Positions 1 through 64,000 of a DNA stretch of 64,000 nt are shown here, in pieces (the first letter of the stretch is position 1; each line of letters starts with the position of its first letter). A program made the translations under genes and the position numbers. The stretch comes from an uncultured Eggerthellaceae bacterium (lineage in GTDB: Bacteria > Actinomycetota > Coriobacteriia > Coriobacteriales > Eggerthellaceae). The DNA is taken from NCBI GenBank assembly GCA_910589135.1, contig CAJUSL010000001.1, positions 68,058 to 132,057 on the forward strand. The letters run 5' to 3'. The notes below the pieces were generated by a model that ran no database searches, was not told the DNA's origin, and worked only from the letters and a program-made list of their open reading frames with translations.

Positions 1-887
1 AGCTTCTGGTTGAGCAGGGGGAGCAGCTGGAGAGCGCCCAGGAGGCGCTTGCCGCTGTGGAGGCCCGTGCTGCCCACCAGGAGCGCATCGCTCGCCTGGC
101 TGAGGACGCTGCCGCACGCCTGTCGGGAATTCTGGAAGCGGCACAGCTCGCCCAGGCGCAATACATGCAGAACCTGCGCGAGCTGAAGGCGCAGATGGGC
201 ATCGCCACCGAGACGGTCTCTGCCGAGGACGCGATCGCCTTCGACGGCGGCCAGGCTCAACCGGACGCAGGCATCGCTGCCGTCGACCTGGCCACATCGG
301 TCGGGACCTCCGAGGCCGCTGAGGTTGTCGAGGCTGGCGAAGCCACCGAGACAGCCCCGCTTTCCGATGCTGCGACAGATGCCGCCCCGCTGGCGCCTGC
401 GGGCAATGCGGAAGCGGCTCCTTCCGTTCCGCTGGCGGGGTACGCGGCGGTTGCTGCGGACGGCGTCGGGTATGCCACAGCCGCAACCGGCGGCTACGCC
501 AAGGCCAACGCGACGGCTGCCAACACCGGCTACTATGCGGGCGCATCGGGCGCGTCGGGCTACGGCGCGACCGCCGACGGCTCGTACGCGCAGTCGGCCG
601 ATGCCCCCTATGTGCAATCAACCGACGGCTCGTACGTATCCGCCGCCGGCTCGTCCTATCCGTCGGCGCCGGCCAGCAGCTACGCGGGCGACGCGATGGC
701 ATATCCTTCCGGCTATTCGACTGCGTCTGGCTACGGGTACGCGAACTCGTATGCATATCCCGCCCCGACTTCCGGCGACGCTGCCGGGGCCGGTTCGTTC
801 GGCGACGGATATCCATACCAGTCCGACGGTTCCCTGAACGCCAAGTACGCTGCCGCCTACTACGATGTAGGAGGCGAGCCCGAATGA
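1..887 (+). CDS. Hypothetical protein, 5'-truncated at window edge. Coiled-coil-like N-part and a Tyr/Ala/Gly/Ser-rich low-complexity tail.
   Basis: The frame is open from nt 3 with no stop, so the ORF-track start at 57 is only the first in-window start codon. The tail carries repeated GY/SY/AY dipeptides. The stop overlaps the lepB start (ATGA at 884-887). Confidence 0.55.
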   Translation, partial: LLVEQGEQLESAQEALAAVEARAAHQERIARLAEDAAARLSGILEAAQLAQAQYMQNLRELKAQMGIATETVSAEDAIAFDGGQAQPDAGIAAVDLATSVGTSEAAEVVEAGEATETAPLSDAATDAAPLAPAGNAEAAPSVPLAGYAAVAADGVGYATAATGGYAKANATAANTGYYAGASGASGYGATADGSYAQSADAPYVQSTDGSYVSAAGSSYPSAPASSYAGDAMAYPSGYSTASGYGYANSYAYPAPTSGDAAGAGSFGDGYPYQSDGSLNAKYAAAYYDVGGEPE

Positions 888-1489
888 CGAACGAGCCTCA
901 AAGCGTGCAGGAGGCCCCGCGCGTGAGCATTCCCAGTACCAGCGCGCTGCGCGAGGAACTGAAGCGCTCCTCGCAAAGGTCGCGCTTCCGCAACGCCCTG
1001 CGCAACGCCTTCTTCGCTATTCTGGCCGTGGCCGCCATCGCGGTGCTGGTGTCCATGCTGTTCATGCCGGTGTTGCGCATCTTCGGCAACTCCATGACGC
1101 CCACCCTCAAGGAGGGCAGCATCGTCGTCTCGGTGAAGAACGCCTCCCTCGAGCAGGGCGACATCGCAGCGTTCTACTACAACAACAAGGTCCTGGTGAA
1201 ACGCGTCATCGCGGGGCCCGGGTCGTGGGTGGACATCTCGGACGACGGCGTCGTGACCGTCGACGGCAAGAAGCTGGACGAGCCCTACGTCAACGAGCTT
1301 GCGCTGGGCGAGTGCGACATCGAGCTTCCTTACCAGGTTCCCGACAACCGGTACTTCGTGATGGGCGACCATCGCTCCACGTCGGTGGATTCCCGAAGCT
1401 CCACGGTGGGATGCATTTCCAACGATCAATTGGTGGGCAAGGTTCTGGCGAACATTTGGCCATTGAGCAACTTTGGATTCGTAAGCTAG
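884..1489 (+). CDS. lepB: Signal peptidase I (S26 family)
   Basis: 201 aa with an N-terminal TM segment. S26 boxes are present: GNSMTPTL (catalytic Ser), VKRVIAGPG (Lys box) and YFVMGDHRSTSVDSR. Confidence 0.9.
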   Translation: MTNEPQSVQEAPRVSIPSTSALREELKRSSQRSRFRNALRNAFFAILAVAAIAVLVSMLFMPVLRIFGNSMTPTLKEGSIVVSVKNASLEQGDIAAFYYNNKVLVKRVIAGPGSWVDISDDGVVTVDGKKLDEPYVNELALGECDIELPYQVPDNRYFVMGDHRSTSVDSRSSTVGCISNDQLVGKVLANIWPLSNFGFVS

Positions 1490-1504
1490 GTTTTGGAGAA
1501 GATC

Positions 1505-4500
1505 ATGGCGAATCAACAGCTGAAAGACCAGGTAGAGGACTACAAAAGCAGGCAGCACAAGAAGCGTAGGCTGAAGAAGGTCTCGTTCGGCGTCGCCATT
1601 TGCCTGGTCGCGGTCGCCATCGTGGGGCTGGTGCTTCCCGCCGTCACGCTGGAATACGGCAAGGTTTCATGCGGCAAGGAAGAGCACGCCCACACCGAGC
1701 AGTGCATCACCCGCACGCTTGCCTGCAGTCTGCCTGCCACGGGGCATGTCCACACGGCATCGTGCTTCGACGAGCAGGGTGCGCTTGCCTGCGGTCAACA
1801 GGCTGCCGGGCATATGCACCTTGCTTCCTGCCTTGACGCCAACGGCGCACTTGCCTGCGGCCAGCAGGAAACGGTGCACGTCCACACCGCCGGCTGCATC
1901 GACGCAACCAACACGCTGGCGTGCGACACGGCCGACCTTCAGCATGTGCACGGCGACACCTGCTATGCGGTGCAGGACGGTGCCTACGTGCTGGCGTGCC
2001 AGCTGCCGTCCGCGGGCCACGTGCACACGGCCGTGTGCCTCGACGAGCTCGGCCAGGTTGTCTGCGGACAGAAGGAGGTCGTGGAAGCGACGCACGAGCA
2101 CAACGAGGCATGCTACGAGGAAGCTATCACGTGCGGCAAGGAAGAGCATGCCCACACCGACCTGTGCTACGACGAGATCACGCAGTCCATCATCAAGAAC
2201 GACGAGAAGGAGCAGCAGGAGGCCAATGGCGAAGCGCCTGCGGACGACGCCGATGCGACCGACGGCGCGGTCGGCAACGGCGAGGCCGACCTGACCGACG
2301 GCGAGATCGCCGAGGCGAAAAACCAGGGGCTGCTGTACGAGAACGATGCCATGGTGGTTGCCTTCGACGTGCCCGACGAGGTCGAGGGCCAGGTCGTTCT
2401 CAAGGTGACGGAGGGCGACGCCGAGGACGCGGCTGACGCGGCCGACCAGGCGCAGGGCGAGGGTGCGCCGGCCGTTGCCAGCGCCGACGACGCCGACGCC
2501 AACGCCGCCCAGGCCGACAGCGCCGCCGCCCACATCACCATTGCCGACCAGGTGACCATCGACGAGGATTCCGCGGCCACGGCCGAAAAGCCCGTCTGGG
2601 CCTGTGACCTGCACATCCAGGCGACGCTCGACGGCGAGCCGGTCGAGGACATCGCCGATCTGGGCCTTACCGCCAGGCTTCAGATGAAGCCGAGCGTCAT
2701 CGCGCCCATTCTGAGCGAGATCGACTACAGCGAGGTCGCCCCTGAAATCAAGGACGAGGTAGGCGCCGAGGTCACCATCGTGCAGACCCCGGCCAATGCC
2801 GAGAATGCCACGCTTTCCGAACGTCCTCAGAAACAGGCCGACGCGTTCGTGGTGACCGACGTGCAGAACGCCGCGTGCACCATGAGCATCACCAGCGCCG
2901 ACATGAAGGCTTCCGTCTCGACCGCGCCTAACCCGGTGTTCAAGGTTTCCTACTACGCCGACCTCGAAGTGGTCGAGTCCAGCTCCACGTCGTTCGGCAC
3001 GACCGACCAGCTGACCGTCGTGGACACCGCAGGTGCCAACCTTCCCACCAATGCGACCAAGAGCACCATGCCCTTGAAGTACGTGAAGCTCGAAAGCGGC
3101 CCGAACGGCCACACCGTTGCGACCCAGGTTCAGGAGACCGAGATCTATTCCGCCGACGAGGGGCTTGAGTACCGCAAGGCACCCAACCTCAGCTACTTCA
3201 ACAAGCTGTACGAGAACGGCCATTACATGCTGGTGGGCATCTACACCCGGCAGTCGGCCGACGACGAGTGGGTGGAGGCGTTCGCCGACCCCGCCGGCAT
3301 CAGCGCGGGCGACGTTCACTTCACGAACCGCCCCGAGACCTGCGAAGCCGACCCGCGCTACACCCTGATCACCGACGGCATGGAAATCAAGCTCAAGTTC
3401 GACACCACCGAGGCGGAGTTCGACATGCCGGCCACGTTCTACGACTACGACATCACCAACGGCGGCGCGTATGCGTCGGGCGCCGATGCGCAGAACGGAA
3501 CGAACAAGGTGTCCAACGAGCTGGTCGCCAACACGGGCAACGAGTACTTCATCAACACGAACCGCCAGGGCATTAACAACGTCGACAACTATTCCGGCAG
3601 CGGCACTGCCTATGGCTTCGGCAACGTGGCGTTCGGCACCGGCCTGAACGAGGCCAAGGACGCGGCCGGCTTCTACGTGAACAAGGCGAACGCCATGAGC
3701 GTCAAGGGCGACCATGGCGTCATCGAGAAGAGCTACTTCGGGCTGGTCGAGGGAATCGACTACGCAGGGGGCGCGAGCCCGCTTGCGGACTACGATGCCG
3801 ATACCGTGAGGTTCGCATCCGGCATCGACGCGCCGGCCCTGTTCGGCAGCGCACCGATTGCCGGCAAGACGAAGGTGGGCGACGGGTATTCCGTCGGGTT
3901 CAACCGCGTGGGCGACTCCTACGAGATCGTCGACGTGTCCAAGGGTGCGTCGCAGGTGCTCGGCAACCTGAGCAGATTCAGGGTGGGAGGCACGGCCTGG
4001 GGCACCAACTCCACCTTGGCCACGAACGACTTCTGGCCGCTGGACGACACGGCCGACGTCACCACCTACGGCGCGGACGTGAAGTTCGGGCGCGCCCGCA
4101 ACGGCGCCGACACCAACGTCAAGTACCAGCTCATCGAACCCGAGTCGGCAAGCGATGGCAGCCGTTGGCAGTGGCGCAGCGTGAACGTTTCCGACAACGG
4201 CAAGGACCACAACAACTACTTCGGCATGGTCAGCCAGGTGGACTTCGACCTGGACGCCGACTACATCGGCCCGCTCGAGTACTTCTTCTTCGGCGACGAC
4301 GACATGTGGGTGTTCCTCATGCAGGTGGACGAGAACGGCAACGTCATGCGCGACACCACGCAGCTCGTCTGCGACATCGGCGGCGTGCACCAGACCACCG
4401 GCTCCACGGTGAACCTGCGCGACTACCTGCCCAACGGCTCCGACGGCCACTACGCCCTGCGCTTCTACTACACCGAGCGCGGCGCGTCCGGCTCCACGTG

Positions 4501-5245
4501 CTACATGCGCTTCACGCTTCCGTCCGTGTCGAACTCCACGCCCGAGCAGGACACGGGCACCATCCAGGTCGAGAAGGTCGTGGACGCCGAGGAAGGCTCC
4601 AGCGCCTTCGACGAGGAATTCGAGTTCACAGTCGACCTGTACGGACCCGACGGCCAGCGCCTGCCCGACGATTACGCGTACAACCGCTACGACGCCAGCG
4701 GCAGCCTGGTCGGCAACGACCTCATCATCCACACCGGTGGCACGTTCGCCCTGAAGAACGGCGAGAAGGTGGTCATCAAGTACCTGCCCGTGGGCACCAA
4801 GTACGTCATCCGCGAGGTCAGCGGCGACGATGCGATGTCTGTGACGAACGGCGGCTACAAGCCTTCGTACAAGTATTACGTCAATGCCACCGTGGAAGAG
4901 TTCGACGACCTTGGCGAGTTCACGGGGGTCATCGTGCAGAACGACAACGCCATTCTGCGCAAGGTGGTCTTCAAGAACACCAAGCCCTACGAGCTCCCCG
5001 CCACCGGCGGCATAGGCGCGCACTGGTACTGGATCGGCGGCGGCCTGCTGATCGCGGCCGCGCTCGTCGTCTGGCGCCGCAAGGCCGGCGTGGCCGCTGC
5101 GGGCGCATCTGCAGGTGCGGTTGCCAACGGCTTCGCGCGCACGACCAACGTTTCTTCCTCGGGCAAGCCCGAGTCTTCGCAGAACAACGGCTCGCCCCGC
5201 TTCTGGAGAGGGGACGATCGCGCCCAGAAGGGAGGAAAGCGCTGA
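1505..5245 (+). CDS. Giant LPXTG-anchored surface adhesin, probable pilus tip. Contains a His/Cys repeat array, acidic linkers, a fibro-slime/PA14-like lectin domain and a Cna-B/SpaA-type domain.
   Basis: ATG at 1505 is preceded by GGAGAA (the ORF track begins at TTG 1493). N-terminal signal anchor. The stretch FYDYDITNGG...FWPLDD...YFFFGDDDMWVFL...RFYYTERGASGSTCYMRF matches my memory of the fibro-slime/PA14-like domain. The C-terminus has LPATG, a hydrophobic stretch and RRK. Confidence 0.85.
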   Translation: MANQQLKDQVEDYKSRQHKKRRLKKVSFGVAICLVAVAIVGLVLPAVTLEYGKVSCGKEEHAHTEQCITRTLACSLPATGHVHTASCFDEQGALACGQQAAGHMHLASCLDANGALACGQQETVHVHTAGCIDATNTLACDTADLQHVHGDTCYAVQDGAYVLACQLPSAGHVHTAVCLDELGQVVCGQKEVVEATHEHNEACYEEAITCGKEEHAHTDLCYDEITQSIIKNDEKEQQEANGEAPADDADATDGAVGNGEADLTDGEIAEAKNQGLLYENDAMVVAFDVPDEVEGQVVLKVTEGDAEDAADAADQAQGEGAPAVASADDADANAAQADSAAAHITIADQVTIDEDSAATAEKPVWACDLHIQATLDGEPVEDIADLGLTARLQMKPSVIAPILSEIDYSEVAPEIKDEVGAEVTIVQTPANAENATLSERPQKQADAFVVTDVQNAACTMSITSADMKASVSTAPNPVFKVSYYADLEVVESSSTSFGTTDQLTVVDTAGANLPTNATKSTMPLKYVKLESGPNGHTVATQVQETEIYSADEGLEYRKAPNLSYFNKLYENGHYMLVGIYTRQSADDEWVEAFADPAGISAGDVHFTNRPETCEADPRYTLITDGMEIKLKFDTTEAEFDMPATFYDYDITNGGAYASGADAQNGTNKVSNELVANTGNEYFINTNRQGINNVDNYSGSGTAYGFGNVAFGTGLNEAKDAAGFYVNKANAMSVKGDHGVIEKSYFGLVEGIDYAGGASPLADYDADTVRFASGIDAPALFGSAPIAGKTKVGDGYSVGFNRVGDSYEIVDVSKGASQVLGNLSRFRVGGTAWGTNSTLATNDFWPLDDTADVTTYGADVKFGRARNGADTNVKYQLIEPESASDGSRWQWRSVNVSDNGKDHNNYFGMVSQVDFDLDADYIGPLEYFFFGDDDMWVFLMQVDENGNVMRDTTQLVCDIGGVHQTTGSTVNLRDYLPNGSDGHYALRFYYTERGASGSTCYMRFTLPSVSNSTPEQDTGTIQVEKVVDAEEGSSAFDEEFEFTVDLYGPDGQRLPDDYAYNRYDASGSLVGNDLIIHTGGTFALKNGEKVVIKYLPVGTKYVIREVSGDDAMSVTNGGYKPSYKYYVNATVEEFDDLGEFTGVIVQNDNAILRKVVFKNTKPYELPATGGIGAHWYWIGGGLLIAAALVVWRRKAGVAAAGASAGAVANGFARTTNVSSSGKPESSQNNGSPRFWRGDDRAQKGGKR

Positions 5246-5250
5246 GGGGA

Positions 5251-6720
5251 ATGAATCAAGACCTGTTGTCCGAACAGAAAGGAACAAGAACAGTGGCAGC
5301 GACCAAACTGAGGAAATTCGTAGGGATGGCGATGGCGGCACTGCTGTGCTTTGCGCTCACCCCTGCGGCCGCTTTCGCGGCAAGCGGAACCAACGACAAC
5401 AGCGGTTCCATCAAGATCGAGAACGCCAAGGACGGCTACGTCTACAAGGCGTACCAGATTCTGCAGCTCGAGGAGTACAACACCGAGGCGAACGCCTACC
5501 TGTACAAGGCGTCGGCCGGGTGGTCCGAGTGGCTTGCTGGCCAGACCGCGTTCGTGAGCGTGGACGAGAACGGCTACGTCAGCTGGGTCGGTTCCGCCGA
5601 GTCGCAGCAGGCCGATGCCGCCGCGTTTGCGCAGCAGGCGGTCGAGTACGCGGTGGCGAACAACATCCCCGCGACCGCCGAGGCCACGGCCCAGGGAGCC
5701 GGGGTCACCTTCACGGGCCTGAACCTTGGCTACTACGTGGTTGACTCGTCCATGGGCGCGCTGTGCTCGCTGAACACCACCAGCCCCGAGGCGCAGATCA
5801 CCGAGAAGAACGACGTTCCCGAGATCAACAAGCAGGTCGAGGAAGACGGCACGTGGGGCGGCAGCAACGATGCCGCCGTCGGCGACACCGTCAACTTCCA
5901 GATCATGGTCACCGGCCAGGCCGGCGCCCAGAACTACACCATTCACGACACCATGAGCAAGGGCCTGGACTTCAAGGGCATCACCGAGGTCATGCTGAAC
6001 GGGACGCAGGTTCCCACCGACGCGTACACGCTGGCCACGGCATGCGCCGACGGCTGCACCTTCGAGATGGCGTTCACCGCCGCGTTCTGCCAGAACATCC
6101 AGCCCAACGACCAGATCGTGGTCTCTTATAGCGCCGTGCTGAACGAGAACGCCGTGGTGCAGGTCGCCGAGACCAACAAGGCTCAGCTCACCTACGGCGA
6201 TTCCCACAAGACGCTGCCCTCCACGACCGAGACCACGTGGGGCATGAAGGTCATCAAGGTGAACGGCAACGACGTCGAGCAGAAGCTCGAGGGCGCGAAG
6301 TTCACGCTGCAGAAGAAGGGCAGCGACGAGCTGATCAACGTGATCGTCGGCGCTCCCGTCGACGGCACGCCCGTCTATACCGTGGTGCCTGCGGGCACCG
6401 CCGGGGCCGTCACCGAGATGGAGACCACCGAGGCCGGCGAGTTCTTCGTCTATGGTCTTGATGCCGGTACGTACGAGCTGGTGGAGACCCAGGCTCCCAC
6501 CGGGTTCAACAAGATGACCGAGCCGACCGAGGTGACCATTTCCAAGGATGCCGAGACCGGCATCGCCAACATCGAAGAGGTGACGGTCGAGAACCTCACC
6601 GGCCTGCAGCTTCCCTCCACCGGCGGCATGGGCACCACCGTGCTCTACATCGTCGGCGGCGTGCTGGTGCTGGGCGCCATCATCTTCCTGGTGCGTCGTC
6701 GCTCCAGCACCACGAAGTAG
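5251..6720 (+). CDS. LPXTG major pilin-like protein with Cna-B/isopeptide-type domains
   Basis: ATG at 5251 follows GAGGGGA. Signal peptide MAMAALLCFALTPAAAFA. E-box-like YELVETQAPTGFNK. The C-terminus has LPSTGG, a TM segment and RRR. The upstream part of ORF 4165..6720 is shadow frame inside the adhesin gene. Confidence 0.85.
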   Translation: MNQDLLSEQKGTRTVAATKLRKFVGMAMAALLCFALTPAAAFAASGTNDNSGSIKIENAKDGYVYKAYQILQLEEYNTEANAYLYKASAGWSEWLAGQTAFVSVDENGYVSWVGSAESQQADAAAFAQQAVEYAVANNIPATAEATAQGAGVTFTGLNLGYYVVDSSMGALCSLNTTSPEAQITEKNDVPEINKQVEEDGTWGGSNDAAVGDTVNFQIMVTGQAGAQNYTIHDTMSKGLDFKGITEVMLNGTQVPTDAYTLATACADGCTFEMAFTAAFCQNIQPNDQIVVSYSAVLNENAVVQVAETNKAQLTYGDSHKTLPSTTETTWGMKVIKVNGNDVEQKLEGAKFTLQKKGSDELINVIVGAPVDGTPVYTVVPAGTAGAVTEMETTEAGEFFVYGLDAGTYELVETQAPTGFNKMTEPTEVTISKDAETGIANIEEVTVENLTGLQLPSTGGMGTTVLYIVGGVLVLGAIIFLVRRRSSTTK

Positions 6721-6751
6721 CGAAGCGCAAGCGTAAGACGAGCACGGCAAC

Positions 6752-7663
6752 GTGGAGACGCCGGAGAATCAGAAGCCTCAGGCCGACAAGCCGGAAGGCA
6801 AGACGCCGAAGGAACCGAAGGGCTCCAAGAGCCCGGCGAGGCAGCGCATTTCGACCATCATTGTCGCAATCGTGCTGCTCGTTGGGGTCGGGTTGCTGGC
6901 GTATCCTACCGTAAGCGACTGGTGGAATTCGTTCCACCAGTCGCGTGCTATTTCCAGCTACATCGAAGCCGTCAACGACCTGTCCCCCGAGGACTACGAG
7001 CGCATCTGGACCGATGCGGAGGAGTACAACCGGTCGCTGTTGGCGCGGGCCCAAACCTTCAGCCTGAACGAGCAGGAGTGGGCCGAGTACGACTCCCAGC
7101 TTAACGTTGAAGGCAATGGCATCATGGCGTATCTCGAGGTGCCGGCCATCAACGTCAAGCTGCCCATCTACCACGGTCTTGACGAGGGCGCTCTGCAGGT
7201 GGCCATCGGCCACATGGAGGATACGTCCCTGCCGGTAGGCGGCGAAAGCACCCATTGCGTGGTCAGCGGCCACCGGGGCCTGCCGTCTGCGAAGCTGCTG
7301 ACCGACCTCGACCGCATGTCCGAAGGCGACGTGTTCATGTTCCACACGCTGAACGAAACGCTTACCTACGAGGTGGACCAGATTCGCATCGTGGAGCCGA
7401 CGGACACCAAAGACATCGCCATCGTTCCCGGCGAAGACCTTGCCACCATGATTACCTGCACTCCCTACGGCATCAACTCGCATCGCATGCTCGTGCGCGG
7501 GCATCGCGTGCCCACCATTGCGGCCGACCGCGTGGTTGCCGAGGCCGAGCAGATAAGCCCCTTCGTGGTCGCCGGGGCCGTGGGCATTCCGGTGATGTTC
7601 GTGATTCTGCTGGTGGCGCTGATTGTCACGCGTAAGCGCCCGACCGCAGCCAAGAAAGAGTAG
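6752..7663 (+). CDS. srtC: Class C (pilus-assembly) sortase
   Basis: 303 aa with N-terminal and C-terminal TM segments. Catalytic motif ATMITCTPYG (TLxTC type), followed by a conserved Arg in LVRGHRV. Confidence 0.9.
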   Translation: METPENQKPQADKPEGKTPKEPKGSKSPARQRISTIIVAIVLLVGVGLLAYPTVSDWWNSFHQSRAISSYIEAVNDLSPEDYERIWTDAEEYNRSLLARAQTFSLNEQEWAEYDSQLNVEGNGIMAYLEVPAINVKLPIYHGLDEGALQVAIGHMEDTSLPVGGESTHCVVSGHRGLPSAKLLTDLDRMSEGDVFMFHTLNETLTYEVDQIRIVEPTDTKDIAIVPGEDLATMITCTPYGINSHRMLVRGHRVPTIAADRVVAEAEQISPFVVAGAVGIPVMFVILLVALIVTRKRPTAAKKE

Positions 7664-7666
7664 CGC

Positions 7667-10612
7667 TTACTTGACCCATTTCTTCAGCATGCGAACCAGC
7701 GTGTCGATTTCCAGAGGCTTGGCCATATGGTCGTTCATGCCCACGCTGCGGGTGCGCTTGACGTCCTCGGCGAACGCGTCGGCAGAAAGCGCGATGATGG
7801 GAATCTCGCCCATGTCGGGGCGCTCGGCGGCCGCCTCTCGAATGGCGGTAGCCGCCTCGTAGCCGTTCATGACGGGCATCTGGATGTCCATCAGCACGAT
7901 GTCGTAATGCCCCGGGTCGTGGTTTAGCAGCGCATCGACGGCGAGTTTGCCGTTCTCGGCATGGTCGACGTCGGCACCGGTGAGCTCCAGGAGCTCCTGC
8001 GCGATGGTGGCGGCCATCATGTTGTCCTCCGTGAGCAGGATGCGCCGGCCGCGGAACTGCAGCTCTTCCAGCATCACCTGTTCGTCGCTGATCGACTTCA
8101 CCTCGCCGCTGATGAGCTCCTTCATGACCTGGACGAGCCTGGAGCGGAACAGCGGCTTCGAAATGAAGGCATCCACGCCTACCTCGCGGGCCTCTTGCTC
8201 GATGATCGACCAGTCGTATCCGGACAGGATGATGATAGGCATCTGGTCGACGGCGACCTCGCGGATGCGCTTCGCAGCCTCGAGGCCGCTCATTTCCGGC
8301 ATGCGCCAGTCGAGGATGACGGCGTTGTAGGGGTTGCCTTCGCGCTCGGCCTTGACGACGGCTTCGATGCCCTCCTTGCCCGACATGACGAACTCGGAGC
8401 GCATGCCCATGTCGTCGAGCAGCAAGCAGGCACCCTCGCAGGCGATGAGGTCGTCGTCGACCACGAGAACGCGCATGTCTTTCAGCTCGGACAGGTCCTC
8501 CTGGGCTCCATCGCGCAGCTTCAGGTGCACCGTGACGGTAAAGGTGGTGCCCTCGCCCTCGGCGGACTCCACCTCGATGTCGCCGTTCATCATGTTGACG
8601 ACGCTCTTCACGATCGCCATGCCGAGGCCGGTGCCCTCCACCTTGGTGGTGCGCGAGTCGTTGGCGCGCGTGAAGGGGTCGAACACCGTCTTCACGAACT
8701 CGGGACTCATGCCGCAGCCGGTGTCGCTGAAGATGAACTCGTAGCAGCCGCTGTCGGGGATGCGGCTGGGCAGCTCGGTGATGCGCAGTCCGATTTCGCC
8801 GCCTTCGGGCGTGAACTTGATGGCGTTGCCCATGATGTTCACGAAAACCTGCTGCAGGCGCGTGGGGTCGCCGATCACGTGCTCGTGCTTGATGTCCACC
8901 AGGTTGACCTTCAGTTCTTGGTTCTTGGCGGCTATCTGCGGATTGATGATGGTGATGAGGCTTTCCACGGTTTCGGAAAGCTCGAAGGCTTCCTCGGACA
9001 GGCCGATGGTGCCCGACTCGATCTTCGCCATGTCCAGCACCTCGTTGATGAGACCCAGCAGGTGGCGGCTGGCTGACGTGATGTTGGTGAGGCATTCGCG
9101 CACGCGGTCGGGCTCGTCGACGTGCATGCCGGCGATGGCGGTGAGGCCCATGATAGAGTTCATCGGCGTGCGGATGTCGTGCGACATGGAGTTCAGGAAG
9201 TCGCTCTTGGCCTGCGAGGCGTGCTCGGCCGCCTTGAATGCGTCCTCCAGCGCGTTGCGTGACTTGATTTCCGCCGTCTTCGTCTCGGTGATGTCCTGAA
9301 CGGCGACCAGCACCTGGGTGGGGACGCCTTGCGCGGTTCGCGTTACGGAAAGGATTGCTATCTGGAACCAGCGGTCGCCGACTGCGGCATGGGCCTCCTG
9401 TTGGAAGAAGGGGACGTCCTTCGGCAGCAGTCGCTTCATTTCCTGCAGGTCGAGGATTGCGAGGGGCTCGCCGCTTTCGCCGGGCTCGACGGCTTCCTCG
9501 AAGAACGCGCGCAGCTGCTCATAGGAGCCTTCGGCGGGGAGGTCGTCGCGCGTGCCGGAGCTCTTCAGATATTCGTACGTCTTGTTCACGAGGTCGATGG
9601 ACAACATGCTGCTGAACAGGTTGGTGGATGCGTCAATGATGCGCGTGGCGGCCTGGCGTTCCAGCAGAAGCCGCTTGTTCTTCTTGCGCGACTGCACCAT
9701 GAACACGACCATGACCAGCGCGGCCGCAACCAGGACGCCGGCCACCAGGATCATGCCGGCCAGGTTGGCGTTGGCGACCATGCGGTTCGTGATGGACGCC
9801 GGGAACGAGCGCACCAGCACCCAGTCGAACGATGCGAGCTTCATCATGTATGTGTTGCCCACGCCTTCGTCGGTGTGGTAGGTGAAGCTGGTGGACACGC
9901 CGTTGGCGATGTCGCGGTCGACCTGCTCGACCGTCAGGCCGTCGAGCGACTCGTTGCTGAACACTTCGTTGATGAAGAGCGCGTCGCTGTCCTCGGGAAG
10001 CGCCTTCGCGATGATTTCACCGTCAGGCTTGCAGAGATAGGTGGGCGTCTGCTCGCCCGAGAAGCTGGTGGTCATGAACTCGGTGAGCGTGCTTTCCTGA
10101 TACGCGCTCACGATGACGCCGATGACGCTGTCGCCATGGCTGACCGGGGCGAAGAACGCGATGATGTTCTGGCCGTCGAAGATGGCGTTGTTTATAAAGC
10201 AGATGCCGCTTTCGCCCTTCATGCCTTCGGTGAAGTAGTAGCGGTCGGTTGCGCTGCTGGTGCGGTTGTCGCGGTTGTACGCGGTGCCGTCGGGGGTGAT
10301 GAAGAAGGAGTCGTCGAACTGCGTGAGGTTGAGGATGCTGACGGCCTCGCGCGGGTTTATCTGCGAGCTAGCCAGCGATTCCTCGTAGACGCTGGCGGCC
10401 ATTTGAACGCTGCGCAGCGAGCTGTCGAACAGGTCGTTCACGCGTCTGGCGGTCTGTCCCGTGGACGTTTCGAGGTACTCGCCGTTCTGCGAGATGATTC
10501 GGTTGCTGTTTACGTTCATGAACACCAGCAGGGCCACGACCACTGCAACCGTCGCCACGAAAATCGTGATGATGCGGTTGCGCAGCAGCCCCTGCTCTTC
10601 GTTCTTCTTCAT
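7667..10612 (-). CDS. Hybrid sensor histidine kinase (TM, Cache-like sensor, TM, HisKA, HATPase_c, two receiver domains)
   Basis: H-box SHDIRTPMNSIMG and G2 box GTGLGMAIV. Two REC domains (DWRMPEMSG and MDIQMPVMNG). I place the start at ATG 10612 (MKKNEEQ...) rather than the ORF-track 10723. Confidence 0.9.
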   Translation of the reverse strand: MKKNEEQGLLRNRIITIFVATVAVVVALLVFMNVNSNRIISQNGEYLETSTGQTARRVNDLFDSSLRSVQMAASVYEESLASSQINPREAVSILNLTQFDDSFFITPDGTAYNRDNRTSSATDRYYFTEGMKGESGICFINNAIFDGQNIIAFFAPVSHGDSVIGVIVSAYQESTLTEFMTTSFSGEQTPTYLCKPDGEIIAKALPEDSDALFINEVFSNESLDGLTVEQVDRDIANGVSTSFTYHTDEGVGNTYMMKLASFDWVLVRSFPASITNRMVANANLAGMILVAGVLVAAALVMVVFMVQSRKKNKRLLLERQAATRIIDASTNLFSSMLSIDLVNKTYEYLKSSGTRDDLPAEGSYEQLRAFFEEAVEPGESGEPLAILDLQEMKRLLPKDVPFFQQEAHAAVGDRWFQIAILSVTRTAQGVPTQVLVAVQDITETKTAEIKSRNALEDAFKAAEHASQAKSDFLNSMSHDIRTPMNSIMGLTAIAGMHVDEPDRVRECLTNITSASRHLLGLINEVLDMAKIESGTIGLSEEAFELSETVESLITIINPQIAAKNQELKVNLVDIKHEHVIGDPTRLQQVFVNIMGNAIKFTPEGGEIGLRITELPSRIPDSGCYEFIFSDTGCGMSPEFVKTVFDPFTRANDSRTTKVEGTGLGMAIVKSVVNMMNGDIEVESAEGEGTTFTVTVHLKLRDGAQEDLSELKDMRVLVVDDDLIACEGACLLLDDMGMRSEFVMSGKEGIEAVVKAEREGNPYNAVILDWRMPEMSGLEAAKRIREVAVDQMPIIILSGYDWSIIEQEAREVGVDAFISKPLFRSRLVQVMKELISGEVKSISDEQVMLEELQFRGRRILLTEDNMMAATIAQELLELTGADVDHAENGKLAVDALLNHDPGHYDIVLMDIQMPVMNGYEAATAIREAAAERPDMGEIPIIALSADAFAEDVKRTRSVGMNDHMAKPLEIDTLVRMLKKWVK

Positions 10613-10855
10613 GTGGTGTCCTATCCGGTCGTGTTCGTTGGCCGCGAGGGCCGGCGAAACGGCATGGTTCGATGCATGGTTCCTGTTGAGGAAATAATAA
10701 TATAGATGGCGTTGTTTTCCCACGTCGTTGCCCTAATTGCGCGTCCGAAATCCGTTTCCAAGACGTTGCACGAGAGGGGCTGAACGCGGGGGCGTTACGC
10801 TAGAATTGTCCTATCGAGGCGAAAGCCGAAATCTGTCCGAATTAAGGAGACTCTG

Positions 10856-12070
10856 ATGAACGAGCAGGACAACATCAATCAACCCGCGGAAGGTACGGAT
10901 GCCGTCGAGGACGGTGCGCAGAGCGCCGCCGAGGCCGCTCCTGCCGAGCAGGCCGCTGCCGACGTGGTAGCTGTCGAGCAGGTTGCTGTCGAAGCTGCGC
11001 CGACTGCGCAGAACGCCGCCGAGGCCGCTCCTGCCGAGCAGGCCGCTGTTTGCGAGCCCACGCAGGCCATGCCGGCCACCGAAGCGCCGCAGCAGGTGGC
11101 CCAGCCCGAGGGGCAGGCGCCGCAGCAGGCCCCTGTCGGCCAGGCGCCCACCCCAGCCGATGCCCCCTGCCGGACAGGTTCCCATGCAGGCATCCCCGTG
11201 CAGAACATGGCAGGCGCCCCGGCGCCGGTCGCTCAACCCAGCCCCACAGGCGCGCTCGTCTGCGGCATTCTGGCCATCGTGTTCTGCTGGCTTCCTCTTG
11301 TCGGCATCGTGCTTGGCATCGTGGCCATCGTGCTGGCCGGGAAGTACTTCAAGGCGGGCGGCACGCTGAGCCAGGGCAAGGCCGGCCGCATCTGCGGCAT
11401 CGTGGGCCTGGTGCTTTCTGTCGTCATGGCCGTGATTAGCGTCATCATGATGTTCACCATGCTCGCCGTGCTTGACGACTACGACACCAGTAACCAGTAC
11501 ACCAGCTCCACCACGACGCCCTTGTCGGGCTCGTTTGCTTCCCCGGACGCCCTTTCCGAGCGCCTTGACGACGAGCTGTACGACGTGGTCGACCCCGAGC
11601 TCGACAAGATCAAGAACGCCGACGCCGCTATGGTGCAGGCCATCGCTGCCATCATCCAGGAGTCTCTCGATGACGACCTTGCTTCAGAGAACGTTTCCTT
11701 TGCAGACTTGGGAATCGACTCGACCGAGCTGGCAAAGGCCATGATCCAAGGCTTTGACTACGAGTACGACTTCACCGACATCGACGGCGACGAAGGCGAG
11801 GCATGGTACACGGTTACCTGCAAGGACGCCTATTCCGTCTCAAGCGAGTTCCAGACGCAGGTGTCCGAGCTGCTTTTGGGCGACACCAGCCAGCACACCT
11901 CGATGGAGGCCATCTACGCCGCCATCGGGCAGGCCCTGATGGCGGCTGTCAACGAGACGCCTGCGTCTTCTGACGAGATGTTCGCCGTGGACCTCACGAA
12001 GGTGGGCGACAAGTGGGTGATCGACCAGGAAAGCTGGGACGACGAGATGGACTACCTCTTCGGGTTCTAG
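10856..12070 (+). CDS. Membrane protein with DUF4190-like double-TM segment and Ala/Gln/Pro-rich N-terminus
   Basis: SD AAGGAGA lies upstream of the ATG. The TM hairpin GILAIVFCWLPLVGIVLGIVAIVLAGKYFK is typical of DUF4190 proteins. Followed by a rho-independent terminator. Confidence 0.7.
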   Translation: MNEQDNINQPAEGTDAVEDGAQSAAEAAPAEQAAADVVAVEQVAVEAAPTAQNAAEAAPAEQAAVCEPTQAMPATEAPQQVAQPEGQAPQQAPVGQAPTPADAPCRTGSHAGIPVQNMAGAPAPVAQPSPTGALVCGILAIVFCWLPLVGIVLGIVAIVLAGKYFKAGGTLSQGKAGRICGIVGLVLSVVMAVISVIMMFTMLAVLDDYDTSNQYTSSTTTPLSGSFASPDALSERLDDELYDVVDPELDKIKNADAAMVQAIAAIIQESLDDDLASENVSFADLGIDSTELAKAMIQGFDYEYDFTDIDGDEGEAWYTVTCKDAYSVSSEFQTQVSELLLGDTSQHTSMEAIYAAIGQALMAAVNETPASSDEMFAVDLTKVGDKWVIDQESWDDEMDYLFGF

Positions 12071-12104
12071 TTGCTGCACGCGTTTCGCGCGGAACATGCA
12101 GAAG

Positions 12105-12131
12105 GGCGCTGCCGGTGCAGCGCCCTTTTTG
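12105..12131 (+). terminator. Rho-independent terminator
   Basis: Stem GGGCGCTGC / GCAGCGCCC with loop CGGT, followed by TTTTT, 35 nt after the stop at 12070. Confidence 0.7.
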
Positions 12132-12219
12132 TTGCCTGCGTGTGAAGGTGGGGGGTGCGCCTGGCTTGCCTTGGTGCGGCGACGTGCTTGCCTGCGCCTG
12201 ACGCCTAGCCCGTCTGTGC

Positions 12220-13041
12220 CTATTCCGCCTTGGGCCAGTCCTTGATGTTGACCATGCCGAAGACGTCGGCAAGCACCTGGTCGACGTCTTCGGGGTTGGC
12301 GAGCTCGACGATTTCCTTCGTGCCGTTGACGCGCTTGGTCAACACGCCGTCCTTCAGGCCGTAATAGCCGCCCTCGGTGCGCAGGTTCACGATCTCGTGG
12401 TCGCGGAAGAGCGTGCCGGGCGCCGAGAACACCTGGTTCAGCGAGTCGAAGTCGAGCTCTTCCACCTTCGCCGTGCACAGGGCCAGCTCGGTCTGCCTGC
12501 GCTCGGGCAGGTGGTCGTCGTAGAGGTCTTTCGTAGACTGGGTGACGCGGTCGACGTGCCACCAGGCGTCGTCGTGGCGGTGGGAGATGTAGGTCTCTCC
12601 GTTGATGTTTTGCTCGGTCGCGTGCGCCAGAAGCAGGGTGCCGGACGGCATGGGGCCGCCGAATCCGACATCGGCCGAGGCCGGTCCTTCCTCGAGGTTC
12701 ACGATCATGCCGCGGTGGTTGATGGGCATCAGGCTGTCGCGTCCGCGAACGGCGCGGCAGAGGACCGGGCGCACGTCGAAGCCGATGCTTTGCAGCAGCG
12801 CCTCGAAGAGCTTGTTCAGCTCGAAGCAGTAGCCGCCGAACCGCTCGACGACGATCTTCTGGTAGATGTCGTCGACGTCGAGGGAGGGTAGCGTGCCGCC
12901 TCGATGCAGCGTCACGGTTTCGAACGGGATGGTGCTCTGGTTCAGGTAGATGAGGCTGTCGAGGGTTTCGCGGTTGGCGCGGGGGGAGCCGTCGTACCCG
13001 AGGCGTTCGAGGTAGGCCTGGACCTGTTGGTCGTTGAGCAT
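12220..13041 (-). CDS. Arylamine N-acetyltransferase (NAT family)
   Basis: Active-site Cys context GGYCFELN, plus His (INHRGMIV) and Asp (ADVGFGG) positions of the NAT triad. Start ATG 13041 is preceded by AGGAGA; the ORF-track extension to 13191 lacks support. Confidence 0.85.
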   Translation of the reverse strand: MLNDQQVQAYLERLGYDGSPRANRETLDSLIYLNQSTIPFETVTLHRGGTLPSLDVDDIYQKIVVERFGGYCFELNKLFEALLQSIGFDVRPVLCRAVRGRDSLMPINHRGMIVNLEEGPASADVGFGGPMPSGTLLLAHATEQNINGETYISHRHDDAWWHVDRVTQSTKDLYDDHLPERRQTELALCTAKVEELDFDSLNQVFSAPGTLFRDHEIVNLRTEGGYYGLKDGVLTKRVNGTKEIVELANPEDVDQVLADVFGMVNIKDWPKAE

Positions 13042-13162
13042 CTCGTCTCCTGTCGTTCGCTGCTTGGCAGCGTTCCATGATACATGCAATGCGCGCGGGC
13101 GGGGACGGAGGGCGTGTCGCTGCCCACACAAGCTACCGTCCAACGCCACGCCAAAGCGCCCA

Positions 13163-13378
13163 ATGCCAAAAATTCGGCCTCCGATGGACAAAAATTGCGG
13201 AAATCGGTGATTTTCGGAGTGTTAGCCATGAAAAAACGCTGTTGCAAAACAGACGGCTGCAAGAAGTCCCAGGTAGAGGCGTTGCGGGCCGTGAGGGCCA
13301 TATGGAGGTCGACCGCAGATGCTTCCAAAAGCACCGATTTCCGCAATTTTTGTCCACAACGGCGCAAGAAAATGGCAT
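13163..13378. repeat. Structured intergenic repeat element, copy A (MITE-like)
   Basis: Perfect 24-bp inverted repeat: GGACAAAAATTGCGGAAATCGGTG (13186-13209) and CACCGATTTCCGCAATTTTTGTCC (13332-13355), separated by 122 bp. Outer ATGCCA/TGGCAT boxes sit at symmetric positions. Related copies lie at 26726-26935 and 39772-39808. Confidence 0.6.
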
Positions 13379-13512
13379 CGAACGCAACCGAACGCAGAAA
13401 CCTGCGACGACGCCCGTCGTCCCGCCGTGTTCGACCCTTTCCTGGGTAGCCAACTGGTGACAGATGCGGCCCGTAGGCGTTTCGTCTACAGGCCGTATGT
13501 ATACTGTCATCA

Positions 13513-16500
13513 ATGGACTCGGTTTCGAAATACGTCAAGGAACCCGACCTCTATCTGTTCGACAGGGGCGACGCGCAGCGCGCTTATTACACTTTCGGCT
13601 GCCACAAGCTGCCGGATGCCGGCCCCGACGCATACCTGTTCGTTGTGTGGGCGCCTCATGCGAAAAGCGTCTCGCTGGTCGGCGAATTCAACGACTGGAA
13701 TGCTGACGTCAACCCCATGCGCCTGGTGCATCCTGGCGTGTGGGCGTGCGTGGCCAGCGGGCTGCGCAACGGCGACGTGTACAAATACCACATCGTGGGG
13801 CCCGACGGAAAGGGCCGCCTTAAGGCCGACCCCTTCGCCTTCCACGCCGAAAACGGGCTGAGCACGGCGTCGAAGGTGTGGAGCCTGGAAGCCTACGACT
13901 GGCACGACGGCGACTACATGGAGGCTCGCCGGGCGCGCAATGCGCAGCGCGAGCCCATCTCTATATATGAGATGCATCTGGGGTCGTGGCGCATTCCTCC
14001 CATGCCAGACGGCCAGCTGCCCGAGCAGGTCAACTTCGAGGACCGGCCGCTTCCCAACTATCGCACGGTGGCCGACCAGCTTGCCGAGTACTGCGTGAAG
14101 ATGGGCTACACGCATGTCGAACCCATGCCTCTCACGGAGTTCCCGTTCCCCAATTCGTGGGGCTATCAAACCACCGGGTACTACGCCATCACGTCGCGCT
14201 ACGGCACGCCCGAGGACTTCATGTACTTCGTCGACACCATGCACGCGCACGGCATCGGCGTGATCATGGACTGGGTGCCTGCGCACTTCCCGCGCGACGG
14301 GTTTGCGCTTGCTGCTTTCGACGGCGCCCCGCTGTACGAGTACGCCGACCCGCGCAAGGGCGAGCACGCCGAATGGGGCACGCTGGTGTTCGACTATGGG
14401 CGGCCGCAGGTGGTCAGCTTCCTGGTGTCGGCCGCCATGCAGCTGTTCGACGTCTACCACATCGACGGGCTGCGCGTGGACGCGGTCAGCTCCATGCTGT
14501 ACCTGGATTACGGGCGCGACGAATGGGTGCCCAACAAGGACGGCGGCAACATCAACCTCGAGGCGGTTGCGTTCCTGCAGAAGCTGAACTCGACCGTGCT
14601 GGAGGCATATCCCGGCGCCATCATGGTGGCCGAGGAGTCCACGGCGTTTCCCATGGTCACGCTGCCGCCGTATATGGGCGGTTTGGGCTTCACGTTCAAG
14701 TGGAACATGGGATTCATGCATGACACGCTGGACTATGCGCAGACCGACCCGCTGTTCCGCGCCGGCAGCCACGACAAGCTCACGTTTTCCATGGACTACG
14801 CCTATAGCGAGGCGTTCGTGCTGGAATACTCGCACGACGAGGTCGTCTATGGCAAGAAGTCCATGGTCGACAAGATGTTCGGCGAATACGGGCAGAAGTT
14901 CGCCACGCTGCGCACGCTGATGGGCTATCAGTTTGCGCACCCTGGAAAAAAGCTTACCTTCATGGGGTCGGAATTCGCCCAGTTCGACGAGTGGAACTTC
15001 AAGGAGGAGCTGGGCTGGAACCTGATGCGCTTCGATGCGCATGCCCAGATGCAGCGATTCTCGGCCGAGCTCAACGCGTTCTATCGGAGGCACGCGTCGT
15101 TGTGGCTGAACGACATGGAGCCGCAGGGGTTCCAGTGGGCGAACCGCAACAACCGCGACCAGAACACGATCGCCTTCCTGCGCGTGGCCATGCCCGAGGC
15201 GGCCGACGCCGACCAGCTGGAAGGCCGAGAGATGTGCGACGTGCTGTGCTGCTGCAACTTCTCGCCCAACCCGGTGCGAGGGCTAGTGGTGGGGCTGCCG
15301 CACGAGGGCACGCTGGTCGAGGCGTTCAACAGCGACGAGATCCGTTTCGGCGGCTCGGGGCTTCACAACCGCACGGCCATCACCACCGAGCGCGGCTCGT
15401 TCGAGGGCCAGCCGTTCCATGCGCGGGTGAACGTTCCGCCGCTCAGCGTGGTGTATTTCGAGTGCGTCAGGGAAAGAAAGGGAGTCTGGCAGATGAACGA
15501 CCACGAGGAATGCGTCGCCATGATCCTGGCGGGCGGCCAGGGAAGCCGCCTTGGCGTGTTGACTCGCTATCGCGCGAAGCCGGCCGTGCCCTACGGCGGC
15601 AAGTACCGGATCATCGACTTCACGCTTTCGAACTGCGCGAACTCCGGCATCGGGGTGGTGGGCGTGCTCACCCAGTACGAGCCGTTCGTGCTGAACAGTT
15701 ACATCGGTACGGGCGCGCCGTGGGATTTGGACTCGCCGTCGGGCGGCGTGTTCGTGCTGTCTCCCTACACGCGCGTGGGCGACGTGGGCAGCTGGTACGC
15801 CGGCACCGCCGATGCCATCTACCAGAACACCAATTTCATCGACCGGTTCACGCCCGACTATGTGGTGGTGCTGTCGGGCGACCACATTTACAAGATGGAC
15901 TACAGCCGCATGGTCGCTTTCCACAAGAGTCACGGCGCCGACGTCACCATTGCGGCCATGCCGGTGCCAATCGAGGAGGCCAGCCGTTTCGGCATCCTTG
16001 CCGCCGACGAGAACGACCAGGTCACCGACTTCGTCGAGAAGCCGGCGAACCCGCCCAGCAACCTGGCGTCCATGGGCGTCTACGTATTCAGCTGGGAGAA
16101 GGCGCGCCGCTACCTGATGCTCGACGCCGACGACCCGCAGAGCAGCCACGATTTCGGCAAGGACGTCATTCCGGCAATGTTGGGTGCCGGCGAGAAGCTG
16201 GTCGCCTACCCGTTCGAAGGGTACTGGCGCGACGTGGGCACGGTGGAGAGCCTGTGGGAGGCCAACATGGACCTGCTTAAGGAGGACCCTCCGCTGAACC
16301 TGGGCGACAATTCCTGGAAGATCTATTCGCGCAACCCGTTCATGCCGGCGGCGCTGGTGGGCGAGGAAAGCGTGTTGGACACATGCCTCGTTCCCGAAGG
16401 GTGCGAGCTTGACGGCGAGGTCGAGCACAGCATCCTGTTCCAAGGCGTGCAGGTGGATGCGGGCGCGAAGGTGAAGGACAGCATCGTCATGCTCAGCTCG

Positions 16501-16710
16501 CGCATCGAGCCAGGCGCCGTGGTGCAGCGCGCCATTCTGTCCGAAGACGTGGTCGTGGGCGCCGGCGCGACGGTCGGTGGCGACGGCGAGCTGTGCGTTG
16601 TGGGAGCCAACGCGACGATCATGGACGGCGCGCGGGTGCTGCCTGGCCAGATGGTCGAGCCGGGCGCAATCGTGGAGGCGTCGCCCGCGGAGGAGGCGCA
16701 GGATGAATAA
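13513..16710 (+). CDS. glgB-glgC: 1,4-alpha-glucan branching enzyme fused in frame to glucose-1-phosphate adenylyltransferase (GlgB-GlgC, 1065 aa)
   Basis: Single uninterrupted ORF. The N-terminal ~655 aa are GH13 branching enzyme ([25 protein letters not shown]). From aa 661 it is GlgC ([35 protein letters not shown]). There is no in-frame stop at the junction. Confidence 0.85.
15493..16710 (+). CDS. glgC: Possible independently translated GlgC moiety (internal start in the glgB-glgC frame)
   Basis: In-frame ATG at 15493 is preceded by AAAGGGAG about 8 nt upstream, and the encoded 405 aa is a complete GlgC. Independent initiation is untested. Confidence 0.4.
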
Positions 16711-17836
16711 CGCGTTCGCAATCGTCTACGCCAAGCAGGGGTCGCAGCAGCTTCGCAACCTCATCGAGTTGCGTTCCACGGCGGCGCTGCCGATTGGCGG
16801 CCGCTATCGCATGATCGACGTGCTGCTTTCCAACATCTCCAACAGCGGCATCCATTCGGTGGGGCTTATCACGCAGCGCAACTACAAGTCGCTGATCGAG
16901 CACATCGGGTCGGGCAAGGAGTGGAACCTTTCCAAGAAGATCGGGGGCCTGCGGCTGCTTCCGCCCTACGATCTGGCGTGCGGCACGGAGATGTACCACG
17001 GGCTGCCCGACGCCATTCTGAGCAAGCGCGACTTCGTGGAGAACCAGCGCTGGCGCTATTGCCTGCTGATGGGCACCGACCAGGTGTACAGTCAGGACTT
17101 CAACGCGATGATGGACCACCATGTGGCCACGGGCGCCGACGTGACGGTGATGTACTCGCGCGACAAGAGCCTGATGAACGACGACACCGACGAGGTTTCG
17201 TACTTCGAGATGGACGGCGACATCGTGCGAAACCTGCTCACCAGTCCCACGGGCAAGGACAACTGCTACGCCAACCTGCGCGTCTGCATCATGGACAAGG
17301 AGCTGCTGATGCGCATGGTGGAGGACGTGTGCGCCGAGGGACGCTACGGGTTCGACCAGGACCTGCTGAAGATGGCCATCCGCGACTACAAGGTGGTGGG
17401 GCTCGAGCACAAGGGTTACGTCGGGCGCGTCACGTCGGTGAAGTCGTACTTCGACCTGAACCAGGACATGCTGGACAAGAGCGTGCGCTACGACCTGTTC
17501 AACCCCGCATTCCCCGTGTACACCAAGACGATGGACGCGCCGCCCACGCGCTTCGGGCGCGGGTGCGACGTGGAGCACAGCCTGTTCGGGAACGGCTGCG
17601 ACATTCAAGGGCACGTGCGCAACAGCATCGTGTTCCGCGGCGTGAAGATCGCGCAGACGGCGCACGTCGAGAACTGCATCATCATGCAGAACTCGCGCAT
17701 CGAGCCGGGCGCCAAGCTGAGCAACATGATCATCGACAAGAACGTGGTGGTAAAGGCGGGCGTGCGGTGCATCGCGGTGCCGTACGACCCGAAGGTCATC
17801 CGCAAGGGTGCCGTGGTCGAAGGGTCGATGGCATGA
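16703..17836 (+). CDS. glgD: Glucose-1-phosphate adenylyltransferase regulatory subunit GlgD
   Basis: [13 protein letters not shown]...[23 protein letters not shown] is NTP-transferase-like but lacks the GGxGxRL motif, as in Firmicutes GlgD. The start overlaps the glgBC stop by 8 nt. Confidence 0.85.
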
Positions 17837-19380
17837 CGGCGCGCAAGCGTGCGAAGGGTGCCGGCCAGGGTGCGGCCGGTGCCGGTGGCAAGAGCGGCGC
17901 GCGTGCGAAGGGCGCGGACAGGCAGGCAGCAAAGCGGGCAGCCGCCTTCGCCGGCGTGCCGCCCGTTCTCATCGTTGCCGCCGAGGCCGCACCGCTTGCC
18001 AAGACCGGCGGCCTGGCCGATGTCGTGGGGGCGCTTCCCAAGTATCTGAAGCGGCTGGGGGTGGACGCGCGCATCATCATGCCGTTCCATCGCGCCATCA
18101 AGGACCGCTATGCAAGCCAGGCGATGCATCTATTCGACTATCTGGCGGGCGATCAGTGGGAGAGCCGGTTCGTCGGCATCGACAAGCTCGAGCTGGACGG
18201 CACCGTGTACTACTTCGTGGACAACGAGCACTACTTCGGCGGGCCCATCTACACCGGCAACAACTTCGAGGGGCAGCAGTACGCCTTCTTCACGCAGGCG
18301 GTGTGCGACGTCATTCCCAACCTCGACTTCCAGCCGGGCATCGTGCACTGCAACGACTGGCACACGGCCATGGTGCCGTTCAAGCTGAAGGCGCGTGCCG
18401 CGCGCATGGGCACGACGCCGCCCGCGACGCTGCTCACCATCCACAACCTGGCGTTCCAGGGCACTTTCGGCGACGACTTGCAGGCCATCGCCATCGGGGC
18501 GGACGAGCGCGCGTATGCCTGCGACTTGGGGTGCTGGAACATGATGAAGGCCGGCATCGACACGGCCGACCGCGTGAACACCGTCAGCCCCACGTACGCC
18601 GCCGAGATCACCACGCACGAGTTCGGCGAGGGGCTGGAATACGACCTGCGCTCGGTGCGCGACAGGGGGCGGCTCTCTGGCATCCTGAACGGCATCGACA
18701 CCGATACGTGGAACCCGGCGACCGATGGCTGCCTTGAGCAGACGTACTCGCTGGACGACCTGGCGGGCAAGGCTGCCTGCAAGCGCGCGCTGTTGGAGGA
18801 GCTGGGTCTCGAGCCCGACATGGACGCGCCGCTTATCGCCATGGTCGGCCGCCTTACGCCGCAGAAGGGCATCGGCATTGCGGCGCATGTCATCGGCACG
18901 TTGGTGCACGAGGGCGCCATGTTCGTGGTGCTGGGGTCGGGCGACTCCGACCTTGAGTGGCAGATGCGCGAGGCCGAGAACCGCTACAAGGGACGCGTGT
19001 GTTCCTACATCGGCTACAACGGCGACCTGTCGCACCGTATCTACGCGGCGTCCGATTTCTTTCTGATGCCGTCGGCGTTCGAACCGTGCGGCATATCGCA
19101 GATGATCGCCATGCGCTATGGAAGCCTGCCCATCGTGCACGAGACAGGCGGCCTGAAAGACACCGTGCAGTCGTTCAACGAGTTCACGGGCGAGGGGTGC
19201 GGCTTCTCGTTCTCGCGGTTCGATGGCGACGACGCCGTAGATGCCTGCCGGAAGGCACTTGCCGTTTTCGGCGACGACGCCGTGGTGCGGCAGCTTGTGC
19301 GCAATGCCATGACGCGCGATTTCAGCTTCGACCGCTGCGCCCGTTCCTACGCCGAGCTGTATCGGTCGATGGTTCCCTAG
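17833..19380 (+). CDS. glgA: Glycogen synthase (GT5) with a ~35-aa basic N-terminal extension
   Basis: AAEAAPLAKTGGLADVVGALP (KTGGL motif) and the C-terminal SAFEPCGISQMIAMRYGSLPIVHETGGLKDTV. ATGA overlap with glgD. Confidence 0.9.
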   Translation: MTARKRAKGAGQGAAGAGGKSGARAKGADRQAAKRAAAFAGVPPVLIVAAEAAPLAKTGGLADVVGALPKYLKRLGVDARIIMPFHRAIKDRYASQAMHLFDYLAGDQWESRFVGIDKLELDGTVYYFVDNEHYFGGPIYTGNNFEGQQYAFFTQAVCDVIPNLDFQPGIVHCNDWHTAMVPFKLKARAARMGTTPPATLLTIHNLAFQGTFGDDLQAIAIGADERAYACDLGCWNMMKAGIDTADRVNTVSPTYAAEITTHEFGEGLEYDLRSVRDRGRLSGILNGIDTDTWNPATDGCLEQTYSLDDLAGKAACKRALLEELGLEPDMDAPLIAMVGRLTPQKGIGIAAHVIGTLVHEGAMFVVLGSGDSDLEWQMREAENRYKGRVCSYIGYNGDLSHRIYAASDFFLMPSAFEPCGISQMIAMRYGSLPIVHETGGLKDTVQSFNEFTGEGCGFSFSRFDGDDAVDACRKALAVFGDDAVVRQLVRNAMTRDFSFDRCARSYAELYRSMVP

Positions 19381-19404
19381 CGCTGGCTTACTGGCGGCGA
19401 AGCC

Positions 19405-20682
19405 CTACTCGATTGCGCCCACCGGCTCGGGGTTGGCGAGCTTCTTGTTCATCGTGCGCTTGAACGCGATTGCGACGACGAGCGCCACGCAGGCGAGGGA
19501 GCCCATGACAATCGCGGCGACCGAGTAGCCCGAGGTGTCGAGCACGCCGCCGACGATGGCGGGGATGGCCAGCGTTCCCAGGTTCTGGCCCAGCACCACC
19601 AGCGCGACGGCCGCGCCCACGGTGTGGGACGAGCGTGCCACGAAGGGCGGGATGGCGAAGAAGAGCGCCGGCGCCGCACCCAGGAAGCAGCCGCCCAGGA
19701 ACCCGACGGCATACGTGACGGGCATCGAGGCATCCATGTTGAACCACGCGAACAGGAACACGGCGCACAGGGCGATGTTGACGATCAGCACGAGCATCTT
19801 GTCCTTTGCGCGCGCGAAGATCACGCCGATGACCACCGAGCCCACCAGCATGCCGAACGATGCCAGCATCGATGTCAGGTTCGCCTCAGTGTAGGGGCGG
19901 TCGAGTTCGACGTTCAGGTAGGTGACCGTAAAACTGTTGAACGCGTCGGTCGCGCCGCCAACCAGGAAGAACATGAAGGCGGTCAGGATGGCGAAAGGCG
20001 CGCAGTAGCCCCACAGCAGGCCGTGCTTCGGAATCTTCGGGGAAGAGCCGTCGGCAGGGGCGCTTGCGGCGGCCGCGTCGACGGCGACTGCGCCCGCGTC
20101 TGCACGCGGCGCGCATTCGGGCATCTTCACGCAGATGACGACCAGCAGCAGCGCCAGCACCGTGGACACCAGCGAAAAGACCCACATGCCGGTCCAGTCG
20201 GTTGCGGCCAGAATCGGGTTGGCGATGCCGGTGGAGAGCAGCATGCCAAGGCCAACGTTCGCGCCCCACACGCCGCTCGCGATGCCGCGCTTCTTCGGCT
20301 CGTACCACGCTGCAATGATCACGGGGCCGGCCGTCATGGTGACGCCGTAGCCGGCTCCTTCCAGGACGCGCGTGGCAAGCAGTGCTGCGTCGTTGGTCGC
20401 GAACAGGGCGATCACGTTGCCCAGGACCGACGCCAACAGCGCGACGCTGACCACCTTGCGGGCGCCGAGCCGGTCGATCAGCGTGCCGCCGAACACCATG
20501 GCCATGACGAGCGCCGATGCGGAAAAGGCCGTCATGAGCAAGCCTTGCATCGTGTACGAGATCCCGAGGGCATCGATCATCGACGGCTGGGAGGGAGGAA
20601 CCTTCCCGTATTGCGTCGAAATGAGAATGCTTGCGACGATGATGGCCCAGACCGGAATCCAGGCGGCGACCTTCTTGGCCAT
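19405..20682 (-). CDS. MFS transporter, paralog of the 25073..26311 transporter
   Basis: About 12 TM segments. The N-terminus KKVAAWIPVWAIIVASILISTQYGKVPPSQPSMIDALGISYT closely matches 25073..26311. Start ATG 20682 has GGAGGAG 8 nt upstream. Confidence 0.85.
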   Translation of the reverse strand: MAKKVAAWIPVWAIIVASILISTQYGKVPPSQPSMIDALGISYTMQGLLMTAFSASALVMAMVFGGTLIDRLGARKVVSVALLASVLGNVIALFATNDAALLATRVLEGAGYGVTMTAGPVIIAAWYEPKKRGIASGVWGANVGLGMLLSTGIANPILAATDWTGMWVFSLVSTVLALLLVVICVKMPECAPRADAGAVAVDAAAASAPADGSSPKIPKHGLLWGYCAPFAILTAFMFFLVGGATDAFNSFTVTYLNVELDRPYTEANLTSMLASFGMLVGSVVIGVIFARAKDKMLVLIVNIALCAVFLFAWFNMDASMPVTYAVGFLGGCFLGAAPALFFAIPPFVARSSHTVGAAVALVVLGQNLGTLAIPAIVGGVLDTSGYSVAAIVMGSLACVALVVAIAFKRTMNKKLANPEPVGAIE

Positions 20683-20851
20683 GGCGACCACTCCTCCCCC
20701 GGGATGACGATAGCATCAACGGATGCCGTGCATAGGAGCATGGTTGCGCATATGGAAGGCGCGCGCATCCACCGCGCGTCGCTATATTGCGGCGATTCCG
20801 GCGGTATGAGGGGGAGTATTATGCGCTTACGCTTGGAGAACGCTGCCGCGC

Positions 20852-22321
20852 TTACTGCTGGAAGTCTTCCTCCACCATGTCGATCAGCTCTTGCTGCGAA
20901 TGGATGTCCACCTTCCGGTAGATGTGGTAGATGTGCGTCTTGACGGTGTGCGTGGATATGTAGAGCTCGTCGGCGATGTAGCCGTAGCTGCGCCCGCGCG
21001 CCAGCATCATGAAGATGCGCTCCTCCTGCTTCGTCAGCTTGTGCTGCTCGGAAATGTCGCGGCATCTGTCCTTCCACGCATCCTGGAACTGCGTGGACTT
21101 CGCGACGCCCGCTTCCGACTCCTCGCCGCCGCCCGTGATGGTCATGTACAGGATGATCATCATCACCAGCACCACCGACGATACGCCGAACCCGGCGTTG
21201 AACCGCTCGGAGCCCAGCAGCGCGAACAGCACGTAGCCGATGGCCCAGCCCAGGAAGATGCCCAGAAAGTTCACGAACGTGGCGGTGCTGGTGTAACGGA
21301 ACAGCCCCAGCCGCCGGTCGCGCACCTCGTCGGCCAGGTCGCCCCACCCGATGGCGTCGAAGCAGGTGAACCCGAACACGGCGAACGACAGGAACACCAC
21401 CTGCAGCGTGGTGTCAACGTAAGGGAAGGGCAGCATCGCCACGGCCGCCAGCATCAGCAGCACGCGGCGGAACTTGTCGGCGTCGATGCGCATCTTGAAG
21501 CAGAACGTGCACGCCGCGAGGAAGGCGGCCGAGAACAGGATGGACAGCACGATGACGAAGATCAGGTGGTTCACGCACGCCAGGTACAGAACCGCGTACG
21601 ACACCACGCCGAACGACACCGTATATATAAGTGTGAGCGGAACGAAGTTGCGCAGCTCCGAGAAGCGCGCCTTCAGCGAATCCGCGTGCGTCTTGGCCTC
21701 GGCGCCTTGGGCGTGCTGGTCGCTGGAGGCGTCCATCCTGCGGCCGGCAGCGTAGGTGAAGACGCACGCGAGCATCGGCAGCACCATCACGCCCGCGACC
21801 ATCAGCGTCGGCGCGAACAGTTGCGGAACGGCGTACAGCGCGGCCGCCACCAGGAAGCTGAGCGAGATGCACCGCGAGATTTTCGCGCGTTTCAGCCAGA
21901 TGAGGAACCGGATGGTCTTCATCAGCACGAGCGACGACGCCAGGCCCGACACCGCCCAAAGCACGGCCACCGCGAAGAACGGCAGGGGGATACCCAGCGT
22001 GACGAGCAGCGCGGGGATGCCGTTCAGGCAGCTCGTCAGCGCCAGGATGACGAACCCGCGCAGCCCCTTGAAGAAAGCCTCGGCCTTCTCGGGCATCAGG
22101 CTGACGGCAAGGGTCGTCAGCGCCGACGTTCCGGCGAAGATGACCAGCAGCAGGCAGTATCGCACTATGCCTTCGTTGCCGAACGGGTTCAGCGCGACCG
22201 AGGAAAACGTCGCGAAGATCCACGCCCAGTATGAGCCCAGCGAGATGATGCCGAACACCAGGATCGTCGAGTCGTTCCCGAACAGGTGGTCGTCGCGTTC
22301 CGGGGTATTACCTTTGGTCAT
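20852..22321 (-). CDS. Polytopic membrane LuxR-family transcriptional regulator
   Basis: About 10 predicted TM helices, then the C-terminal HTH LTKQEERIFMMLARGRSYGYIADELYISTHTVKTHIYHIYRKV. Start ATG 22321 is preceded by GGAGGAGAAAG. Confidence 0.85.
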   Translation of the reverse strand: MTKGNTPERDDHLFGNDSTILVFGIISLGSYWAWIFATFSSVALNPFGNEGIVRYCLLLVIFAGTSALTTLAVSLMPEKAEAFFKGLRGFVILALTSCLNGIPALLVTLGIPLPFFAVAVLWAVSGLASSLVLMKTIRFLIWLKRAKISRCISLSFLVAAALYAVPQLFAPTLMVAGVMVLPMLACVFTYAAGRRMDASSDQHAQGAEAKTHADSLKARFSELRNFVPLTLIYTVSFGVVSYAVLYLACVNHLIFVIVLSILFSAAFLAACTFCFKMRIDADKFRRVLLMLAAVAMLPFPYVDTTLQVVFLSFAVFGFTCFDAIGWGDLADEVRDRRLGLFRYTSTATFVNFLGIFLGWAIGYVLFALLGSERFNAGFGVSSVVLVMMIILYMTITGGGEESEAGVAKSTQFQDAWKDRCRDISEQHKLTKQEERIFMMLARGRSYGYIADELYISTHTVKTHIYHIYRKVDIHSQQELIDMVEEDFQQ

Positions 22322-22349
22322 ACTTTCTCCTCCATAGCCTGCTACAGGG

Positions 22350-22367
22350 CGTATTCGCATAAATACG
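22350..22367. promoter_or_regulatory. Candidate operator palindrome in the luxR / Mo-enzyme divergent promoter region
   Basis: CGTATT-CGCATA-AATACG (6-bp arms). Two GATTCAC direct repeats lie nearby, at 22379 and 22400, 21 bp apart. Confidence 0.3.
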
Positions 22368-22471
22368 GACGTTTCCCCGATTCACGCGAACGAAGCACTG
22401 ATTCACCATGTGGTCAGCTTACAGGACGTCGTTTCTGCGCCCTGGGACTTCAAAGGAAGAAGGAGGATGCA

Positions 22472-24724
22472 ATGAGCGAAAAGAGGGAATACACCCTCGT
22501 CGATCACAAGGAGCCGTATCGCTACGACGACAACGGCCTTCATGTGACGCGCGGCAGTGCCTGGTCGGGACCGGGTTGCCATCTGGGGTGCGGGGTGCTT
22601 ATGTACACCGACGACGATGGCAAGCTGGTCAAGGTTGAGGGAGACCCTGAGAACCCCTTCAACCAGGGGCGGCTGTGTTGCCGCTGCCTCGCGCTTCCGG
22701 AGGTAGTATATCACGAGGATCGCGTGCTCCATCCCATGAAGCGCGCCCGCGAAGACCGCGGCAAGGACAAATGGGAGCGCATCTCTTGGGACGAGGCGTA
22801 CGAGATGGTCACGTCGCGGTTCTTGGAAATCAAGGAGAAGTACGGCCCGGAATGCATCGCGTTCTATTCCGGCACCGGCCGTGACATCGGGCAGTACATC
22901 ACGCGTTTGGCCTGGGGATTCGGAAGCCCGAACTTCGTCTTCGCGATGAGCGGCCAGTCGTGCTATTCGCCGCGCGTCGCCGGCTGCTTCTCGAACACGG
23001 GCGCGTTCTGGCTGGGCGACTACTCCCAGCAGTTCGCCGACCGCTACGACGACCCGCGCTGGGAATGCCCCGAGTACGTGGTGGTGTGGGGCAACAACCC
23101 GCTGGTGTCGAACTCGGACGGGCTGTACGGCCACTGGGTGATCGACGTGATGAAGCGCGGCGCCAAGCTGATCGTCATCGACCCGCGCCTCACGTGGCTG
23201 GGGGCGAAGTCCGAGCAGTTCCTGCAGGTGCGTCCCGGCACCGACGCCGCGCTTGCGCTGGGCATGATCAACTTCATCATCGAAGAGGACCTGTACGACC
23301 ACGAGTTCGTGGACCTGTGGTGCTACGGCTTCGAAGAGCTGGCCGAGCGCGCCAAGGAGTACCCGCTTGACTACGTGGAGGAGGTCACGTGGATTCCGCG
23401 CGACAAGATCGAGCGCGCCGCCCGCAGCATCGCGCAGGCGAAGAACGCCATCCTGCAGTGGGGCGTTGCGATCGACCAGACCAAGGAGACCATCCCCACG
23501 GCGCAGGCGCTGCTGTCGCTGTTCGAGATCACGGGCCACATGGACAAGCCCGGCGCCATGGTGCCGCCGCCGTCCATCCTGTACTACGCAGGCGGCTGGG
23601 GCGAGGAATTCCTGACGCCCGAGCAGAAGGCCAAGCTGATCGGCCTGAAGGAATACCCGCTCATCCAGATGGGCTTCCAGGAGGCCGTCACCGACGAGTA
23701 CATCAAGGCGCTGGAAACGGGCGAGCCCTATCGGTTCCGCGCGGCGTGGATGCAGACCACGAACCCCTTGGTGTGCACGGGCGTCGACCCGAAGCGCTCG
23801 CTGGCGGCGCAGAACAATCTGGAATTCATCGTGTACGTCGACCTGTTCATGACGCCGACCGCCATGGCGCTGGCCGACGTGTTCCTGCCCGCATGCACCT
23901 ATCCCGAGCGTGACGGCATCCGCATCGGCGACGGCATGCAGCGCGGCGAGACCATCAACAAGGTGATCGAGCCTTTGGGCGAGAGCAAGTCCGACATGGA
24001 GATCTGCCTGGAGGTGGGCAAGAGGATCGCCCCCGAGGCATGGCCGTGGGAGACGGTGGAGGACATGTTCTCCAGCATCCTGGAGGAGACGGGCTACGAC
24101 TTCGAGGAGATGCAGAAGATCGCGCCGGCCTACATGCCGTTTGAGTACCACCAGCACGAGAAGGGCCTTCTGCGCAGCGACGGACAGGTCGGCTTCGGTA
24201 CGCCCACCGGCCGCATCGAGCTGTGGTCGAACTTCTACAACACGTGCGACTTGGACCCGCTGCCCTATTTCGAGGAGCCCTCGCCCGGCCCGGTGTCCAC
24301 CCCCGAGCTGCTGGACGAGTACCCGCTGGTGCTCACGACCGGTGCGCGCATCTGGTCGATGTTCCATTCCGAGCACCGGCAGATTCCGCACCTGCGCGCC
24401 CTGCATCCGGATGCCATCATCCAGGTGAATCCGAAGACGTGCCGCGAGTACGGCGTGAAGCACGGCGACTGGGTGTGGGTGGAGAACCAGCGAGGCCGCT
24501 GCAAGCGCCGCGTCATCGAGACGCCCGTCGTGGAGGAGCGCGTATGCTCCACCGACCATGCGTGGTGGCTTCCCGAAGCGCCGGCCGAGATGGAGGACGG
24601 CCTGTACGGCATGTGGGACCTGGACGTGGGGAACCTCATCGAGTACAAGTGCGGCAAGTCCGGTTTCGGCGCCAATTACAAGACGCTGCTGTGCAAGATC
24701 TACAAGGTTGAGGAAGGTGAATAG
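22472..24724 (+). CDS. Molybdopterin (bis-PGD) oxidoreductase catalytic subunit, no Tat signal (cassette 1)
   Basis: 750 aa. N-terminal Cys group GPGCHLGCGVLMY...GRLCCRC (FeS site). DMSO-reductase-family blocks are present throughout. SD AGGAGGA lies upstream of ATG 22472. No RRxFLK motif or hydrophobic signal region. Confidence 0.9.
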   Translation: MSEKREYTLVDHKEPYRYDDNGLHVTRGSAWSGPGCHLGCGVLMYTDDDGKLVKVEGDPENPFNQGRLCCRCLALPEVVYHEDRVLHPMKRAREDRGKDKWERISWDEAYEMVTSRFLEIKEKYGPECIAFYSGTGRDIGQYITRLAWGFGSPNFVFAMSGQSCYSPRVAGCFSNTGAFWLGDYSQQFADRYDDPRWECPEYVVVWGNNPLVSNSDGLYGHWVIDVMKRGAKLIVIDPRLTWLGAKSEQFLQVRPGTDAALALGMINFIIEEDLYDHEFVDLWCYGFEELAERAKEYPLDYVEEVTWIPRDKIERAARSIAQAKNAILQWGVAIDQTKETIPTAQALLSLFEITGHMDKPGAMVPPPSILYYAGGWGEEFLTPEQKAKLIGLKEYPLIQMGFQEAVTDEYIKALETGEPYRFRAAWMQTTNPLVCTGVDPKRSLAAQNNLEFIVYVDLFMTPTAMALADVFLPACTYPERDGIRIGDGMQRGETINKVIEPLGESKSDMEICLEVGKRIAPEAWPWETVEDMFSSILEETGYDFEEMQKIAPAYMPFEYHQHEKGLLRSDGQVGFGTPTGRIELWSNFYNTCDLDPLPYFEEPSPGPVSTPELLDEYPLVLTTGARIWSMFHSEHRQIPHLRALHPDAIIQVNPKTCREYGVKHGDWVWVENQRGRCKRRVIETPVVEERVCSTDHAWWLPEAPAEMEDGLYGMWDLDVGNLIEYKCGKSGFGANYKTLLCKIYKVEEGE

Positions 24725-24726
24725 GC

Positions 24727-25062
24727 GTGGCTGAATACGGACTGCTGATAGATTACGATTGGTGCACGGGCTGCCACACGTGCGAGGTGGCATGCCAGAT
24801 GGAGCACTCGCTTCCGCCCGACCAGTGGGGCATCAAGCTGACCGAGGTGGGCCCGTGGGAATATGCCCCCGAGAAGTGGCAGTACGCCTACATGCCCGTG
24901 CCGACCGACCAGTGCGACCTGTGCGCGCGTCGCACCGCCGAGGGAAAGCTTCCCACGTGCGTGCACCATTGCCAGGCCCAGTGCATTCATTACGGGCCGC
25001 TGGACGAGCTCGCCAAGAAGCTTCCCGGGAAGACCAAGCAAACGCTTTTCAGCCTGAGATAG
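24727..25062 (+). CDS. Small 4Fe-4S ferredoxin-like electron-transfer subunit (111 aa)
   Basis: CTGCHTCEVAC (Cx2Cx2Cx3C) plus CDLC...C..HHC...C. Nine Cys in total, enough for about two clusters. Paralog at 57632..57958. Confidence 0.85.
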   Translation: MAEYGLLIDYDWCTGCHTCEVACQMEHSLPPDQWGIKLTEVGPWEYAPEKWQYAYMPVPTDQCDLCARRTAEGKLPTCVHHCQAQCIHYGPLDELAKKLPGKTKQTLFSLR

Positions 25063-25072
25063 GGGGCGTCAT

Positions 25073-26311
25073 ATGAGCAAGGTGAAGAAAATAATGCCGT
25101 GGGTGCCGGTGTGGGCGATCATCGTCGCGAGCATTCTGGTGAGCTTCGAATACGGCAAGGTGCCGCCAGCTGCTCCCAGCATGATCGAGGTGCTGGGCAT
25201 CTCGTATACGACGCAGGGGCTGCTGATGACGATGTTCTCCATCGCGGCCGTCGTGATGGGGCTCATCGGCGGCACGATGATCGACCGGCTGGGCGCGCGC
25301 AAGGTCGTGAGCGTTGCGCTTGCGCTGACCATCGTCGGCAACGTGGTCGGGCTGTTCTGGACGAGCGATGCGGGGCTGCTGGTCACGCGCGTGCTGGAAG
25401 GCTTGGGCTACGGCGCCACGATGACCGCCGGGCCCGGCGTGATCGCCGCGTGGTACGAGCCCAAGAAGCGCGGCCTTGCCAACGGCGTGTGGGGCGCGAA
25501 CGTGGGCGTCGGCATGATGATCTGCACGATGTCGGCCACTCCCATCATGGAGTCCAGCGGCTGGTCGGGCATGTGGATCTTCGGCCTGGTGGGCGCCATC
25601 CTGGCGTTTCTGCTGGTCGCCATCTTCGTGTGCATGCCGCCCGAGGGTGAGCGTAAGGATGCGATGGACCTGCCGCCGGCCACCGACGCCGACAAGAGCC
25701 ATGGCGTGCTGTGGGGATACCTCGCCCCGCTGCCCGTGCTCGCCGCGGTGATGTTCTTCCTGGTGGGCGGTGCGACCGACGCGTTCAACGCGTTCACCAT
25801 CACGTACCTGAACCTGGAGCTCGGCGAGGCCGAGAGCATGGCGAACATGACCGCCACCATCGCCTCGTTCGGCCTGCTGGTCGGCGCGGTCATCATGGGC
25901 TTCCTGTTCGCGAAGGTGCGCGACAAGGGCATGGTGCTGCTGGTCAACATCGCGCTGTGCGCCATTGCTCTGTTCGCGTGGTTCAACCTTGACCTGTCGC
26001 CCGAGATGATGTGCGTGGTCGGGTTCTTCGTGGGCTGCTTCCTTGGCGCTGCGCCGACCGCGTTCTTCGCAGTGGCGCCCATGGCCGCCCGCTCGCCTGG
26101 GACCATCGGCGCCGCCACCGGCATGGTGGTGCTGGGCCAGAATGCCGGCACGCTGTTGATTCCCACGGTTGTGGGCATGATTCTGGACGCTGCCGGATAC
26201 GGCGCCGCTGCCATGTTCATGGGCGGCATCAGCGTGGCGGCCGCGCTCATCTGCATTGCGTTCCGCGCGCTGTACAAGAAGCATGTCGCGGTCACCCCGG
26301 AGGCGCAGTAG
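25073..26311 (+). CDS. MFS transporter (cassette 1)
   Basis: 412 aa, about 12 TM segments, contiguous with the two oxidoreductase subunits. Confidence 0.9.
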   Translation: MSKVKKIMPWVPVWAIIVASILVSFEYGKVPPAAPSMIEVLGISYTTQGLLMTMFSIAAVVMGLIGGTMIDRLGARKVVSVALALTIVGNVVGLFWTSDAGLLVTRVLEGLGYGATMTAGPGVIAAWYEPKKRGLANGVWGANVGVGMMICTMSATPIMESSGWSGMWIFGLVGAILAFLLVAIFVCMPPEGERKDAMDLPPATDADKSHGVLWGYLAPLPVLAAVMFFLVGGATDAFNAFTITYLNLELGEAESMANMTATIASFGLLVGAVIMGFLFAKVRDKGMVLLVNIALCAIALFAWFNLDLSPEMMCVVGFFVGCFLGAAPTAFFAVAPMAARSPGTIGAATGMVVLGQNAGTLLIPTVVGMILDAAGYGAAAMFMGGISVAAALICIAFRALYKKHVAVTPEAQ

Positions 26312-26323
26312 CCAAGCTGCAGC

Positions 26324-26399
26324 AGCCGGTCTTGCGTGCTGCGGCCGGGTTCGCGTGCGGTAGCCGGCCTTGCGCGAGGCAGCCGGACTCGCGTGCGGG
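26324..26399. repeat. Four degenerate tandem 19-bp repeats
   Basis: Units AGCCGGTCTTGCGTGCTGC, GGCCGGGTTCGCGTGCGGT, AGCCGGCCTTGCGCGAGGC and AGCCGGACTCGCGTGCGGG, starting 12 nt after the MFS stop. The 19-bp period is not a multiple of 3. Confidence 0.5.
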
Positions 26400-26609
26400 T
26401 TGTTCGTGGGGTTTCCGCCGGCGCATGTAAGGGACATGACCCCCCCGGAGGGGGCTGCCGGATGGCGGCCTCCTTTTGCACGGTTGCGGTTACGGTTGGT
26501 TGCGCGGGCGCTTTCGCGTCCGCGCGGTCCTTCGCGCCGCATTGTCCGCTGCTCGTTCGCGAGCGAGCTCAACGTCATGCGCGTGCTTGTGCTGCCGCAG
26601 CACCTGACA

Positions 26610-26673
26610 GCCTTGTGCCGCCGCAGCCTGTGCCTTGTGCCTTGTGCTTTATGTTGCCGCAGCCTGTGCCTTG
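26610..26673. repeat. 28-bp direct repeat (2 copies) containing GCCTTGT heptamer reiterations
   Basis: GCCGCAGCCTGTGCCTTGTGCCTTGTGC occurs at 26610-26637 and 26646-26673. Confidence 0.6.
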
Positions 26674-26725
26674 TGCCTTGTGCCGCGTTCCTCCATGACC
26701 TCTTGCGTCAATCAATTGGCGGAAT

Positions 26726-26935
26726 ATGCCAAAAATGTGCCGTTTCGGGTCATTTCGCGACTGTTTCCTCTCGGGCATAGAAGTGGCATAGATCCCTGAA
26801 CTGGGCATTCTTGCAGTCTTGTTGCAGCTGCGGCTGTTCCAAGGAGAAAAAACGGTCGATTTCGGCTCAAAAACGACCCGAAACGGCAATTTTTTGGCAT
26901 CAATGCCTAGTTTTCTTGCGCAGGCTGCCAAAAGG
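26726..26935. repeat. Structured intergenic repeat element, copy B (inverted relative to copy A, composite)
   Basis: Arms ATGCCAAAAATGTGCCGTTTCGGGTC (26726-26751) and GACCCGAAACGGCAATTTTTTGGCAT (26875-26900) are complementary at 24 of 26 positions and separated by 123 bp. The core shares CTGCAAGAA(G/T)(T/G)CCCAG with copy A in reverse orientation. An extra ATGCC..TTTTCTTGCGC..TGCCAAAA unit follows. Confidence 0.55.
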
Positions 26936-27008
26936 GCTCTCTAGAGCAAGATTACGCTGTCGATCGAGGCCGGCGTCTGACCAAAGTGCGGCCGCAAGGA
27001 GGATCATC

Positions 27009-27206
27009 GTGTGCTATCCCTGTAAATGCTGCGGCAAATGCAAGCCCAAGATCGCCATGGGCCTGTGTCCGATATGCCGCACGCAAAACGACGAGGATGC
27101 CCGCACCTGCGAAGAGTGCGGATTCAGCTTCCCTCCCAAGCCGGGCACGCCCGGCGGCATCGTGGAGAGCAAGCCGCCGGTAGGAATGCGGGTACGGAAA
27201 CGGTAA
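27009..27206 (+). CDS. Small Cys-rich zinc-ribbon protein (65 aa), candidate gene
   Basis: GTG at 27009 lies 5 nt after the strong SD AAGGAGGA. The product is CYPCKCCGKCKPKIAMGLCPICRTQNDEDARTCEECGFSF (CxxC...CxxC ribbon plus an extra Cys cluster). The longer ORF-track version (26811) runs through the repeat element. Confidence 0.5.
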   Translation: MCYPCKCCGKCKPKIAMGLCPICRTQNDEDARTCEECGFSFPPKPGTPGGIVESKPPVGMRVRKR

Positions 27207-27266
27207 AGGTTCAATAGCTGTGTAGTGTTGCTGTGCTCCTTGTACGCGTGTTTGCATGAAGATAGA

Positions 27267-29978
27267 ATGGGGCGAACCATCGATGCTTCGACGGAGGCCC
27301 CGGAGAAGGCCGACAGCAACACCCCGGTGCAGGCCGGGCCCTTGCAGGCGAGCCGTCGCGCATCTCGCACTTCGCACGACGTCTCGAAAACCTCCACGAC
27401 GAAGGTGGGCACATTGGACCATTCATCAGACAGCCCGTTGGGCACTCCATTGGGCAATTCGCCAGACAGCACAGCGGGCGACGCACGCATGCAGGCCGAC
27501 GTCGAATCCGTGCGGCAGAACATTGTCGACATGGTTCGCCACAAGTTCGCGATACCCATCGAGGAGGCAACGCCGAACCAGGTTTACGAGGCGGTGGGCC
27601 TGTGCGTCCGCAACGACGTCCTGGACGCCTGGATTTCCGGGCGCACGGCCACGCAGCGCACCGGCGCGAAATGCCTCATCTACCTGTCGGCCGAGTTCCT
27701 CATCGGGCGCCTGCTGACGAACAACCTCATCAACATCGGCAAGCGCGACATCTACCGCGATGCACTTGCCCAGCTGGGCTACTCCCTCGACGCCATCGAG
27801 GAATGCGAAAGCGACCCCGCGCTTGGCAACGGGGGCCTCGGGCGCCTGGCCGCGTGCTTCCTGGACAGCCTGGCGACGATGGGCCTTCCCGCCATGGGGT
27901 ATGGCATCCGCTACGAGCACGGCTTCTTCCGCCAGCAGCTCGTCGACGGCCAGCAGGTGGAAGTCCCCGACACCTGGATGCTTCATGGCGACGTGTGGGA
28001 AACCGAGCGCAGCGACCGCATCTTCGAGGTGCGGTTCGGCGGCACGGTCGAGGAGAAGTGGGGCGGCGACGGCAACCTGTGCGTCGAGTACCACGACTAC
28101 CAGTCCGTTCTGGCGAAGCCTTACGACATGCCCGTCGTCGGGTTCCATTCGCCCTATATCGGCACGCTGCGGCTGTGGGCCGCCGTGGCGCCGAAGCAGC
28201 TCGACCTGGTCGAGTTCAATCGCGGCGACTACACGAACGCGGCGGCCGACCGCGAGCTCGCGGAATCCATCTCGAAGGTGCTGTACCCCGAGGACAGCCA
28301 TCCGCGCGGCAAGGAACTGCGCCTGCGTCAGCAGTATTTCCTGATTTCGGCCACCATGCAGCAGGTGGTCGACTCGCACAAGCGGCGCAACGGCGACCTG
28401 CGCACGCTGCCCGACACCATCGCCGTGCAGATCAACGACACGCACCCGACGCTGGCCATCCCCGAGCTCATCCGCATCCTCATCGACAACGAGGGCTTTT
28501 CCTGGGAAGAGGCCGTCGACGTCGCCGAGCGCACGTTCAACTACACGAATCACACCATCATGCCCGAGGCGCTGGAGAAGTGGCCCGCGTCCCTCATGCA
28601 GACGTTGCTTCCGCGCATCTACCGCATCATCGAGACCATCGATGCGCGTCTGCGCGACCGCATCTGGCAGCTGCATCCCGGCGATTCCGAGCGCATCGCG
28701 CGCATGGCCATCATCAACGACGGCCAGGTGCGCATGGCGAACCTGTGCGTGCTGATGAGCGGGCACGTCAACGGCGTCTCGCAGTTGCATGGGCGCCTGT
28801 TGAAGACGCAGCTGTTCCGCGACTTCTACACCACCAATCCCGACCGATTCCTGGGAATCACCAACGGCATCACGCAGCGACGGTGGCTGGCGGTGGCCAA
28901 CCCGGGGCTTGATGCGCTGGTGAACGACACTATCGGCGGCGGGTTCATGAGCGATTGGACGAAGCTGGCCGAACTTGCGCCCTATGCCGACGATCCCGTC
29001 TTCCGCGAGCAGTTTGCCCAGGTCAAGGCAGAGAACAAGCGCACGTTCGCAGAATGGCTCGAACGCACGCACGGCCTTGCGATCGACCCCGCGTCGTTCA
29101 TGGACGTGCAGGCGAAGCGGCTGCACGAGTACAAGCGGCAGCTGCTGAAGGCGCTGCATATCCTCAGCGTGTACGACGGCATCGTGGAGGGCCGCATCAC
29201 CGACATGCCGAAGACCACGTTCGTGTTCGCCGCGAAGGCCGCGCCGGGGTACTGCCGTGCCAAGGACATCATTCGTCTGATCAGCGCCATTTCGAACCTC
29301 GTGGCCTCAGACGAGCGCACGCGCGACGTCATCTCGGTGGTGTTCGTGCCGAACTACGACGTGAGCACGGCCCAGCATCTCATTCCTGCCACCGACCTGT
29401 CCGAGCAGATTTCAACCGCCGGACTGGAGGCGTCGGGCACGGGCAACATGAAGTTCATGATGAACGGCGCGCTGACCATCGGCACGATGGACGGCGCCAA
29501 CATCGAGATGTCCGAGCAGGTGGGGCCGGAGAATATGTTCATCTTCGGGGCGCGCGTCGAAGACCTCGACCGCATGCGCGAGGAAGGCACGTACGACCCG
29601 CAGGCACTTATGCGCGCCGACGCCCGGCTCGAGAAGGCGCTTGCCCGTCTGGTTGACGGAAGCCTGCCCACGGCCGACGGCAGCCGTTTCGAGGACCTGC
29701 ATCACTCGCTGGTGCAGCCCGGTGGCGACCAGTATTTCGTGCTGCACGACTTCGACGCGTACGACAAGGCGTTCTGGGAGGCGCAGCGCGTGTATGGCGA
29801 CCGCGACGAGTGGCTGAGGCGTGCGGTGCTGAATACGGCGCGCTCGGGCTACTTCAGCTCCGACCGCACCATCGCGGAATACAACGACGCCATCTGGCAT
29901 CTTGAGCCGGTGGGGGTCGAAGAGGATGCGCAGAGCGCCGAAGGTGCATCGGCGGAACGCGTGCATGGCGAGGCGTAG
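27267..29978 (+). CDS. glgP: Glycogen/maltodextrin phosphorylase (GT35)
   Basis: PLP-Lys motif EASGTGNMKFMMNGALTIGTMDGANIEM, and conserved blocks LGNGGLGRLAACFLDS. The start is uncertain: ATG 27267 or ATG 27489. The first ~75 aa are low-complexity. Confidence 0.9.
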   Translation: MGRTIDASTEAPEKADSNTPVQAGPLQASRRASRTSHDVSKTSTTKVGTLDHSSDSPLGTPLGNSPDSTAGDARMQADVESVRQNIVDMVRHKFAIPIEEATPNQVYEAVGLCVRNDVLDAWISGRTATQRTGAKCLIYLSAEFLIGRLLTNNLINIGKRDIYRDALAQLGYSLDAIEECESDPALGNGGLGRLAACFLDSLATMGLPAMGYGIRYEHGFFRQQLVDGQQVEVPDTWMLHGDVWETERSDRIFEVRFGGTVEEKWGGDGNLCVEYHDYQSVLAKPYDMPVVGFHSPYIGTLRLWAAVAPKQLDLVEFNRGDYTNAAADRELAESISKVLYPEDSHPRGKELRLRQQYFLISATMQQVVDSHKRRNGDLRTLPDTIAVQINDTHPTLAIPELIRILIDNEGFSWEEAVDVAERTFNYTNHTIMPEALEKWPASLMQTLLPRIYRIIETIDARLRDRIWQLHPGDSERIARMAIINDGQVRMANLCVLMSGHVNGVSQLHGRLLKTQLFRDFYTTNPDRFLGITNGITQRRWLAVANPGLDALVNDTIGGGFMSDWTKLAELAPYADDPVFREQFAQVKAENKRTFAEWLERTHGLAIDPASFMDVQAKRLHEYKRQLLKALHILSVYDGIVEGRITDMPKTTFVFAAKAAPGYCRAKDIIRLISAISNLVASDERTRDVISVVFVPNYDVSTAQHLIPATDLSEQISTAGLEASGTGNMKFMMNGALTIGTMDGANIEMSEQVGPENMFIFGARVEDLDRMREEGTYDPQALMRADARLEKALARLVDGSLPTADGSRFEDLHHSLVQPGGDQYFVLHDFDAYDKAFWEAQRVYGDRDEWLRRAVLNTARSGYFSSDRTIAEYNDAIWHLEPVGVEEDAQSAEGASAERVHGEA

Positions 29979-29984
29979 CCCCCT

Positions 29985-32900
29985 TTGACCGACCTCGCCC
30001 ATCTGACACGAGCGTTTTCGCACGACCCGGTGCGCAGGCAGGACCGCTCGCCTGCGGGTGCGGTTCCGGCCGGCACGCAGGTCGATTTGGTTCTGCGGGC
30101 GGAAGCGGCCGTACGTGGCTGCGTGCACGAGGCGTTGCTGGTGGTCGACGATGCGCAGGGCGACACCGTGGGCAGCACGCCGATGGAGGCGTGCGCGGAA
30201 GGATACCGGGCGCGCGTGGACACGGCGGGCGAGCCGCGCGTTCTGTTCTACTGGTTCGTCGTGCGCACCGACGCGGGCGCCATCGTGCACGGTGCCAGGC
30301 AGGACGGCCTTGCGACGGCGGGCAGTTCGAGGGTGTGCCAGATGTGCCGGGAGACGCATGCTCTCGACGTGCTCGGCGACGATGGGGACAGGATTCGCTG
30401 TCGCGACGGAGCCGACGTGGCGGAGTGGCCGGGCCCTATTGCCGCACCTTTCCAGCTGACGGCGTACGACCCGGCGTTCGCGACACCGGATTGGTACGCG
30501 GGCAGCGTCATGTACCAGATATTCCCCGACAGGTTCGCCCGAGGCGTCGAAGGCATTCGTCGCGATGGGGTGGAATCGCACGTGCGCCGCGGGTGGCCCG
30601 TGCAGCTGCACGAGGACTGGAACGAGCCGCCTGCCTGGGGAGACTCTTACGATCCGGTCGATTTTTTCGGGGGGACGTTCGCTGGCATCGAGCAGAGGCT
30701 GGACTATCTGGCGTCGCTCGGCGTTGGCACCGTGTATCTGAACCCCATCTGCGAGGCGCGGTCCAACCATCGCTACGACACGGGCGACTATCGGCAGGTC
30801 GACCCCATTCTGGGCACGTGGGAAGACTTCGAGCGCTTGAGCGAAGCGGCCGCTAAGCGTGGGATCCGCATCGTTTTGGACACCGTGCTGTCGCACACGG
30901 GCGCCGCCAGCCGCTATTTCAATCTGGACGGATCGTACGACTCGCTGGGAGCGGCGCAGGACGAATGCTCGCCCTACCGTTCGTGGTACGACTTCGCGCA
31001 CCCCACGCAGTACGCGCCCTACCGCTGCTGGTGGAACGACCCCACGCTTCCCGAAGTCGAGGAACACGATCCCTCTTGGCAGGCTTTCGTGTTCGGGGAC
31101 GGCCTTCTGGCCGAATGGGTTCGCCATGGAGCCGGCGGCTTGCGTTTGGACGTGGCCGACGAGATTCCCGACGACGTGCTGGAGAAAGTGCGCCAGGCCG
31201 TCAAGGCCGCGTCGCCCGATGCCGTCGTCATCGGCGAGGTGTGGGAAGACCCCACCACCAAGGAAAGCTACGGCGCGCGTCGCACGTACGCGCTGGGCCG
31301 GTCGCTCGACACGGTGATGAACTACCCGTTGCGCGCGAGCCTTCTGCGGTTCGCGCTCGGGCACACGGACGCCCCGCAGCTCGCCACCTTCCTCAAGATG
31401 CAGCAATCGAACTACCCGGCCCCGCTGCACCGCGGGCTGATGAACCTGCTTTCGACGCACGACGTGGAGCGCGTGCGCAGCGTGCTCGATTTGGGCATGG
31501 AGTTCCGCGACCGGCCGCGCGACGAGCAGGCGGCCCTGGTGGCCGGCATCGACAGCGAGGCCGACGCGCGTGGCGCGCTGCTGCAGCGCCTGCTTGCCTG
31601 CATCATATATATGCTGCCGGGCGTGCCATGCCTGTATTACGGCGACGAGCGCGGCATGCAGGGAGGCCGCGATCCGTTCGACCGGGCGACGTTTCCCTGG
31701 GACGGCGAGCGGGCCGACTGCGGGCGCGACGTGACCGGCTTTTATCGGGCGCTTGGGAAGCTGCGTTCGCGGTCCGAGGTGTTGAAGCGGGGAAGCGCGG
31801 CGTTCTATTCCTACGGGAAGGACGTCGCATGCGTCTTGCGCATGGCGGCCGAAGGCGTGACGCTCGACGGCGCCTTGCTGTGCGTCGCCAACCGCTCCGA
31901 CGAGCAGGTTGACTTCGTGATCGACCTGGTGGATGCATCCGCCGGGCTTTCTGCTGCCGAAGCGCGCGCCTTGCGGTTCGACGGGGCCGTGCCGCGCTGC
32001 GTGCTGGCCACCGACGAAAGCGGCAACCTGCCTGCATGGAAGGCAACCCTGGAGGACGGCATCTTCCGCAGCACGGTGGGGCCGCGCCAGGCATGCGTGT
32101 TCCGGCTTGACGCCGGTTTGCAGAAGCCGCTCGGCAAGGGGCTCGGCGTCATCTGCCACATCACGTCGGTTCCCAACGAAGACGCTGTGGGCGGGCGAGT
32201 CGGCCCTGGCACGCTGGGTGCTCCGGCGAAGCGGTTCGTCGACGTGCTTGCGAAGCATGGCGTGCGCTACTGGCAGATTCTGCCGCTGAACCCCACCGAC
32301 GAATACGGCTCGCCCTATGCGGGGCTGTCGGCTTTCGCCGGCAACACGCGCCTGCTCGAAGCCGGCACCGTGCTTGACGACGCGGTTGCGGACACGGCTG
32401 CTTGCCGGGCCTTCGTCGAGGCAAACCGTGAGTGGCTGGTTCCCTATGCGACGTTCGTTGCCATCAAGCGGGAAACCGGCGGCGCGCTTTGGCGCGACTG
32501 GCCCGAACGCTATCGCCGCTGGACGCCGGCGCTTGCCAACGATCCTGCGCTCGCCGACGGCATCCGTGCCGAGTGCGTGCGTCAGTTCGCGTTCGACCAG
32601 CAGTGGCGCGACCTGCGCGTTTATGCCAGCCAGCGCGGCGTGAGCATCGTCGGCGACCTGCCCATGTACGTGTCGGCCGATTCCGCCGACGCCTGGGTGC
32701 ATCCGGAATACCTGGCGCTTGACGCGGAGGGACGCTTGACCAGCCAAGGCGGCGTGCCGCCCGACCAGTTCTCGGCCGAGGGCCAGCTGTGGGGCAACCC
32801 TACGTACGACTGGGACGCGCTTGCCGCCAACGGCTACGACTGGTGGCTCGCCCGGTTCCAGCGCGCGTTCGAATGGTACGACTTCGTGCGCATCGACCAC

Positions 32901-33434
32901 TTCCTGGGCTTCGAGTCGTACTATGCCGTGCCTGCCGGCGCGCAGGCGACCGAAGGCGCGTGGCTGCCTGGGCCGGGCATCGAGCTGTTCCGCGCGGCCT
33001 ACGAACGCTTCGGCCCGCTGCCCGTCATCGCCGAGGACCTGGGCATCGTCACGCCGCAGGTGCAGCAGCTGCTGGCCGAGACCGGCTTTACCGGCATGGA
33101 CGTCGTACAGTTCTTCGACGGCGACCCCGTGCAATGGTGGCAGCCGCAGCCGGGGAAGGCGTGCTTCACCAGCACGCACGACACGCAGACGCTGCTGGGT
33201 TGGGTGAAGCGGCGCTACGGCCTTGGGGGCGCGGGCGAGGACGGGGCGCGGGAGGCAAGGCGCATCGCCGACGAGCTGATGGCGCGCGTGACGTCTTCGG
33301 ATGCGGGCGTGGCGTTCGTGTCGCTGCAGGACGTGCTGCGCCTGGACGATGCGGCGCGCATGAACGTGCCCGGCACGGCGGAAGGAAACTGGGCCTGGCA
33401 GGCCACGCAGCGCGACCTCGACCGGTGGGAATAG
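29985..33434 (+). CDS. malQ: Bifunctional GH13 alpha-amylase-family domain fused to GH77 4-alpha-glucanotransferase (MalQ), 1149 aa
   Basis: N-terminal half is GH13: YQIFPDRFARG, GVGTVYLNPI, GLRLDVADEIP, IGEVWED. The C-terminal ~430 aa are amylomaltase: GVICHITSVP...WQILPLNPTDEYGSPYAGLSAFAGN...RIDHFLGF. Putative TTG start 6 nt after the glgP stop. Confidence 0.85.
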   Translation: MTDLAHLTRAFSHDPVRRQDRSPAGAVPAGTQVDLVLRAEAAVRGCVHEALLVVDDAQGDTVGSTPMEACAEGYRARVDTAGEPRVLFYWFVVRTDAGAIVHGARQDGLATAGSSRVCQMCRETHALDVLGDDGDRIRCRDGADVAEWPGPIAAPFQLTAYDPAFATPDWYAGSVMYQIFPDRFARGVEGIRRDGVESHVRRGWPVQLHEDWNEPPAWGDSYDPVDFFGGTFAGIEQRLDYLASLGVGTVYLNPICEARSNHRYDTGDYRQVDPILGTWEDFERLSEAAAKRGIRIVLDTVLSHTGAASRYFNLDGSYDSLGAAQDECSPYRSWYDFAHPTQYAPYRCWWNDPTLPEVEEHDPSWQAFVFGDGLLAEWVRHGAGGLRLDVADEIPDDVLEKVRQAVKAASPDAVVIGEVWEDPTTKESYGARRTYALGRSLDTVMNYPLRASLLRFALGHTDAPQLATFLKMQQSNYPAPLHRGLMNLLSTHDVERVRSVLDLGMEFRDRPRDEQAALVAGIDSEADARGALLQRLLACIIYMLPGVPCLYYGDERGMQGGRDPFDRATFPWDGERADCGRDVTGFYRALGKLRSRSEVLKRGSAAFYSYGKDVACVLRMAAEGVTLDGALLCVANRSDEQVDFVIDLVDASAGLSAAEARALRFDGAVPRCVLATDESGNLPAWKATLEDGIFRSTVGPRQACVFRLDAGLQKPLGKGLGVICHITSVPNEDAVGGRVGPGTLGAPAKRFVDVLAKHGVRYWQILPLNPTDEYGSPYAGLSAFAGNTRLLEAGTVLDDAVADTAACRAFVEANREWLVPYATFVAIKRETGGALWRDWPERYRRWTPALANDPALADGIRAECVRQFAFDQQWRDLRVYASQRGVSIVGDLPMYVSADSADAWVHPEYLALDAEGRLTSQGGVPPDQFSAEGQLWGNPTYDWDALAANGYDWWLARFQRAFEWYDFVRIDHFLGFESYYAVPAGAQATEGAWLPGPGIELFRAAYERFGPLPVIAEDLGIVTPQVQQLLAETGFTGMDVVQFFDGDPVQWWQPQPGKACFTSTHDTQTLLGWVKRRYGLGGAGEDGAREARRIADELMARVTSSDAGVAFVSLQDVLRLDDAARMNVPGTAEGNWAWQATQRDLDRWE

Positions 33435-33473
33435 CCGGCCCCTCGCCGTCCGGCTGCCCGGTGTCGGGCGTTG

Positions 33474-34802
33474 TTAGCCGCCTTGCAGTTCCCCTTCCAG
33501 GACCTCGGTGCCTTCCAGGATCTCGGTGAGGATCGTGTCGCGGTTGAGGGGCTTCCCCGAGATCACGCGGTTCGCCACATCCTGAAACGCCTCGACCAGC
33601 TCGGTTGCACAGAAGAGCCGATGTTTCGAAAGGCGTCCGCTTTCTGCGATGTATCCGCACTTCAACAGCGCGTGCATGGCGTTGTTCGTCGCCGAGAAGC
33701 TTCGGTCGAGCTTTTCGGCTGCGATGGCTACGGTAAGGTAGGGCCATTCCAGGAACAGCTTCGCAAGGTCCATCACGGTGGAGTCGCTGCGCACGGCGTC
33801 GATTTTCTTCTGCGCATTCGTCCACAAGGCGTCCAGCACGTTCATGCAGATCTGGGCGACCCTGGTCGATATGTTCGTGCAGAACGCCGTGGACTGGAAC
33901 ACCGCCTTCACGATTTCGGGCGTGAAGGAGCCTTTGGCGATGCTCGTCATGTTGCTGGCAATGGACTGGGTGTGCTGCTTGACGTTGAGGGAAGGGCCGA
34001 CGGCGAGGGGGGCGATGGAGCCCGTCAGCAGGCCCCTTCGGTAGAACACCACGTACGAGAAAATCCGCTCGAACGCATCGAGGTTTCCGGCGTACGGCTT
34101 CATGAGCTGCAGGTGGGCGTGCGACAATTCGGCTTGGACCGACACCAGCAAGGTGTTCGAGTTGACCAGGTCGACATATTCCCGAAGCAGCTCGTCGTAC
34201 TGCTCGTTGCCGAAAGCGGGGCCTTCCCTTGCGTCGGGTTCGAAGTCGTCGATGCCGGACTCTTCCAGGTCGGAAAGCAGCCCGATTTCGCTTTCGTTGT
34301 AAAGGCGTCTGACTGCGCTGAAGATGTTCTGATCGATGTGCATCCCGGCGCCAATGTTCCGAGAAACCCATTCGACGGTTTTCATGTACCGATAGCAGAC
34401 GACGTCGCCGAGCCCGTTTGCGAGCCCGGACTTTTTGGCGAGCCTGACGAGCGAGGTGTTGTCGTCGTCCGAGAACGGGGAGTTCATCACCGCCGCCTCG
34501 AGGGTTGCAACGTCTTCGTACCGCACGCGCCTTCCGTCGATGCTGCTCGAGCAAATCGCATCGATCCGCAGCAGCTGCCGTTTCAGAGCGGTCCGCAGCT
34601 TGCATTTCGATGCCATGGCGTCGAAATGCGCAAGCTTCGATTCCGACGACGCCAGGACGCCGGCAGTGTCTAGGTCGATGAATATGCCTTCATATCGCGG
34701 AAGCTTTGTCACAGCCGACTCTCTCGATAGGCCAATCAATGCGGCAAACCATCTCATGAACAGGGAAATTATATTGCGGAATACGGGGGCAAGCTGCAAC
34801 AT
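33474..34802 (-). CDS. Fic_N/Fic-like protein with a degenerate active-site motif and a C-terminal winged-helix-like domain
   Basis: RIDAICSSSIDG resembles the Fic N-terminal SSxIEG motif. The core position reads MKPYAGNLDAFER where canonical HPFxDGNGRxxR is expected. The C-terminus LTVAIAAEKLDRSFSATNNAMHALLKCGYI looks wHTH-like. Start assigned to ATG 34802 (GGGGGA upstream). Confidence 0.55.
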   Translation of the reverse strand: MLQLAPVFRNIISLFMRWFAALIGLSRESAVTKLPRYEGIFIDLDTAGVLASSESKLAHFDAMASKCKLRTALKRQLLRIDAICSSSIDGRRVRYEDVATLEAAVMNSPFSDDDNTSLVRLAKKSGLANGLGDVVCYRYMKTVEWVSRNIGAGMHIDQNIFSAVRRLYNESEIGLLSDLEESGIDDFEPDAREGPAFGNEQYDELLREYVDLVNSNTLLVSVQAELSHAHLQLMKPYAGNLDAFERIFSYVVFYRRGLLTGSIAPLAVGPSLNVKQHTQSIASNMTSIAKGSFTPEIVKAVFQSTAFCTNISTRVAQICMNVLDALWTNAQKKIDAVRSDSTVMDLAKLFLEWPYLTVAIAAEKLDRSFSATNNAMHALLKCGYIAESGRLSKHRLFCATELVEAFQDVANRVISGKPLNRDTILTEILEGTEVLEGELQGG

Positions 34803-34850
34803 TGCAACTTCCCCCGTAGCCTGCAATGAGTCGGGCCAGCAACAGACTAT

Positions 34851-34862
34851 TCTTCATGAAGA
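34851..34862. promoter_or_regulatory. Perfect 12-bp palindrome in the divergent promoter region of cassette 2
   Basis: TCTTCATGAAGA lies between the Fic-like gene (start 34802) and the Mo-enzyme gene (start 34902). Confidence 0.25.
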
Positions 34863-34901
34863 TAACACACGGCGCGCGAAGCGCTCCATATCATCTCCCC
34901 A

Positions 34902-37427
34902 ATGTCAAAGAGCTGGATTGGAGGGGAGATGAGCAAGGGCAAGATAGTGGAAGGCCTGTCCGCCCGCCATCAAGGCACGCAGGTCAGATATACCTGCTGC
35001 GCGCAGAACGGATGTTGGGACGCAAGCTGCATCGTCAAGTGCGAAACGAAGGACGGAAGGCTGGTCTCGCTGTCGGCCGACGACAGCATCAACGAGGGAA
35101 TACCGCGCGAAGACGTCGGCGACCAGGCGCTTCGCGAGGGCATGGTGCAGATGCGTCCCTGTGCGATGGGCCATGCATGGCGAGGAGAGCTGGACGCGCC
35201 GACGCGCATCCTCTACCCCATGAAGAGGGTGGGAGGCAAGGGGCCGGGCAATGGCCACTTCGAGCGCATCTCTTGGGACGAGGCGCTGGACACCATCGCC
35301 TCCAAGCTGATCGAGTTCAAGGAGAAGTACGGCCCGTACTTCCTGGCTCACAGCGTGGACGACTGTTTCGAGGAATGCGGATTCAAGCTTGCGCCGTGGT
35401 TCGGTGTTGGCATGGCGGCATGGGGAGACAACTCGTGCTCGGGAACGACCTTGGGCGAGAAGCTGCACCTGGGCTTCGACATGGTCTCTGCGTTCCACGG
35501 CCAGACCGACGTGTGCGTTGGGTTCGAGGCACCCGACCTTCTGAACTCGAACCTGATCGTGCTGTGGGGCATCGACCCCTTGGTTGGATGGTTTGGAAGC
35601 GTGTCCTACTACATGAAGCTGGCGCAGGAGAAGGGCGCGAAGGTCATCGTGGTCGACCCGCGCTACACCAACAGCGCCGAGACGCTTGCGGACCAGTGGC
35701 TCCCCATTCGGCCGGGCACCGACATCGCCATGCTCCTGGCCATCGCGCACGTGCTCTACTCGGAAGACCTCTACGACCACGACTACGTCGAGAAGTGGGT
35801 CGAGCCCGGCGGGTTCGAGAAGTGGCGCGCCTACGTCATGGGCGAGGTGGACGGGGTGGAGAAGACGCCGGAGTGGGCCGAAGGCATCTGCGCGCTTCCG
35901 GCAGAAACCATCCGCGCGTTCGCGAAGCTCTATGCCGAAAGCAAGCCGGTGCACCTGCAGTTTTACTATGCTCCCGCGAAGCGCCATCTTGGCGAGTATT
36001 GCGCAAGTGCCGCGATGCTGCTGCAGGCCATGACGGGAAACCTTTCCATCGCAGGCGGCTGCGAGACGGGTTGCAGCCTGGTGACTCCGGCCCGCATGCC
36101 GTTTCCCGAAGTGGACTGGCGGCAGGCCGAGGCGGAATACGAGCCGCCCGTCTGCTACAACATCCAGAAGATCGCCGAGGCCATCATTTCCAGGCCACGC
36201 TACGACGCGGGCGAGATTTCCGAGGAGGCCTACCGCAGGCTGATCGGCTCCCCTCCCGGCGCGCCGCTGCCCAACATCAAGATGATGATCGTGGAGAACC
36301 AGTACCCGATAAGCCACCACAAGACGAACAAGCGCCTGGAATCGCTCGAGAAGTGCGAGTTCGTGTGGGGCTACCAGTGGCATTACGGGCAGGCGTCGCT
36401 CGATTTCATGGACATCGTTCTTCCCGGCATCAACATGATGTTCGAATGCCGCGACGACTACATGCTGGGCTCCGAGCGCTTCATGTACGGCCCGAACGGC
36501 ATGCGGAACTACTTCATGTACGCCGACAAGGTCTGCGAGCCGCCCGGCGAGGTGAGGCCGCGCCATTGGATGTACACGCAGCTGGCCAAGCGGCTTGGCA
36601 TCGTCGACAAGTACAACCCGCGCCTTGCGGACGTGCCGATCGAAGAATGGGACGATGCGGTTCACGAGCTCTACCACGAGGCGTACGACGCGTGGGCGGA
36701 AGACCCGACGGGCAGGCTTGCCGAGCTGGGCGTGGAGCCGAAGCCCTGGGAGGAATTCCTGAAGAAGCCGATTGTGCGCATTCCCATCGACGAGGCGTTC
36801 TACCCGTATAAGAACTACATGGAGAAGGGCGGCATCGTGGACGGCCGGTCCCCGTTCGGCACCCTGACCGGCAAGATCGAATTCAGCTCCACGCTTTGCG
36901 AGTCCATGGACATGGTAAACGAGACCTGGTACCGGGGGCACCTCGAGCCGTATCCCGTGATCAACCCGCTCTACATGGGAGGCCATGAGCCGAACGACAG
37001 CTTCTATCATCCGAAGGCGCAGTCGTACCCCCTTTCCCTCATCACGCCGGTTTCCGCCTACCGGCAGCACGCGTGCCTGGACGCAAACCCGCAGCTTCGT
37101 GACGAGACCTATCGCCATGCCGTGTGGGTCAGCCCGTCCGACGCCGTCAAGCGTGGGCTGGCGGATGGCGAGGTTGCCCGGGTGTTCAACGAGTTCGGCG
37201 AAATCAGGCTTCCGGTCTACGTGACCTCGCGCATGTCGCCGGGCACGGCGGCCGTGTTCCACGGCGCATGGTACGCGCCCGACGTCGAAGGCAAGACGTC
37301 TTCCATGCCGTGGGGCGTCGACCACCGCGGCACGCCCAACTTCCTCATAGGGGACGAGCATTGGCCTCATGTCGTGGGAGCGTTGCTGATCGGTGGCCTC
37401 GTCGAAGTCGAGAAGATGGGAGAGTGA
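34902..37427 (+). CDS. Molybdopterin (bis-PGD) oxidoreductase catalytic subunit, no Tat signal (cassette 2)
   Basis: 841 aa. The N-terminal Cys cluster YTCCAQNGCWDASCIVKCE differs from those of cassettes 1 and 3. DMSO-reductase-family blocks are present (ERISWDEALDTIA, IVLWGIDP, VVDPRYT). The alternative ATG 34929 cannot be excluded. Confidence 0.9.
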   Translation: MSKSWIGGEMSKGKIVEGLSARHQGTQVRYTCCAQNGCWDASCIVKCETKDGRLVSLSADDSINEGIPREDVGDQALREGMVQMRPCAMGHAWRGELDAPTRILYPMKRVGGKGPGNGHFERISWDEALDTIASKLIEFKEKYGPYFLAHSVDDCFEECGFKLAPWFGVGMAAWGDNSCSGTTLGEKLHLGFDMVSAFHGQTDVCVGFEAPDLLNSNLIVLWGIDPLVGWFGSVSYYMKLAQEKGAKVIVVDPRYTNSAETLADQWLPIRPGTDIAMLLAIAHVLYSEDLYDHDYVEKWVEPGGFEKWRAYVMGEVDGVEKTPEWAEGICALPAETIRAFAKLYAESKPVHLQFYYAPAKRHLGEYCASAAMLLQAMTGNLSIAGGCETGCSLVTPARMPFPEVDWRQAEAEYEPPVCYNIQKIAEAIISRPRYDAGEISEEAYRRLIGSPPGAPLPNIKMMIVENQYPISHHKTNKRLESLEKCEFVWGYQWHYGQASLDFMDIVLPGINMMFECRDDYMLGSERFMYGPNGMRNYFMYADKVCEPPGEVRPRHWMYTQLAKRLGIVDKYNPRLADVPIEEWDDAVHELYHEAYDAWAEDPTGRLAELGVEPKPWEEFLKKPIVRIPIDEAFYPYKNYMEKGGIVDGRSPFGTLTGKIEFSSTLCESMDMVNETWYRGHLEPYPVINPLYMGGHEPNDSFYHPKAQSYPLSLITPVSAYRQHACLDANPQLRDETYRHAVWVSPSDAVKRGLADGEVARVFNEFGEIRLPVYVTSRMSPGTAAVFHGAWYAPDVEGKTSSMPWGVDHRGTPNFLIGDEHWPHVVGALLIGGLVEVEKMGE

Positions 37428-37431
37428 TCGC

Positions 37432-38172
37432 ATGACGCAGTACGGATTCTTCTTCGATCAGACCCGCTGCTACGGATGCCAGGCTTGCGCCACCGCGTGC
37501 AAGGATTGGAACAATCTCGAGCCGGGGCCCGAGAAGTGGATGTGCGTATACGAGTGGGAGACGGGCGCGTTTCCCAGCATGCGCATTCACGAGCTGGCGT
37601 TCTCGTGCGGCCATTGCGACAACCCGGCGTGCGTCCCCGCGTGCCCCGAGGGTGCCATATTCAAGGAGGACGAATACGGCGCGGTGCTGGTCGACCAGGA
37701 CAAATGCGTCGGGTGCCGAAGCTGCGCCGAGGCATGTCCCTACGGGGCGCCCAAGTTCGCATCGGAGGACCCGGGCGCAAAGATGTCGAAATGCACGATG
37801 TGCATCGACCGCCTGGCGGCCGGCGACCTTCCGCAATGCGTGCTCGCGTGCCCCATTCGCGCCTTCGACTTCGGCCCCATGGACGAGATGGTGGCGAAAT
37901 ACGGCAACGACCGGCGTGTCGAGGGAATGCCCGATACCGACGTCGTCGTCAACGAAGTCTTCAAGCCGCTGCAGCCGAAGCAGGACGTGATTCCGCTCGA
38001 CATCGAGCGGCTCATGGCGCTGCAGAAGAAGAGGGGGACGCTGCCCGACACCTTCGAGAGCGTTTCCGATGTCATCGACATCCCCGAGGGCATCCGCTTC
38101 CGGGACTCGCTGCACATGAAGAACCTGACCGCACAAGAGGTGATGAGGGCGACGAGAAACGACCTTGGCTAG
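37432..38172 (+). CDS. DmsB-like 4Fe-4S multi-cluster electron-transfer subunit (246 aa)
   Basis: CYGCQACATAC, CGHCDNPACVPACP, CVGCRSCAEACP and CTMCIDRLAAGDLPQCVLACP form four ferredoxin-type Cys groups. Confidence 0.9.
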   Translation: MTQYGFFFDQTRCYGCQACATACKDWNNLEPGPEKWMCVYEWETGAFPSMRIHELAFSCGHCDNPACVPACPEGAIFKEDEYGAVLVDQDKCVGCRSCAEACPYGAPKFASEDPGAKMSKCTMCIDRLAAGDLPQCVLACPIRAFDFGPMDEMVAKYGNDRRVEGMPDTDVVVNEVFKPLQPKQDVIPLDIERLMALQKKRGTLPDTFESVSDVIDIPEGIRFRDSLHMKNLTAQEVMRATRNDLG

Positions 38173-38263
38173 CGAGCGGAGCTAGGCGAGGCAAGGCCAA
38201 GTGCGCGAAATCAAGCGACCAGGCGTTGCTCGACGCCTGGTCAGAGCAAAAAGGAGGAAGAAC

Positions 38264-39565
38264 ATGCAAGTGGCGACGGAAACGATGAAGGCGCCATCGA
38301 AATCGAGTTTGTACAACCCCAAGGTGGCCTGGCTTGCGCTCGTTGGCGGCCTTCTGATCTACTTCGTGAACAGCGCTGCACAGTACAAGGTTCCGCCAAT
38401 CATGGTCGAGCTCAACGAGGCGCTCGGCCTTTCGCTGGTTGACTCCGGCTGGCTCATGTCGATCATGAGCCTCCTCGGACTCGTCCTGGCTCTTCCCGCC
38501 GGGGCCATCATCGAGAAGATCGGCGTGAAGTGGGCAACCGTGGCTGCCGCTTCGTTCCAGCTTGTCGGCTCGTTGGTGGGAACGTTTGCGACAGGCTTCG
38601 GGCTCATGCTCTTCAGCCGAGCGCTGGAAGGCGTGGCCCTGGGCCTGTGCAACGTTTCCGCATTCGCGGTCATCGCGGCGTTCTTCCCTCCCGAGAAGAG
38701 AGGGCTGCCGAATTCGCTCAATACCGCCAGCTACACGGTTTCCGTGTTCCTGATGATGAACGTGGCCGTTCCGCTGAACACCGACTTCGGATGGCAGGGC
38801 GTCTGGTGGTTCGTCAACGCGTTGAGCGTGCTTGCGCTTTTGGCGGCTTTGTTCTTCATTCCCGGAAAGTCGCACGAGGTGGACTTCGAGGACAACAAGA
38901 CGATTGGGGAAACGCAGGAGAGGATCAGCATCAAGAGGCTGCTGACCACCCCGGCCATTTGGATCATTCCCTGCGTGTTCATCGTGTTCAACATTGGCTA
39001 CTACGGCATATCGACCTACGGACCTACGTACCTCGTTGAGACGGTCGGCGCCGACCAAGCCACGGCGAATCTAGCCGTGAGCTGGATGTCGTTGGTGGGT
39101 CTGCCTGCCGCGCTCATCGCGGGTGTCGCGCTGGACAAGATCAAGGTCAAGAACCGCAAGTGGATCGCAGCGGTGGCGATGTTCCTCTTGGCCGTCGGAT
39201 ACTTCTTGGCGTTCAGCATGCCGTCGGTGGAGTCCGAGACCGCGCTGCTGATATTCGTTGGATTCGTTTGCACGATCGTGCCGGTTTCGCTGTACACGAT
39301 CGGCCCCGACACCATTCCGTCTGCGGCCTACGCGGCCATCATTATCGCCATCGTCACCTTTGGGCAGAATATCGGCATGACGCTCGGGCCCCTCGTCGTT
39401 GGCTACATAGTGGATGCCGCGGGAGCCTTCGAGGCTTGTGCGGCGCCCCTGGGAGTGCTGGCCGTCATCGGAGGCATCATCATGATGTTCGTGAAGGTCA
39501 GGCCTGCGAAGGGCTCCGAAAAGCAAGACGTCGATGCCGGCCTTGTTGCCGATGGCGGCGAATAG
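38264..39565 (+). CDS. MFS transporter (cassette 2)
   Basis: SD AAGGAGGAAG lies before ATG 38264. About 12 TM segments. The N-terminal region shares YKVPP...L(G)LS motifs with the other three MFS proteins in the window. Confidence 0.9.
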   Translation: MQVATETMKAPSKSSLYNPKVAWLALVGGLLIYFVNSAAQYKVPPIMVELNEALGLSLVDSGWLMSIMSLLGLVLALPAGAIIEKIGVKWATVAAASFQLVGSLVGTFATGFGLMLFSRALEGVALGLCNVSAFAVIAAFFPPEKRGLPNSLNTASYTVSVFLMMNVAVPLNTDFGWQGVWWFVNALSVLALLAALFFIPGKSHEVDFEDNKTIGETQERISIKRLLTTPAIWIIPCVFIVFNIGYYGISTYGPTYLVETVGADQATANLAVSWMSLVGLPAALIAGVALDKIKVKNRKWIAAVAMFLLAVGYFLAFSMPSVESETALLIFVGFVCTIVPVSLYTIGPDTIPSAAYAAIIIAIVTFGQNIGMTLGPLVVGYIVDAAGAFEACAAPLGVLAVIGGIIMMFVKVRPAKGSEKQDVDAGLVADGGE

Positions 39566-39658
39566 CGCATTTGCGGCCATCGTTGCAGGCAAGGGCAACG
39601 CGATCGGGCAGCCTTCCTTATGCCCCCTGATACCTTGCTTGGAAAGGGCGTCGTTCAA

Positions 39659-39691
39659 GGAGCGGCCGACGTGACGTCGGCCGCTCCTCTT
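39659..39691 (+). terminator. Strong hairpin, probable intrinsic terminator of cassette 2
   Basis: Perfect 13-bp stem GGAGCGGCCGACG / CGTCGGCCGCTCC with loop TGA, followed by TCTT. The U-tract is weak. Confidence 0.5.
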
Positions 39692-39771
39692 GCATGTCGG
39701 GCATGATCGGGGTGTAGTTTGAGCGTTGCCAACCGGTTTGGGCTTTCGGCTCGCGTGGTTGTTTGGCCCCG

Positions 39772-39808
39772 ATGCCATTTTGTCCACAGCGGCCCAGCTT
39801 TTTGGCAT
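39772..39808. repeat. Short copy (C) of the ATGCCA..TGGACAAAA repeat unit
   Basis: ATGCCATTTTGTCCACAGCGGCCCAGCTTTTTGGCAT. Its reverse complement aligns with the left terminal unit of copy A (ATGCCAAAAA-N12-TGGACAAAA). Confidence 0.4.
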
Positions 39809-39841
39809 CGCGCCCACGAAAGGGCCGTCAGGCCAGTCCTG

Positions 39842-41260
39842 CTAGTCGGCCAAAGGCAGCGTGACGGTGAACGTGGTGCCGGTGGCTTCCGAGCTTACGG
39901 CCTCGATCATGCCGTCGTGCTCGTGCGCGATTTCCTGCCCGATGGCCAGCCCCAGCCCGTAGCCGCCCTTCGCGCTGGTGCGAACCTTGTCGGCGCGGTA
40001 GAAGCGGTCGAAGATGTGCGGCAGGTCTTCCTCGGGGATGGCCGGCCCGTCGTTGTGCACCTTCAGCTCGACTTTGCCGCGCGTGCCATTCGACGGCGTG
40101 CGGGTCAGCGCGATCTGGACGCCGCGCCCTTCGCCTGCGTACTTGCAAGCGTTGTCGATCAGCGTGGCCACCATGCGCCCCAGCCGCTCGGCGTTGCCCT
40201 CTACCATCGCGTCTTCGCAGATATCGCTGTCGATGTCCACGCCCAGCTCGAAGGCCACCGACTCGAACTGCAGCACCTCGCCTTCCACCAAATCGGAGAA
40301 GTCGACGCGCTCGGTGGCGAAGTTTTGCTTCTGGCTGTCGGGGCGCGAAAGCGCGAGCATGTCGTTGACCAGCAGCTGCATGCGCTCTGCTTCGAGGTGC
40401 GTGCTCTCCACCCACTGCATCTGGTCCTCGACGCGCGCGTCGGGCTGCGACTTCAAGATGGCGGTGTTGGCCAGGATCACCGTGAGAGGCGTCTTCAGCT
40501 CGTGCGACGCGTCGGCGGTGAACTGCTGCTGTTGCTTGATGGACATGCGCACCGGCTTCATGGCCCAGCGCGAGAAGAAGATGTTCACCAGGAACAGGAA
40601 GGCCGTGGCGCCGATCCATACGAGCACCAGCGTCCAGGCAAGGTTGCGCCATGCGTTCATGCTGCTGCCGTCGGCGTACGCGATGACCTGGTCGCCGGGG
40701 TCGACGCTCGATGCGCGCTTGGCGAAGTACAGGTTGTAATCGGGGAGGAAGCCGTTCGCATCGTTGCTTGCGAGCACCTGCTCGTTCGCGCCCAGGATGG
40801 CCGACTCGGGAATGTTCGCGTTGGTGTAGCCGCCTACGGTAGTGTAGCGGCCGCTCTGGTTCACGCTGTAGACCGACATCAGGACGACCGAATCGCTCGC
40901 GTTGGCCGATGAGCCGATCGTGGGCGCGGAAACGTCCGCCGACGTGCCGGACGCCGTCGAGCCTGAGGCGGTGTTGCCGGACGTCGCCACCGGCGTTCGG
41001 CCGTCGGTGGACAGGCGCTGCGTGGACGATAGCTGGGGCGCTTGGCGCGACGTGACCTCGGTGATGACGCCTTGCAGTTGGTCCTCGATCATGTGGATGC
41101 GCGTCATGTAGTCGGCGTACAGGATGATGGCAAACGTGGTGAGCAGCACCAGCATGATCGTCAGCATGTTGATGGCGATGAACTTGATGCGCAGGGTGCG
41201 CAGCATCTTCGAGCTGGGCCCGATTATGGCGTCGTGGCTCGCCTTGGGGACTTTCGGCAT
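39842..41260 (-). CDS. Two-component sensor histidine kinase
   Basis: Two TM segments flank a Ser/Thr/Ala-rich extracytoplasmic domain. H-box ASHELKTPLTVILANT. HATPase G-boxes DNACKYA and GGYGLGLAI. Confidence 0.9.
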   Translation of the reverse strand: MPKVPKASHDAIIGPSSKMLRTLRIKFIAINMLTIMLVLLTTFAIILYADYMTRIHMIEDQLQGVITEVTSRQAPQLSSTQRLSTDGRTPVATSGNTASGSTASGTSADVSAPTIGSSANASDSVVLMSVYSVNQSGRYTTVGGYTNANIPESAILGANEQVLASNDANGFLPDYNLYFAKRASSVDPGDQVIAYADGSSMNAWRNLAWTLVLVWIGATAFLFLVNIFFSRWAMKPVRMSIKQQQQFTADASHELKTPLTVILANTAILKSQPDARVEDQMQWVESTHLEAERMQLLVNDMLALSRPDSQKQNFATERVDFSDLVEGEVLQFESVAFELGVDIDSDICEDAMVEGNAERLGRMVATLIDNACKYAGEGRGVQIALTRTPSNGTRGKVELKVHNDGPAIPEEDLPHIFDRFYRADKVRTSAKGGYGLGLAIGQEIAHEHDGMIEAVSSEATGTTFTVTLPLAD

Positions 41261-41269
41261 GGCGCGGCC

Positions 41270-41962
41270 TTAACGGGCGGCCTTGGAGGCGCCGCCTTCG
41301 GCGAAGCGGTAGCCTGCCTTCCGAATGGTCTCGATCGAGCACTTCGACCCCAGATGCTTCAGTTTCTTGCGCAGAAACGAGATGTAGGCCTCCACGTTGT
41401 TGTCGCCGGCGCTGGAGCTGATGCCCCACGCCTTGTCGATCAGCGTGTCCTTCGAGAACACGGCGCCGGGATTGCCCATGAGGATGCGCAGGATGCTGAA
41501 CTCCTTCGAGCTGAGCTGGATGGACTTCTTGCCGCACGTGAGCTGCATGCTTTCCAGGTTGAGCGACAGGTCGCCTTCGTCCAGCTGCTCGAACTGCACC
41601 TCGCCCTGGCGGCGCGTGAGCGCGCGCAGATGCGCCATCAGCTCGGCGGGCGAGAACGGCTTGGTCATGTAGTCGTCGGCGCCGGAGTCGTAGCCGCAGA
41701 TCTTGTCGTTGGTGGCGTCGCGCGCCGTGAGCAGCAGGATCGGCGTGTTGATGCCGGCCCGGCGCAGCTCGCGAGTGATCTCGAATCCGTCCATCTTGGG
41801 AAGCATGACGTCCAGGATGAGCACGTCGTAGTTGCCGGCCTTGCCGTACTCGAAGCCGCTGAGGCCGTCGTGCACCTTGTCGACGCTGTAGCCGTTGTCC
41901 AGCAGGATCTTTTCCAGAGCCGCGGCGAGGCTTTCGTCGTCCTCGACTATAAGTATCTGCAT
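41270..41962 (-). CDS. OmpR/PhoB-family response regulator
   Basis: MQILIVEDDESL...DVLILDVMLPKMDG receiver domain plus a C-terminal winged-helix (LSSKEFSILRILM...RKAGYRF). ATG 41962 is preceded by GGAAGGG. Confidence 0.9.
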   Translation of the reverse strand: MQILIVEDDESLAAALEKILLDNGYSVDKVHDGLSGFEYGKAGNYDVLILDVMLPKMDGFEITRELRRAGINTPILLLTARDATNDKICGYDSGADDYMTKPFSPAELMAHLRALTRRQGEVQFEQLDEGDLSLNLESMQLTCGKKSIQLSSKEFSILRILMGNPGAVFSKDTLIDKAWGISSSAGDNNVEAYISFLRKKLKHLGSKCSIETIRKAGYRFAEGGASKAAR

Positions 41963-42187
41963 TCGTTGCCCTTCCTTCGCGCGCGCCCGCGAAGGTGCCT
42001 GCGGCGCGCTCGGCGTGCTTCGACGATTGTACAGCGAAGACGCCCGCGCGGCGACGATGCGACGGCGCGGGACAAAGCAAGCGCACAAACCTTAAAACAT
42101 CCTGAAAAGCAGGGCCGACCTTGCCATTGTTTCAGGTGGATTTAAGGAAGGGGGCGTAGTATTCCAGACAGTGTTTCCCAGCACTGT

Positions 42188-42236
42188 TTGCAACGCGCAA
42201 GGCAACAACCTAACAACCTTGTCTTGCGCGTCGCAA
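42188..42236 (+). other. Large imperfect palindrome/hairpin in the RR-trkH intergenic region
   Basis: TTGCAACGCGCAAG (42188-42201) and CTTGCGCGTCGCAA (42223-42236) are complementary at 13 of 14 positions, with a 21-nt spacer. Confidence 0.4.
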
Positions 42237-42289
42237 CAAAATTGAAAACAAAAAGGCTCCTTTAAGCGTGACCTTAACAACCGCAAAAA

Positions 42290-42314
42290 GCCCTGTCATC
42301 CGACAGGGTTTTTT
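42290..42314 (+). terminator. Orphan rho-independent terminator / attenuator upstream of trkH
   Basis: AAAAAG-CCCTGTC-ATCC-GACAGGG-TTTTTT. No annotated plus-strand gene lies upstream of it. Confidence 0.55.
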
Positions 42315-42337
42315 GTTTGTCGGTGTAGAATGTCGGC

Positions 42338-42484
42338 ATGCAGAAAACCAGCAGGGAAATAATGGCGGCGGCAAGGACCAGCTTCGGTTCCGTGATGCTG
42401 CTCGTGCTGTCGGTCGCATGCTTCGTCGTGCTTCTCTGGATCGTCATGACCGTCGTCCGGTTCCTCATGGGGCTTCCGCTGTAG
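42338..42484 (+). CDS. Candidate 48-aa single-TM micro-protein upstream of trkH (not in the ORF track)
   Basis: MQKTSREIMAAARTSFGSVMLLVLSVACFVVLLWIVMTVVRFLMGLPL. A -10-like TAGAAT (42326-42331) sits 6 nt before the ATG, so the mRNA may be leaderless. The ORF ends 21 nt before the trkH start. Confidence 0.35.
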   Translation: MQKTSREIMAAARTSFGSVMLLVLSVACFVVLLWIVMTVVRFLMGLPL

Positions 42485-42505
42485 GGCGGCCCCCGTCATT
42501 GCGAA

Positions 42506-44059
42506 ATGTGGCAGCGCTTCAGCTTATACGACGTTAGGGTCATCGGCCACTACCTGGGCATGCTGGTGCTGTTTTCGGCGCTGCTCATGGTGGTTCCGTT
42601 CGTCACGGCGCTGGTCTTCCAGGAATGGGACCCGGCCTACCGCTACCTGTACTCCATCGGCATCGCGCTGGTGGTGGGCTCGCTGCTGCGCTTCTTCCGC
42701 ATTCAGCCCGGCAAGCTGAACCGCCAGCAGGCGTTGGCCGTGGTCGGCCTGGCGTGGATCGTGCTGGGGCTGTTCTGCTCCATTCCGCTGTACAACTCGG
42801 GGCACTACCTGACCTATCTTGACGCGCTGTTCGACAGCGTGTCGGGCATTACCACCACGGGCGCGTCGCTCATCGTCGATTTGGACCACCTGTCCTATGC
42901 CGACAACATGTTCCGCTTCATGATGCACCTGCTGGGCGGCCTGGGGCTCATCGTGGTCGCGCTGTCGCTTGGCGTGTTCGGCAAGCGCGCGGGAGCCACG
43001 CTGTACACCTCGGAAGGCAGAAGCGAGCATGTCGTGCCCAACGTCATCCACACCACCACGTTCATCGCGAAGGTGACGGCATGGTTCGTCCTGATCGGCA
43101 CCGTGTCCATCTCGGTGCTCATGCTGCTGTCGGGCATCGAGCCGGTGCGCGCCATCCTGCAGTCGTTCTGGGTGGCCATCTCGGGCTTCGTGACGGGCGG
43201 CTTCTCGCCCATGCAGCAGTCCATCTTCTACTACCATTCGTTCCCCATCGAGGCGTTGCTTATGGTGCTCATGCTGCTGGGCACGGTCAGCTTCGTCATC
43301 TATTCCGAGGTGCTGCGGGGTCGCGTGCGCGAGTTCTTCCGCGACATCGAGACGCGCACCACCGTCATCTGGATGGTGGCGATGGTCGTCGTGTTCACGG
43401 CGTCGCTGGCCACCTCGACGCTGTTCTCCGACGTCCCCACGCTGCTGCGGCGCGGCATGTTCGTGCTGATTTCGGCGTTCACCACCACCGGCTTCTCGGT
43501 GTTGACCACCAACCAGCTGCTCACGGTGGTCACGTCGGGTGCGTTTCTGACGCTGGCGTTGGTCATGGCGGTCGGCGGCTGGGCCGGGTCCACCGCCGGC
43601 GGCATCAAGATCTACCGCGTGGGCATCATCGCGAAGTCGTTCGTGTCCACCATCAAGGAGGCCGTCTCGCCCGACTCGGCGACCGTGGTCGTCGCCTACA
43701 ACCACGTGGGCAAGCGCATCCTGTCTCCCAGCGTGGTGAAGGAGGCCATGACGATCTTCATCATGTTCGTCATCACCTACGTCATCGGCGCGCTGGTGGG
43801 CATCGCGCACGGGCACGAGGCCACGCAGGCCGTGTACGAGTCGGTGTGCATGACGTCGAACGGCGGCATGATCGTCGGCATCGCCACGCCGGGCATGCCC
43901 GTCACCCTCGAGCTGTTCTACATCCTGCAGATGTGGGCCGGCCGTCTCGAGTTCATCACGCTGCTCGCCCTGATCGTGCAGGTGGTCGTCAGCGCCATTC
44001 CGCGGCGTCGCGCCACCAATCCGGGCGTCGTCGCATCGAACGAGGAAATCCAGCTATGA
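42506..44059 (+). CDS. trkH: TrkH/KtrB-family potassium uptake membrane protein
   Basis: 517 aa, polytopic. Reiterated selectivity-filter-like segments (SGITTTGAS, ISGFVTGGFS, FTTTGFSV, MTSNGGMI) are typical of the Trk/Ktr/HKT family. Confidence 0.9.
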   Translation: MWQRFSLYDVRVIGHYLGMLVLFSALLMVVPFVTALVFQEWDPAYRYLYSIGIALVVGSLLRFFRIQPGKLNRQQALAVVGLAWIVLGLFCSIPLYNSGHYLTYLDALFDSVSGITTTGASLIVDLDHLSYADNMFRFMMHLLGGLGLIVVALSLGVFGKRAGATLYTSEGRSEHVVPNVIHTTTFIAKVTAWFVLIGTVSISVLMLLSGIEPVRAILQSFWVAISGFVTGGFSPMQQSIFYYHSFPIEALLMVLMLLGTVSFVIYSEVLRGRVREFFRDIETRTTVIWMVAMVVVFTASLATSTLFSDVPTLLRRGMFVLISAFTTTGFSVLTTNQLLTVVTSGAFLTLALVMAVGGWAGSTAGGIKIYRVGIIAKSFVSTIKEAVSPDSATVVVAYNHVGKRILSPSVVKEAMTIFIMFVITYVIGALVGIAHGHEATQAVYESVCMTSNGGMIVGIATPGMPVTLELFYILQMWAGRLEFITLLALIVQVVVSAIPRRRATNPGVVASNEEIQL

Positions 44060-44736
44060 CCAGGAAGAGCTACCTGGGAAAGTACCTGAAGGCCGACCCG
44101 TTGCTGAAGTGGTGGCTCGTCCTGTTCTGCGCGTCGGCCATCGGGCTCGGCGCCATCGGGGTGGGTGAGGCCATGTCGGGCGGCAGCGACGACGGTGCGC
44201 GTCTGGACGCGGCGGGCCTCGACGAGCGGGCCGCAGGCGCGGCGCCCGACAACAAGCTGAACGTCTCGCAGCTTCCCGACAGCTCGTTCATCTACGACAT
44301 AACCATCAAGGAGCTTGCGTCGGCCGATTCCTACATGGACGGCCAGACCGTCCAGGTGACCGGCGAGGTCGTGGGCGACCGCATCTTGCCCGAGCTCGAC
44401 TCGTCGGACTGTTGGGTCATGCTGCAGTCGTCGGGCGAAGGCGACGATTCCGAGGTCGCGGTGTACATGCCGCTGACGGCGTCGGAATCCATCGACACGT
44501 ACGGCGCGTACGGCAAGCGCGGCACCACGTTGCAGGTGCGCGGCACGTTCAACCTTGCGTGCAAGGACCATCAGGGCGCAAGCGACCTGCATTCCGAGAG
44601 CGTGGCGGTCGTGGCGCGCGGCAGCGTGGAGGAAATGGAGTTCAACTACATGCGCCTCGTGCCCGGGCTTGTGCTCCTGCTGATCGGAAGCCTGCTGCTC
44701 ATCGCGTTCGACATCATGCGGGAAAGGCAGCGCTAG
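44056..44736 (+). CDS. Membrane-anchored OB-fold-like protein (N- and C-terminal TM segments)
   Basis: ATGA overlap with the trkH stop. The central GQTVQVTGEVVGDRI...TTLQVRGTF looks like a BOF/OB-fold barrel. Function unknown. Confidence 0.65.
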   Translation: MTRKSYLGKYLKADPLLKWWLVLFCASAIGLGAIGVGEAMSGGSDDGARLDAAGLDERAAGAAPDNKLNVSQLPDSSFIYDITIKELASADSYMDGQTVQVTGEVVGDRILPELDSSDCWVMLQSSGEGDDSEVAVYMPLTASESIDTYGAYGKRGTTLQVRGTFNLACKDHQGASDLHSESVAVVARGSVEEMEFNYMRLVPGLVLLLIGSLLLIAFDIMRERQR

Positions 44737-45701
44737 TGCCGGGTTTTCTTGTCGGCGAGGTGGTCAAGCTCGACCGCAAGTTCCCCCTGGTCGAACTGCC
44801 CGACGGAAGCCGCCTGCGTTGCGAGCATTCTGCCGAGCTGAAGAAGCGCGGGAAGCTGCGTGCCGTCATCGGCGACGTGGTGGAAGTGGCTGTTCCCGAC
44901 GGCCACGACGCGGGAATCATCGAGCTGGTCCGCCCGCGCACGACGCAGTTCGTGCGGAAGGACCCGACGGAGCGGGCGCTGCCCCAGGTGCTGGCCGCCA
45001 ACTTCGACCGCGTGCTGGTGGTGCAGCCCGCGAACCGATTGAACCTGCGGCGGCTCGAACGCGAGCTGGTGCTGGCCCACGAGACCGGCGCCGACGTGAC
45101 CGTGGTGCTGACGAAGGCCGACCTGCTCGACGCGGTCGCCGTGGCGGACGCCGCGCGGCAGGTTCGCGAGCTTGCCGGCGGCGAGGTGGAGGTGCTTTGC
45201 ATCTCCAAGAACGACGCAGCGTCGGTGGCGCAGGTGCGCCGGCTGATGGCGGCGGGCACCACGTCGGTGCTCATCGGCCGCTCGGGCGTCGGGAAGTCGA
45301 CGCTGGTGAACCTGCTGCTCGGCGAGGATGCGCGCGCTACCTCCGAGGTGCGCGAGCGCGACGGCAAGGGGCGCCACAAGACCGTGTCGCGCGAGGTCAT
45401 GCAGCTGCCCGTCGTGGACGGCGCCGGCGGGGGCCGCATCGTGGACATGCCGGGCGTGCGGGGCCTGGGCCTGTGGGACGCCGACGAGGGCATGGGCGCG
45501 GCGTTTTCCGACATCGAGACGCTGGCCGCGGAATGCCGGTTCCGCGACTGCAAGCACCAAGGCGAGCCGGACTGCGCCGTAGCGGCGGCCGTGGAGGAGG
45601 GGCGCATCAGCCGCTCCCGACTCGAGTCGTACCTGGGGCTGCAGGGCGAGCTGGCCAAGACGGCCCGTCGCCGCAAGCAATCCACCTGGAAGAGGCGCTA
45701 G
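44736..45701 (+). CDS. rsgA: Ribosome small-subunit-dependent GTPase A
   Basis: Circularly permuted GTPase: LTKADLL (G4) precedes GRSGVGKSTLVN (G1). C-terminal zinc knuckle FRDCKHQGEPDCAV. The GTG start overlaps the preceding stop by 1 nt. Confidence 0.9.
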   Translation: MPGFLVGEVVKLDRKFPLVELPDGSRLRCEHSAELKKRGKLRAVIGDVVEVAVPDGHDAGIIELVRPRTTQFVRKDPTERALPQVLAANFDRVLVVQPANRLNLRRLERELVLAHETGADVTVVLTKADLLDAVAVADAARQVRELAGGEVEVLCISKNDAASVAQVRRLMAAGTTSVLIGRSGVGKSTLVNLLLGEDARATSEVRERDGKGRHKTVSREVMQLPVVDGAGGGRIVDMPGVRGLGLWDADEGMGAAFSDIETLAAECRFRDCKHQGEPDCAVAAAVEEGRISRSRLESYLGLQGELAKTARRRKQSTWKRR

Positions 45702-45873
45702 CGCCAAGCGCGTCGCGACTAGGGCGCAATCGCGTGCGACCAGGACGTTCCAAATTGCGCATCGCGCACGGAACCCGCCAGCACTCCCGCTTCGCGTCGT
45801 CGCGCCATTGGGGCCGTTGTGGCGAAGAGGTTGTATAATTACGCAACGTTTGGAATCGACGTTCAGGCGGCCT

Positions 45874-46122
45874 ATGGACTTTAACGAAATCTATCATCTG
45901 CTGTTCGAGACGTACGCCGGAATCGGCATCCTTGTCGGCGCCGGAATCGCCATAAGCCTGCTGGTCTGCGTGCTCCTCGAGATAAAGACGCGCAAGGTGT
46001 ACCGCAACCACGAGGCGGATCCCGAGCAGGACGAATGGGCCCTCTTCGAGGACGAAGTAGCCGAAGCCGAGGCCGAGGAAGAGGCGGATTTCGCCGCGGC
46101 CTCCAAGAAGAAGGAAGCATAA
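45874..46122 (+). CDS. Small single-TM protein with an acidic C-terminus (82 aa)
   Basis: MDFNEIYHLLFETYAGIGILVGAGIAISLLVCVLL... The stop abuts the pdxK start, and a TATAAT box lies at 45834-45839. Confidence 0.45.
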   Translation: MDFNEIYHLLFETYAGIGILVGAGIAISLLVCVLLEIKTRKVYRNHEADPEQDEWALFEDEVAEAEAEEEADFAAASKKKEA

Positions 46123-47055
46123 ATGGCTCTCAGGTACGAAGAAACCGACACGGCAAGCCGGCAGGTTCACGGCGACCCCAACCCCGTGATTCTCTACCAG
46201 CGCGACGGGAAGTACATCCCCCGCATCGCCGCCGTGCACGACCTGTGCGGGTACGGGAAGTGTTCGCTCGGCGTCGCCATTCCCGTGCTCAGCGCCGCAG
46301 GCTGCGACGTGTGCCCCGTGCCGACGGGCCTGTTCTCCAGCCACACGGCGTTTCCGGGCTGGTACATGCACGACACCACCGACATCCTGCGCGACTACCT
46401 GAACGCGTGGCGCGGCATCGACGTGCAGATCGACGCCGTGTATTCCGGCTTCCTGGGCGCGCCCGAGCAGGTCGACGTCATCAGGTCGTTGTACCAGGAG
46501 TTCCCCGACGCCATCAAGATGGTCGACCCGGTGATGGCCGACCATGGCAAGGTTTACCCCACGTACACGCCCGAGTTGTGCGAAGCCATGGCGTCGCTGG
46601 CCGCCGACGCCGACATCCTGACGCCCAACCTCACCGAGGCTGCCATCATCCTGGGCGAGCCCATCGGCGACGAGTGGGGCGGTGCCGACATTCCCGACGA
46701 AGAGGCCGAGCGCATCGCGCGCGCCCTTCTGGACAAGGGTGCCAAGAACGTGGTGCTGAAGGGCATCCAGCGCGAAGGCGACGACATCATCCGCAACTTC
46801 GTGGCTAGCGCCAGCGCGCCTGACATCGTGGAAGTGGGCAACGAGTACGTGCCCTACATGCTGCACGGTACGGGCGACGTGTACGCCTCGTGCGTGCTTG
46901 CGGCCGTGATGGCCGGACGCTCGCTGGTCGAGGGCGTGGCGTTCGCGGGCGACTTCGTCCACGACGCCATGATCGTCTCGGCCGACCAGCCGAACTTCAA
47001 AGACCGAGGAGTCAGCTTCGAGCCCCTGTTGGGCAAGGTCGCGGCTCTGCTCTAG
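46123..47055 (+). CDS. pdxK: Pyridoxal/pyridoxamine kinase (ribokinase superfamily)
   Basis: IAAVHDLCGYGKCSLGVAIPVLSAAG, VDPVMADHG, ILTPNLTEAAIL and the GTGDVYAS anion-hole motif. Confidence 0.85.
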   Translation: MALRYEETDTASRQVHGDPNPVILYQRDGKYIPRIAAVHDLCGYGKCSLGVAIPVLSAAGCDVCPVPTGLFSSHTAFPGWYMHDTTDILRDYLNAWRGIDVQIDAVYSGFLGAPEQVDVIRSLYQEFPDAIKMVDPVMADHGKVYPTYTPELCEAMASLAADADILTPNLTEAAIILGEPIGDEWGGADIPDEEAERIARALLDKGAKNVVLKGIQREGDDIIRNFVASASAPDIVEVGNEYVPYMLHGTGDVYASCVLAAVMAGRSLVEGVAFAGDFVHDAMIVSADQPNFKDRGVSFEPLLGKVAALL

Positions 47056-47067
47056 GAAAGGACAGAC

Positions 47068-48369
47068 ATGCTTGACACAAAGTACGTTCGCGACAACCTC
47101 GATGCGGTCAAGGAGGCGATGCGCAATCGCAACGCGTCCTTCGACGACGAGCTGTTCTTGCAGCTTGACGCCCGCCGCCGCGAGCTGATCGCCCACGAGG
47201 AGGAGCTGCAGGCCGAGCGCAACAAGCTTTCGAAGCAGATCGGCCAGCTGATGAAGGAAGGCCAGCGCGACCAGGCCGAGGAGACGAAGGAACGCGTGCG
47301 CGTCATCAACGAGGAGCTGGACGCGGCCGGCGAGCAGCGCAACGAGGCCGACGCCGCCCTGCGCAACCTGCTTCTGGCCACGCCCAACATGCCCGACGAG
47401 GGCACGCCCGTCGGCGCCGACGAGAACGACAATCCCGAAGTGCGCCGCTGGGGCACGCCCCGCGACTTCGCCGCCGAAGGCATCGAGAAGAAGGCGCACT
47501 GGGACTTGGGCACCGACCTTGAGGTGATTGACTTCGAGCGCGGCGTGAAGCTGGCGGAGAGCCGCTTCTACGTGCTCGGCGGCGCGGGCGCCCGCCTCGA
47601 GCGCGCGCTCATCAACTTCATGCTGGACCAGCACACGTCCCGCGGATACAAGGAGTGGTGGGTTCCCGCGATGGCCAACGCCGAGACGCTGACCGGCACC
47701 GCGCAGCTTCCCAAGTTCGAGGAAGACCTGTACAAGACCACCGAGGGCCTGTACCTGATCCCCACCGCCGAGGTTCAGCTGACGAACCTCCATGCGGGCG
47801 AGATCCTGGACGCGGGCCAGCTGCCGCTTCGCTACTGCGCCTTCACGCCGTGCTTCCGCGAGGAGGCGGGTTCGGCGGGTCGCGACACGCGCGGCATCAT
47901 CCGCGTGCATCAGTTCTCCAAGGTGGAGATGGTGAAGTACACCACGCCCGAGGAGGGCTTCAACGAGCTCGAGCTGATGGTGGCCGACGCCGAGAACATC
48001 CTGCAGAAGCTGCAGCTTCCGTACCGCGTGATCACGCTGTGCACAGGCGACATCGGCTTCTCTGCGGCGAAGACGTACGATGTCGAGGTCTGGATGCCCA
48101 GCTACGACGGCTACAAGGAGATTTCCAGCTGCTCGTGCTGCACCGACTTCCAGGCGCGTCGCGCGAACATCCGCTACCGCAACGAAGGCGAGTTCAAGGG
48201 AACGCGCTACGTCTACACGCTCAACGGAAGCGGGTTGGCGGTCGGCCGCTGCATGGCGGCCATCCTGGAGAACTACCAGAACGCCGACGGCAGCGTGACG
48301 GTGCCCGAGGCGCTCGTGCCCTACATGGGCGGCCTGACCTGCATCAAGCCGGAAGGGGCCGTTTCCTAA
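47068..48369 (+). CDS. serS: Seryl-tRNA synthetase
   Basis: N-terminal coiled-coil arm and class II motifs ([32 protein letters not shown]). Confidence 0.95.
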
Positions 48370-48408
48370 CCGCCGCGGGCGGCATGGCCACGCTGCCGGG
48401 AGCCCTCG

Positions 48409-49401
48409 ATGGTTGACGCCAACCCCAACACGTCGCGGTCGACGAATTCGCAGGCGCCTTCGGGCGGCTTGGATGGTGCTACCCAGAAGCTTCCTGCGGT
48501 GGAGGCTGCCACGGCTGCGGCGCAGGGCGCCGCTGGTGCGGGTGAGGGCGGCTCGCAGGCGAAGGGCGCTGGGCCGGGGCCGGCGAAGGCTGCGGCGAAG
48601 GGCGCGGGCGATTCCAAGGCCGCCGGCGGTGCGACGTCCGCTGCGACGGGCCGCATGTCCAAGGCGGCGGGGCCGGGGCCGGTGTCGAAGCCGGCAGCTG
48701 GGTCCGCGTCCGGGTCAGTGTCGTCAGTCGCATTCGGGTCGGCATCAAGGCCGGCAACGTCATCGGCATCCGGGTCAGTGTCGGGCAAGCTTTCAAGCGA
48801 CAGCGCGTCTTTGTCGCAGGATGCCGTTGCTTCGCGCCGACTTGCGCACGGGCTGTCTCCCGAGACAACGTCGAAGGCCGAGGCGGCCGAGCTTCGCCGC
48901 AAAGAGAAGGAGGCCAGCGCCGAGGAGCGCAAGCGCAAGTTCCAAAAGCAGCAGAGGGCCAAGGTCGTTCGACGCAGCATCATTGCGGTGCTGCTCGTGC
49001 TGCTTGTTGGGATTTTGCTGGCTTTTTGGCTGCTGCGCTGGGGCATGCACGACGACGCGGCGAGTATCCAGGGCCAGTGGCGCGTGCAGGGCACCGACAC
49101 GATTATCGACATCAACGACGAGGAAATCGTGCTTACCGACGAGGTGGCCTACGATTATGTGCTCGACCCTGATTCGAAGACGCTGGCGTTCACGTTTGGC
49201 GGCTTGACTGGCAGCGGGCGCTATCGTTTCTCGCTCGATCATTCCATGCTGTCGATTGATGACGGCGACTTCGACTGGGTGGCGACCTTGGCGGCCGACG
49301 TCCCATGGATCCTTGATGCCGTAGCGCAGGAGTTGATGGGCAATCCGACGAAAAGTCCCAGCCTGGGCGAGGGCGACATGGTGCTGGAACGCGTGTCTTA
49401 G
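48409..49401 (+). CDS. Single-pass membrane protein with a disordered Ala/Gly/Ser-rich N-terminal region
   Basis: Low-complexity N-terminus, a basic stretch, TM segment IIAVLLVLLVGILLAFWLL and a ~120-aa extracytoplasmic domain. No recognisable family. Confidence 0.55.
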   Translation: MVDANPNTSRSTNSQAPSGGLDGATQKLPAVEAATAAAQGAAGAGEGGSQAKGAGPGPAKAAAKGAGDSKAAGGATSAATGRMSKAAGPGPVSKPAAGSASGSVSSVAFGSASRPATSSASGSVSGKLSSDSASLSQDAVASRRLAHGLSPETTSKAEAAELRRKEKEASAEERKRKFQKQQRAKVVRRSIIAVLLVLLVGILLAFWLLRWGMHDDAASIQGQWRVQGTDTIIDINDEEIVLTDEVAYDYVLDPDSKTLAFTFGGLTGSGRYRFSLDHSMLSIDDGDFDWVATLAADVPWILDAVAQELMGNPTKSPSLGEGDMVLERVS

Positions 49402-49574
49402 GGTCGTGCGACGGCGGTCGAGGCGTCCGTTGCCACTTTTAAGCGGTCTCGGGGGGTTTTGCCCGACGCTTTGCCCGAGCGGATCGAGGTTTATGCCATT
49501 TCCAGCTCCAGCCGGCAGCCAATGCTCCCAGACTGTGCAATCGTACGCGGCTGCTGTCATACAATGGTGGGGCC

Positions 49575-50036
49575 ATGAAACCTGCAAGCAAGATAACGGC
49601 TCGTCGCGTAGAGGTCTTTCCGGGAAGGCTGCGGATCTGGGTCGCCCTTGCAGCTGATGCGCCGCGGCAGGCGAGCGAAGGCATGGTTGCTGCCGCGTAC
49701 GAGGCCTATCCTACGCTGCCGCTGCATTCGTGCATCAACTCGAAGGGTCCCACGTTCGGCGACGTTGCGGTTGGCACGTCGGTCCCGCACCTGTTGGAGC
49801 ACGTGGTCATCGCGGAGCAGGTTCGGCTTGCTGCAGAGGCCGAGCGGCTGCAGGCCGATGCTGCGGAGGCCGAACGCCCGCGCAACGCGACATTCGTCGG
49901 CACGACCGAGTGGTGCGAAGGCGGCGCCGCCAGAGGAGAGGCCATCGTGGAGGTCAGCTTCGTCGATGACCTTCAGGCGCTCGAGGCACTAAGCCGGGCG
50001 CTTGTGTTTCTTGGCGCGACGCTTGATCGCCTCTAA
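49575..50036 (+). CDS. Hypothetical protein (153 aa)
   Basis: ORF with host-like codon usage and a TACAAT box upstream. No recognisable motif. Confidence 0.45.
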   Translation: MKPASKITARRVEVFPGRLRIWVALAADAPRQASEGMVAAAYEAYPTLPLHSCINSKGPTFGDVAVGTSVPHLLEHVVIAEQVRLAAEAERLQADAAEAERPRNATFVGTTEWCEGGAARGEAIVEVSFVDDLQALEALSRALVFLGATLDRL

Positions 50037-50312
50037 CGCCGCACCAGGCTGGCCGCTTTGCTGTGGCGATGCGGCATTGCGCCGACGTCGCACCGAGTGT
50101 GGCGTCATGTGCCATTAGGTGCGCTCCAATGCCGTATCCTAATGTCGCAGTCGGTGGTTTGCAACGTCCTGAACTGGTGATTGCAACCGACGGGTGCCAT
50201 GGTTTTCTGGATTTTGCTCCCGCTGGTTGGTAGTCTGAAACCAGCCGGAGGCATAGTCTTTCGATGCCGGCTTTGAAAGAACCAAACGCATTCCATCGAG
50301 AGAGGCATCGAC

Positions 50313-51362
50313 GTGAGCTTTAGAGACAATCTTTTGCATTTGCGCGCGACCAACAACATGACCCAGGAGCAATTGGCAATGCTGCTAGGAGTGAGCAGGC
50401 AGTCCGTGACCAAGTGGGAATCCGAGAAATCCTACCCCGAGATGGACAAGCTGCTGAAACTTTGCCAGGCGTTCGACTGCACCCTGGACGAGCTTGTGCA
50501 AGGCGACCTGACCGGTCGCGAGCCCATGCCGCAGGCAGCGGCGAGCGGGCAGGGGCCGGCCGTCGACGTGTTCGACTACGACCGCTTCATGCGTCGCTTC
50601 GCGACCAGGCTGTCGCTCGGCATACTTGCGGCCATTGCCGGCGTGGGCATCGCGATCCCGTTCCTGGCGGCGAGCGACCCCAGCGCGAATCCCTATTTCG
50701 GGCTGTCGGAAAATCTTGCAGCCGCGTTGGGGATGTTCGTCCTGTTCGCCGGCGTGGGCATCTGCCTTGCGCTGATCATTCCCGCTGCCATGGCGCATTC
50801 TGCGTTCGTGAAGGCGCACCCGTTCATCGAGGACTTCTACACCTCCGAGGACAGGGCGAAGGCCCGCTCGTCGTTCGCCTATCAACTTGTGGGCGGAATC
50901 GGAATCATATTCCTGGGCATATGCGTGGTTGTCCTGTTCGGTGAAACCGCCGAGGGCAGCCTGGTGGGCGTCACGGCCATGATGTTGTGCATCGCGGTGG
51001 GCGTGTTCCTCATCGTGCACGGGGCCATGACGCTGGGACGCACGAACATCGCGGAATACAACGCCAACGCGGCGGAATACATGGAAGTTTCCGACATCGA
51101 GGCCGCGAAGGTTCCCGACGAAGCCAAACAGGAGATGCTCAAGACGAAGAGGCTCGACCAGAAAGTCGGCGCGGTTTGCGGCACCATCATGATCCTGGCG
51201 ACGGCCATCGCGCTGCTGATGCTGTTCTGGCCGATGGCCACCGGCACGGTGGAGGACTACACATCGGGCATGATCGCGTTCTTCTGGCTGCCCTGGCCGA
51301 TCGGTGGCCTGCTGTGCGGCATTGCGGCGATGCTGATCAAGGCCTTCGGGAAGGCCGAGTAG
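50313..51362 (+). CDS. XRE-family HTH regulator fused to a multi-TM membrane domain
   Basis: HTH_3 domain LRATNNMTQEQLAMLLGVSRQSVTKWESEKSYPEMDKLLKLCQAFDCTLDELV, followed by about 5 TM helices. Confidence 0.8.
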   Translation: MSFRDNLLHLRATNNMTQEQLAMLLGVSRQSVTKWESEKSYPEMDKLLKLCQAFDCTLDELVQGDLTGREPMPQAAASGQGPAVDVFDYDRFMRRFATRLSLGILAAIAGVGIAIPFLAASDPSANPYFGLSENLAAALGMFVLFAGVGICLALIIPAAMAHSAFVKAHPFIEDFYTSEDRAKARSSFAYQLVGGIGIIFLGICVVVLFGETAEGSLVGVTAMMLCIAVGVFLIVHGAMTLGRTNIAEYNANAAEYMEVSDIEAAKVPDEAKQEMLKTKRLDQKVGAVCGTIMILATAIALLMLFWPMATGTVEDYTSGMIAFFWLPWPIGGLLCGIAAMLIKAFGKAE

Positions 51363-51514
51363 GAAGAAGTGCGGCCGCGCGGCAGCTGCGGGCGCCAGGC
51401 GCGGCAGGGCAGTCACACGACGGCTGAGGCCGGTGGGTGCGGCAGGGGGGCCGACGGGTGCGGCAGGGCAGCCACGCGGCATCGCACTCGCCAGATTGCG
51501 TCAATGGAATTTTC

Positions 51515-51541
51515 TTGCACGCTGGCTTATTCGGGTATACT
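51515..51541 (+). promoter_or_regulatory. Candidate promoter of tRNA-Thr
   Basis: TTGCAC-N15-TATACT, with the -10 box ending 9 nt before the mature tRNA 5' end. The spacer is shorter than ideal. Confidence 0.3.
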
Positions 51542-51550
51542 TGCACGTGC

Positions 51551-51626
51551 GCCGATGTGGCTCAGTTGGTAGAGCAACGCACTCGTAATGCGTAGGTCAG
51601 CGGTTCGAGTCCGCTCATCGGCTCCA
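51551..51626 (+). tRNA. tRNA-Thr (anticodon CGT), CCA encoded
   Basis: Manual cloverleaf: acceptor GCCGATG/CATCGGC, D arm GCTC-AGTTGGTA-GAGC, anticodon arm ACGCA-CTCGTAA-TGCGT, T arm AGCGG-TTCGAGT-CCGCT, discriminator T, then CCA. Confidence 0.9.
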
Positions 51627-51637
51627 TTGAATTGCCA

Positions 51638-51666
51638 GGCCGGATGCTGTTGCGTCTGGCCTTTTT
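51638..51666 (+). terminator. Rho-independent terminator after tRNA-Thr
   Basis: GGCCGGATGC-TGTT-GCGTCTGGCC (10-bp stem including two G-U pairs), followed by TTTTT. Confidence 0.6.
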
Positions 51667-51712
51667 CATGTCCTCCAGGCGCTTACATTGTTGTCACAAA
51701 TGCTGCACCTCT

Positions 51713-53044
51713 GGGTTATGTTTCAAAAAGTGTGCTCTCTAGGGTTATTCACTGCCTGTATTCGGTAGGCATGTGGAACTCGCTCCAGACGATTCCTGAT
51801 CCGTATTCCTCAGGTGCTCCGTCGTCTTGCTTGTGTTTGTTGGAAGCTGATGCGAACAGCCCCTCCACTTGGTCGTCTGTCGGCATGATGCGCAGGATCT
51901 CAGCTGGGGGCAGAGGGCTCTCAGTGTGCATGTAGCACCACCAGAAGATCGCCTTGATGCGATGGAGGAGAGGCAGGCCCCTGTGCATCCTGAGCATCTC
52001 GCGGATCCGCGCATTCCTGCTCTCGATGACGTTGTTGGTGGATGCCCACGTCCCACCACGTTCCTCTGCCATCTCCACGAACGTGAACAGCTGCCCGGTT
52101 TGCACGAGCGCGTTGAGGGAGCGTCTGGCCTTCCTCAGTCGCTCGTGGGTGTAGAGGCGCTTGCCATCCTTTATCGTGAACTCGCGCAAGAAGCGCTCCC
52201 ACCTCATGCACCAATCGTTGTATCCGACAAGCCATGAAGCCGCCGTCGCCGCATCCTTGGCGTCTTTGAGATTGTTGGCGATCCCTAAAAGCTCGCGCCC
52301 GCATTCGAGCTTGGGGTTGAGCGTCGTATATCGTTTGACCTGGCTCGCGGCGTGGAAGGTGCAACGTTGGATGCGAGTCGCCGGCCAGATCGCGCCAGCT
52401 GCCTTGGCAAGCCCCCGAGCTCCATCTGAGACGAGCATGGCAGGCGCGGGCACCCGCAGCATGAGAGCCGCCCAAGCCTCAGAGCATTCGCTTTGCGCCA
52501 GATGCCAAGCAAGGATGTGCTCCTTGCTGCAAGCGATGAGCACGACTGCATCTCGCTTGAGCCAGATGCCATCGAGGAATACGACATCCGATACCTCGCC
52601 GGCATAGGGTGCGATAGGCCATAGATTCCATATCCATGAGGTCCTGCGCCAAAACGTCGTCCTGCTGACCTCCTTGTCGGCTATGGAATCCTTGGAGAAG
52701 AGCCAGTCGAGGAAATAGGCGAGATCCTTGGCACGAGAGTCGATCTTGCGCACAGCTGATGAGCCACAAGCTGCACAACGCCATCGCTGCCGTCCAGAAG
52801 ATGTGCTGCCATTCCTTCTCATCCTGGCACCACAGAGCGTGCATCTTGGATTATTCACTCCACTATCCTGACCTCAGACAACTTTTCTTCCGAAAATCAT
52901 TGTCTGAGCAGGGGTGTCAAGAGGAAACAGAGCACATTTTTTGAAACACCTAGAAGTTGGAGCGAACCAACTTCTAAGCACTATTTATCAATACTGAACT
53001 GGGATAACCGTCCTCAAAAGAGCACACTTTTTGAAACATAACCC
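51713..53044 (-). mobile_element. Intact insertion sequence, IS256 superfamily / IS1249-like (1332 bp)
   Basis: Perfect 26-bp terminal inverted repeats GGGTTATGTTTCAAAAAGTGTGCTCT (51713-51738, complement at 53019-53044). 8-bp direct target duplication GCACCTCT (51705-51712 and 53045-53052). One transposase ORF. GC looks lower than the flanks. Confidence 0.85.
51749..52858 (-). CDS. IS1249-family (IS256-like, MULE/DDE) transposase with an N-terminal zinc finger
   Basis: 369 aa. N-terminal CTLCGARM...RWRCAACG zinc finger, then a DDE/MULE-like core (VFLDGIWL...MLVSDGARGL...TNNVIESRNARIREM). Confidence 0.85.
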   Translation of the reverse strand: MNNPRCTLCGARMRRNGSTSSGRQRWRCAACGSSAVRKIDSRAKDLAYFLDWLFSKDSIADKEVSRTTFWRRTSWIWNLWPIAPYAGEVSDVVFLDGIWLKRDAVVLIACSKEHILAWHLAQSECSEAWAALMLRVPAPAMLVSDGARGLAKAAGAIWPATRIQRCTFHAASQVKRYTTLNPKLECGRELLGIANNLKDAKDAATAASWLVGYNDWCMRWERFLREFTIKDGKRLYTHERLRKARRSLNALVQTGQLFTFVEMAEERGGTWASTNNVIESRNARIREMLRMHRGLPLLHRIKAIFWWCYMHTESPLPPAEILRIMPTDDQVEGLFASASNKHKQDDGAPEEYGSGIVWSEFHMPTEYRQ

Positions 53045-53100
53045 GCACCTCTGGTTCCCGCACGCTATTCTGTGAACGTTTCGCGAGCGGCAAGGAGAAG

Positions 53101-54129
53101 GTGCACGCAGTGGAGGCAGTCCGGAACTTCCTGACGAACTACAGCGACAATTTCAGGGTGGCGCTCTTCATGTGGCCGCTCTTCGCCGTCGCGCTGACGT
53201 TGCCTATCCTTGCCTATCTCTATCACAGGGACGGGCGGCTGAAGGCCACGGGCGTCGCGGCCACGTATTTGGCGGTTCTCTATGCCCTCGGCATCGTCTG
53301 CTTCACGCTGTACCCACTGCCCGGCGGCGATGCGGGTCCGGGCATCACCTATGGCGTGCCGCCGCAGTGGAATCCGTTCGGCTTCGTGGGCGACATTGCC
53401 AAGGACGGCCTGCGTGCCGTTTTCCAGCTGGCGTTCAACGTCGTGTTCTTCCTGCCGCTGGGCTTCATCTGCGGAAGGCTTCTGCGCATGCGCTTCGTCA
53501 CAGCGGTGGTCTTTGCGTTCGTGGTGTCGCTGCTCATCGAGACGGCGCAGTTTACGGGGCTGTTCGGCGTGTATCCGCACGCGTATCGATGCTGCGACGT
53601 GGATGACCTGATCTGCAACACGTTGGGCGGCGTGCTCGGGTGGCTGTGTGCCCACGCGCTGGGCGGCCCGGATGCGGACGAAACCAGCCGCCCGGCGGTC
53701 TGCACGCGCCCGGGCTTCGTCCGACGGTGCGTCGCGTTCTGGATCGACATCACGCTGGTTCAGGTGGCGGCCATCATGCCGTGGCTGATCGTCGACCTCG
53801 CATGCGAGCTTATCGCGTCACAGCCGTTCTGCCTCCCCGGGCTCAACCAGGGGCAGACGATGGTGGTATGCGCGCTGGCGCTGGGGCTTGCCGCGTTCGC
53901 TGTTGCGGAGGTCGTCGTCCCTTGGCGACACGGGGGCTCGACGCCCGGCGGCATGTTCGTGCGCATGACGTTCGAGTCGCACGAAAGGACGCTCGGCAAT
54001 CGCGTGCTCTTCTACGCGTTGCGCATTCTCACCATCGCGGCCACGTTCGTGATTCCGTTCGCCATGGTTCCCGTGCTGGGCATTTTCTACCTGGCGAAGA
54101 GATGCATGCCCTATGACCAGGTGCCCTAA
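53101..54129 (+). CDS. VanZ-like domain fused to an RDD-family membrane domain
   Basis: VanZ block NVVFFLPLGFICG...LLIETAQF...DVDDLICNTLGGVLGW. The C-terminal half (FVRRCVAFWIDITLVQ..., about 3 TM segments) is RDD-like. Confidence 0.75.
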   Translation: MHAVEAVRNFLTNYSDNFRVALFMWPLFAVALTLPILAYLYHRDGRLKATGVAATYLAVLYALGIVCFTLYPLPGGDAGPGITYGVPPQWNPFGFVGDIAKDGLRAVFQLAFNVVFFLPLGFICGRLLRMRFVTAVVFAFVVSLLIETAQFTGLFGVYPHAYRCCDVDDLICNTLGGVLGWLCAHALGGPDADETSRPAVCTRPGFVRRCVAFWIDITLVQVAAIMPWLIVDLACELIASQPFCLPGLNQGQTMVVCALALGLAAFAVAEVVVPWRHGGSTPGGMFVRMTFESHERTLGNRVLFYALRILTIAATFVIPFAMVPVLGIFYLAKRCMPYDQVP

Positions 54130-54162
54130 GGCCTTGGACGGGACCGCGCGAAGGCGGCAGGC

Positions 54163-55071
54163 CTAGCTCGCCTGATTCCGACGCTCTGCGAGCACCTCTT
54201 GCGCGATGTGCGCCCATCTGCGAATGGCGTCGGTGCCGTTCGAGCGTTTCCAGATCGCCCCATACATCGTCTTGATGTTCAAGCCCTCGAGTGGAATCAG
54301 GGTCATGCTGCCCTGGTAGTAGTCCTTCAGATGGAGGAAGGAGATTCCCACGGTGTCGTTCGCCTCCACGAGTATGAACAGACTGTTGATGTCGCGGACC
54401 TGCTCCTTGATGTCGATCTGGTTGTTGCCAGGGTCCAAGTACTCGATGATGGGTTCGTTGTCCGACGTGAAGAATGTCGATGCGGGAAGCGAGACGGTGT
54501 GGCCCTTGAGGTCGGCGGGCAGCAGCGATTTCTTTCGGCTTAAGGCGTCGTCGTTGTTCACCACGGCTCGGTATTCGTCTTCGAAGAACGGGACAATCTC
54601 GTGCGACGCGTCTCTGACTGCATGCGGAATGAACGAGGCTGCGATGTCTACCTTGTCCTCCTCTAGCACCCGCAGGACGTCGTTGAACTCGTAAGTGACA
54701 TAGTCCACGCCGATGTTGGGGAACTCTTCGCGGAACTGCGACTGGATCTTTGGCAGGTCGTGGGCGATCATTCCTTGAAGGTAGCCGACGCGGAGCAACC
54801 CCTCGGTCTTTCTTCGGAAAGCCTGCATATCGTCCATCATGCGGTCGTAATCCGCCACGACCTGTTGCGCCCCGCGAAGAAAAACCTCGCCTGCCTTCGT
54901 GAGTTTGACGGAGCGTTTGGTTCGTTGGAAGAGCGCGAAGCCGAGCTTGCTTTCGACGGCCTTGACGTGCTTCGACAGTGCGGGTTGGGCGACGAACATG
55001 TTCTGGGACGTCTTGGTGAAGTTGAGCGTGACGGCAAGGTCGACGCATTCCCTCAGCAGCTCTATGCGCAT
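54163..55071 (-). CDS. LysR-family transcriptional regulator
   Basis: N-terminal HTH MRIELLRECVDLAVTLNFTKTSQNMFVAQPALSKHVKAVESKLGFALFQRT plus a LysR substrate-binding domain. Divergent from Mo cassette 3. Confidence 0.9.
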   Translation of the reverse strand: MRIELLRECVDLAVTLNFTKTSQNMFVAQPALSKHVKAVESKLGFALFQRTKRSVKLTKAGEVFLRGAQQVVADYDRMMDDMQAFRRKTEGLLRVGYLQGMIAHDLPKIQSQFREEFPNIGVDYVTYEFNDVLRVLEEDKVDIAASFIPHAVRDASHEIVPFFEDEYRAVVNNDDALSRKKSLLPADLKGHTVSLPASTFFTSDNEPIIEYLDPGNNQIDIKEQVRDINSLFILVEANDTVGISFLHLKDYYQGSMTLIPLEGLNIKTMYGAIWKRSNGTDAIRRWAHIAQEVLAERRNQAS

Positions 55072-55185
55072 GGCGCCTCCTGGCTCGAGACCGTGGCCTT
55101 CCGCTGGGTAACCGCGAAGCGGATGCCTTCATTTCAGCACAACGCTCCGGGTCCGTCCACCTGGCCGGAGGCTTTCTACGTGCGC

Positions 55186-55204
55186 TTATTCCGCGGTGGA
55201 ATAA
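55186..55204. promoter_or_regulatory. Candidate LysR box (T-N11-A palindrome)
   Basis: TTATTCC-GCGGT-GGAATAA (7-bp arms) in the lysR / Mo-enzyme divergent region. It contains TTCCGCGGTGGAA, which fits T-N11-A. Confidence 0.35.
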
Positions 55205-55287
55205 AAATCGCTGAAACGCTATTTCACTTCGTCTCGGCCAATGCCGACACTTGGTGTATCGAGACCTTCACGAGAGAGAGGGGACAC

Positions 55288-57621
55288 ATGTCAGAAAAAG
55301 ACGTCATGGAGGAGAGCTCTGGCCTTGGCAAATCGGTCAAGTCAGTAGGGGTGGTCCAGAGCATCGCCGACAACGACCACGCGACCGATAGGCGCGAATC
55401 TTACACTTGGGAGGAGGACGGCTATACCGTCGTGCGCGGCAATGCACGTACGGCCCCCGGCTGTCACGACAACTGCGGCGTGCTCATGTACGTCAAGGAT
55501 GGCAGGGTAGTCAAGGTGGAGGGCGACGAAGAGGATCCATACAACCAGGGTCGGCTTTGCCTGCGATGCTTGACGCTTCCCGAAACGCTTTACCATGAGG
55601 ACAGGCAACTGTATCCGATGAAGCGTGCCCGCGAGGACCGCGGCAAGGACAAGTGGGAGCGCATCAGCTGGGACGAAGCCTACGACATGCTCGAGCAGGG
55701 CATCAAGGACGTCCAGGCCAGGCATGGCAAGGAGAGCGTGTACGTCGTTTGCGGAACCGGCCGTGACGTCATCGTCTACGAGACCATTCTTGCGGCGATG
55801 CTTGGGACGCCCAACCAGGCAATGGGCTTCTTCCCCGGCCAAAGCTGTTACATTCCTCGCACGTTCAGCACCAACCTGAAAGGCGGCGTCTTCTTCGAGG
55901 GCGACTACTCGCAGTTCTTCCCCGATCGTTACGACAACCCGAAATGGCGCAGGCCCGATTACGTGTTCGTGTGGGGCAATAACCCCGTAGTCGCGAACTC
56001 GGACGGCAACCTTGGCCATTGGATCGTCGAGTGCATGAAGCGCGGAAGCAAGCTGATTACGGCCGATCCAAAACTCACCTGGTGCGCTGCGCATTCCGAG
56101 TATTTCTTACAGGTGCGTCCTGGAACTGACGCGGCCCTTGCTCTTGCGTTGGCGCACGTCATTATCGAGGAGGACCTCTACGACCATGAATTCGTGGAGA
56201 ATTGGACCTACGGTTTCGAGGAATATGCCGAAGGCGTCGAGGAATGGACGCCGGAGCGCGTGGCTGGCATTTGCGACATCGATGTGGACCTCATCTACGA
56301 CGTGGCGCGGGCCATTGGCGGAGCAGAGTCGTGGGCGCTGCAGTGGGGCGTTGCTCTGGACCATACCTCCGAAGGCTTCTACTCGGGCATGGCGTGCTGG
56401 GATTTGGTCGGTCTTACCGGCATGTTCGATCATCCGGGCGGCATGGTGGCCGGCGTCGCGCCCTTCAGCATCGGCTTCCCATGGATTCCGGCCGCGACCG
56501 ACGTCGACTGGATTCCTGCAGACCTGACCATGAAGCCTGCCATCACCTACGAAAGCTACGCTGGGCTCAACACGATGGGCATGCCTGCCTCCGACGCCAT
56601 CCTCGAAGGCATGGAGGAAGGGCGCGAGGACGCCATCAAGTGCTGTTGGTTCTATGCGACGAACGTGCTTGCCAACGAAGGCGCCGTTCCCGAGCGTATC
56701 CTTAAGGCGGTCCAGGACACCTGCGAGTTCAACATCGTGTCCGATATTTGGATGACGCCTACGGCCTACGCTTGCGCCGACCTCTTCCTTCCCGTTACCT
56801 GCTTCCCTGAGAGAAGCGGCATTTCCGGGCATCAGCCTTATCGTACCGGTGCCATCGTCAAGGCCGTAGAGCCGGCGGGAGAGGCGCGTTCAGACCAGAC
56901 CGTGCTCATCGAGGTAGGGAAGCGCTTCTGTGGCGAAGACGTCGTGCCGTTCAAGACGGACGAGGAGCTCTACGACTTCCTCATTGCCCGCGGAGGCAGC
57001 GGCATGGATTACGCCACCGTCCGCGACTATGGCTGGGTGTATCCCGAGGTGGAGTACTACCGCTACAAGACCGGAGGCCTGCGTGCCGACGGCAAGCCTG
57101 GCTTCAACACCACCACGATGAAGTACGAGTTCGACTGCGTCCCGTTGCAGTACATGGGCGTGGCATCGCTGGCGTCGTACGAAGAGCCTCCCGAGAGCCC
57201 CGTCAGCACGCCTGAGCTTGCCAAGGAGTATCCGCTGATTTTGACCACTGGCGCACGCAACTGGGGCTTTTTCCATTCGGAGGGCCGTCAGATTCCGCAC
57301 TTGCGGCGCGTGCATCCCGATCCAGAGGTGAAGCTGCATCCTGCCGACGCCGCCCGGTATGGCATTGCGGAGGGCGATTGGGTGTTGATCGAAAACACCT
57401 ACGGGTCTTGCAAGCAGAAGGCTCATATCACGCCACGCATCAAGGAAGGCGTCGTGTCCGCCGACCATGGCTGGTGGTTTCCCGAGCGCCAGCGCGATGA
57501 CAGCTACTTCGGGACGTTAGAGAGCAACATCAACAACTGCCTGTCCATCAAGTCGGGAAAAATTGGCCTTGGCAACTCGTACAAGTCCGGTCTTTGCCGC
57601 GTAAGCAAAGTAGAAGGGTAG
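55288..57621 (+). CDS. Molybdopterin (bis-PGD) oxidoreductase catalytic subunit, no Tat signal (cassette 3, paralog of 22472..24724)
   Basis: 777 aa. APGCHDNCGVLMY...GRLCLRC Cys group. It shares the identical string KRAREDRGKDKWERISWDEAY with cassette 1. ATG 55288 is preceded by GAGAGGGGA. Confidence 0.9.
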   Translation: MSEKDVMEESSGLGKSVKSVGVVQSIADNDHATDRRESYTWEEDGYTVVRGNARTAPGCHDNCGVLMYVKDGRVVKVEGDEEDPYNQGRLCLRCLTLPETLYHEDRQLYPMKRAREDRGKDKWERISWDEAYDMLEQGIKDVQARHGKESVYVVCGTGRDVIVYETILAAMLGTPNQAMGFFPGQSCYIPRTFSTNLKGGVFFEGDYSQFFPDRYDNPKWRRPDYVFVWGNNPVVANSDGNLGHWIVECMKRGSKLITADPKLTWCAAHSEYFLQVRPGTDAALALALAHVIIEEDLYDHEFVENWTYGFEEYAEGVEEWTPERVAGICDIDVDLIYDVARAIGGAESWALQWGVALDHTSEGFYSGMACWDLVGLTGMFDHPGGMVAGVAPFSIGFPWIPAATDVDWIPADLTMKPAITYESYAGLNTMGMPASDAILEGMEEGREDAIKCCWFYATNVLANEGAVPERILKAVQDTCEFNIVSDIWMTPTAYACADLFLPVTCFPERSGISGHQPYRTGAIVKAVEPAGEARSDQTVLIEVGKRFCGEDVVPFKTDEELYDFLIARGGSGMDYATVRDYGWVYPEVEYYRYKTGGLRADGKPGFNTTTMKYEFDCVPLQYMGVASLASYEEPPESPVSTPELAKEYPLILTTGARNWGFFHSEGRQIPHLRRVHPDPEVKLHPADAARYGIAEGDWVLIENTYGSCKQKAHITPRIKEGVVSADHGWWFPERQRDDSYFGTLESNINNCLSIKSGKIGLGNSYKSGLCRVSKVEG

Positions 57622-57631
57622 GGACGAGGAA

Positions 57632-57958
57632 ATGACAAAAGGACTGCTCATCGACTACAACTACTGCACGGGTTGCCACACCTGCGAGGTGGCATGCCAG
57701 ATGGAAAACCAGCTTCCGCCCGACAAGTTCGGCATCGAGCTGAAGCAGATCGGACCCGATCAAATCGACGACCGCACGTGGCAGTACGACTTCTTCCCGG
57801 TTCCTACCGACAGATGCAATCTGTGCGCAGGACGCGTGGCGAAGGGAAAGCTTCCCAGCTGCGTCAAGCACTGCCAGGCCGGATGCATGCACTATGGCGA
57901 CATCGAAGACCTCGCCGCTCAAATCACCGGATCGAAGTTCGCGTTGTTCTCCAAGTAG
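57632..57958 (+). CDS. Small 4Fe-4S ferredoxin-like subunit (108 aa), paralog of 24727..25062
   Basis: CTGCHTCEVAC and CNLC...C..KHC...C, the same 9-Cys pattern as the cassette 1 subunit. Confidence 0.85.
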   Translation: MTKGLLIDYNYCTGCHTCEVACQMENQLPPDKFGIELKQIGPDQIDDRTWQYDFFPVPTDRCNLCAGRVAKGKLPSCVKHCQAGCMHYGDIEDLAAQITGSKFALFSK

Positions 57959-57976
57959 GAGGGAAGGGGGTCGAAC

Positions 57977-59263
57977 ATGACCAGTCAAATTGAAAGGCCT
58001 ACGGGCATCAGGGCATGGGGCGTCGCCAAAGACCAGCTGTCGCAGACCCAGCGCTGGGTGTCGATGGTTTCGATGATGATAACGGGCCTCGCCGTCGTCT
58101 TCGTCGTGATGAAGTGGAACCCGATCCTTGCCTTCGTCGGCGAGGAGCACGGCATGGGCATGGACATGATCGGCAACATTTCCGGTCTGGCGCTGTTCAT
58201 GGGATGCATCGTCTGTTTCCCGGCAGTCTGGATCATGCGGAACATCGGCGTCAAGTTCACGCTTGCGTTGGCCATGGTCATCACGGTCGTCGGTTCTGCG
58301 GCGAGGTTGTTCACCGCTGACGCAGCCGGTTTTCTTGTTGAGGGCACCGGCATGGGCATGCTGGCCGCATGCGGGCCCAATATCGTGCCGCGCCTGTTTC
58401 CGCTGCAGAAAATGGGCCTTGCCATGGGGGTGTGGTCGCAGTGGACCGTTGCGGGGCTCGTGGTTGCGGTGCTTGCCTCCCCCATCATCTTCCAGGCAAC
58501 CGGCTCGACGGCGACGATTACCTACGTAGGCATCGGCATTCTGGTGGTGGCGCTGGCGATTCATGTGGTCGCGTTCAGGCTTAACGCGGTTGACGAGAAC
58601 GTCCTCAATGCGCAAGCCGTCGAGCGCAAGGAGAAGAGCGCCATCAATCACAACTATGTCAGAGGCGGCATCATCTGCGCCTTCGCGTTCTTCGGTTACT
58701 GTTGGATTTTCGGACTTTGCCAGGGGTTCTTCCCCACGTTCCTCCAAAGCATCGGCGTAGGCATCGTGGAGTCCAACAGTCCGGCGCTTTACTCGCAGAT
58801 CCTCGTGGTGCTGTTCGGCGTGTCCGCTGGCGTGTTCTATGAGAGGTATAACCTTCGCAAGGCCTTCACCATCGGTGGCTTCATCCTCTTTGGCGGCATG
58901 GTCATCATGTCCTATGGCAGCTATGGCAACAGCGCCGTCAACATGTGGCTCTTTGGCATTGGCATTGGCCTGCTGGCTGGCATCGTGCCCGTGGCCATCA
59001 GGACCTATATCCCGGTTTTGGTCACCGACCCTCGGAAGATGGACTACGTGCTGGGCATCATGGCCTTCGTCACGAACCTGACGTTCTTCGGCAACGGTCT
59101 GTTCGGCGCTCTTATTGCGAACTGGGGCTTTTTCATGGCTGCAGTCGTGTTCTTGGGCGTGCCGCTGGTCGTTTGCATATTCCTGGTGGTCTTCTTCGTG
59201 AAGAGCGACCGCAAGATTGCGCAGGAGGACGCTTTGCAGCTGGAGGCGTCTTCCGAAGCATAG
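57977..59263 (+). CDS. MFS transporter (cassette 3)
   Basis: 428 aa, about 12 TM segments. SD GGAGGGAAGGGGG lies upstream. Confidence 0.9.
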   Translation: MTSQIERPTGIRAWGVAKDQLSQTQRWVSMVSMMITGLAVVFVVMKWNPILAFVGEEHGMGMDMIGNISGLALFMGCIVCFPAVWIMRNIGVKFTLALAMVITVVGSAARLFTADAAGFLVEGTGMGMLAACGPNIVPRLFPLQKMGLAMGVWSQWTVAGLVVAVLASPIIFQATGSTATITYVGIGILVVALAIHVVAFRLNAVDENVLNAQAVERKEKSAINHNYVRGGIICAFAFFGYCWIFGLCQGFFPTFLQSIGVGIVESNSPALYSQILVVLFGVSAGVFYERYNLRKAFTIGGFILFGGMVIMSYGSYGNSAVNMWLFGIGIGLLAGIVPVAIRTYIPVLVTDPRKMDYVLGIMAFVTNLTFFGNGLFGALIANWGFFMAAVVFLGVPLVVCIFLVVFFVKSDRKIAQEDALQLEASSEA

Positions 59264-59424
59264 AGTCCCCGACTTTCTCTCTTTCTCCCCCTAGATGCAC
59301 CTTCCGTATCCCTAGTGCAGCGGGAGATGCGATTCGTCGGAGGGGTTTTGGAAGGCCCCTCCGATCGGATTTCGAAACGCTCGATCTGCTCGCGGTTGCG
59401 ATGCTCCGAGGAAGGTATGACCAG

Positions 59425-59919
59425 ATGCCAAACACGGGCCCCATAGGATTTCAGCGCATGACAAGCCTGCTGATGAACATATTCATCGGACTTGTCCTGG
59501 GATGTGTGTTTCTGTTCCTGTCTCACGACGTGACGTCCATGGCTATGGATGAAATCGCACGCACGTTCTGCCAATCCCTCGTCATGAGCATCCCCGTCGG
59601 CTATGCCGTGGGCGACTTTCTGCCCACGATGGCTTGGGGGCAGAAGCTGGCTGCAGCGCTGCATGCCACGGGGAGGCTTGCGAGCCATTTGGTGGTGAGC
59701 CTGACGCTGGCCGTGGTCAACGTGACCGTCATACTGACGGCATGCATGTTCATCGTGATGCTTGCGAGCACCAGCGTCGGCGACGTGCTTGGCATCGTTG
59801 CCATGCTATGGGCGCCGGCCGTTGCATCCGGCTTCCTTGCAATCTTTGCGTTGCTGCCCGTTGCCCAGGGGCTGGCGACCAAAATAAGCGGCTTCGACCC
59901 TATGGCGGAAGCCGATTAG
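59425..59919 (+). CDS. Small polytopic membrane protein (164 aa, about 4 TM segments), unknown function
   Basis: ATG 59425 is preceded by GAGGAAGG. The ORF-track version (58945) overlaps the MFS gene in another frame and is rejected. Confidence 0.5.
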   Translation: MPNTGPIGFQRMTSLLMNIFIGLVLGCVFLFLSHDVTSMAMDEIARTFCQSLVMSIPVGYAVGDFLPTMAWGQKLAAALHATGRLASHLVVSLTLAVVNVTVILTACMFIVMLASTSVGDVLGIVAMLWAPAVASGFLAIFALLPVAQGLATKISGFDPMAEAD

Positions 59920-60023
59920 CCTTGCATGAAGCAGGAGACTTCGACGGCACTTTTGCAACTGAGGTGCAGCCCGCAGTCTCCGTATCTGACTCCCACGCCG
60001 ACACCTGCATGTCTGAGTGCAAG

Positions 60024-60557
60024 CTATCCCCTTGAGCGCAAGCCACCCCCTGTGCGCCTTCCCTGCAGGCAGTAGGGAAGGATGGCGCGGTAGTCCTCGA
60101 CGAGCTGCTCGAGCGACTTCGCCGCGTTCGCAGGGCTGGTCGACGGAAGGCGCGTGCACGCCAGGTGCGTCTGCACCTCGCAGTGTTTCGTGTAGAGCTC
60201 GGCCGCCTTCGCGCCGGTGCAGAACACGGCCTCGATGGGAGCGCGTGCAAACAGGCTGCCGATGTCGTTCGGCACGCAGTCGGCTATGGAGCCGTCGCTT
60301 GCGCCTTCGATGGTGCATTCCGCCAGCACGTCCCACAGCGCGATGCCGTGTCGCAGCGCCAGGTCGCGCTTCTCGTCGTTGGTGACGGGAAGCTTCTCGT
60401 CGAACAGCGCGGCCATCACCTTCCAGAAGCGGTTCTGCGGGTGCCCGTAATAGAAGCCGGTCTCGCGCGACTTGGGCGAAGGCATCGTACCCAGCATCAG
60501 CACGCGCGACCGTTCGTCGAACACGGGGCTAATGGTGTGGCGCACCTTGTTGGCCAT
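60024..60557 (-). CDS. UDG-superfamily DNA glycosylase, hypoxanthine/deoxyinosine-DNA glycosylase-like (family 6)
   Basis: VLMLGTMPSPKSRETGFYYGHPQNRFW and LPSTSPAN match my memory of family-6 UDG (TIGR04274-like) motifs. ATG 60557 has GGAGGGG upstream. Confidence 0.75.
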   Translation of the reverse strand: MANKVRHTISPVFDERSRVLMLGTMPSPKSRETGFYYGHPQNRFWKVMAALFDEKLPVTNDEKRDLALRHGIALWDVLAECTIEGASDGSIADCVPNDIGSLFARAPIEAVFCTGAKAAELYTKHCEVQTHLACTRLPSTSPANAAKSLEQLVEDYRAILPYCLQGRRTGGGLRSRG

Positions 60558-60600
60558 GCTGCTCAACGCCCCTCCGTTCCTGCCATGCCTACATGATGCA

Positions 60601-61206
60601 TCAGTCTAGCGTTTCGAGCGCGGCGACGATGGCCGAGTCGAGCGCAGGCTGCACGAGGCTCCAGTCGTGGCCGTTGCGCTTCGCTGCCTTGGCTGCAGCG
60701 AGGCAGCCGCTTATCCTGAAGATGTTGAGATAGCGCAGCTGCAGCATTTCGACGGTGGTGTCAGGGTGGCGCCTTCTGATGCTTAGCATGAGCTCGTCGA
60801 GGTTGCGGTCGACGACGCGCTCGATCAGCCTTTCCGCGATGGAATTGTCCTCAAGAAGCGGCTGGTAGGGGTTTCGCGACGCATAGAAGTGGCAGAACGG
60901 CATGCCGCGCCATTCGCGTGCCGACCTGGGCGCGCGCCTTGCTCCCGAGCACGACTCGCACATCTCTAGCGGCACGTCGCCCATCTCGTCGGTCATGTCG
61001 TCCAGGATTTCGTCCAGCACGTCGGCCAGGCTGCCGTAATGCTGGTAGAACGTGGCGCGCGTGAGGCCGGAGGTGCGGCAGATTTCGCTTACGGTGAGGT
61101 CGGCGAACCGCCTCTCCTTCAGGGCCGAAAGCAAGCATGACTTGATGGCCCTCTCGGTCGCAATCGATCGCTTGTCCTTCTTGCGCGGCTTGGTCGTCTT
61201 TTCCAT
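60601..61206 (-). CDS. TetR/AcrR-family transcriptional regulator
   Basis: N-terminal HTH FADLTVSEICRTSGLTRATFYQHYGSLADV. Divergent from the DUF262 gene pair. Confidence 0.85.
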   Translation of the reverse strand: MEKTTKPRKKDKRSIATERAIKSCLLSALKERRFADLTVSEICRTSGLTRATFYQHYGSLADVLDEILDDMTDEMGDVPLEMCESCSGARRAPRSAREWRGMPFCHFYASRNPYQPLLEDNSIAERLIERVVDRNLDELMLSIRRRHPDTTVEMLQLRYLNIFRISGCLAAAKAAKRNGHDWSLVQPALDSAIVAALETLD

Positions 61207-61453
61207 GGCATGCCTTCTCGAAGTTGCTTACATGTTTTCGCGATGTGTATGCGAAACGCGCTGCCGGAGCAGAGCCGGCTTGCTTTTCGCTTTCCTCGTG
61301 GTATGTTCGCATTATAGAAGTTCCATACAGGCTGTAAAGAAATTGCAAAACGAGAAGGGCATCGTGTGGGCATGAAGCCAGGGGCGGCGTTGGGTCGCAT
61401 CCAGCGTCGCACGTCGTCGGCGATGTCGCGAGGGTGCAGAACGGAGGCGCATC

Positions 61454-62566
61454 ATGGAAGTCGGACAGTCTTCCCTGTTGGATTTGCTGGCGAAGCAGGA
61501 CACGCGATTCGCCATTCCTGCATATCAGCGCAGGTATGCTTGGCAGCAGCGGCAGTGCGAGGAGCTGTGGCTTGACGTCCTTCGGGCGGGGCGGCGCAAC
61601 GAGCGTCACTTCTCGGGGACGATCCTGTACCAGGAGGAGCCTGGCGAGAAGGGCGTCCGCTGCCTTTCCATCGTCGACGGGCAGCAGCGCATGACCACCG
61701 TCATGCTGATGCTCGTCGCGTTGCGCAATCACCTCGCAGAGCATCCTGGCGCACTCGGCGGCTTGACTGCCGAACAGGTCGACCGCACCTTCCTTGTGGC
61801 GGACGCCGGCGGCATCCGCAGTGCTGGGCAGGGCGATGCCGATGCCGGGTGCAACGTTCCCAAGCTGCGGCTTTCCCGGCTCGACGCCGCGTCGATGGCA
61901 AAGGCAGTTGCGGGCGCGGCGCCTGACGACATTCCGTCGCGCAACCTCTCGTGCAACCTCGCGTACTTCGAGTCGTTGATGCAGGAAGACGGTTTCGATC
62001 CCGCCGTGTTCGAGCGCGGGCTGAAGAACCTGAACGTCGTCATGGCGCAAGCCGATGCAGAAGACGATGCGCAGGCGGTGTTCGAGAGCCTGAACTCGAA
62101 GGGGCTGAAGCTCAACATCGGCGACATGGTGAGAAACTACCTGCTGGCAAGCGAGGACCATGCCGAGCAGACGAGGCTCTACATCGAGTACTGGACGATG
62201 ATCGAGGGCGCCTTCGATCCCGATCCCGGCTCGCTCAAGCTGGACACGATGATCAAGGCATGGCTGTCGGTGCGTTTCACGAAGGTGCGCGCCCGCACGC
62301 CCGAGGACGTCTATTCCGCATTCAAGCGGTACTACGACGATGAGTACGCGGGCGAACTGGAGCCGGTGCTCAGCGAGCTGCGCTCATTCGCGATGGTGTG
62401 GGCGGAAAACTACCGCTATCACGCCGTGAAGAAGTTCCGCTCCATGCCGTGGGCGAAGAACGGGGCGCAGACGCTGACGTCCGGTTACGAGCTGAAGAAG
62501 GCCGACAACGAGGAATACGCCGAGCGCGTTCGCCAGGAGCTGCGCGCCATGGGCCGCGAGCTGTAG
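61454..62566 (+). CDS. DUF262 (ParB/GmrSD N-terminal-like) domain protein lacking a DUF1524 nuclease domain
   Basis: FAIPAYQRRYAW, IVDGQQRMTT and FESLNSKGLKLNIGDMVRNYLL are signature DUF262 blocks. At 370 aa it has no His-Me finger region. Confidence 0.85.
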   Translation: MEVGQSSLLDLLAKQDTRFAIPAYQRRYAWQQRQCEELWLDVLRAGRRNERHFSGTILYQEEPGEKGVRCLSIVDGQQRMTTVMLMLVALRNHLAEHPGALGGLTAEQVDRTFLVADAGGIRSAGQGDADAGCNVPKLRLSRLDAASMAKAVAGAAPDDIPSRNLSCNLAYFESLMQEDGFDPAVFERGLKNLNVVMAQADAEDDAQAVFESLNSKGLKLNIGDMVRNYLLASEDHAEQTRLYIEYWTMIEGAFDPDPGSLKLDTMIKAWLSVRFTKVRARTPEDVYSAFKRYYDDEYAGELEPVLSELRSFAMVWAENYRYHAVKKFRSMPWAKNGAQTLTSGYELKKADNEEYAERVRQELRAMGREL

Positions 62567-62577
62567 GAGGGGTTGTC

Positions 62578-63663
62578 ATGCAGGTGAGGCAGACGAGGCT
62601 GGTCGATTTCCTGGGGGAGCCGGACGTGCAACTCGTCGTGCCGGTGTACCAGCGGGTGTACTCGTGGACGCGCCCGCAGCTGCGTGCGCTTTGGGAAGAC
62701 GTGATGGAAGCCGGGCGGCTGGACAGGCCGCACTTCATGGGCATGGTCTTCTTCGCGGAGGAACGGTCGCATCATGCGGGCGTCAGGCAGCTCGACCTGA
62801 TCGACGGCCAGCAGCGCATGACGACCATGACGCTGCTCATGTGCGCCGTGCGGACCTACCTGTCGCGCACGGGAGCGACGCTGGACGGCTTGGACGCAGA
62901 CGGCGTGGCGCGGAAGTTCCTGAAGCTGGACGTCGGCGGCGACAGCGAGGACGGCGGCGAGGGTGCCGATGAGGGCGTCGGCGACGGCAGCCGGGACGGC
63001 GCGGCGTGCAAGCTGGTGCTTTCGCGCGCCGATGCGCCGACGCTGCGCTGGATCGAAGGCATGGGGATGCGGCCGGCTACCGACGAGGAGTATTCGAAGC
63101 TGGTGGTGGAGGCGTACGAGTGGTTCGTGGCGCGGATGGATGCGGAAGGGTTCGACTTCGCGACGTTCGCCCGGGGCATCGCGCACCTTTATATAGTGGA
63201 GGTGATGATGGGGCCGAGCGACCGCAGGCAGACCGTGTTCGAGTCGCTCAACGCGAAGGGGCTTCCGCTGTCCACCCCGGATTTGGTGCGCAACTTCCTG
63301 CTGATGCGCTCGGAGTTCGACGACAGGTCGTACCTCTACGACACGTATTGGGCGAAGGTCGAGGACGCGTTCTCGACGGATGCCGACGACCGCTATCTGG
63401 CGCACGCCATCCGCATTTGGACGGGGTCGGGCGCTGCCATCAAGGACGACCGCGGCATCTTCGATGCGTTCAAGGCGTCGTTTTCCGGGAAAGACCGGGA
63501 CGAGCTCGAGCGCCGCACGGCCGGACTCGCGGCGTACTGCATCGACTTTCACGAGAAGGTGCTCGCAGGCGACGAGGCGACCATCGAGGCGTGCCGCGAA
63601 TGGGAGGAAGGCCGCGGAAAGGCCGAACGTCTTCGCAACAATCGGCGCATCTTCGGCGACTAG
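62578..63663 (+). CDS. Second DUF262 domain protein (paralog), also without a DUF1524 domain
   Basis: LVVPVYQRVYSW, LIDGQQRMTT and FESLNAKGLPLSTPDLVRNFLL. The strong SD GGAGGGG lies 6 nt before ATG 62578, which is 11 nt after the preceding stop. Confidence 0.85.
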   Translation: MQVRQTRLVDFLGEPDVQLVVPVYQRVYSWTRPQLRALWEDVMEAGRLDRPHFMGMVFFAEERSHHAGVRQLDLIDGQQRMTTMTLLMCAVRTYLSRTGATLDGLDADGVARKFLKLDVGGDSEDGGEGADEGVGDGSRDGAACKLVLSRADAPTLRWIEGMGMRPATDEEYSKLVVEAYEWFVARMDAEGFDFATFARGIAHLYIVEVMMGPSDRRQTVFESLNAKGLPLSTPDLVRNFLLMRSEFDDRSYLYDTYWAKVEDAFSTDADDRYLAHAIRIWTGSGAAIKDDRGIFDAFKASFSGKDRDELERRTAGLAAYCIDFHEKVLAGDEATIEACREWEEGRGKAERLRNNRRIFGD

Positions 63664-63818
63664 GGGGGACGTTCGTATTCGACGCACGGGCCCGGACGTC
63701 CTCGGGCAACTCCTCGCTTCGGAATTCCGCGATGTTGTATATCACGGAATTCCTCGCTCCGGGGGTTTACCGCTCGAACGCCCGGGTCCGTGTGTCGAAA
63801 GCGAACGCCCCCGTCGCG

Positions 63819-64000
63819 CTAGCGCAAACGCACGCGCTCGTAGACCTGCCCGGTCTTCGACATCGACGTGGTGCTGGTGAACACCTTGGCGAGCGCGTTG
63901 CCGAAGGCGACGTCCAGCTGCTCCGGCGTGGTGCCCGACGTACTGGCATGCCACTCGGCGTATTCGTCGACCGACATCCATTCGCCGTCGGGCAGGCAGA
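63819..64000 (-). CDS. 3' end of a gene continuing beyond the window (unknown product)
   Basis: The minus-strand frame is open from the window edge to TAG (complement of 63819-63821) and encodes ...LPDGEWMSVDEYAEWHASTSGTTPEQLDVAFGNALAKVFTSTTSMSKTGQVYERVRLR. No family is recognised. Confidence 0.35.
   Translation of the reverse strand, partial: CLPDGEWMSVDEYAEWHASTSGTTPEQLDVAFGNALAKVFTSTTSMSKTGQVYERVRLR

Follow-up and report, generated by a model that had tools for sequence, protein, structure and literature searches.

The locus described here raises the question of what a molybdoenzyme with neither a Tat signal nor a membrane anchor does in an uncultured gut Eggerthellaceae bacterium, and to which of the known classes of related enzymes it belongs. 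The window, that is the whole 64,000-nucleotide stretch of DNA that was analysed, had been read, from the sequence alone, as carrying a cytoplasmic molybdenum oxidoreductase with a ferredoxin and an MFS transporter, next to a polytopic LuxR regulator and a second transporter. We have followed up this original prediction by domain, structure and orthologue comparisons, and set out below which parts of it stand.

Gene content and conservation of the cassette

The cassette comprises five genes around a divergent intergenic region:

19405..20682, minus strand: MFS_A, a major-facilitator transporter of 425 aa that is paralogous to MFS_B, on the same strand as the regulator and downstream of it
20852..22321, minus strand: polytopic LuxR regulator, 489 aa, with a membrane domain of 10-12 helices at the N-terminus, followed by a GerE/LuxR HTH at the C-terminus
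22322..22471, no strand: divergent intergenic region of 150 bp between regulator and enzyme operon, with the presumed regulated promoter and the enzyme Shine-Dalgarno
22472..24724, plus strand: catalytic subunit, a Tat-less bis-MGD molybdoenzyme of 750 aa in the Gordonibacter-type dehydroxylase clade
24727..25062, plus strand: electron-transfer subunit, a 111-aa ferredoxin, two [4Fe-4S] clusters being read from its eight cysteines
25073..26311, plus strand: MFS_B, a 412-aa transporter and the last gene of the operon

All five genes were recovered by Pfam, and a separate gene caller gives the same five on an identical public contig (GCA_948756605.1), which also calls MFS_A at 425 aa, in agreement with our correction of its start to ATG 20682. 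The ferredoxin gene starts 2 nt past the enzyme stop codon and MFS_B 10 nt past that of the ferredoxin; the operon does end in a transporter as proposed (Pfam MFS_1, E 1.1e-46). The second transporter beyond the regulator is indeed closely related to it (MFS_A, E 2.5e-47; 59.6% identity), and both carry motif A, at residues 65-76 of MFS_A (GGTLIDRLGARK) and residues 66-77 of MFS_B. The expected absence of a membrane anchor was likewise borne out, as the 10 kb flanking the cassette in each direction contain no gene of the NrfD/DmsC type; the flanks are glycogen genes.

The enzyme, ferredoxin and MFS_B genes are kept together with the regulator in at least four lineages, and this module recurs in Raoultibacter (81%), the P0005 lineage (76%) and Gordonibacter (72%). 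MFS_B orthologues (62-67% identity) follow the ferredoxin gene in these three groups. The two transporters may form the importer/exporter pair suggested in the original prediction, and MFS_B is the only one of them that is conserved orthologously in all lineages examined; an orthologue of MFS_A, 70% identical, is found in the Raoultibacter cassettes. The best NCBIfam matches of MFS_B are weak, all under cut-off, and fall in organic-anion and aromatic-acid symporter families. Comparison with a 96%-identical relative gave dN/dS values of 0.035 for the catalytic subunit, 0.069 for the ferredoxin, 0.059 for MFS_B and 0.132 for the regulator, and these genes are under purifying selection.

The catalytic subunit and its ferredoxin partner

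No twin arginine is present in residues 1-80 of the catalytic subunit, and 13 of its first 35 residues are charged or histidine (D, E, K, R, H). Nor is a Tat signal gained from an upstream start: an AAGGAGG Shine-Dalgarno lies 6 nt before ATG 22472, the open reading frame extension upstream of this codon has a non-coding GC3 of 0.48 as against 0.90 in the enzyme gene, and relatives have in-frame stops closely upstream of the same start. Neither the molybdoenzyme nor the ferredoxin contains a hydrophobic segment. The catalytic subunit is thus confirmed from its sequence as Tat-less, and is predicted to be cytoplasmic.

Pfam identifies Molybdop_Fe4S4 (1.8e-10), Molybdopterin (4.2e-40) and Molydop_binding (4.6e-15) domains, and fold searching likewise places the protein in the DMSO-reductase family. 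Among solved structures, acetylene hydratase (2e7z; 318 bits, E 1.2e-93; TM 0.85/0.87, rmsd 3.3 A) is its closest relative in sequence as well as in fold, so that the kinship named in the original prediction holds for this enzyme; polysulfide reductase comes second by sequence. The kinship with pyrogallol transhydroxylase, named alongside it, is weak (E 2.2e-13, fold rank 37), and the dehydroxylases have been placed away from that enzyme (PMC7028382). Scores roughly twice that to acetylene hydratase were obtained with two Gordonibacter pamelaeae enzymes, Cldh (631 bits, 44.7% identity) and Dodh (591 bits, 42.7% identity), and in a neighbour-joining tree without bootstrap the catalytic subunit falls within the Cldh/Dodh clade, with acetylene hydratase outside it. 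Ucd, which had been listed as a further bis-PGD comparator, is out of place, since Ucd/Ucdh is a xanthine-oxidase-family enzyme.

Identities of 43-45% lie within the 33-52% found among most characterised Gordonibacter-type enzymes (Table S5), which supports membership of the class. They are well under the 75-80% or more to a characterised enzyme that the field requires for transferring a substrate, and the view that the substrate cannot be read from the sequence stands; this comparison covers Cldh and Dodh. No exact match to the published qPCR primers for Gs Vadh, Eldh1/2 and cldh turned up in the loci searched with them, and the fuzzy matches carried three mismatches in each case. The closest Gs 28C paralogue, WP_114600135.1, was excluded by accession from being Eadh1 or Eadh2. 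The catalytic subunit belongs to an orthogroup of its own, with uncharacterised members at 72-81% in Raoultibacter, Gordonibacter and MAGs.

Six residues, C36, H37, C40, C69, C72 and C164, are invariant across 125 homologues. The original prediction assigned the subunit the Fe-S cysteine group of the DMSO-reductase family; C36, C40 and C69 are kept, but the position of the canonical first cysteine is occupied by G/A33 and C72 is an extra invariant cysteine. The group is, as aligned, non-canonical, with its first cysteine absent and a later one added. A review describes Gordonibacter-type subunits as lacking the Fe-S motif, and we count this, together with the missing first cysteine, against the dehydroxylase reading. 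C164 aligns with the metal-ligand cysteine of acetylene hydratase.

In the 111-aa partner, Pfam detects Fer4 motifs, and the arrangements CxxCxxCxxxC and CxxCx11CxxxC are conserved in 45 homologues; we read these eight cysteines as ligands of two predicted [4Fe-4S] clusters. The protein aligns with residues 1-46 and 112-148 of PsrB, skipping the middle of this four-cluster protein, and is 61% identical to the partner protein of the third molybdoenzyme cassette in the window.

A polytopic LuxR regulator

The regulator was expected to be a LuxR protein of about ten transmembrane helices, transcribed divergently from the enzyme, and this is what was found: ten strongly hydrophobic segments by Kyte-Doolittle analysis and a GerE/LuxR HTH at the C-terminus (residues 428-483, E 8.4e-14), encoded on the minus strand opposite the plus-strand enzyme gene. 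We place its start at ATG 22321, giving 489 aa, since M1 is shared almost without exception by 31 orthologues. Regulator orthologues at 41-54% identity adjoin orthologous enzymes. The 150 bp between the two start codons have a GC3 of 0.46, and we therefore regard them as non-coding. They contain a 20-nt direct repeat (22366-22385 and 22387-22406) that ends in GATTCAC and is present as a single copy in the 96% relative; no sigma-70 consensus was found in 22322-22471.

An MFS transporter is built of 12 helices, six in each of two halves that a cytoplasmic loop connects, and its sequence carries the signature motif A. About 12 helices can be counted in the AlphaFold model of the regulator (AF2; pLDDT 82, pTM 0.74), in two groups separated by a low-confidence loop (residues 201-213), and the best 50 Foldseek matches in the PDB are all MFS transporters, with TM scores, by target, of 0.49-0.64. 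Pfam MFS_1 matches locally in 6 of the 31 orthologues, the best at 35.4 bits against a cut-off of 33.4. Motif A is absent from the membrane domain, and neither a profile-profile comparison with the MFS proteins of the cassette nor a profile search of PDB sequences gave a signal; by sequence the domain has no detectable likeness to anything characterised. To us it is about as likely as not that this domain is a degenerate MFS transporter, with 12 helices arranged 6+6 and motif A lost. In the literature searched we found no statement of an MFS fold for such a regulator domain, and the account of 10-12-TM LuxR regulators by Dong et al. (2022) does not make this point.

Were the assignment correct, the substrate would be sensed by a receptor of transporter origin, joined directly to a LuxR-type DNA-binding domain, and the cassette would hold three MFS-fold proteins, each with its own job. 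If it held across the family, it would also offer a testable model for the 10-12-TM LuxR proteins, the mechanism of which was called unclear by their discoverers: the central cavity would be where the ligand binds, and the HTH would be controlled through a rocker-switch movement.

Probable function and relation to known systems

The cassette probably encodes a cytoplasmic molybdenum reductase system of two subunits, inducible by its substrate and of the same kind as the Gordonibacter-type catechol dehydroxylases. Each element of the layout has been described before: a Tat-less small catalytic subunit, a small Fe-S partner, an adjacent MFS transporter and a 10-12-TM LuxR activator. For Gordonibacter-type enzymes the literature gives a catalytic subunit that is smaller and lacks a Tat signal, a small 4Fe-4S partner, a location predicted to be soluble or cytoplasmic, and an MFS gene alongside (PMC7028382, eLife 2020; PMC11887054, JACS 2025), and this published architecture, along with the bit scores, supports the match to the Eggerthellaceae layout that the original prediction named. 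MFS transporters and LuxR regulators are common neighbours of catechol dehydroxylases. The 10-12-TM LuxR proteins are substrate-specific activators, three of which activate their dehydroxylase genes in Eggerthella lenta (PMC9734109). Published Gordonibacter-type enzymes are induced by their own substrate, and enzymes of this type have been purified in two-subunit form, with methyl viologen used in the assay.

The same architecture could instead act on a non-catechol substrate: a different functional group might be reduced or reductively removed, such as the alpha-ketol hydroxyl lost in corticoid 21-dehydroxylation, or another xenobiotic might be reduced. Of the hundreds of family members, some dozen have been characterised (PMC11887054), and a review notes molybdenum-dependent corticoid dehydroxylation in gut Eggerthella and Gordonibacter, which we count against the catechol reading. 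In addition, the 72% orthologue from Gordonibacter has a 443-aa short-chain dehydrogenase directly upstream, hinting at an alcohol or ketone substrate. Set against this, all characterised Gordonibacter-type enzymes act on a catechol or polyphenol and the cassette in the window contains no dehydrogenase gene, and we judge a non-catechol substrate unlikely. A classical respiratory role, in which the enzyme would reduce DMSO, TMAO, polysulfide, thiosulfate, nitrate or another inorganic or S-/N-oxide acceptor, is very unlikely. The rank of polysulfide reductase among solved relatives and partial NCBIfam matches to the models of formate dehydrogenase, PhsA and DmsA point in that direction, but the NCBIfam scores are all far under the curated cut-offs (300 bits where 666 are required in one case, 261 where 694 are in another), Tat signal and anchor are lacking, the Fe-S partner has two clusters instead of four, and the catalytic subunit sits in the Cldh/Dodh clade.

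The closeness to acetylene hydratase, with C164 kept in the place of its metal ligand, might suggest a non-redox hydratase. In the numbering that we take to apply to acetylene hydratase (Cys9, Cys12, Asp13, Cys16, Cys46), though, its catalytic Asp13 presumably aligns with the invariant His37, and acetylene hydratase falls outside the clade of the enzyme. Moreover, the translationally coupled two-cluster ferredoxin gene adjoins the enzyme gene at every one of about 40 loci, which argues for a redox enzyme, and we give a hydratase scarcely any credence. Just as improbable is a hydroxylase or transhydroxylase that acts on aromatics in an oxidative or redox-neutral manner, akin to pyrogallol transhydroxylase or ethylbenzene dehydrogenase: these belong to the same superfamily and the direction of electron flow is not readable from sequence, but ethylbenzene dehydrogenase is a weak match (E 3.8e-16, fold rank 45), as is the transhydroxylase, from which the literature separates the dehydroxylases.

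For the catechol dehydroxylase reading, a mechanism can be proposed in which every step is inferred from sequence and from published relatives, including the type of reaction, the direction of transport, the activating role of the regulator and the electron donor. A small hydroxylated aromatic, most likely a catechol or polyphenol metabolite, would be detected by the membrane-embedded regulator, the cytoplasmic HTH of which would activate the divergent promoter and so the expression of the operon from enzyme to MFS_B. The compound would be imported by an MFS transporter, and two electrons would pass through the two [4Fe-4S] clusters and the non-canonical cluster site to the cysteine-ligated Mo-bisMGD of the alpha-beta enzyme. 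One hydroxyl would be lost as water at this centre, and the product would leave the cell, possibly through the second MFS protein.

Among known systems, the cassette stands closest to the Gordonibacter-type set of Cldh/(-)-Eddh, Dodh (G. pamelaeae 3C), Gp Hcdh, Gs Vadh, (+)-Eldh1/2 and Eadh1-3. It shares with them a Tat-less bis-MGD catalytic subunit of roughly 750-800 aa with a small Fe-S subunit encoded beside it, the lack of a membrane anchor, MFS and LuxR neighbours, and acetylene hydratase as the nearest relative that is not a dehydroxylase; it differs in its separate orthogroup, at the identities to Cldh and Dodh given above, and in its host, which lies outside the two genera usually cited. 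The metal-ligand cysteine and three of the four cluster cysteine positions of the Pelobacter acetylenicus acetylene hydratase (34.5% identity in a trimmed alignment) can be aligned, whereas His37, the added C72, the absent first cluster cysteine and the ferredoxin partner set the cassette enzyme apart. The superfamily also includes the Eggerthella-type enzymes (Dadh, Cadh, El Hcdh) and PsrABC/DmsABC. The first and last cysteine groups of PsrB/DmsB have their homologue in the ferredoxin, and TM-LuxR regulation is common to the Eggerthella-type enzymes and the cassette, but the Tat signal, catalytic subunit of more than 1000 aa, four-cluster beta subunit and membrane anchor of those systems are missing here. 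Finally, the regulator resembles DadR, HcdR and CadR (Dong et al., 2022) in its C-terminal GerE HTH, N-terminal polytopic domain and molybdoenzyme neighbour, and departs from the published account of these proteins in the MFS fold predicted for its membrane domain.

Gene content, surroundings and conservation of the cassette

The five-gene cassette recognised in the original prediction at 19405-26311 is confirmed by base composition (the window has a G+C content of ~63%, and true reading frames are distinguished by their third-position G+C), by Pfam matches and by the independent gene prediction for an identical contig in the public databases (GCA_948756605.1, CAQAUR010000003.1).

Genes of the cassette (window coordinates, strand, product)
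19405-20682, minus strand, MFS_A, MFS transporter, 425 aa
20852-22321, minus strand, LuxR-type regulator, 489 aa
22472-24724, plus strand, Mo, molybdoenzyme (bis-MGD catalytic subunit), 750 aa
24727-25062, plus strand, Fd, ferredoxin, 111 aa
25073-26311, plus strand, MFS_B, MFS transporter, 412 aa

With gaps of 2 nt between Mo and Fd and 10 nt between Fd and MFS_B, these three genes are packed so closely that they look like a single operon, from which the regulator gene diverges across a spacer of 150 bp. The two transporters are closely related, as predicted (59.6% identity), and both retain MFS motif A. Values of dN/dS for Mo, Fd, MFS_B and the regulator gene, calculated against a 96%-identical MAG relative (the 96% relative), range from 0.035 to 0.13. 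The closest named genomes are labelled 'uncultured Eggerthellaceae bacterium', some of them belonging to MAG sets labelled MGBC. A plasmid origin was considered and rejected, the best plasmid record reaching no more than 34% identity.

No Rfam family, Moco riboswitches included, matched within the cassette, and a scan for sigma-70 consensus sequences and terminators gave nothing exceeding background. The divergent promoter region carries a 20-nt direct repeat (22366-22406; 21-nt spacing, both copies ending in GATTCAC), which was dropped as a candidate operator: the 96% relative retains just one of the copies, and Raoultibacter, Gordonibacter and a further related locus (L047) have neither. MFS_B is followed by a ~700-bp non-coding stretch with G+C-rich tandem repeats at 26318-26398 and 26610-26686 (4.3 copies of a 19-nt unit and 2.4 copies of a 36-nt unit), again with no Rfam match.

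The cassette lies inside a glycogen gene cluster (13513-33434). On its 5' side are a gene for a 1065-aa protein that fuses branching-enzyme domains (CBM_48, alpha-amylase) to NTP_transferase/hexapeptide domains, another NTP_transferase gene, GlgC/D-like, and GlgA; on its 3' side are glycogen phosphorylase and an amylase/4-alpha-glucanotransferase. Close relatives (loci L003, L008 and L049) have the same glycogen-cassette junctions. The cassette may have been inserted into a glycogen operon; when metagenomes were scanned with GlgA for this possibility, one close contig shared the arrangement, and all other matches were at most 51% identical. Just upstream of the glycogen genes is an arylamine N-acetyltransferase of xenobiotic type (12220-13191, minus strand; Acetyltransf_2, E = 1.7e-33). 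The window holds two further Mo cassettes. The third, at 54163-59263, has the same architecture as that at 19405-26311; the second, at 34902-39565, is of a different type, and its 841-aa enzyme has DMSO/TMAO reductases as best solved relatives and no Fe4S4-domain match.

Other features of the window
1493-5245, 1250-aa protein with DUF7601
7667-10723, 1018-aa hybrid histidine kinase with dCache and response-regulator receiver domains
33474-34826, upstream of the second Mo cassette and on the other strand, 450-aa protein lacking any Pfam match or hydrophobic segment
37393-38172, second Mo cassette, Cys-rich multi-cluster Fe-S protein of ~245-260 aa
38201-39565, second Mo cassette, MFS transporter
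51551-51623, one tRNA
54163-55071, minus strand, third Mo cassette, divergent LysR regulator
~55318 to 57621, third Mo cassette, Tat-less-looking catalytic subunit, 46% identical to the 22472-24724 enzyme
Third Mo cassette, 114-aa ferredoxin, 61% identical to Fd
57977-59263, third Mo cassette, unrelated MFS transporter
61454-63663, two adjacent, partly overlapping ORFs, each matching the GmrSD_N restriction-endonuclease domain

The Mo-Fd pair is present in every related locus examined. The orthologous loci also tend to carry some second MFS gene, and the two transporters might work as importer and exporter, as the original prediction suggests.

Gene content of orthologous loci, with identities
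Raoultibacter timonensis and R. massiliensis: LuxR, MFS_A-like (70%), Mo (81%), Fd (76-79%) and MFS_B-like (67%), all on one strand
P0005 lineage: divergent LuxR, unrelated MFS, Mo (76%), Fd and MFS_B-like (62%)
Gordonibacter: unrelated MFS, 443-aa short-chain dehydrogenase, Mo (72%), Fd, MFS_B-like (66%) and LuxR (43%)

An MFS_B-like gene is kept in the Raoultibacter, P0005 and Gordonibacter loci alike, which makes MFS_B the core transporter. The duplication that gave rise to MFS_A and MFS_B appears to be older than the split from Raoultibacter. Both transporters have weak NCBIfam matches to organic-anion and aromatic-acid symporter families, a faint hint that the substrate may be an anionic aromatic compound. 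The window's cassette has no counterpart of the short-chain dehydrogenase found directly upstream of the 72% Gordonibacter orthologue (8437-9768 and 5283-6614 in the Gordonibacter-type contigs L045 and L046), a gene that could be a clue to the substrate class.

Family, cofactor sites and location of the catalytic subunit

Among solved structures, acetylene hydratase is the best relative of Mo by sequence (E = 1.2e-93, 318 bits), with polysulfide reductase and formate dehydrogenases next and pyrogallol transhydroxylase far lower in the ranking (E = 2.2e-13). An AlphaFold model (pLDDT 80, pTM 0.85) superimposes on acetylene hydratase with TM-scores of 0.85/0.87, and the transhydroxylase is at rank 37 of the fold search; no NCBIfam model matched Mo at its cut-off. 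Compared with the characterised Gordonibacter pamelaeae dehydroxylases Cldh and Dodh, whose sequences were taken from the alignment in the supplement of the eLife 2020 study (PMC7028382), Mo is 44.7% (631 bits) and 42.7% (591 bits) identical, within the 33-52% mutual identity of most characterised enzymes of the Gordonibacter type (JACS 2025 study, PMC11887054, Table S5). In a neighbour-joining tree, built without bootstraps, Mo forms an orthogroup with the 96% MAG relative and with proteins of Raoultibacter (81%), of G. urolithinfaciens (72%) and of two MAG lineages (76% and 73%), nested in a wider Gordonibacter/Adlercreutzia set of 60-67% identity; the large clade around this set also takes in Cldh and Dodh but not acetylene hydratase.

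Six residues of Mo, C36, C40, C69, C72, C164 and His37, are invariant in 125 homologues. In acetylene hydratase we take the corresponding region to be numbered Cys9, Cys12, Asp13, Cys16, Cys46 and Cys141; on that numbering, HMMER aligns C36, C40 and C69 with what are presumably the cluster ligands Cys12, Cys16 and Cys46, C164 with the presumed metal ligand Cys141, and His37 with the presumed catalytic Asp13. The Fe-S site of Mo (residues 33-72) reads GPG-C-H-x-G-C ... C-x-x-C, as against the canonical C-x2-C-x3-C ... C. The original prediction of an FeS Cys group holds for three canonical ligands but not for the first, where Mo and its homologues have G or A, and the site includes an invariant extra Cys three residues after the third ligand. 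According to a 2024 review, the Fe-S motif is absent from Gordonibacter proteins. The cysteines of the Mo site would be compatible with either a [4Fe-4S] or a [3Fe-4S] cluster.

The partner ferredoxin has eight Cys residues (CxxCxxCxxxC and CxxCx11CxxxC), all kept in 45 homologues. Its alignment with the four-cluster PsrB covers residues 1-46 and 112-148 of that protein and leaves out the stretch between them. In subunits of the DmsB/FdnH type, the first and last Cys groups make up one two-cluster ferredoxin domain, through which the subunit docks on its catalytic partner. The part of PsrB missing from Fd is presumably the domain connecting to the membrane anchor, and its lack fits the absence of such an anchor from the cassette. 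Within 10 kb on either side no NrfD/DmsC-type anchor gene was found, the flanks encoding glycogen enzymes, in agreement with the prediction.

The original prediction named an earlier start with a Tat signal as the finding that would refute the cytoplasmic call, and this was checked directly. The frame of Mo is indeed open upstream as far as a GTG at 22286 and contains the string 'GRRF'. However, this extension is non-coding by composition (third-position G+C 0.48, compared with 0.90 for the Mo gene), overlaps the first codons of the regulator on the opposite strand and lacks a hydrophobic core, and in Raoultibacter, Gordonibacter and other relatives stop codons close the frame just 5' of the start; we therefore reject 'GRRF' as a hidden Tat motif. 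The ATG at 22472 is preceded at 6 nt by a perfect AAGGAGG, and relatives share the start M-(S/E)-(E/D)-K-R-E-Y. Residues 1-35 of Mo are hydrophilic, no RR occurs in the first 80, and no hydrophobic segment was detected in Mo or Fd. The enzyme is accordingly Tat-less, as originally proposed, and is predicted to be cytoplasmic.

The membrane domain of the LuxR regulator

The regulator has ten strong hydrophobic segments by Kyte-Doolittle analysis. Its AlphaFold model, for which 31 orthologues were used (pLDDT 82, pTM 0.74), has about twelve helices in two groups flanking a low-confidence loop (201-213), followed by a linker and the HTH domain. In a Foldseek search of the PDB the best 50 matches were all MFS transporters, among them VMAT2, NorA, FLVCR1, MCT1, SfMCT, OxlT, ferroportin and sugar porters (E ~4e-5 to 3e-4, 393-491 aligned columns, TM by target 0.49-0.64). 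Sequence support is thin: Pfam MFS_1 matches the last two helices locally in 6 of the 31 orthologues, in one barely above the gathering score, and not in the window's own regulator; MFS motif A is absent; and the regulator profile matched only HTH domains among PDB sequences. An origin of the membrane domain as an offshoot of the neighbouring MFS genes was rejected (hhalign probability 0.6%). Taken together, a predicted MFS fold of the membrane domain is moderately supported. Dong et al. 2022 (PMC9734109) do not mention MFS or transporters, and no paper tying this regulator family to MFS was found in the literature searched.

Substrate, mechanism and relation to characterised dehydroxylases

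In this field, sequence counts as evidence for a shared substrate only at identities of at least 75-80%. The identities of Mo to Cldh and Dodh lie below this, so no substrate can be assigned to it, and the expectation that the substrate cannot be read from the sequence stands. By elimination, the 72% Gordonibacter orthologue is, judging from its sequence and locus, distinct from the characterised enzymes. With just one Mo gene and lacking an Eah decarboxylase, its locus is neither the eam cluster nor that of the adjacent Eldh1/2 pair, and its length of 750 aa differs from the 770 aa of Gp Hcdh; the closest Gs 28C paralogue differs in accession from Eadh1-3 (WP_114602618.1, WP_114601864.1, WP_158048609.1). 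Published qPCR primers had no exact match in the related loci compared, and fuzzy matches only with three mismatches.

We consider the gene content, clade, ligands, conservation and selection of the cassette to be established, along with the predicted cytoplasmic location. By analogy with characterised relatives, the substrate would induce the cassette through the LuxR regulator and be imported by an MFS transporter, and Mo would then use two electrons to remove a hydroxyl reductively. The literature links Gordonibacter dehydroxylation to hydrogen and to reduced ferredoxin derived from pyruvate, by a mechanism that it terms unresolved, and Gp Hcdh supports ATP formation despite having only two subunits and no membrane anchor.

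Gut Eggerthellaceae encode tens of such enzymes per genome. Substrates are known for only about a dozen, and every enzyme characterised to date is specific for a compound from the diet, the host or a drug. The cassette defines an uncharacterised orthogroup common to an uncultured lineage, Raoultibacter and Gordonibacter, and its Gordonibacter members, for which expression tools are published, put it within experimental reach. Two questions open in the field could be addressed here, the non-canonical Fe-S site and the predicted MFS fold of the regulator, the latter bearing on substrate sensing.

Each element of the layout has been published. The Gordonibacter enzymes are Tat-less and smaller, with a small 4Fe-4S partner, are likely to be soluble and are adjoined by MFS transporters (eLife 2020, PMC7028382); 'Gordonibacter-type' was formalised as the term for two cytoplasmic subunits (JACS 2025, PMC11887054); MFS and LuxR genes are common neighbours (the urolithin paper); and LuxR proteins with 10-12 TM segments are substrate-specific activators of such enzymes, widespread in Coriobacteriia (Dong et al. 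2022, PMC9734109). The layout is therefore already known and the original reading of it correct: the cassette is as observed, and its interpretation is supported by its likeness to these Gordonibacter-type systems.

Follow-up and report, generated by a model that had tools for sequence, protein, structure and literature searches.

A LysR-linked molybdenum oxidoreductase cassette, probably of the Gordonibacter-type catechol dehydroxylase kind, in an uncultured mouse-gut Eggerthellaceae bacterium

Introduction

How gut Coriobacteriia make bioactive products from dietary polyphenols, drugs and neurotransmitters is determined by catechol dehydroxylases, a family of hundreds of paralogues of which a minority have a known substrate. 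Coriobacteriia genomes each hold dozens of these substrate-specific, substrate-induced paralogues (PMC7028382, PMC11887054, PMC12771579), which are related to acetylene hydratase (PMC7028382). The Eggerthella-type enzymes Dadh, El Hcdh and Cadh, members of the bis-MGD superfamily, are substrate-induced proteins of ~1,000-1,200 aa that are TAT-exported, work with a four-cluster Fe-S subunit and a membrane anchor, and are thought to be respiratory (PMC7028382). The Gordonibacter-type cluster consists of a cytoplasmic enzyme of ~770 aa, a small 4Fe-4S protein and an MFS transporter (PMC7028382, PMC11887054, PMC12771579). Among its members, the Gordonibacter enzymes Dodh (DOPAC dehydroxylase) and Gp Hcdh (hydrocaffeic acid dehydroxylase) measure 770-788 aa, lack a TAT signal and have a small 4Fe-4S partner and an adjoining MFS gene (PMC7028382, PMC11585353). 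Their regulators are reported as LuxR-type proteins with 10-12 transmembrane (TM) segments; DadR, CadR and HcdR are regulators of this 10-12-TM LuxR kind that adjoin the enzyme genes. Gs Vadh is a functionally characterised Gordonibacter-type cluster that combines a two-subunit cytoplasmic enzyme with transporters and a LysR-type regulator (PMC11887054).

Here we describe a five-gene unit, cassette 3, in a 64-kb window (the whole stretch of DNA that was analysed) from an uncultured Eggerthellaceae bacterium of the mouse gut. It belongs to the same superfamily as the Eggerthella-type enzymes, with the same proposed chemistry, but has none of their distinguishing features (TAT signal, size above 1,000 aa, four-cluster subunit, anchor). 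Its architecture is that of Dodh and Gp Hcdh, except that a LysR gene stands in place of a 10-12-TM LuxR gene, of which the cassette has none.

Results

Cassette 3 consists of five intact open reading frames. A LysR-type transcriptional regulator of 302 aa (54163-55071, minus strand) diverges from an enzyme operon on the plus strand. This starts with the catalytic subunit Mo3 (777 aa, 55288-57621), a cytoplasmic bis-MGD molybdopterin oxidoreductase, and continues with Fd3, a small electron-transfer subunit (ferredoxin) of 108 aa with nine cysteines (57632-57958), and an MFS transporter of 428 aa (57977-59263; Pfam MFS_1, 5.7e-19). The conserved fifth gene, also on the plus strand, encodes a multi-pass membrane protein of 164 aa (59425-59919). 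Spacing within Mo-Fd-MFS is tight: the Mo3 stop lies 10 nt from the Fd3 start and the Fd3 stop 18 nt from the MFS start, which is preceded by an AGGAGG Shine-Dalgarno sequence. The five-gene unit is kept in at least eight other contigs (L002, L027, L003, L004 and L081-L084). Against L082, dN/dS ranges from 0.03 to 0.15 across all five genes; they are under purifying selection and are therefore not pseudogenes, which contradicts the pseudogene half of one objection (a silent or pseudogene operon) that the earlier note had raised against its own proposal.

Mo3 carries the Pfam domains Molybdop_Fe4S4 (PF04879), Molybdopterin (PF00384) and Molydop_binding (PF01568). Aligned with the first 400 residues of the reference proteins, it is 45% identical to Dodh (E 6e-109) and 40% identical to Gp Hcdh (E 1e-75). 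We applied the published family threshold of >30% identity and E<1e-34 to a Cldh-like enzyme (PMC7028382) to these N-terminal 400 residues of Dodh and Gp Hcdh, and by similarity, domain content and size (777 aa against ~750-790 aa) Mo3 falls within the Gordonibacter-type catechol dehydroxylases. The motifs SCYxPR and PMKR...RGKDKW...WDEA are found in Mo3, Dodh and Gp Hcdh alike, and Mo3 retains the N-terminal Fe-S cysteine ligands that Gp Hcdh, in the sequence given in its supplement, lacks. The enzyme is cytoplasmic: the first 70 aa of Mo3 contain no RR motif of a TAT signal, neither Mo3 nor Fd3 has a hydrophobic segment or TAT motif, and the cassette holds no NrfD- or DmsC-like anchor gene, the 164-aa protein being without similarity to known anchors. 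The ATG at 55288 is preceded by a Shine-Dalgarno sequence, AGAGGGG. A longer upstream start, giving the 842-aa product P0001 of one source, was rejected; it would cross the divergent promoter and lacks the Shine-Dalgarno sequence seen at 55288. Mo3 is 94% identical to its orthologue in L082 (dN/dS 0.033) and 70-71% identical to those in L002 and L027.

LysR genes are the dominant neighbours throughout the Mo3 clade. Gs Vadh is similarly arranged but is not an orthologue: a search with its qPCR primers gave no match among the 80 loci closest to Mo3, two of which come from Gordonibacter sp. 28C, so the LysR-linked locus L007 of that strain is not Gs Vadh. The primers of Cldh, (+)-Eldh1/2 and Gp Hcdh likewise found no match in these 80 loci. 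Gs Vadh further differs from cassette 3 in having a known substrate, and its published description mentions no 164-aa membrane protein.

Fd3 matches the Pfam 4Fe-4S families Fer4_11, Fer4_2, Fer4_9 and Fer4, with only Fer4_11 above its curated cutoff (27.2 against 26.2 bits), and weakly resembles DmsB-, TtrB- and HmcB-type subunits in NCBIfam. Its nine cysteines are predicted to bind two [4Fe-4S] clusters. The MFS protein is 84-88% identical in L002, L027 and L082 and is presumed to import the substrate or export the product.

The window holds a related cassette 1, of the same family and gene order, in which a LuxR gene (20852-22360) is followed by Mo1 (22472-24724), a ferredoxin (24727-25062) and an MFS gene (25073-26311). 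The earlier note had reported that subunit order and cysteine patterns agree, and they do: both cassettes read Mo-Fd-MFS, both catalytic subunits have C-x3-C...C-x2-C, and the nine ferredoxin cysteines align exactly with a shift of one position (12, 15, 18, 22, 62, 65, 77, 81 and 85 versus 13, 16, 19, 23, 63, 66, 78, 82 and 86). It was equally correct in finding no counterpart of the 164-aa protein in cassette 1 and different types of regulator. The cassette-1 regulator is a membrane LuxR with many hydrophobic segments and a GerE domain at residues 441-496, the only sequence of its kind in the window; cassette 3 has a LysR and no membrane LuxR. The N-terminal extension of Mo3, put at 50 aa, amounts to ~23 aa when the two proteins are aligned, and their lengths (777 and 750 aa) differ by 27 aa. 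The string described as 21 identical residues is indeed identical but is 23 aa long, PMKRAREDRGKDKWERISWDEAY (55615-55683 in cassette 3, 22733-22801 in cassette 1), and belongs to a family-wide motif (consensus PmKR.redRGkdkwerisWDEAy over 95 homologues) that is not specific to these cassettes. The 69 bases that encode the string differ at nine positions, in seven synonymous codons; these synonymous differences and the spread of the motif across the family speak against gene conversion. Judged from the sequences, the shared peptide reflects conservation and neither gene conversion nor recent duplication.

Identity is 46% between the catalytic subunits and 61% between the ferredoxins, while the MFS proteins belong to different subfamilies and align at only 28% over ~95 residues, so that the cassettes are not whole-operon duplicates. 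Mo1 has orthologues of 59-66% identity in L037, L073, L026 and Gordonibacter or Ellagibacter loci, and a neighbour-joining tree places Mo3 and Mo1 in separate deep clades. Because each of these 46%-identical proteins has closer orthologues in other genomes, no recent duplication took place; with the tree and the MFS comparison both against a recent duplication of the whole operon, the sequences make the cassettes deep paralogues. The earlier scenario of a duplication with a regulator swap in this genome is not supported, though its broader idea, that paralogous cassettes under different regulators serve different small molecules, fits the published picture of the family. A simple dosage duplicate, the other objection raised in the earlier note, would call for near-identical enzymes, from which Mo3 and Mo1 are far removed.

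The regulator has an N-terminal HTH_1 domain (3e-15) and a LysR_substrate domain (5.5e-21), and reaches no NCBIfam equivalog at cutoff. It is 77% identical in L082 (dN/dS 0.12) but merely 34-35% identical in L002 and L027, where the cassettes are otherwise orthologous. The divergent intergenic region of 216 bp contains a 19-bp dyad, TTATTCC-N5-GGAATAA (TTATTCCGCGGTGGAATAA, 55186-55204), in which 7-bp arms flank a spacer of 5 nt and a T-N11-A is embedded; its centre lies 93 bp upstream of the Mo3 ATG. The palindrome is thus present as described before, but by itself it is within chance expectation: a palindrome of equal quality arises in 12% of shuffles of the region (1.6% with the spacer fixed at 5), and comparable ones occur at ~0.26 per 216 bp over the whole window. 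L082 and L083 preserve the arms (TTATTCC / GGAATA) but differ at four of the five spacer bases; the palindrome is absent in L002 and L027, the loci with the diverged LysR. We regard the dyad as a candidate LysR recognition site. A phylogenetic footprint with L082 and L083 reveals two conserved plus-strand blocks within 55213-55264, GAAACGCTATTTCACTT (55213-55229) and GCCGACACTTG.TGTA.CGAGA (55243-55264), possibly an activation site or the core promoter of the enzyme operon. A sigma-70 consensus scan of 53900-60700 returned no promoter.

Two adjacent stem-loops are predicted by minimum-free-energy (MFE) folding at 59297-59368 (plus strand), in the 161-nt gap 3' of the MFS gene. One has an 18-bp stem (59334-59368); the z-score of the whole gap is only -1.7. 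By eye, each orthologue shows a GC hairpin and then a T-rich tail in the corresponding position after the MFS gene, with one compensatory change. RNAalifold on the gap between the MFS and 164-aa genes did not recover the local hairpins, the alignment being poor, and a consensus terminator scan did not call the post-MFS hairpin, whose T-tail is weak. From their position and fold, the stem-loops are probably a terminator or attenuator.

Neither Pfam nor NCBIfam gave a hit for the 164-aa protein. Its AlphaFold model is all-helical (pLDDT 79), and a PDB fold search with this model gave no significant match. The gene always lies 3' of the MFS gene in the eight contigs listed above, has a dN/dS of 0.15 against L082, and belongs to a family of 67 clusters among 1.84 billion representatives. 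DUF2798 (PF11391) is matched weakly by three of 11 close homologues (best E 0.0076) and not by the window protein; P0194, a remote member of the family, passes the cutoff of 23.5 bits with 31. The family is rare and uncharacterised, and these matches suggest that it is remotely DUF2798-like.

Discussion

Cassette 3 probably belongs to the published Gordonibacter-type catechol dehydroxylase modules, with a catabolic or detoxifying role and substrate-inducible expression. The MFS transporter would admit an aromatic small molecule, in all likelihood a catechol or polyphenol metabolite of dietary or host origin. In the cytoplasm, the 777-aa enzyme would transform it reductively at its Mo-bis-MGD centre, with removal of a phenolic hydroxyl the likeliest outcome. 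Electrons would be relayed to the active centre by the two [4Fe-4S] clusters of Fd3 together with the N-terminal [4Fe-4S] cluster of Mo3. The LysR protein may bind the dyad at 55186-55204 and activate the Mo-Fd-MFS operon in response to its ligand. As a conserved accessory of the sub-clade, the 164-aa membrane protein would probably be related to transport; read-through or a promoter of its own may account for its expression.

A conventional respiratory or periplasmic reductase or formate dehydrogenase of the DMSO reductase family (DmsA, PhsA, TtrA or FdhF-like) would account for the partial NCBIfam matches of Mo3 (Fdh-alpha 253, dmsA_ynfE 225 and PhsA 193 bits) and for the weak likeness of Fd3 to TtrB and DmsB. 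The curated cutoffs of those three models are 666, 778 and 694 bits, however, far above the Mo3 scores, and the cassette lacks the TAT signal and the NrfD- or DmsC-type anchor; its ferredoxin has two clusters, not four. The best structural relative is moreover acetylene hydratase of Pelobacter acetylenicus (2e7z, 1.2e-64, residues 58-736), with FdhF behind at 1e-50, and we regard a conventional reductase as very improbable and effectively refuted. That 2e7z is the closest solved structure would equally suit a non-redox hydratase of the acetylene hydratase type. In the HMMER alignment, though, the Asp that follows the Fe-S cysteine of acetylene hydratase (SCDINC), which we take to be the catalytic Asp13, is replaced by His in Mo3 (GCHDNC; His60), Mo1 (CHLGC) and Dodh (CHNGC), and the region round the metal-ligand Cys aligns only with gaps. 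Cassette 3 also has a ferredoxin partner, whereas acetylene hydratase is not known to have a dedicated one; a hydratase is the least probable of the activities considered here.

A third reading keeps Mo3 in the acetylene-hydratase-related clade but gives it a non-catechol substrate, for another dehydroxylation, another reduction or a redox-neutral reaction. The Mo3 clade has no characterised member and extends outside Coriobacteriia to Sporomusa (55% identity; L012 and L014), and the MFS and extra membrane protein set cassette 3 apart from cassette 1. Of the hundreds of enzymes in the family, only about a dozen have been tested, and other reductive chemistry is therefore possible. The authors of the family survey themselves cautioned that true catechol dehydroxylases make up only part of what it captured (PMC7028382). 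Against this, all Gordonibacter-type members tested so far dehydroxylate catechols (PMC11887054, PMC12771579), and the identity of Mo3 to the two characterised dehydroxylases Dodh and Gp Hcdh equals that between the two (40% over the first 400 aa). Mo3 and Dodh also have both the SCYxPR and the C-H-x-x-C motif in common, and the ferredoxin partner favours redox chemistry. On balance a non-catechol substrate seems unlikely; if true, it would make 'catechol dehydroxylase' a misnomer for the LysR-linked Mo3 clade.

As a probable catechol dehydroxylase module, cassette 3 is an ordinary added member of a described family and leaves the current understanding of that family unchanged. It adds an uncharacterised LysR-linked sub-clade with a candidate operator and a conserved extra membrane protein, two features that make it tractable for regulator-guided substrate discovery. 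We also entertain, as a speculative and unlikely extension, that the 164-aa protein is an unrecognised functional component of cytoplasmic catechol dehydroxylase systems, which might pair obligatorily with the MFS importer, export the product or form a membrane connection to the electron donor, and that the Mo3 clade may act on an unassigned substrate class. The cassette-3 sub-clade is a mouse-gut one, with relatives in the human-gut MAG UMGS650.

Cassette 3 belongs to the catechol dehydroxylase family

Cassette 3 consists of five intact genes. A LysR-type regulator (54163-55071, minus strand; Pfam HTH_1 and LysR_substrate) is separated by a 216 bp divergent intergenic region from Mo3, a 777-aa molybdopterin oxidoreductase (55288-57621, plus strand; Molybdop_Fe4S4, Molybdopterin and Molydop_binding). 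On the same strand follow a 108-aa 4Fe-4S protein (57632-57958), an MFS transporter (57977-59263) and, after a gap of 161 nt, a hydrophobic 164-aa protein without Pfam or NCBIfam match (59425-59919). Spacers of only 10 and 18 nt separate the Mo3, ferredoxin and MFS genes, each preceded by a Shine-Dalgarno sequence. In the mouse-gut MAG MGBC165564 ('uncultured Eggerthellaceae bacterium'), one contig carries an identical Mo3 gene (locus L001). Relative to the homologous locus L082, purifying selection acts on each of the five genes (dN/dS 0.03-0.15), so the cassette is not a pseudogene, which the earlier note had named among the findings that would refute its reading.

Among solved structures, acetylene hydratase (2e7z, 1.2e-64) was the best match to Mo3, with formate dehydrogenases and polysulfide or thiosulfate reductases behind it, and no NCBIfam equivalog came near its cutoff. 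This situation is described directly by the catechol dehydroxylase literature: in gut Coriobacteriia these enzymes make up a bis-MGD clade nearest to acetylene hydratase, with a 'Gordonibacter-type' subgroup of smaller, presumably cytoplasmic enzymes that carry no TAT signal and whose genes adjoin those of a small 4Fe-4S protein and MFS transporters (PMC7028382; PMC11887054; PMC12771579). Mo3 itself lacks both a twin-arginine motif and hydrophobic segments. Against the N-terminal 400 residues of two characterised enzymes (Table S1 of PMC11585353), Mo3 was 45% identical to the DOPAC dehydroxylase Dodh (E 6e-109) and 40% identical to the hydrocaffeic acid dehydroxylase Gp Hcdh (E 1e-75), which share 40% identity with each other. 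Of the characterised enzymes that could be compared, by published primers or by part of their protein sequence, none lies in the Mo3 clade. Cassette 3 is a new, uncharacterised member of a known, actively studied family; the earlier note described it correctly, with several details overstated.

Mo3, its paralogue Mo1 from cassette 1, Dodh and Gp Hcdh have an SCYxPR motif in common. It sits about where acetylene hydratase has the metal-ligand cysteine, an equivalence that is only probable because the HMMER alignment is gapped there. In acetylene hydratase, the Fe-S cysteine is followed by an aspartate, which is catalytic, whereas Mo3, Mo1 and Dodh have a histidine instead. Gp Hcdh, which lies outside the window, lacks the N-terminal Fe-S cysteine ligands, with PPGSHPVGYG and GRVNAMN at the sites of C-H-x-x-C and C-x-x-C in Mo3, Mo1 and Dodh (Table S1, PMC11585353), so the proximal cluster is not universal within the family.

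The regulator difference between cassettes 3 and 1 is old

Cassette 3 and cassette 1 (LuxR 20852-22360, Mo1 22472-24724, ferredoxin 24727-25062, MFS 25073-26311) had been read as a duplication with regulator swapping. Paralogy was borne out for the catalytic subunits (46% identity across 750 residues, C-x3-C...C-x2-C pattern in register) and the ferredoxins (61% identity, nine of nine cysteines in register), but not for the MFS genes, whose products could be aligned at 28% only over about 95 residues; the operon was therefore not copied as a block. Mo3 and Mo1 are also far too divergent for a simple dosage duplicate. The peptide reported as identical in both does exist, but has 23 residues (PMKRAREDRGKDKWERISWDEAY) rather than 21. 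At the DNA level, 9 of 69 bases differ, in seven synonymous codons, and the motif is close to invariant in 95 homologues, so the identity comes from structural constraint and not from recent common ancestry. The N-terminal extension of Mo3, put at 50 aa, shrank to about 23 residues by alignment (total length 777 versus 750 aa), and Mo3-clade relatives have N-termini of similar or greater length.

When 95 catalytic subunits of related loci were placed in an NJ tree, Mo3 and Mo1 fell in separate deep clades, commonly neighboured by LysR in the Mo3 clade and by membrane LuxR in the Mo1 clade, with exceptions in both. Each paralogue has far closer relatives elsewhere: for Mo3, 94% identity in L082-L084, 70-71% in L002 and L027 and 61-63% in L003, L004 and L081; for Mo1, 59-66% in L037, L073, L026 and Gordonibacter or Ellagibacter loci. 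Duplication with regulator swapping thus dates far back in the family and did not take place in this genome. Clusters of this kind usually have LuxR regulators with 10-12 TM segments (PMC9734109), as in cassette 1, whereas cassette 3 has LysR; with a precedent in the Gs Vadh cluster of Gordonibacter sp. (PMC11887054), LysR is not new for the family either.

Regulators nevertheless appear to turn over within Mo3-type cassettes. Compared with cassette 3, loci L002 (LysR 4248-5132) and L027 (LysR 4841-5725) are 84-85% identical in the MFS transporter and 70-71% in the enzyme but only 34-35% in LysR, which suggests that the regulator was replaced or has diverged very fast. The intergenic dyad also differs in these otherwise orthologous cassettes. 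Enzyme and ferredoxin pairs with 55% identity to Mo3 occur in Sporomusa sp. KB1 and Sporomusa acidovorans (L012, L014; Negativicutes), so the Mo3 clade is not confined to Coriobacteriia.

Cassette 1 (19405-26311) contains two MFS genes. The regulator of this cassette is 502 aa long, has a GerE domain at its C-terminus and about 10-12 hydrophobic segments, and fits the published family of 10-12-TM LuxR proteins. Mo1 clusters at 59-60% identity with loci of Gordonibacter and Ellagibacter, genera known for ellagic acid metabolism. A third molybdopterin oxidoreductase (841-aa ORF, 34902-37427), presumably 'cassette 2', shares only 29% identity with Mo3 across some 417 residues and is far more distant within the family.

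A candidate operator in the divergent promoter

The palindrome noted between LysR and Mo3, TTATTCC-N5-GGAATAA (55186-55204), is present and contains T-N11-A, but when the intergenic region was shuffled, 12% of the shuffles contained an equally good one. In L082 and L083 (LysR 77% identical), where this region is about 69% identical overall, the dyad arms persist (TTATTCC / GGAATA) and the spacer differs at four of its five bases; further conserved blocks lie at 55213-55229 and 55243-55264. Such a pattern is expected of a protein-binding dyad, though the statistical support for this candidate operator is modest. Loci with an unrelated LysR have other dyads at the same position: TAATCC-N7-GGATTA in L019 and L020 (palindrome scan), and ATGC-N7-GCAT in L002 and L027 (by eye in the printed sequences). 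The dyad centre lies 93 bp 5' of the Mo3 ATG, which would be compatible with a LysR site near -65. A sigma-70 scan found no promoter.

The fifth gene and the genomic surroundings

The 164-aa protein is the sole element of cassette 3 without precedent in the published cluster descriptions consulted. It is predicted to be all-helical and membrane-embedded (model pLDDT 79), with strictly conserved polar residues in its helices (D35, R46, the GYAVGDF motif, H88, N99, C107, W129 and Q148); a PDB structural search gave no match. The family is very small, with 13 clusters in a word search and 67 among 1.84 billion representatives. One remote member scored above the threshold of Pfam DUF2798, for which we know of no function. 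The gene is under purifying selection (dN/dS 0.15) and lies directly 3' of MFS in Mo-Fd-MFS cassettes, with LysR nearby, in all loci with visible context (L002, L027, L003, L004 and L081-L084). A transport-related accessory is the most economical guess.

The preceding gap (59264-59424) contains stem-loops, so expression of the gene may rely on read-through or on a promoter of its own. In every orthologous cassette, a GC-rich hairpin with a T-rich tail lies right 3' of the MFS stop (L002 9303-9404, L027 9898-10003, L082 6583-6749, L081 6905-7000), with a compensatory change from T:A to C:G between L082 and L002/L027. The window has a degraded first hairpin, followed by a second stem of 18 bp. 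This structure is probably a terminator or attenuator between the operon and the 164-aa gene.

G+C falls to 0.59-0.60 at 50001-60000, compared with 0.63-0.68 for most of the window, and cassette 3 may have been acquired horizontally together with its neighbours. The genes beside the cassette (window 60024-62566; L082 654-10085) encode a deoxyinosine DNA glycosylase (UDG family), a TetR-like regulator and presumed GmrSD_N-domain proteins, this domain having been detected on the L082 and L083 genes. They also flank the cassette in those two loci, but with the glycosylase on the opposite side, which indicates local rearrangement. Upstream, the LysR gene adjoins that of a 342-aa multi-pass membrane protein with a weak VanZ-like match (53101-54129), which is 99% conserved in L001.
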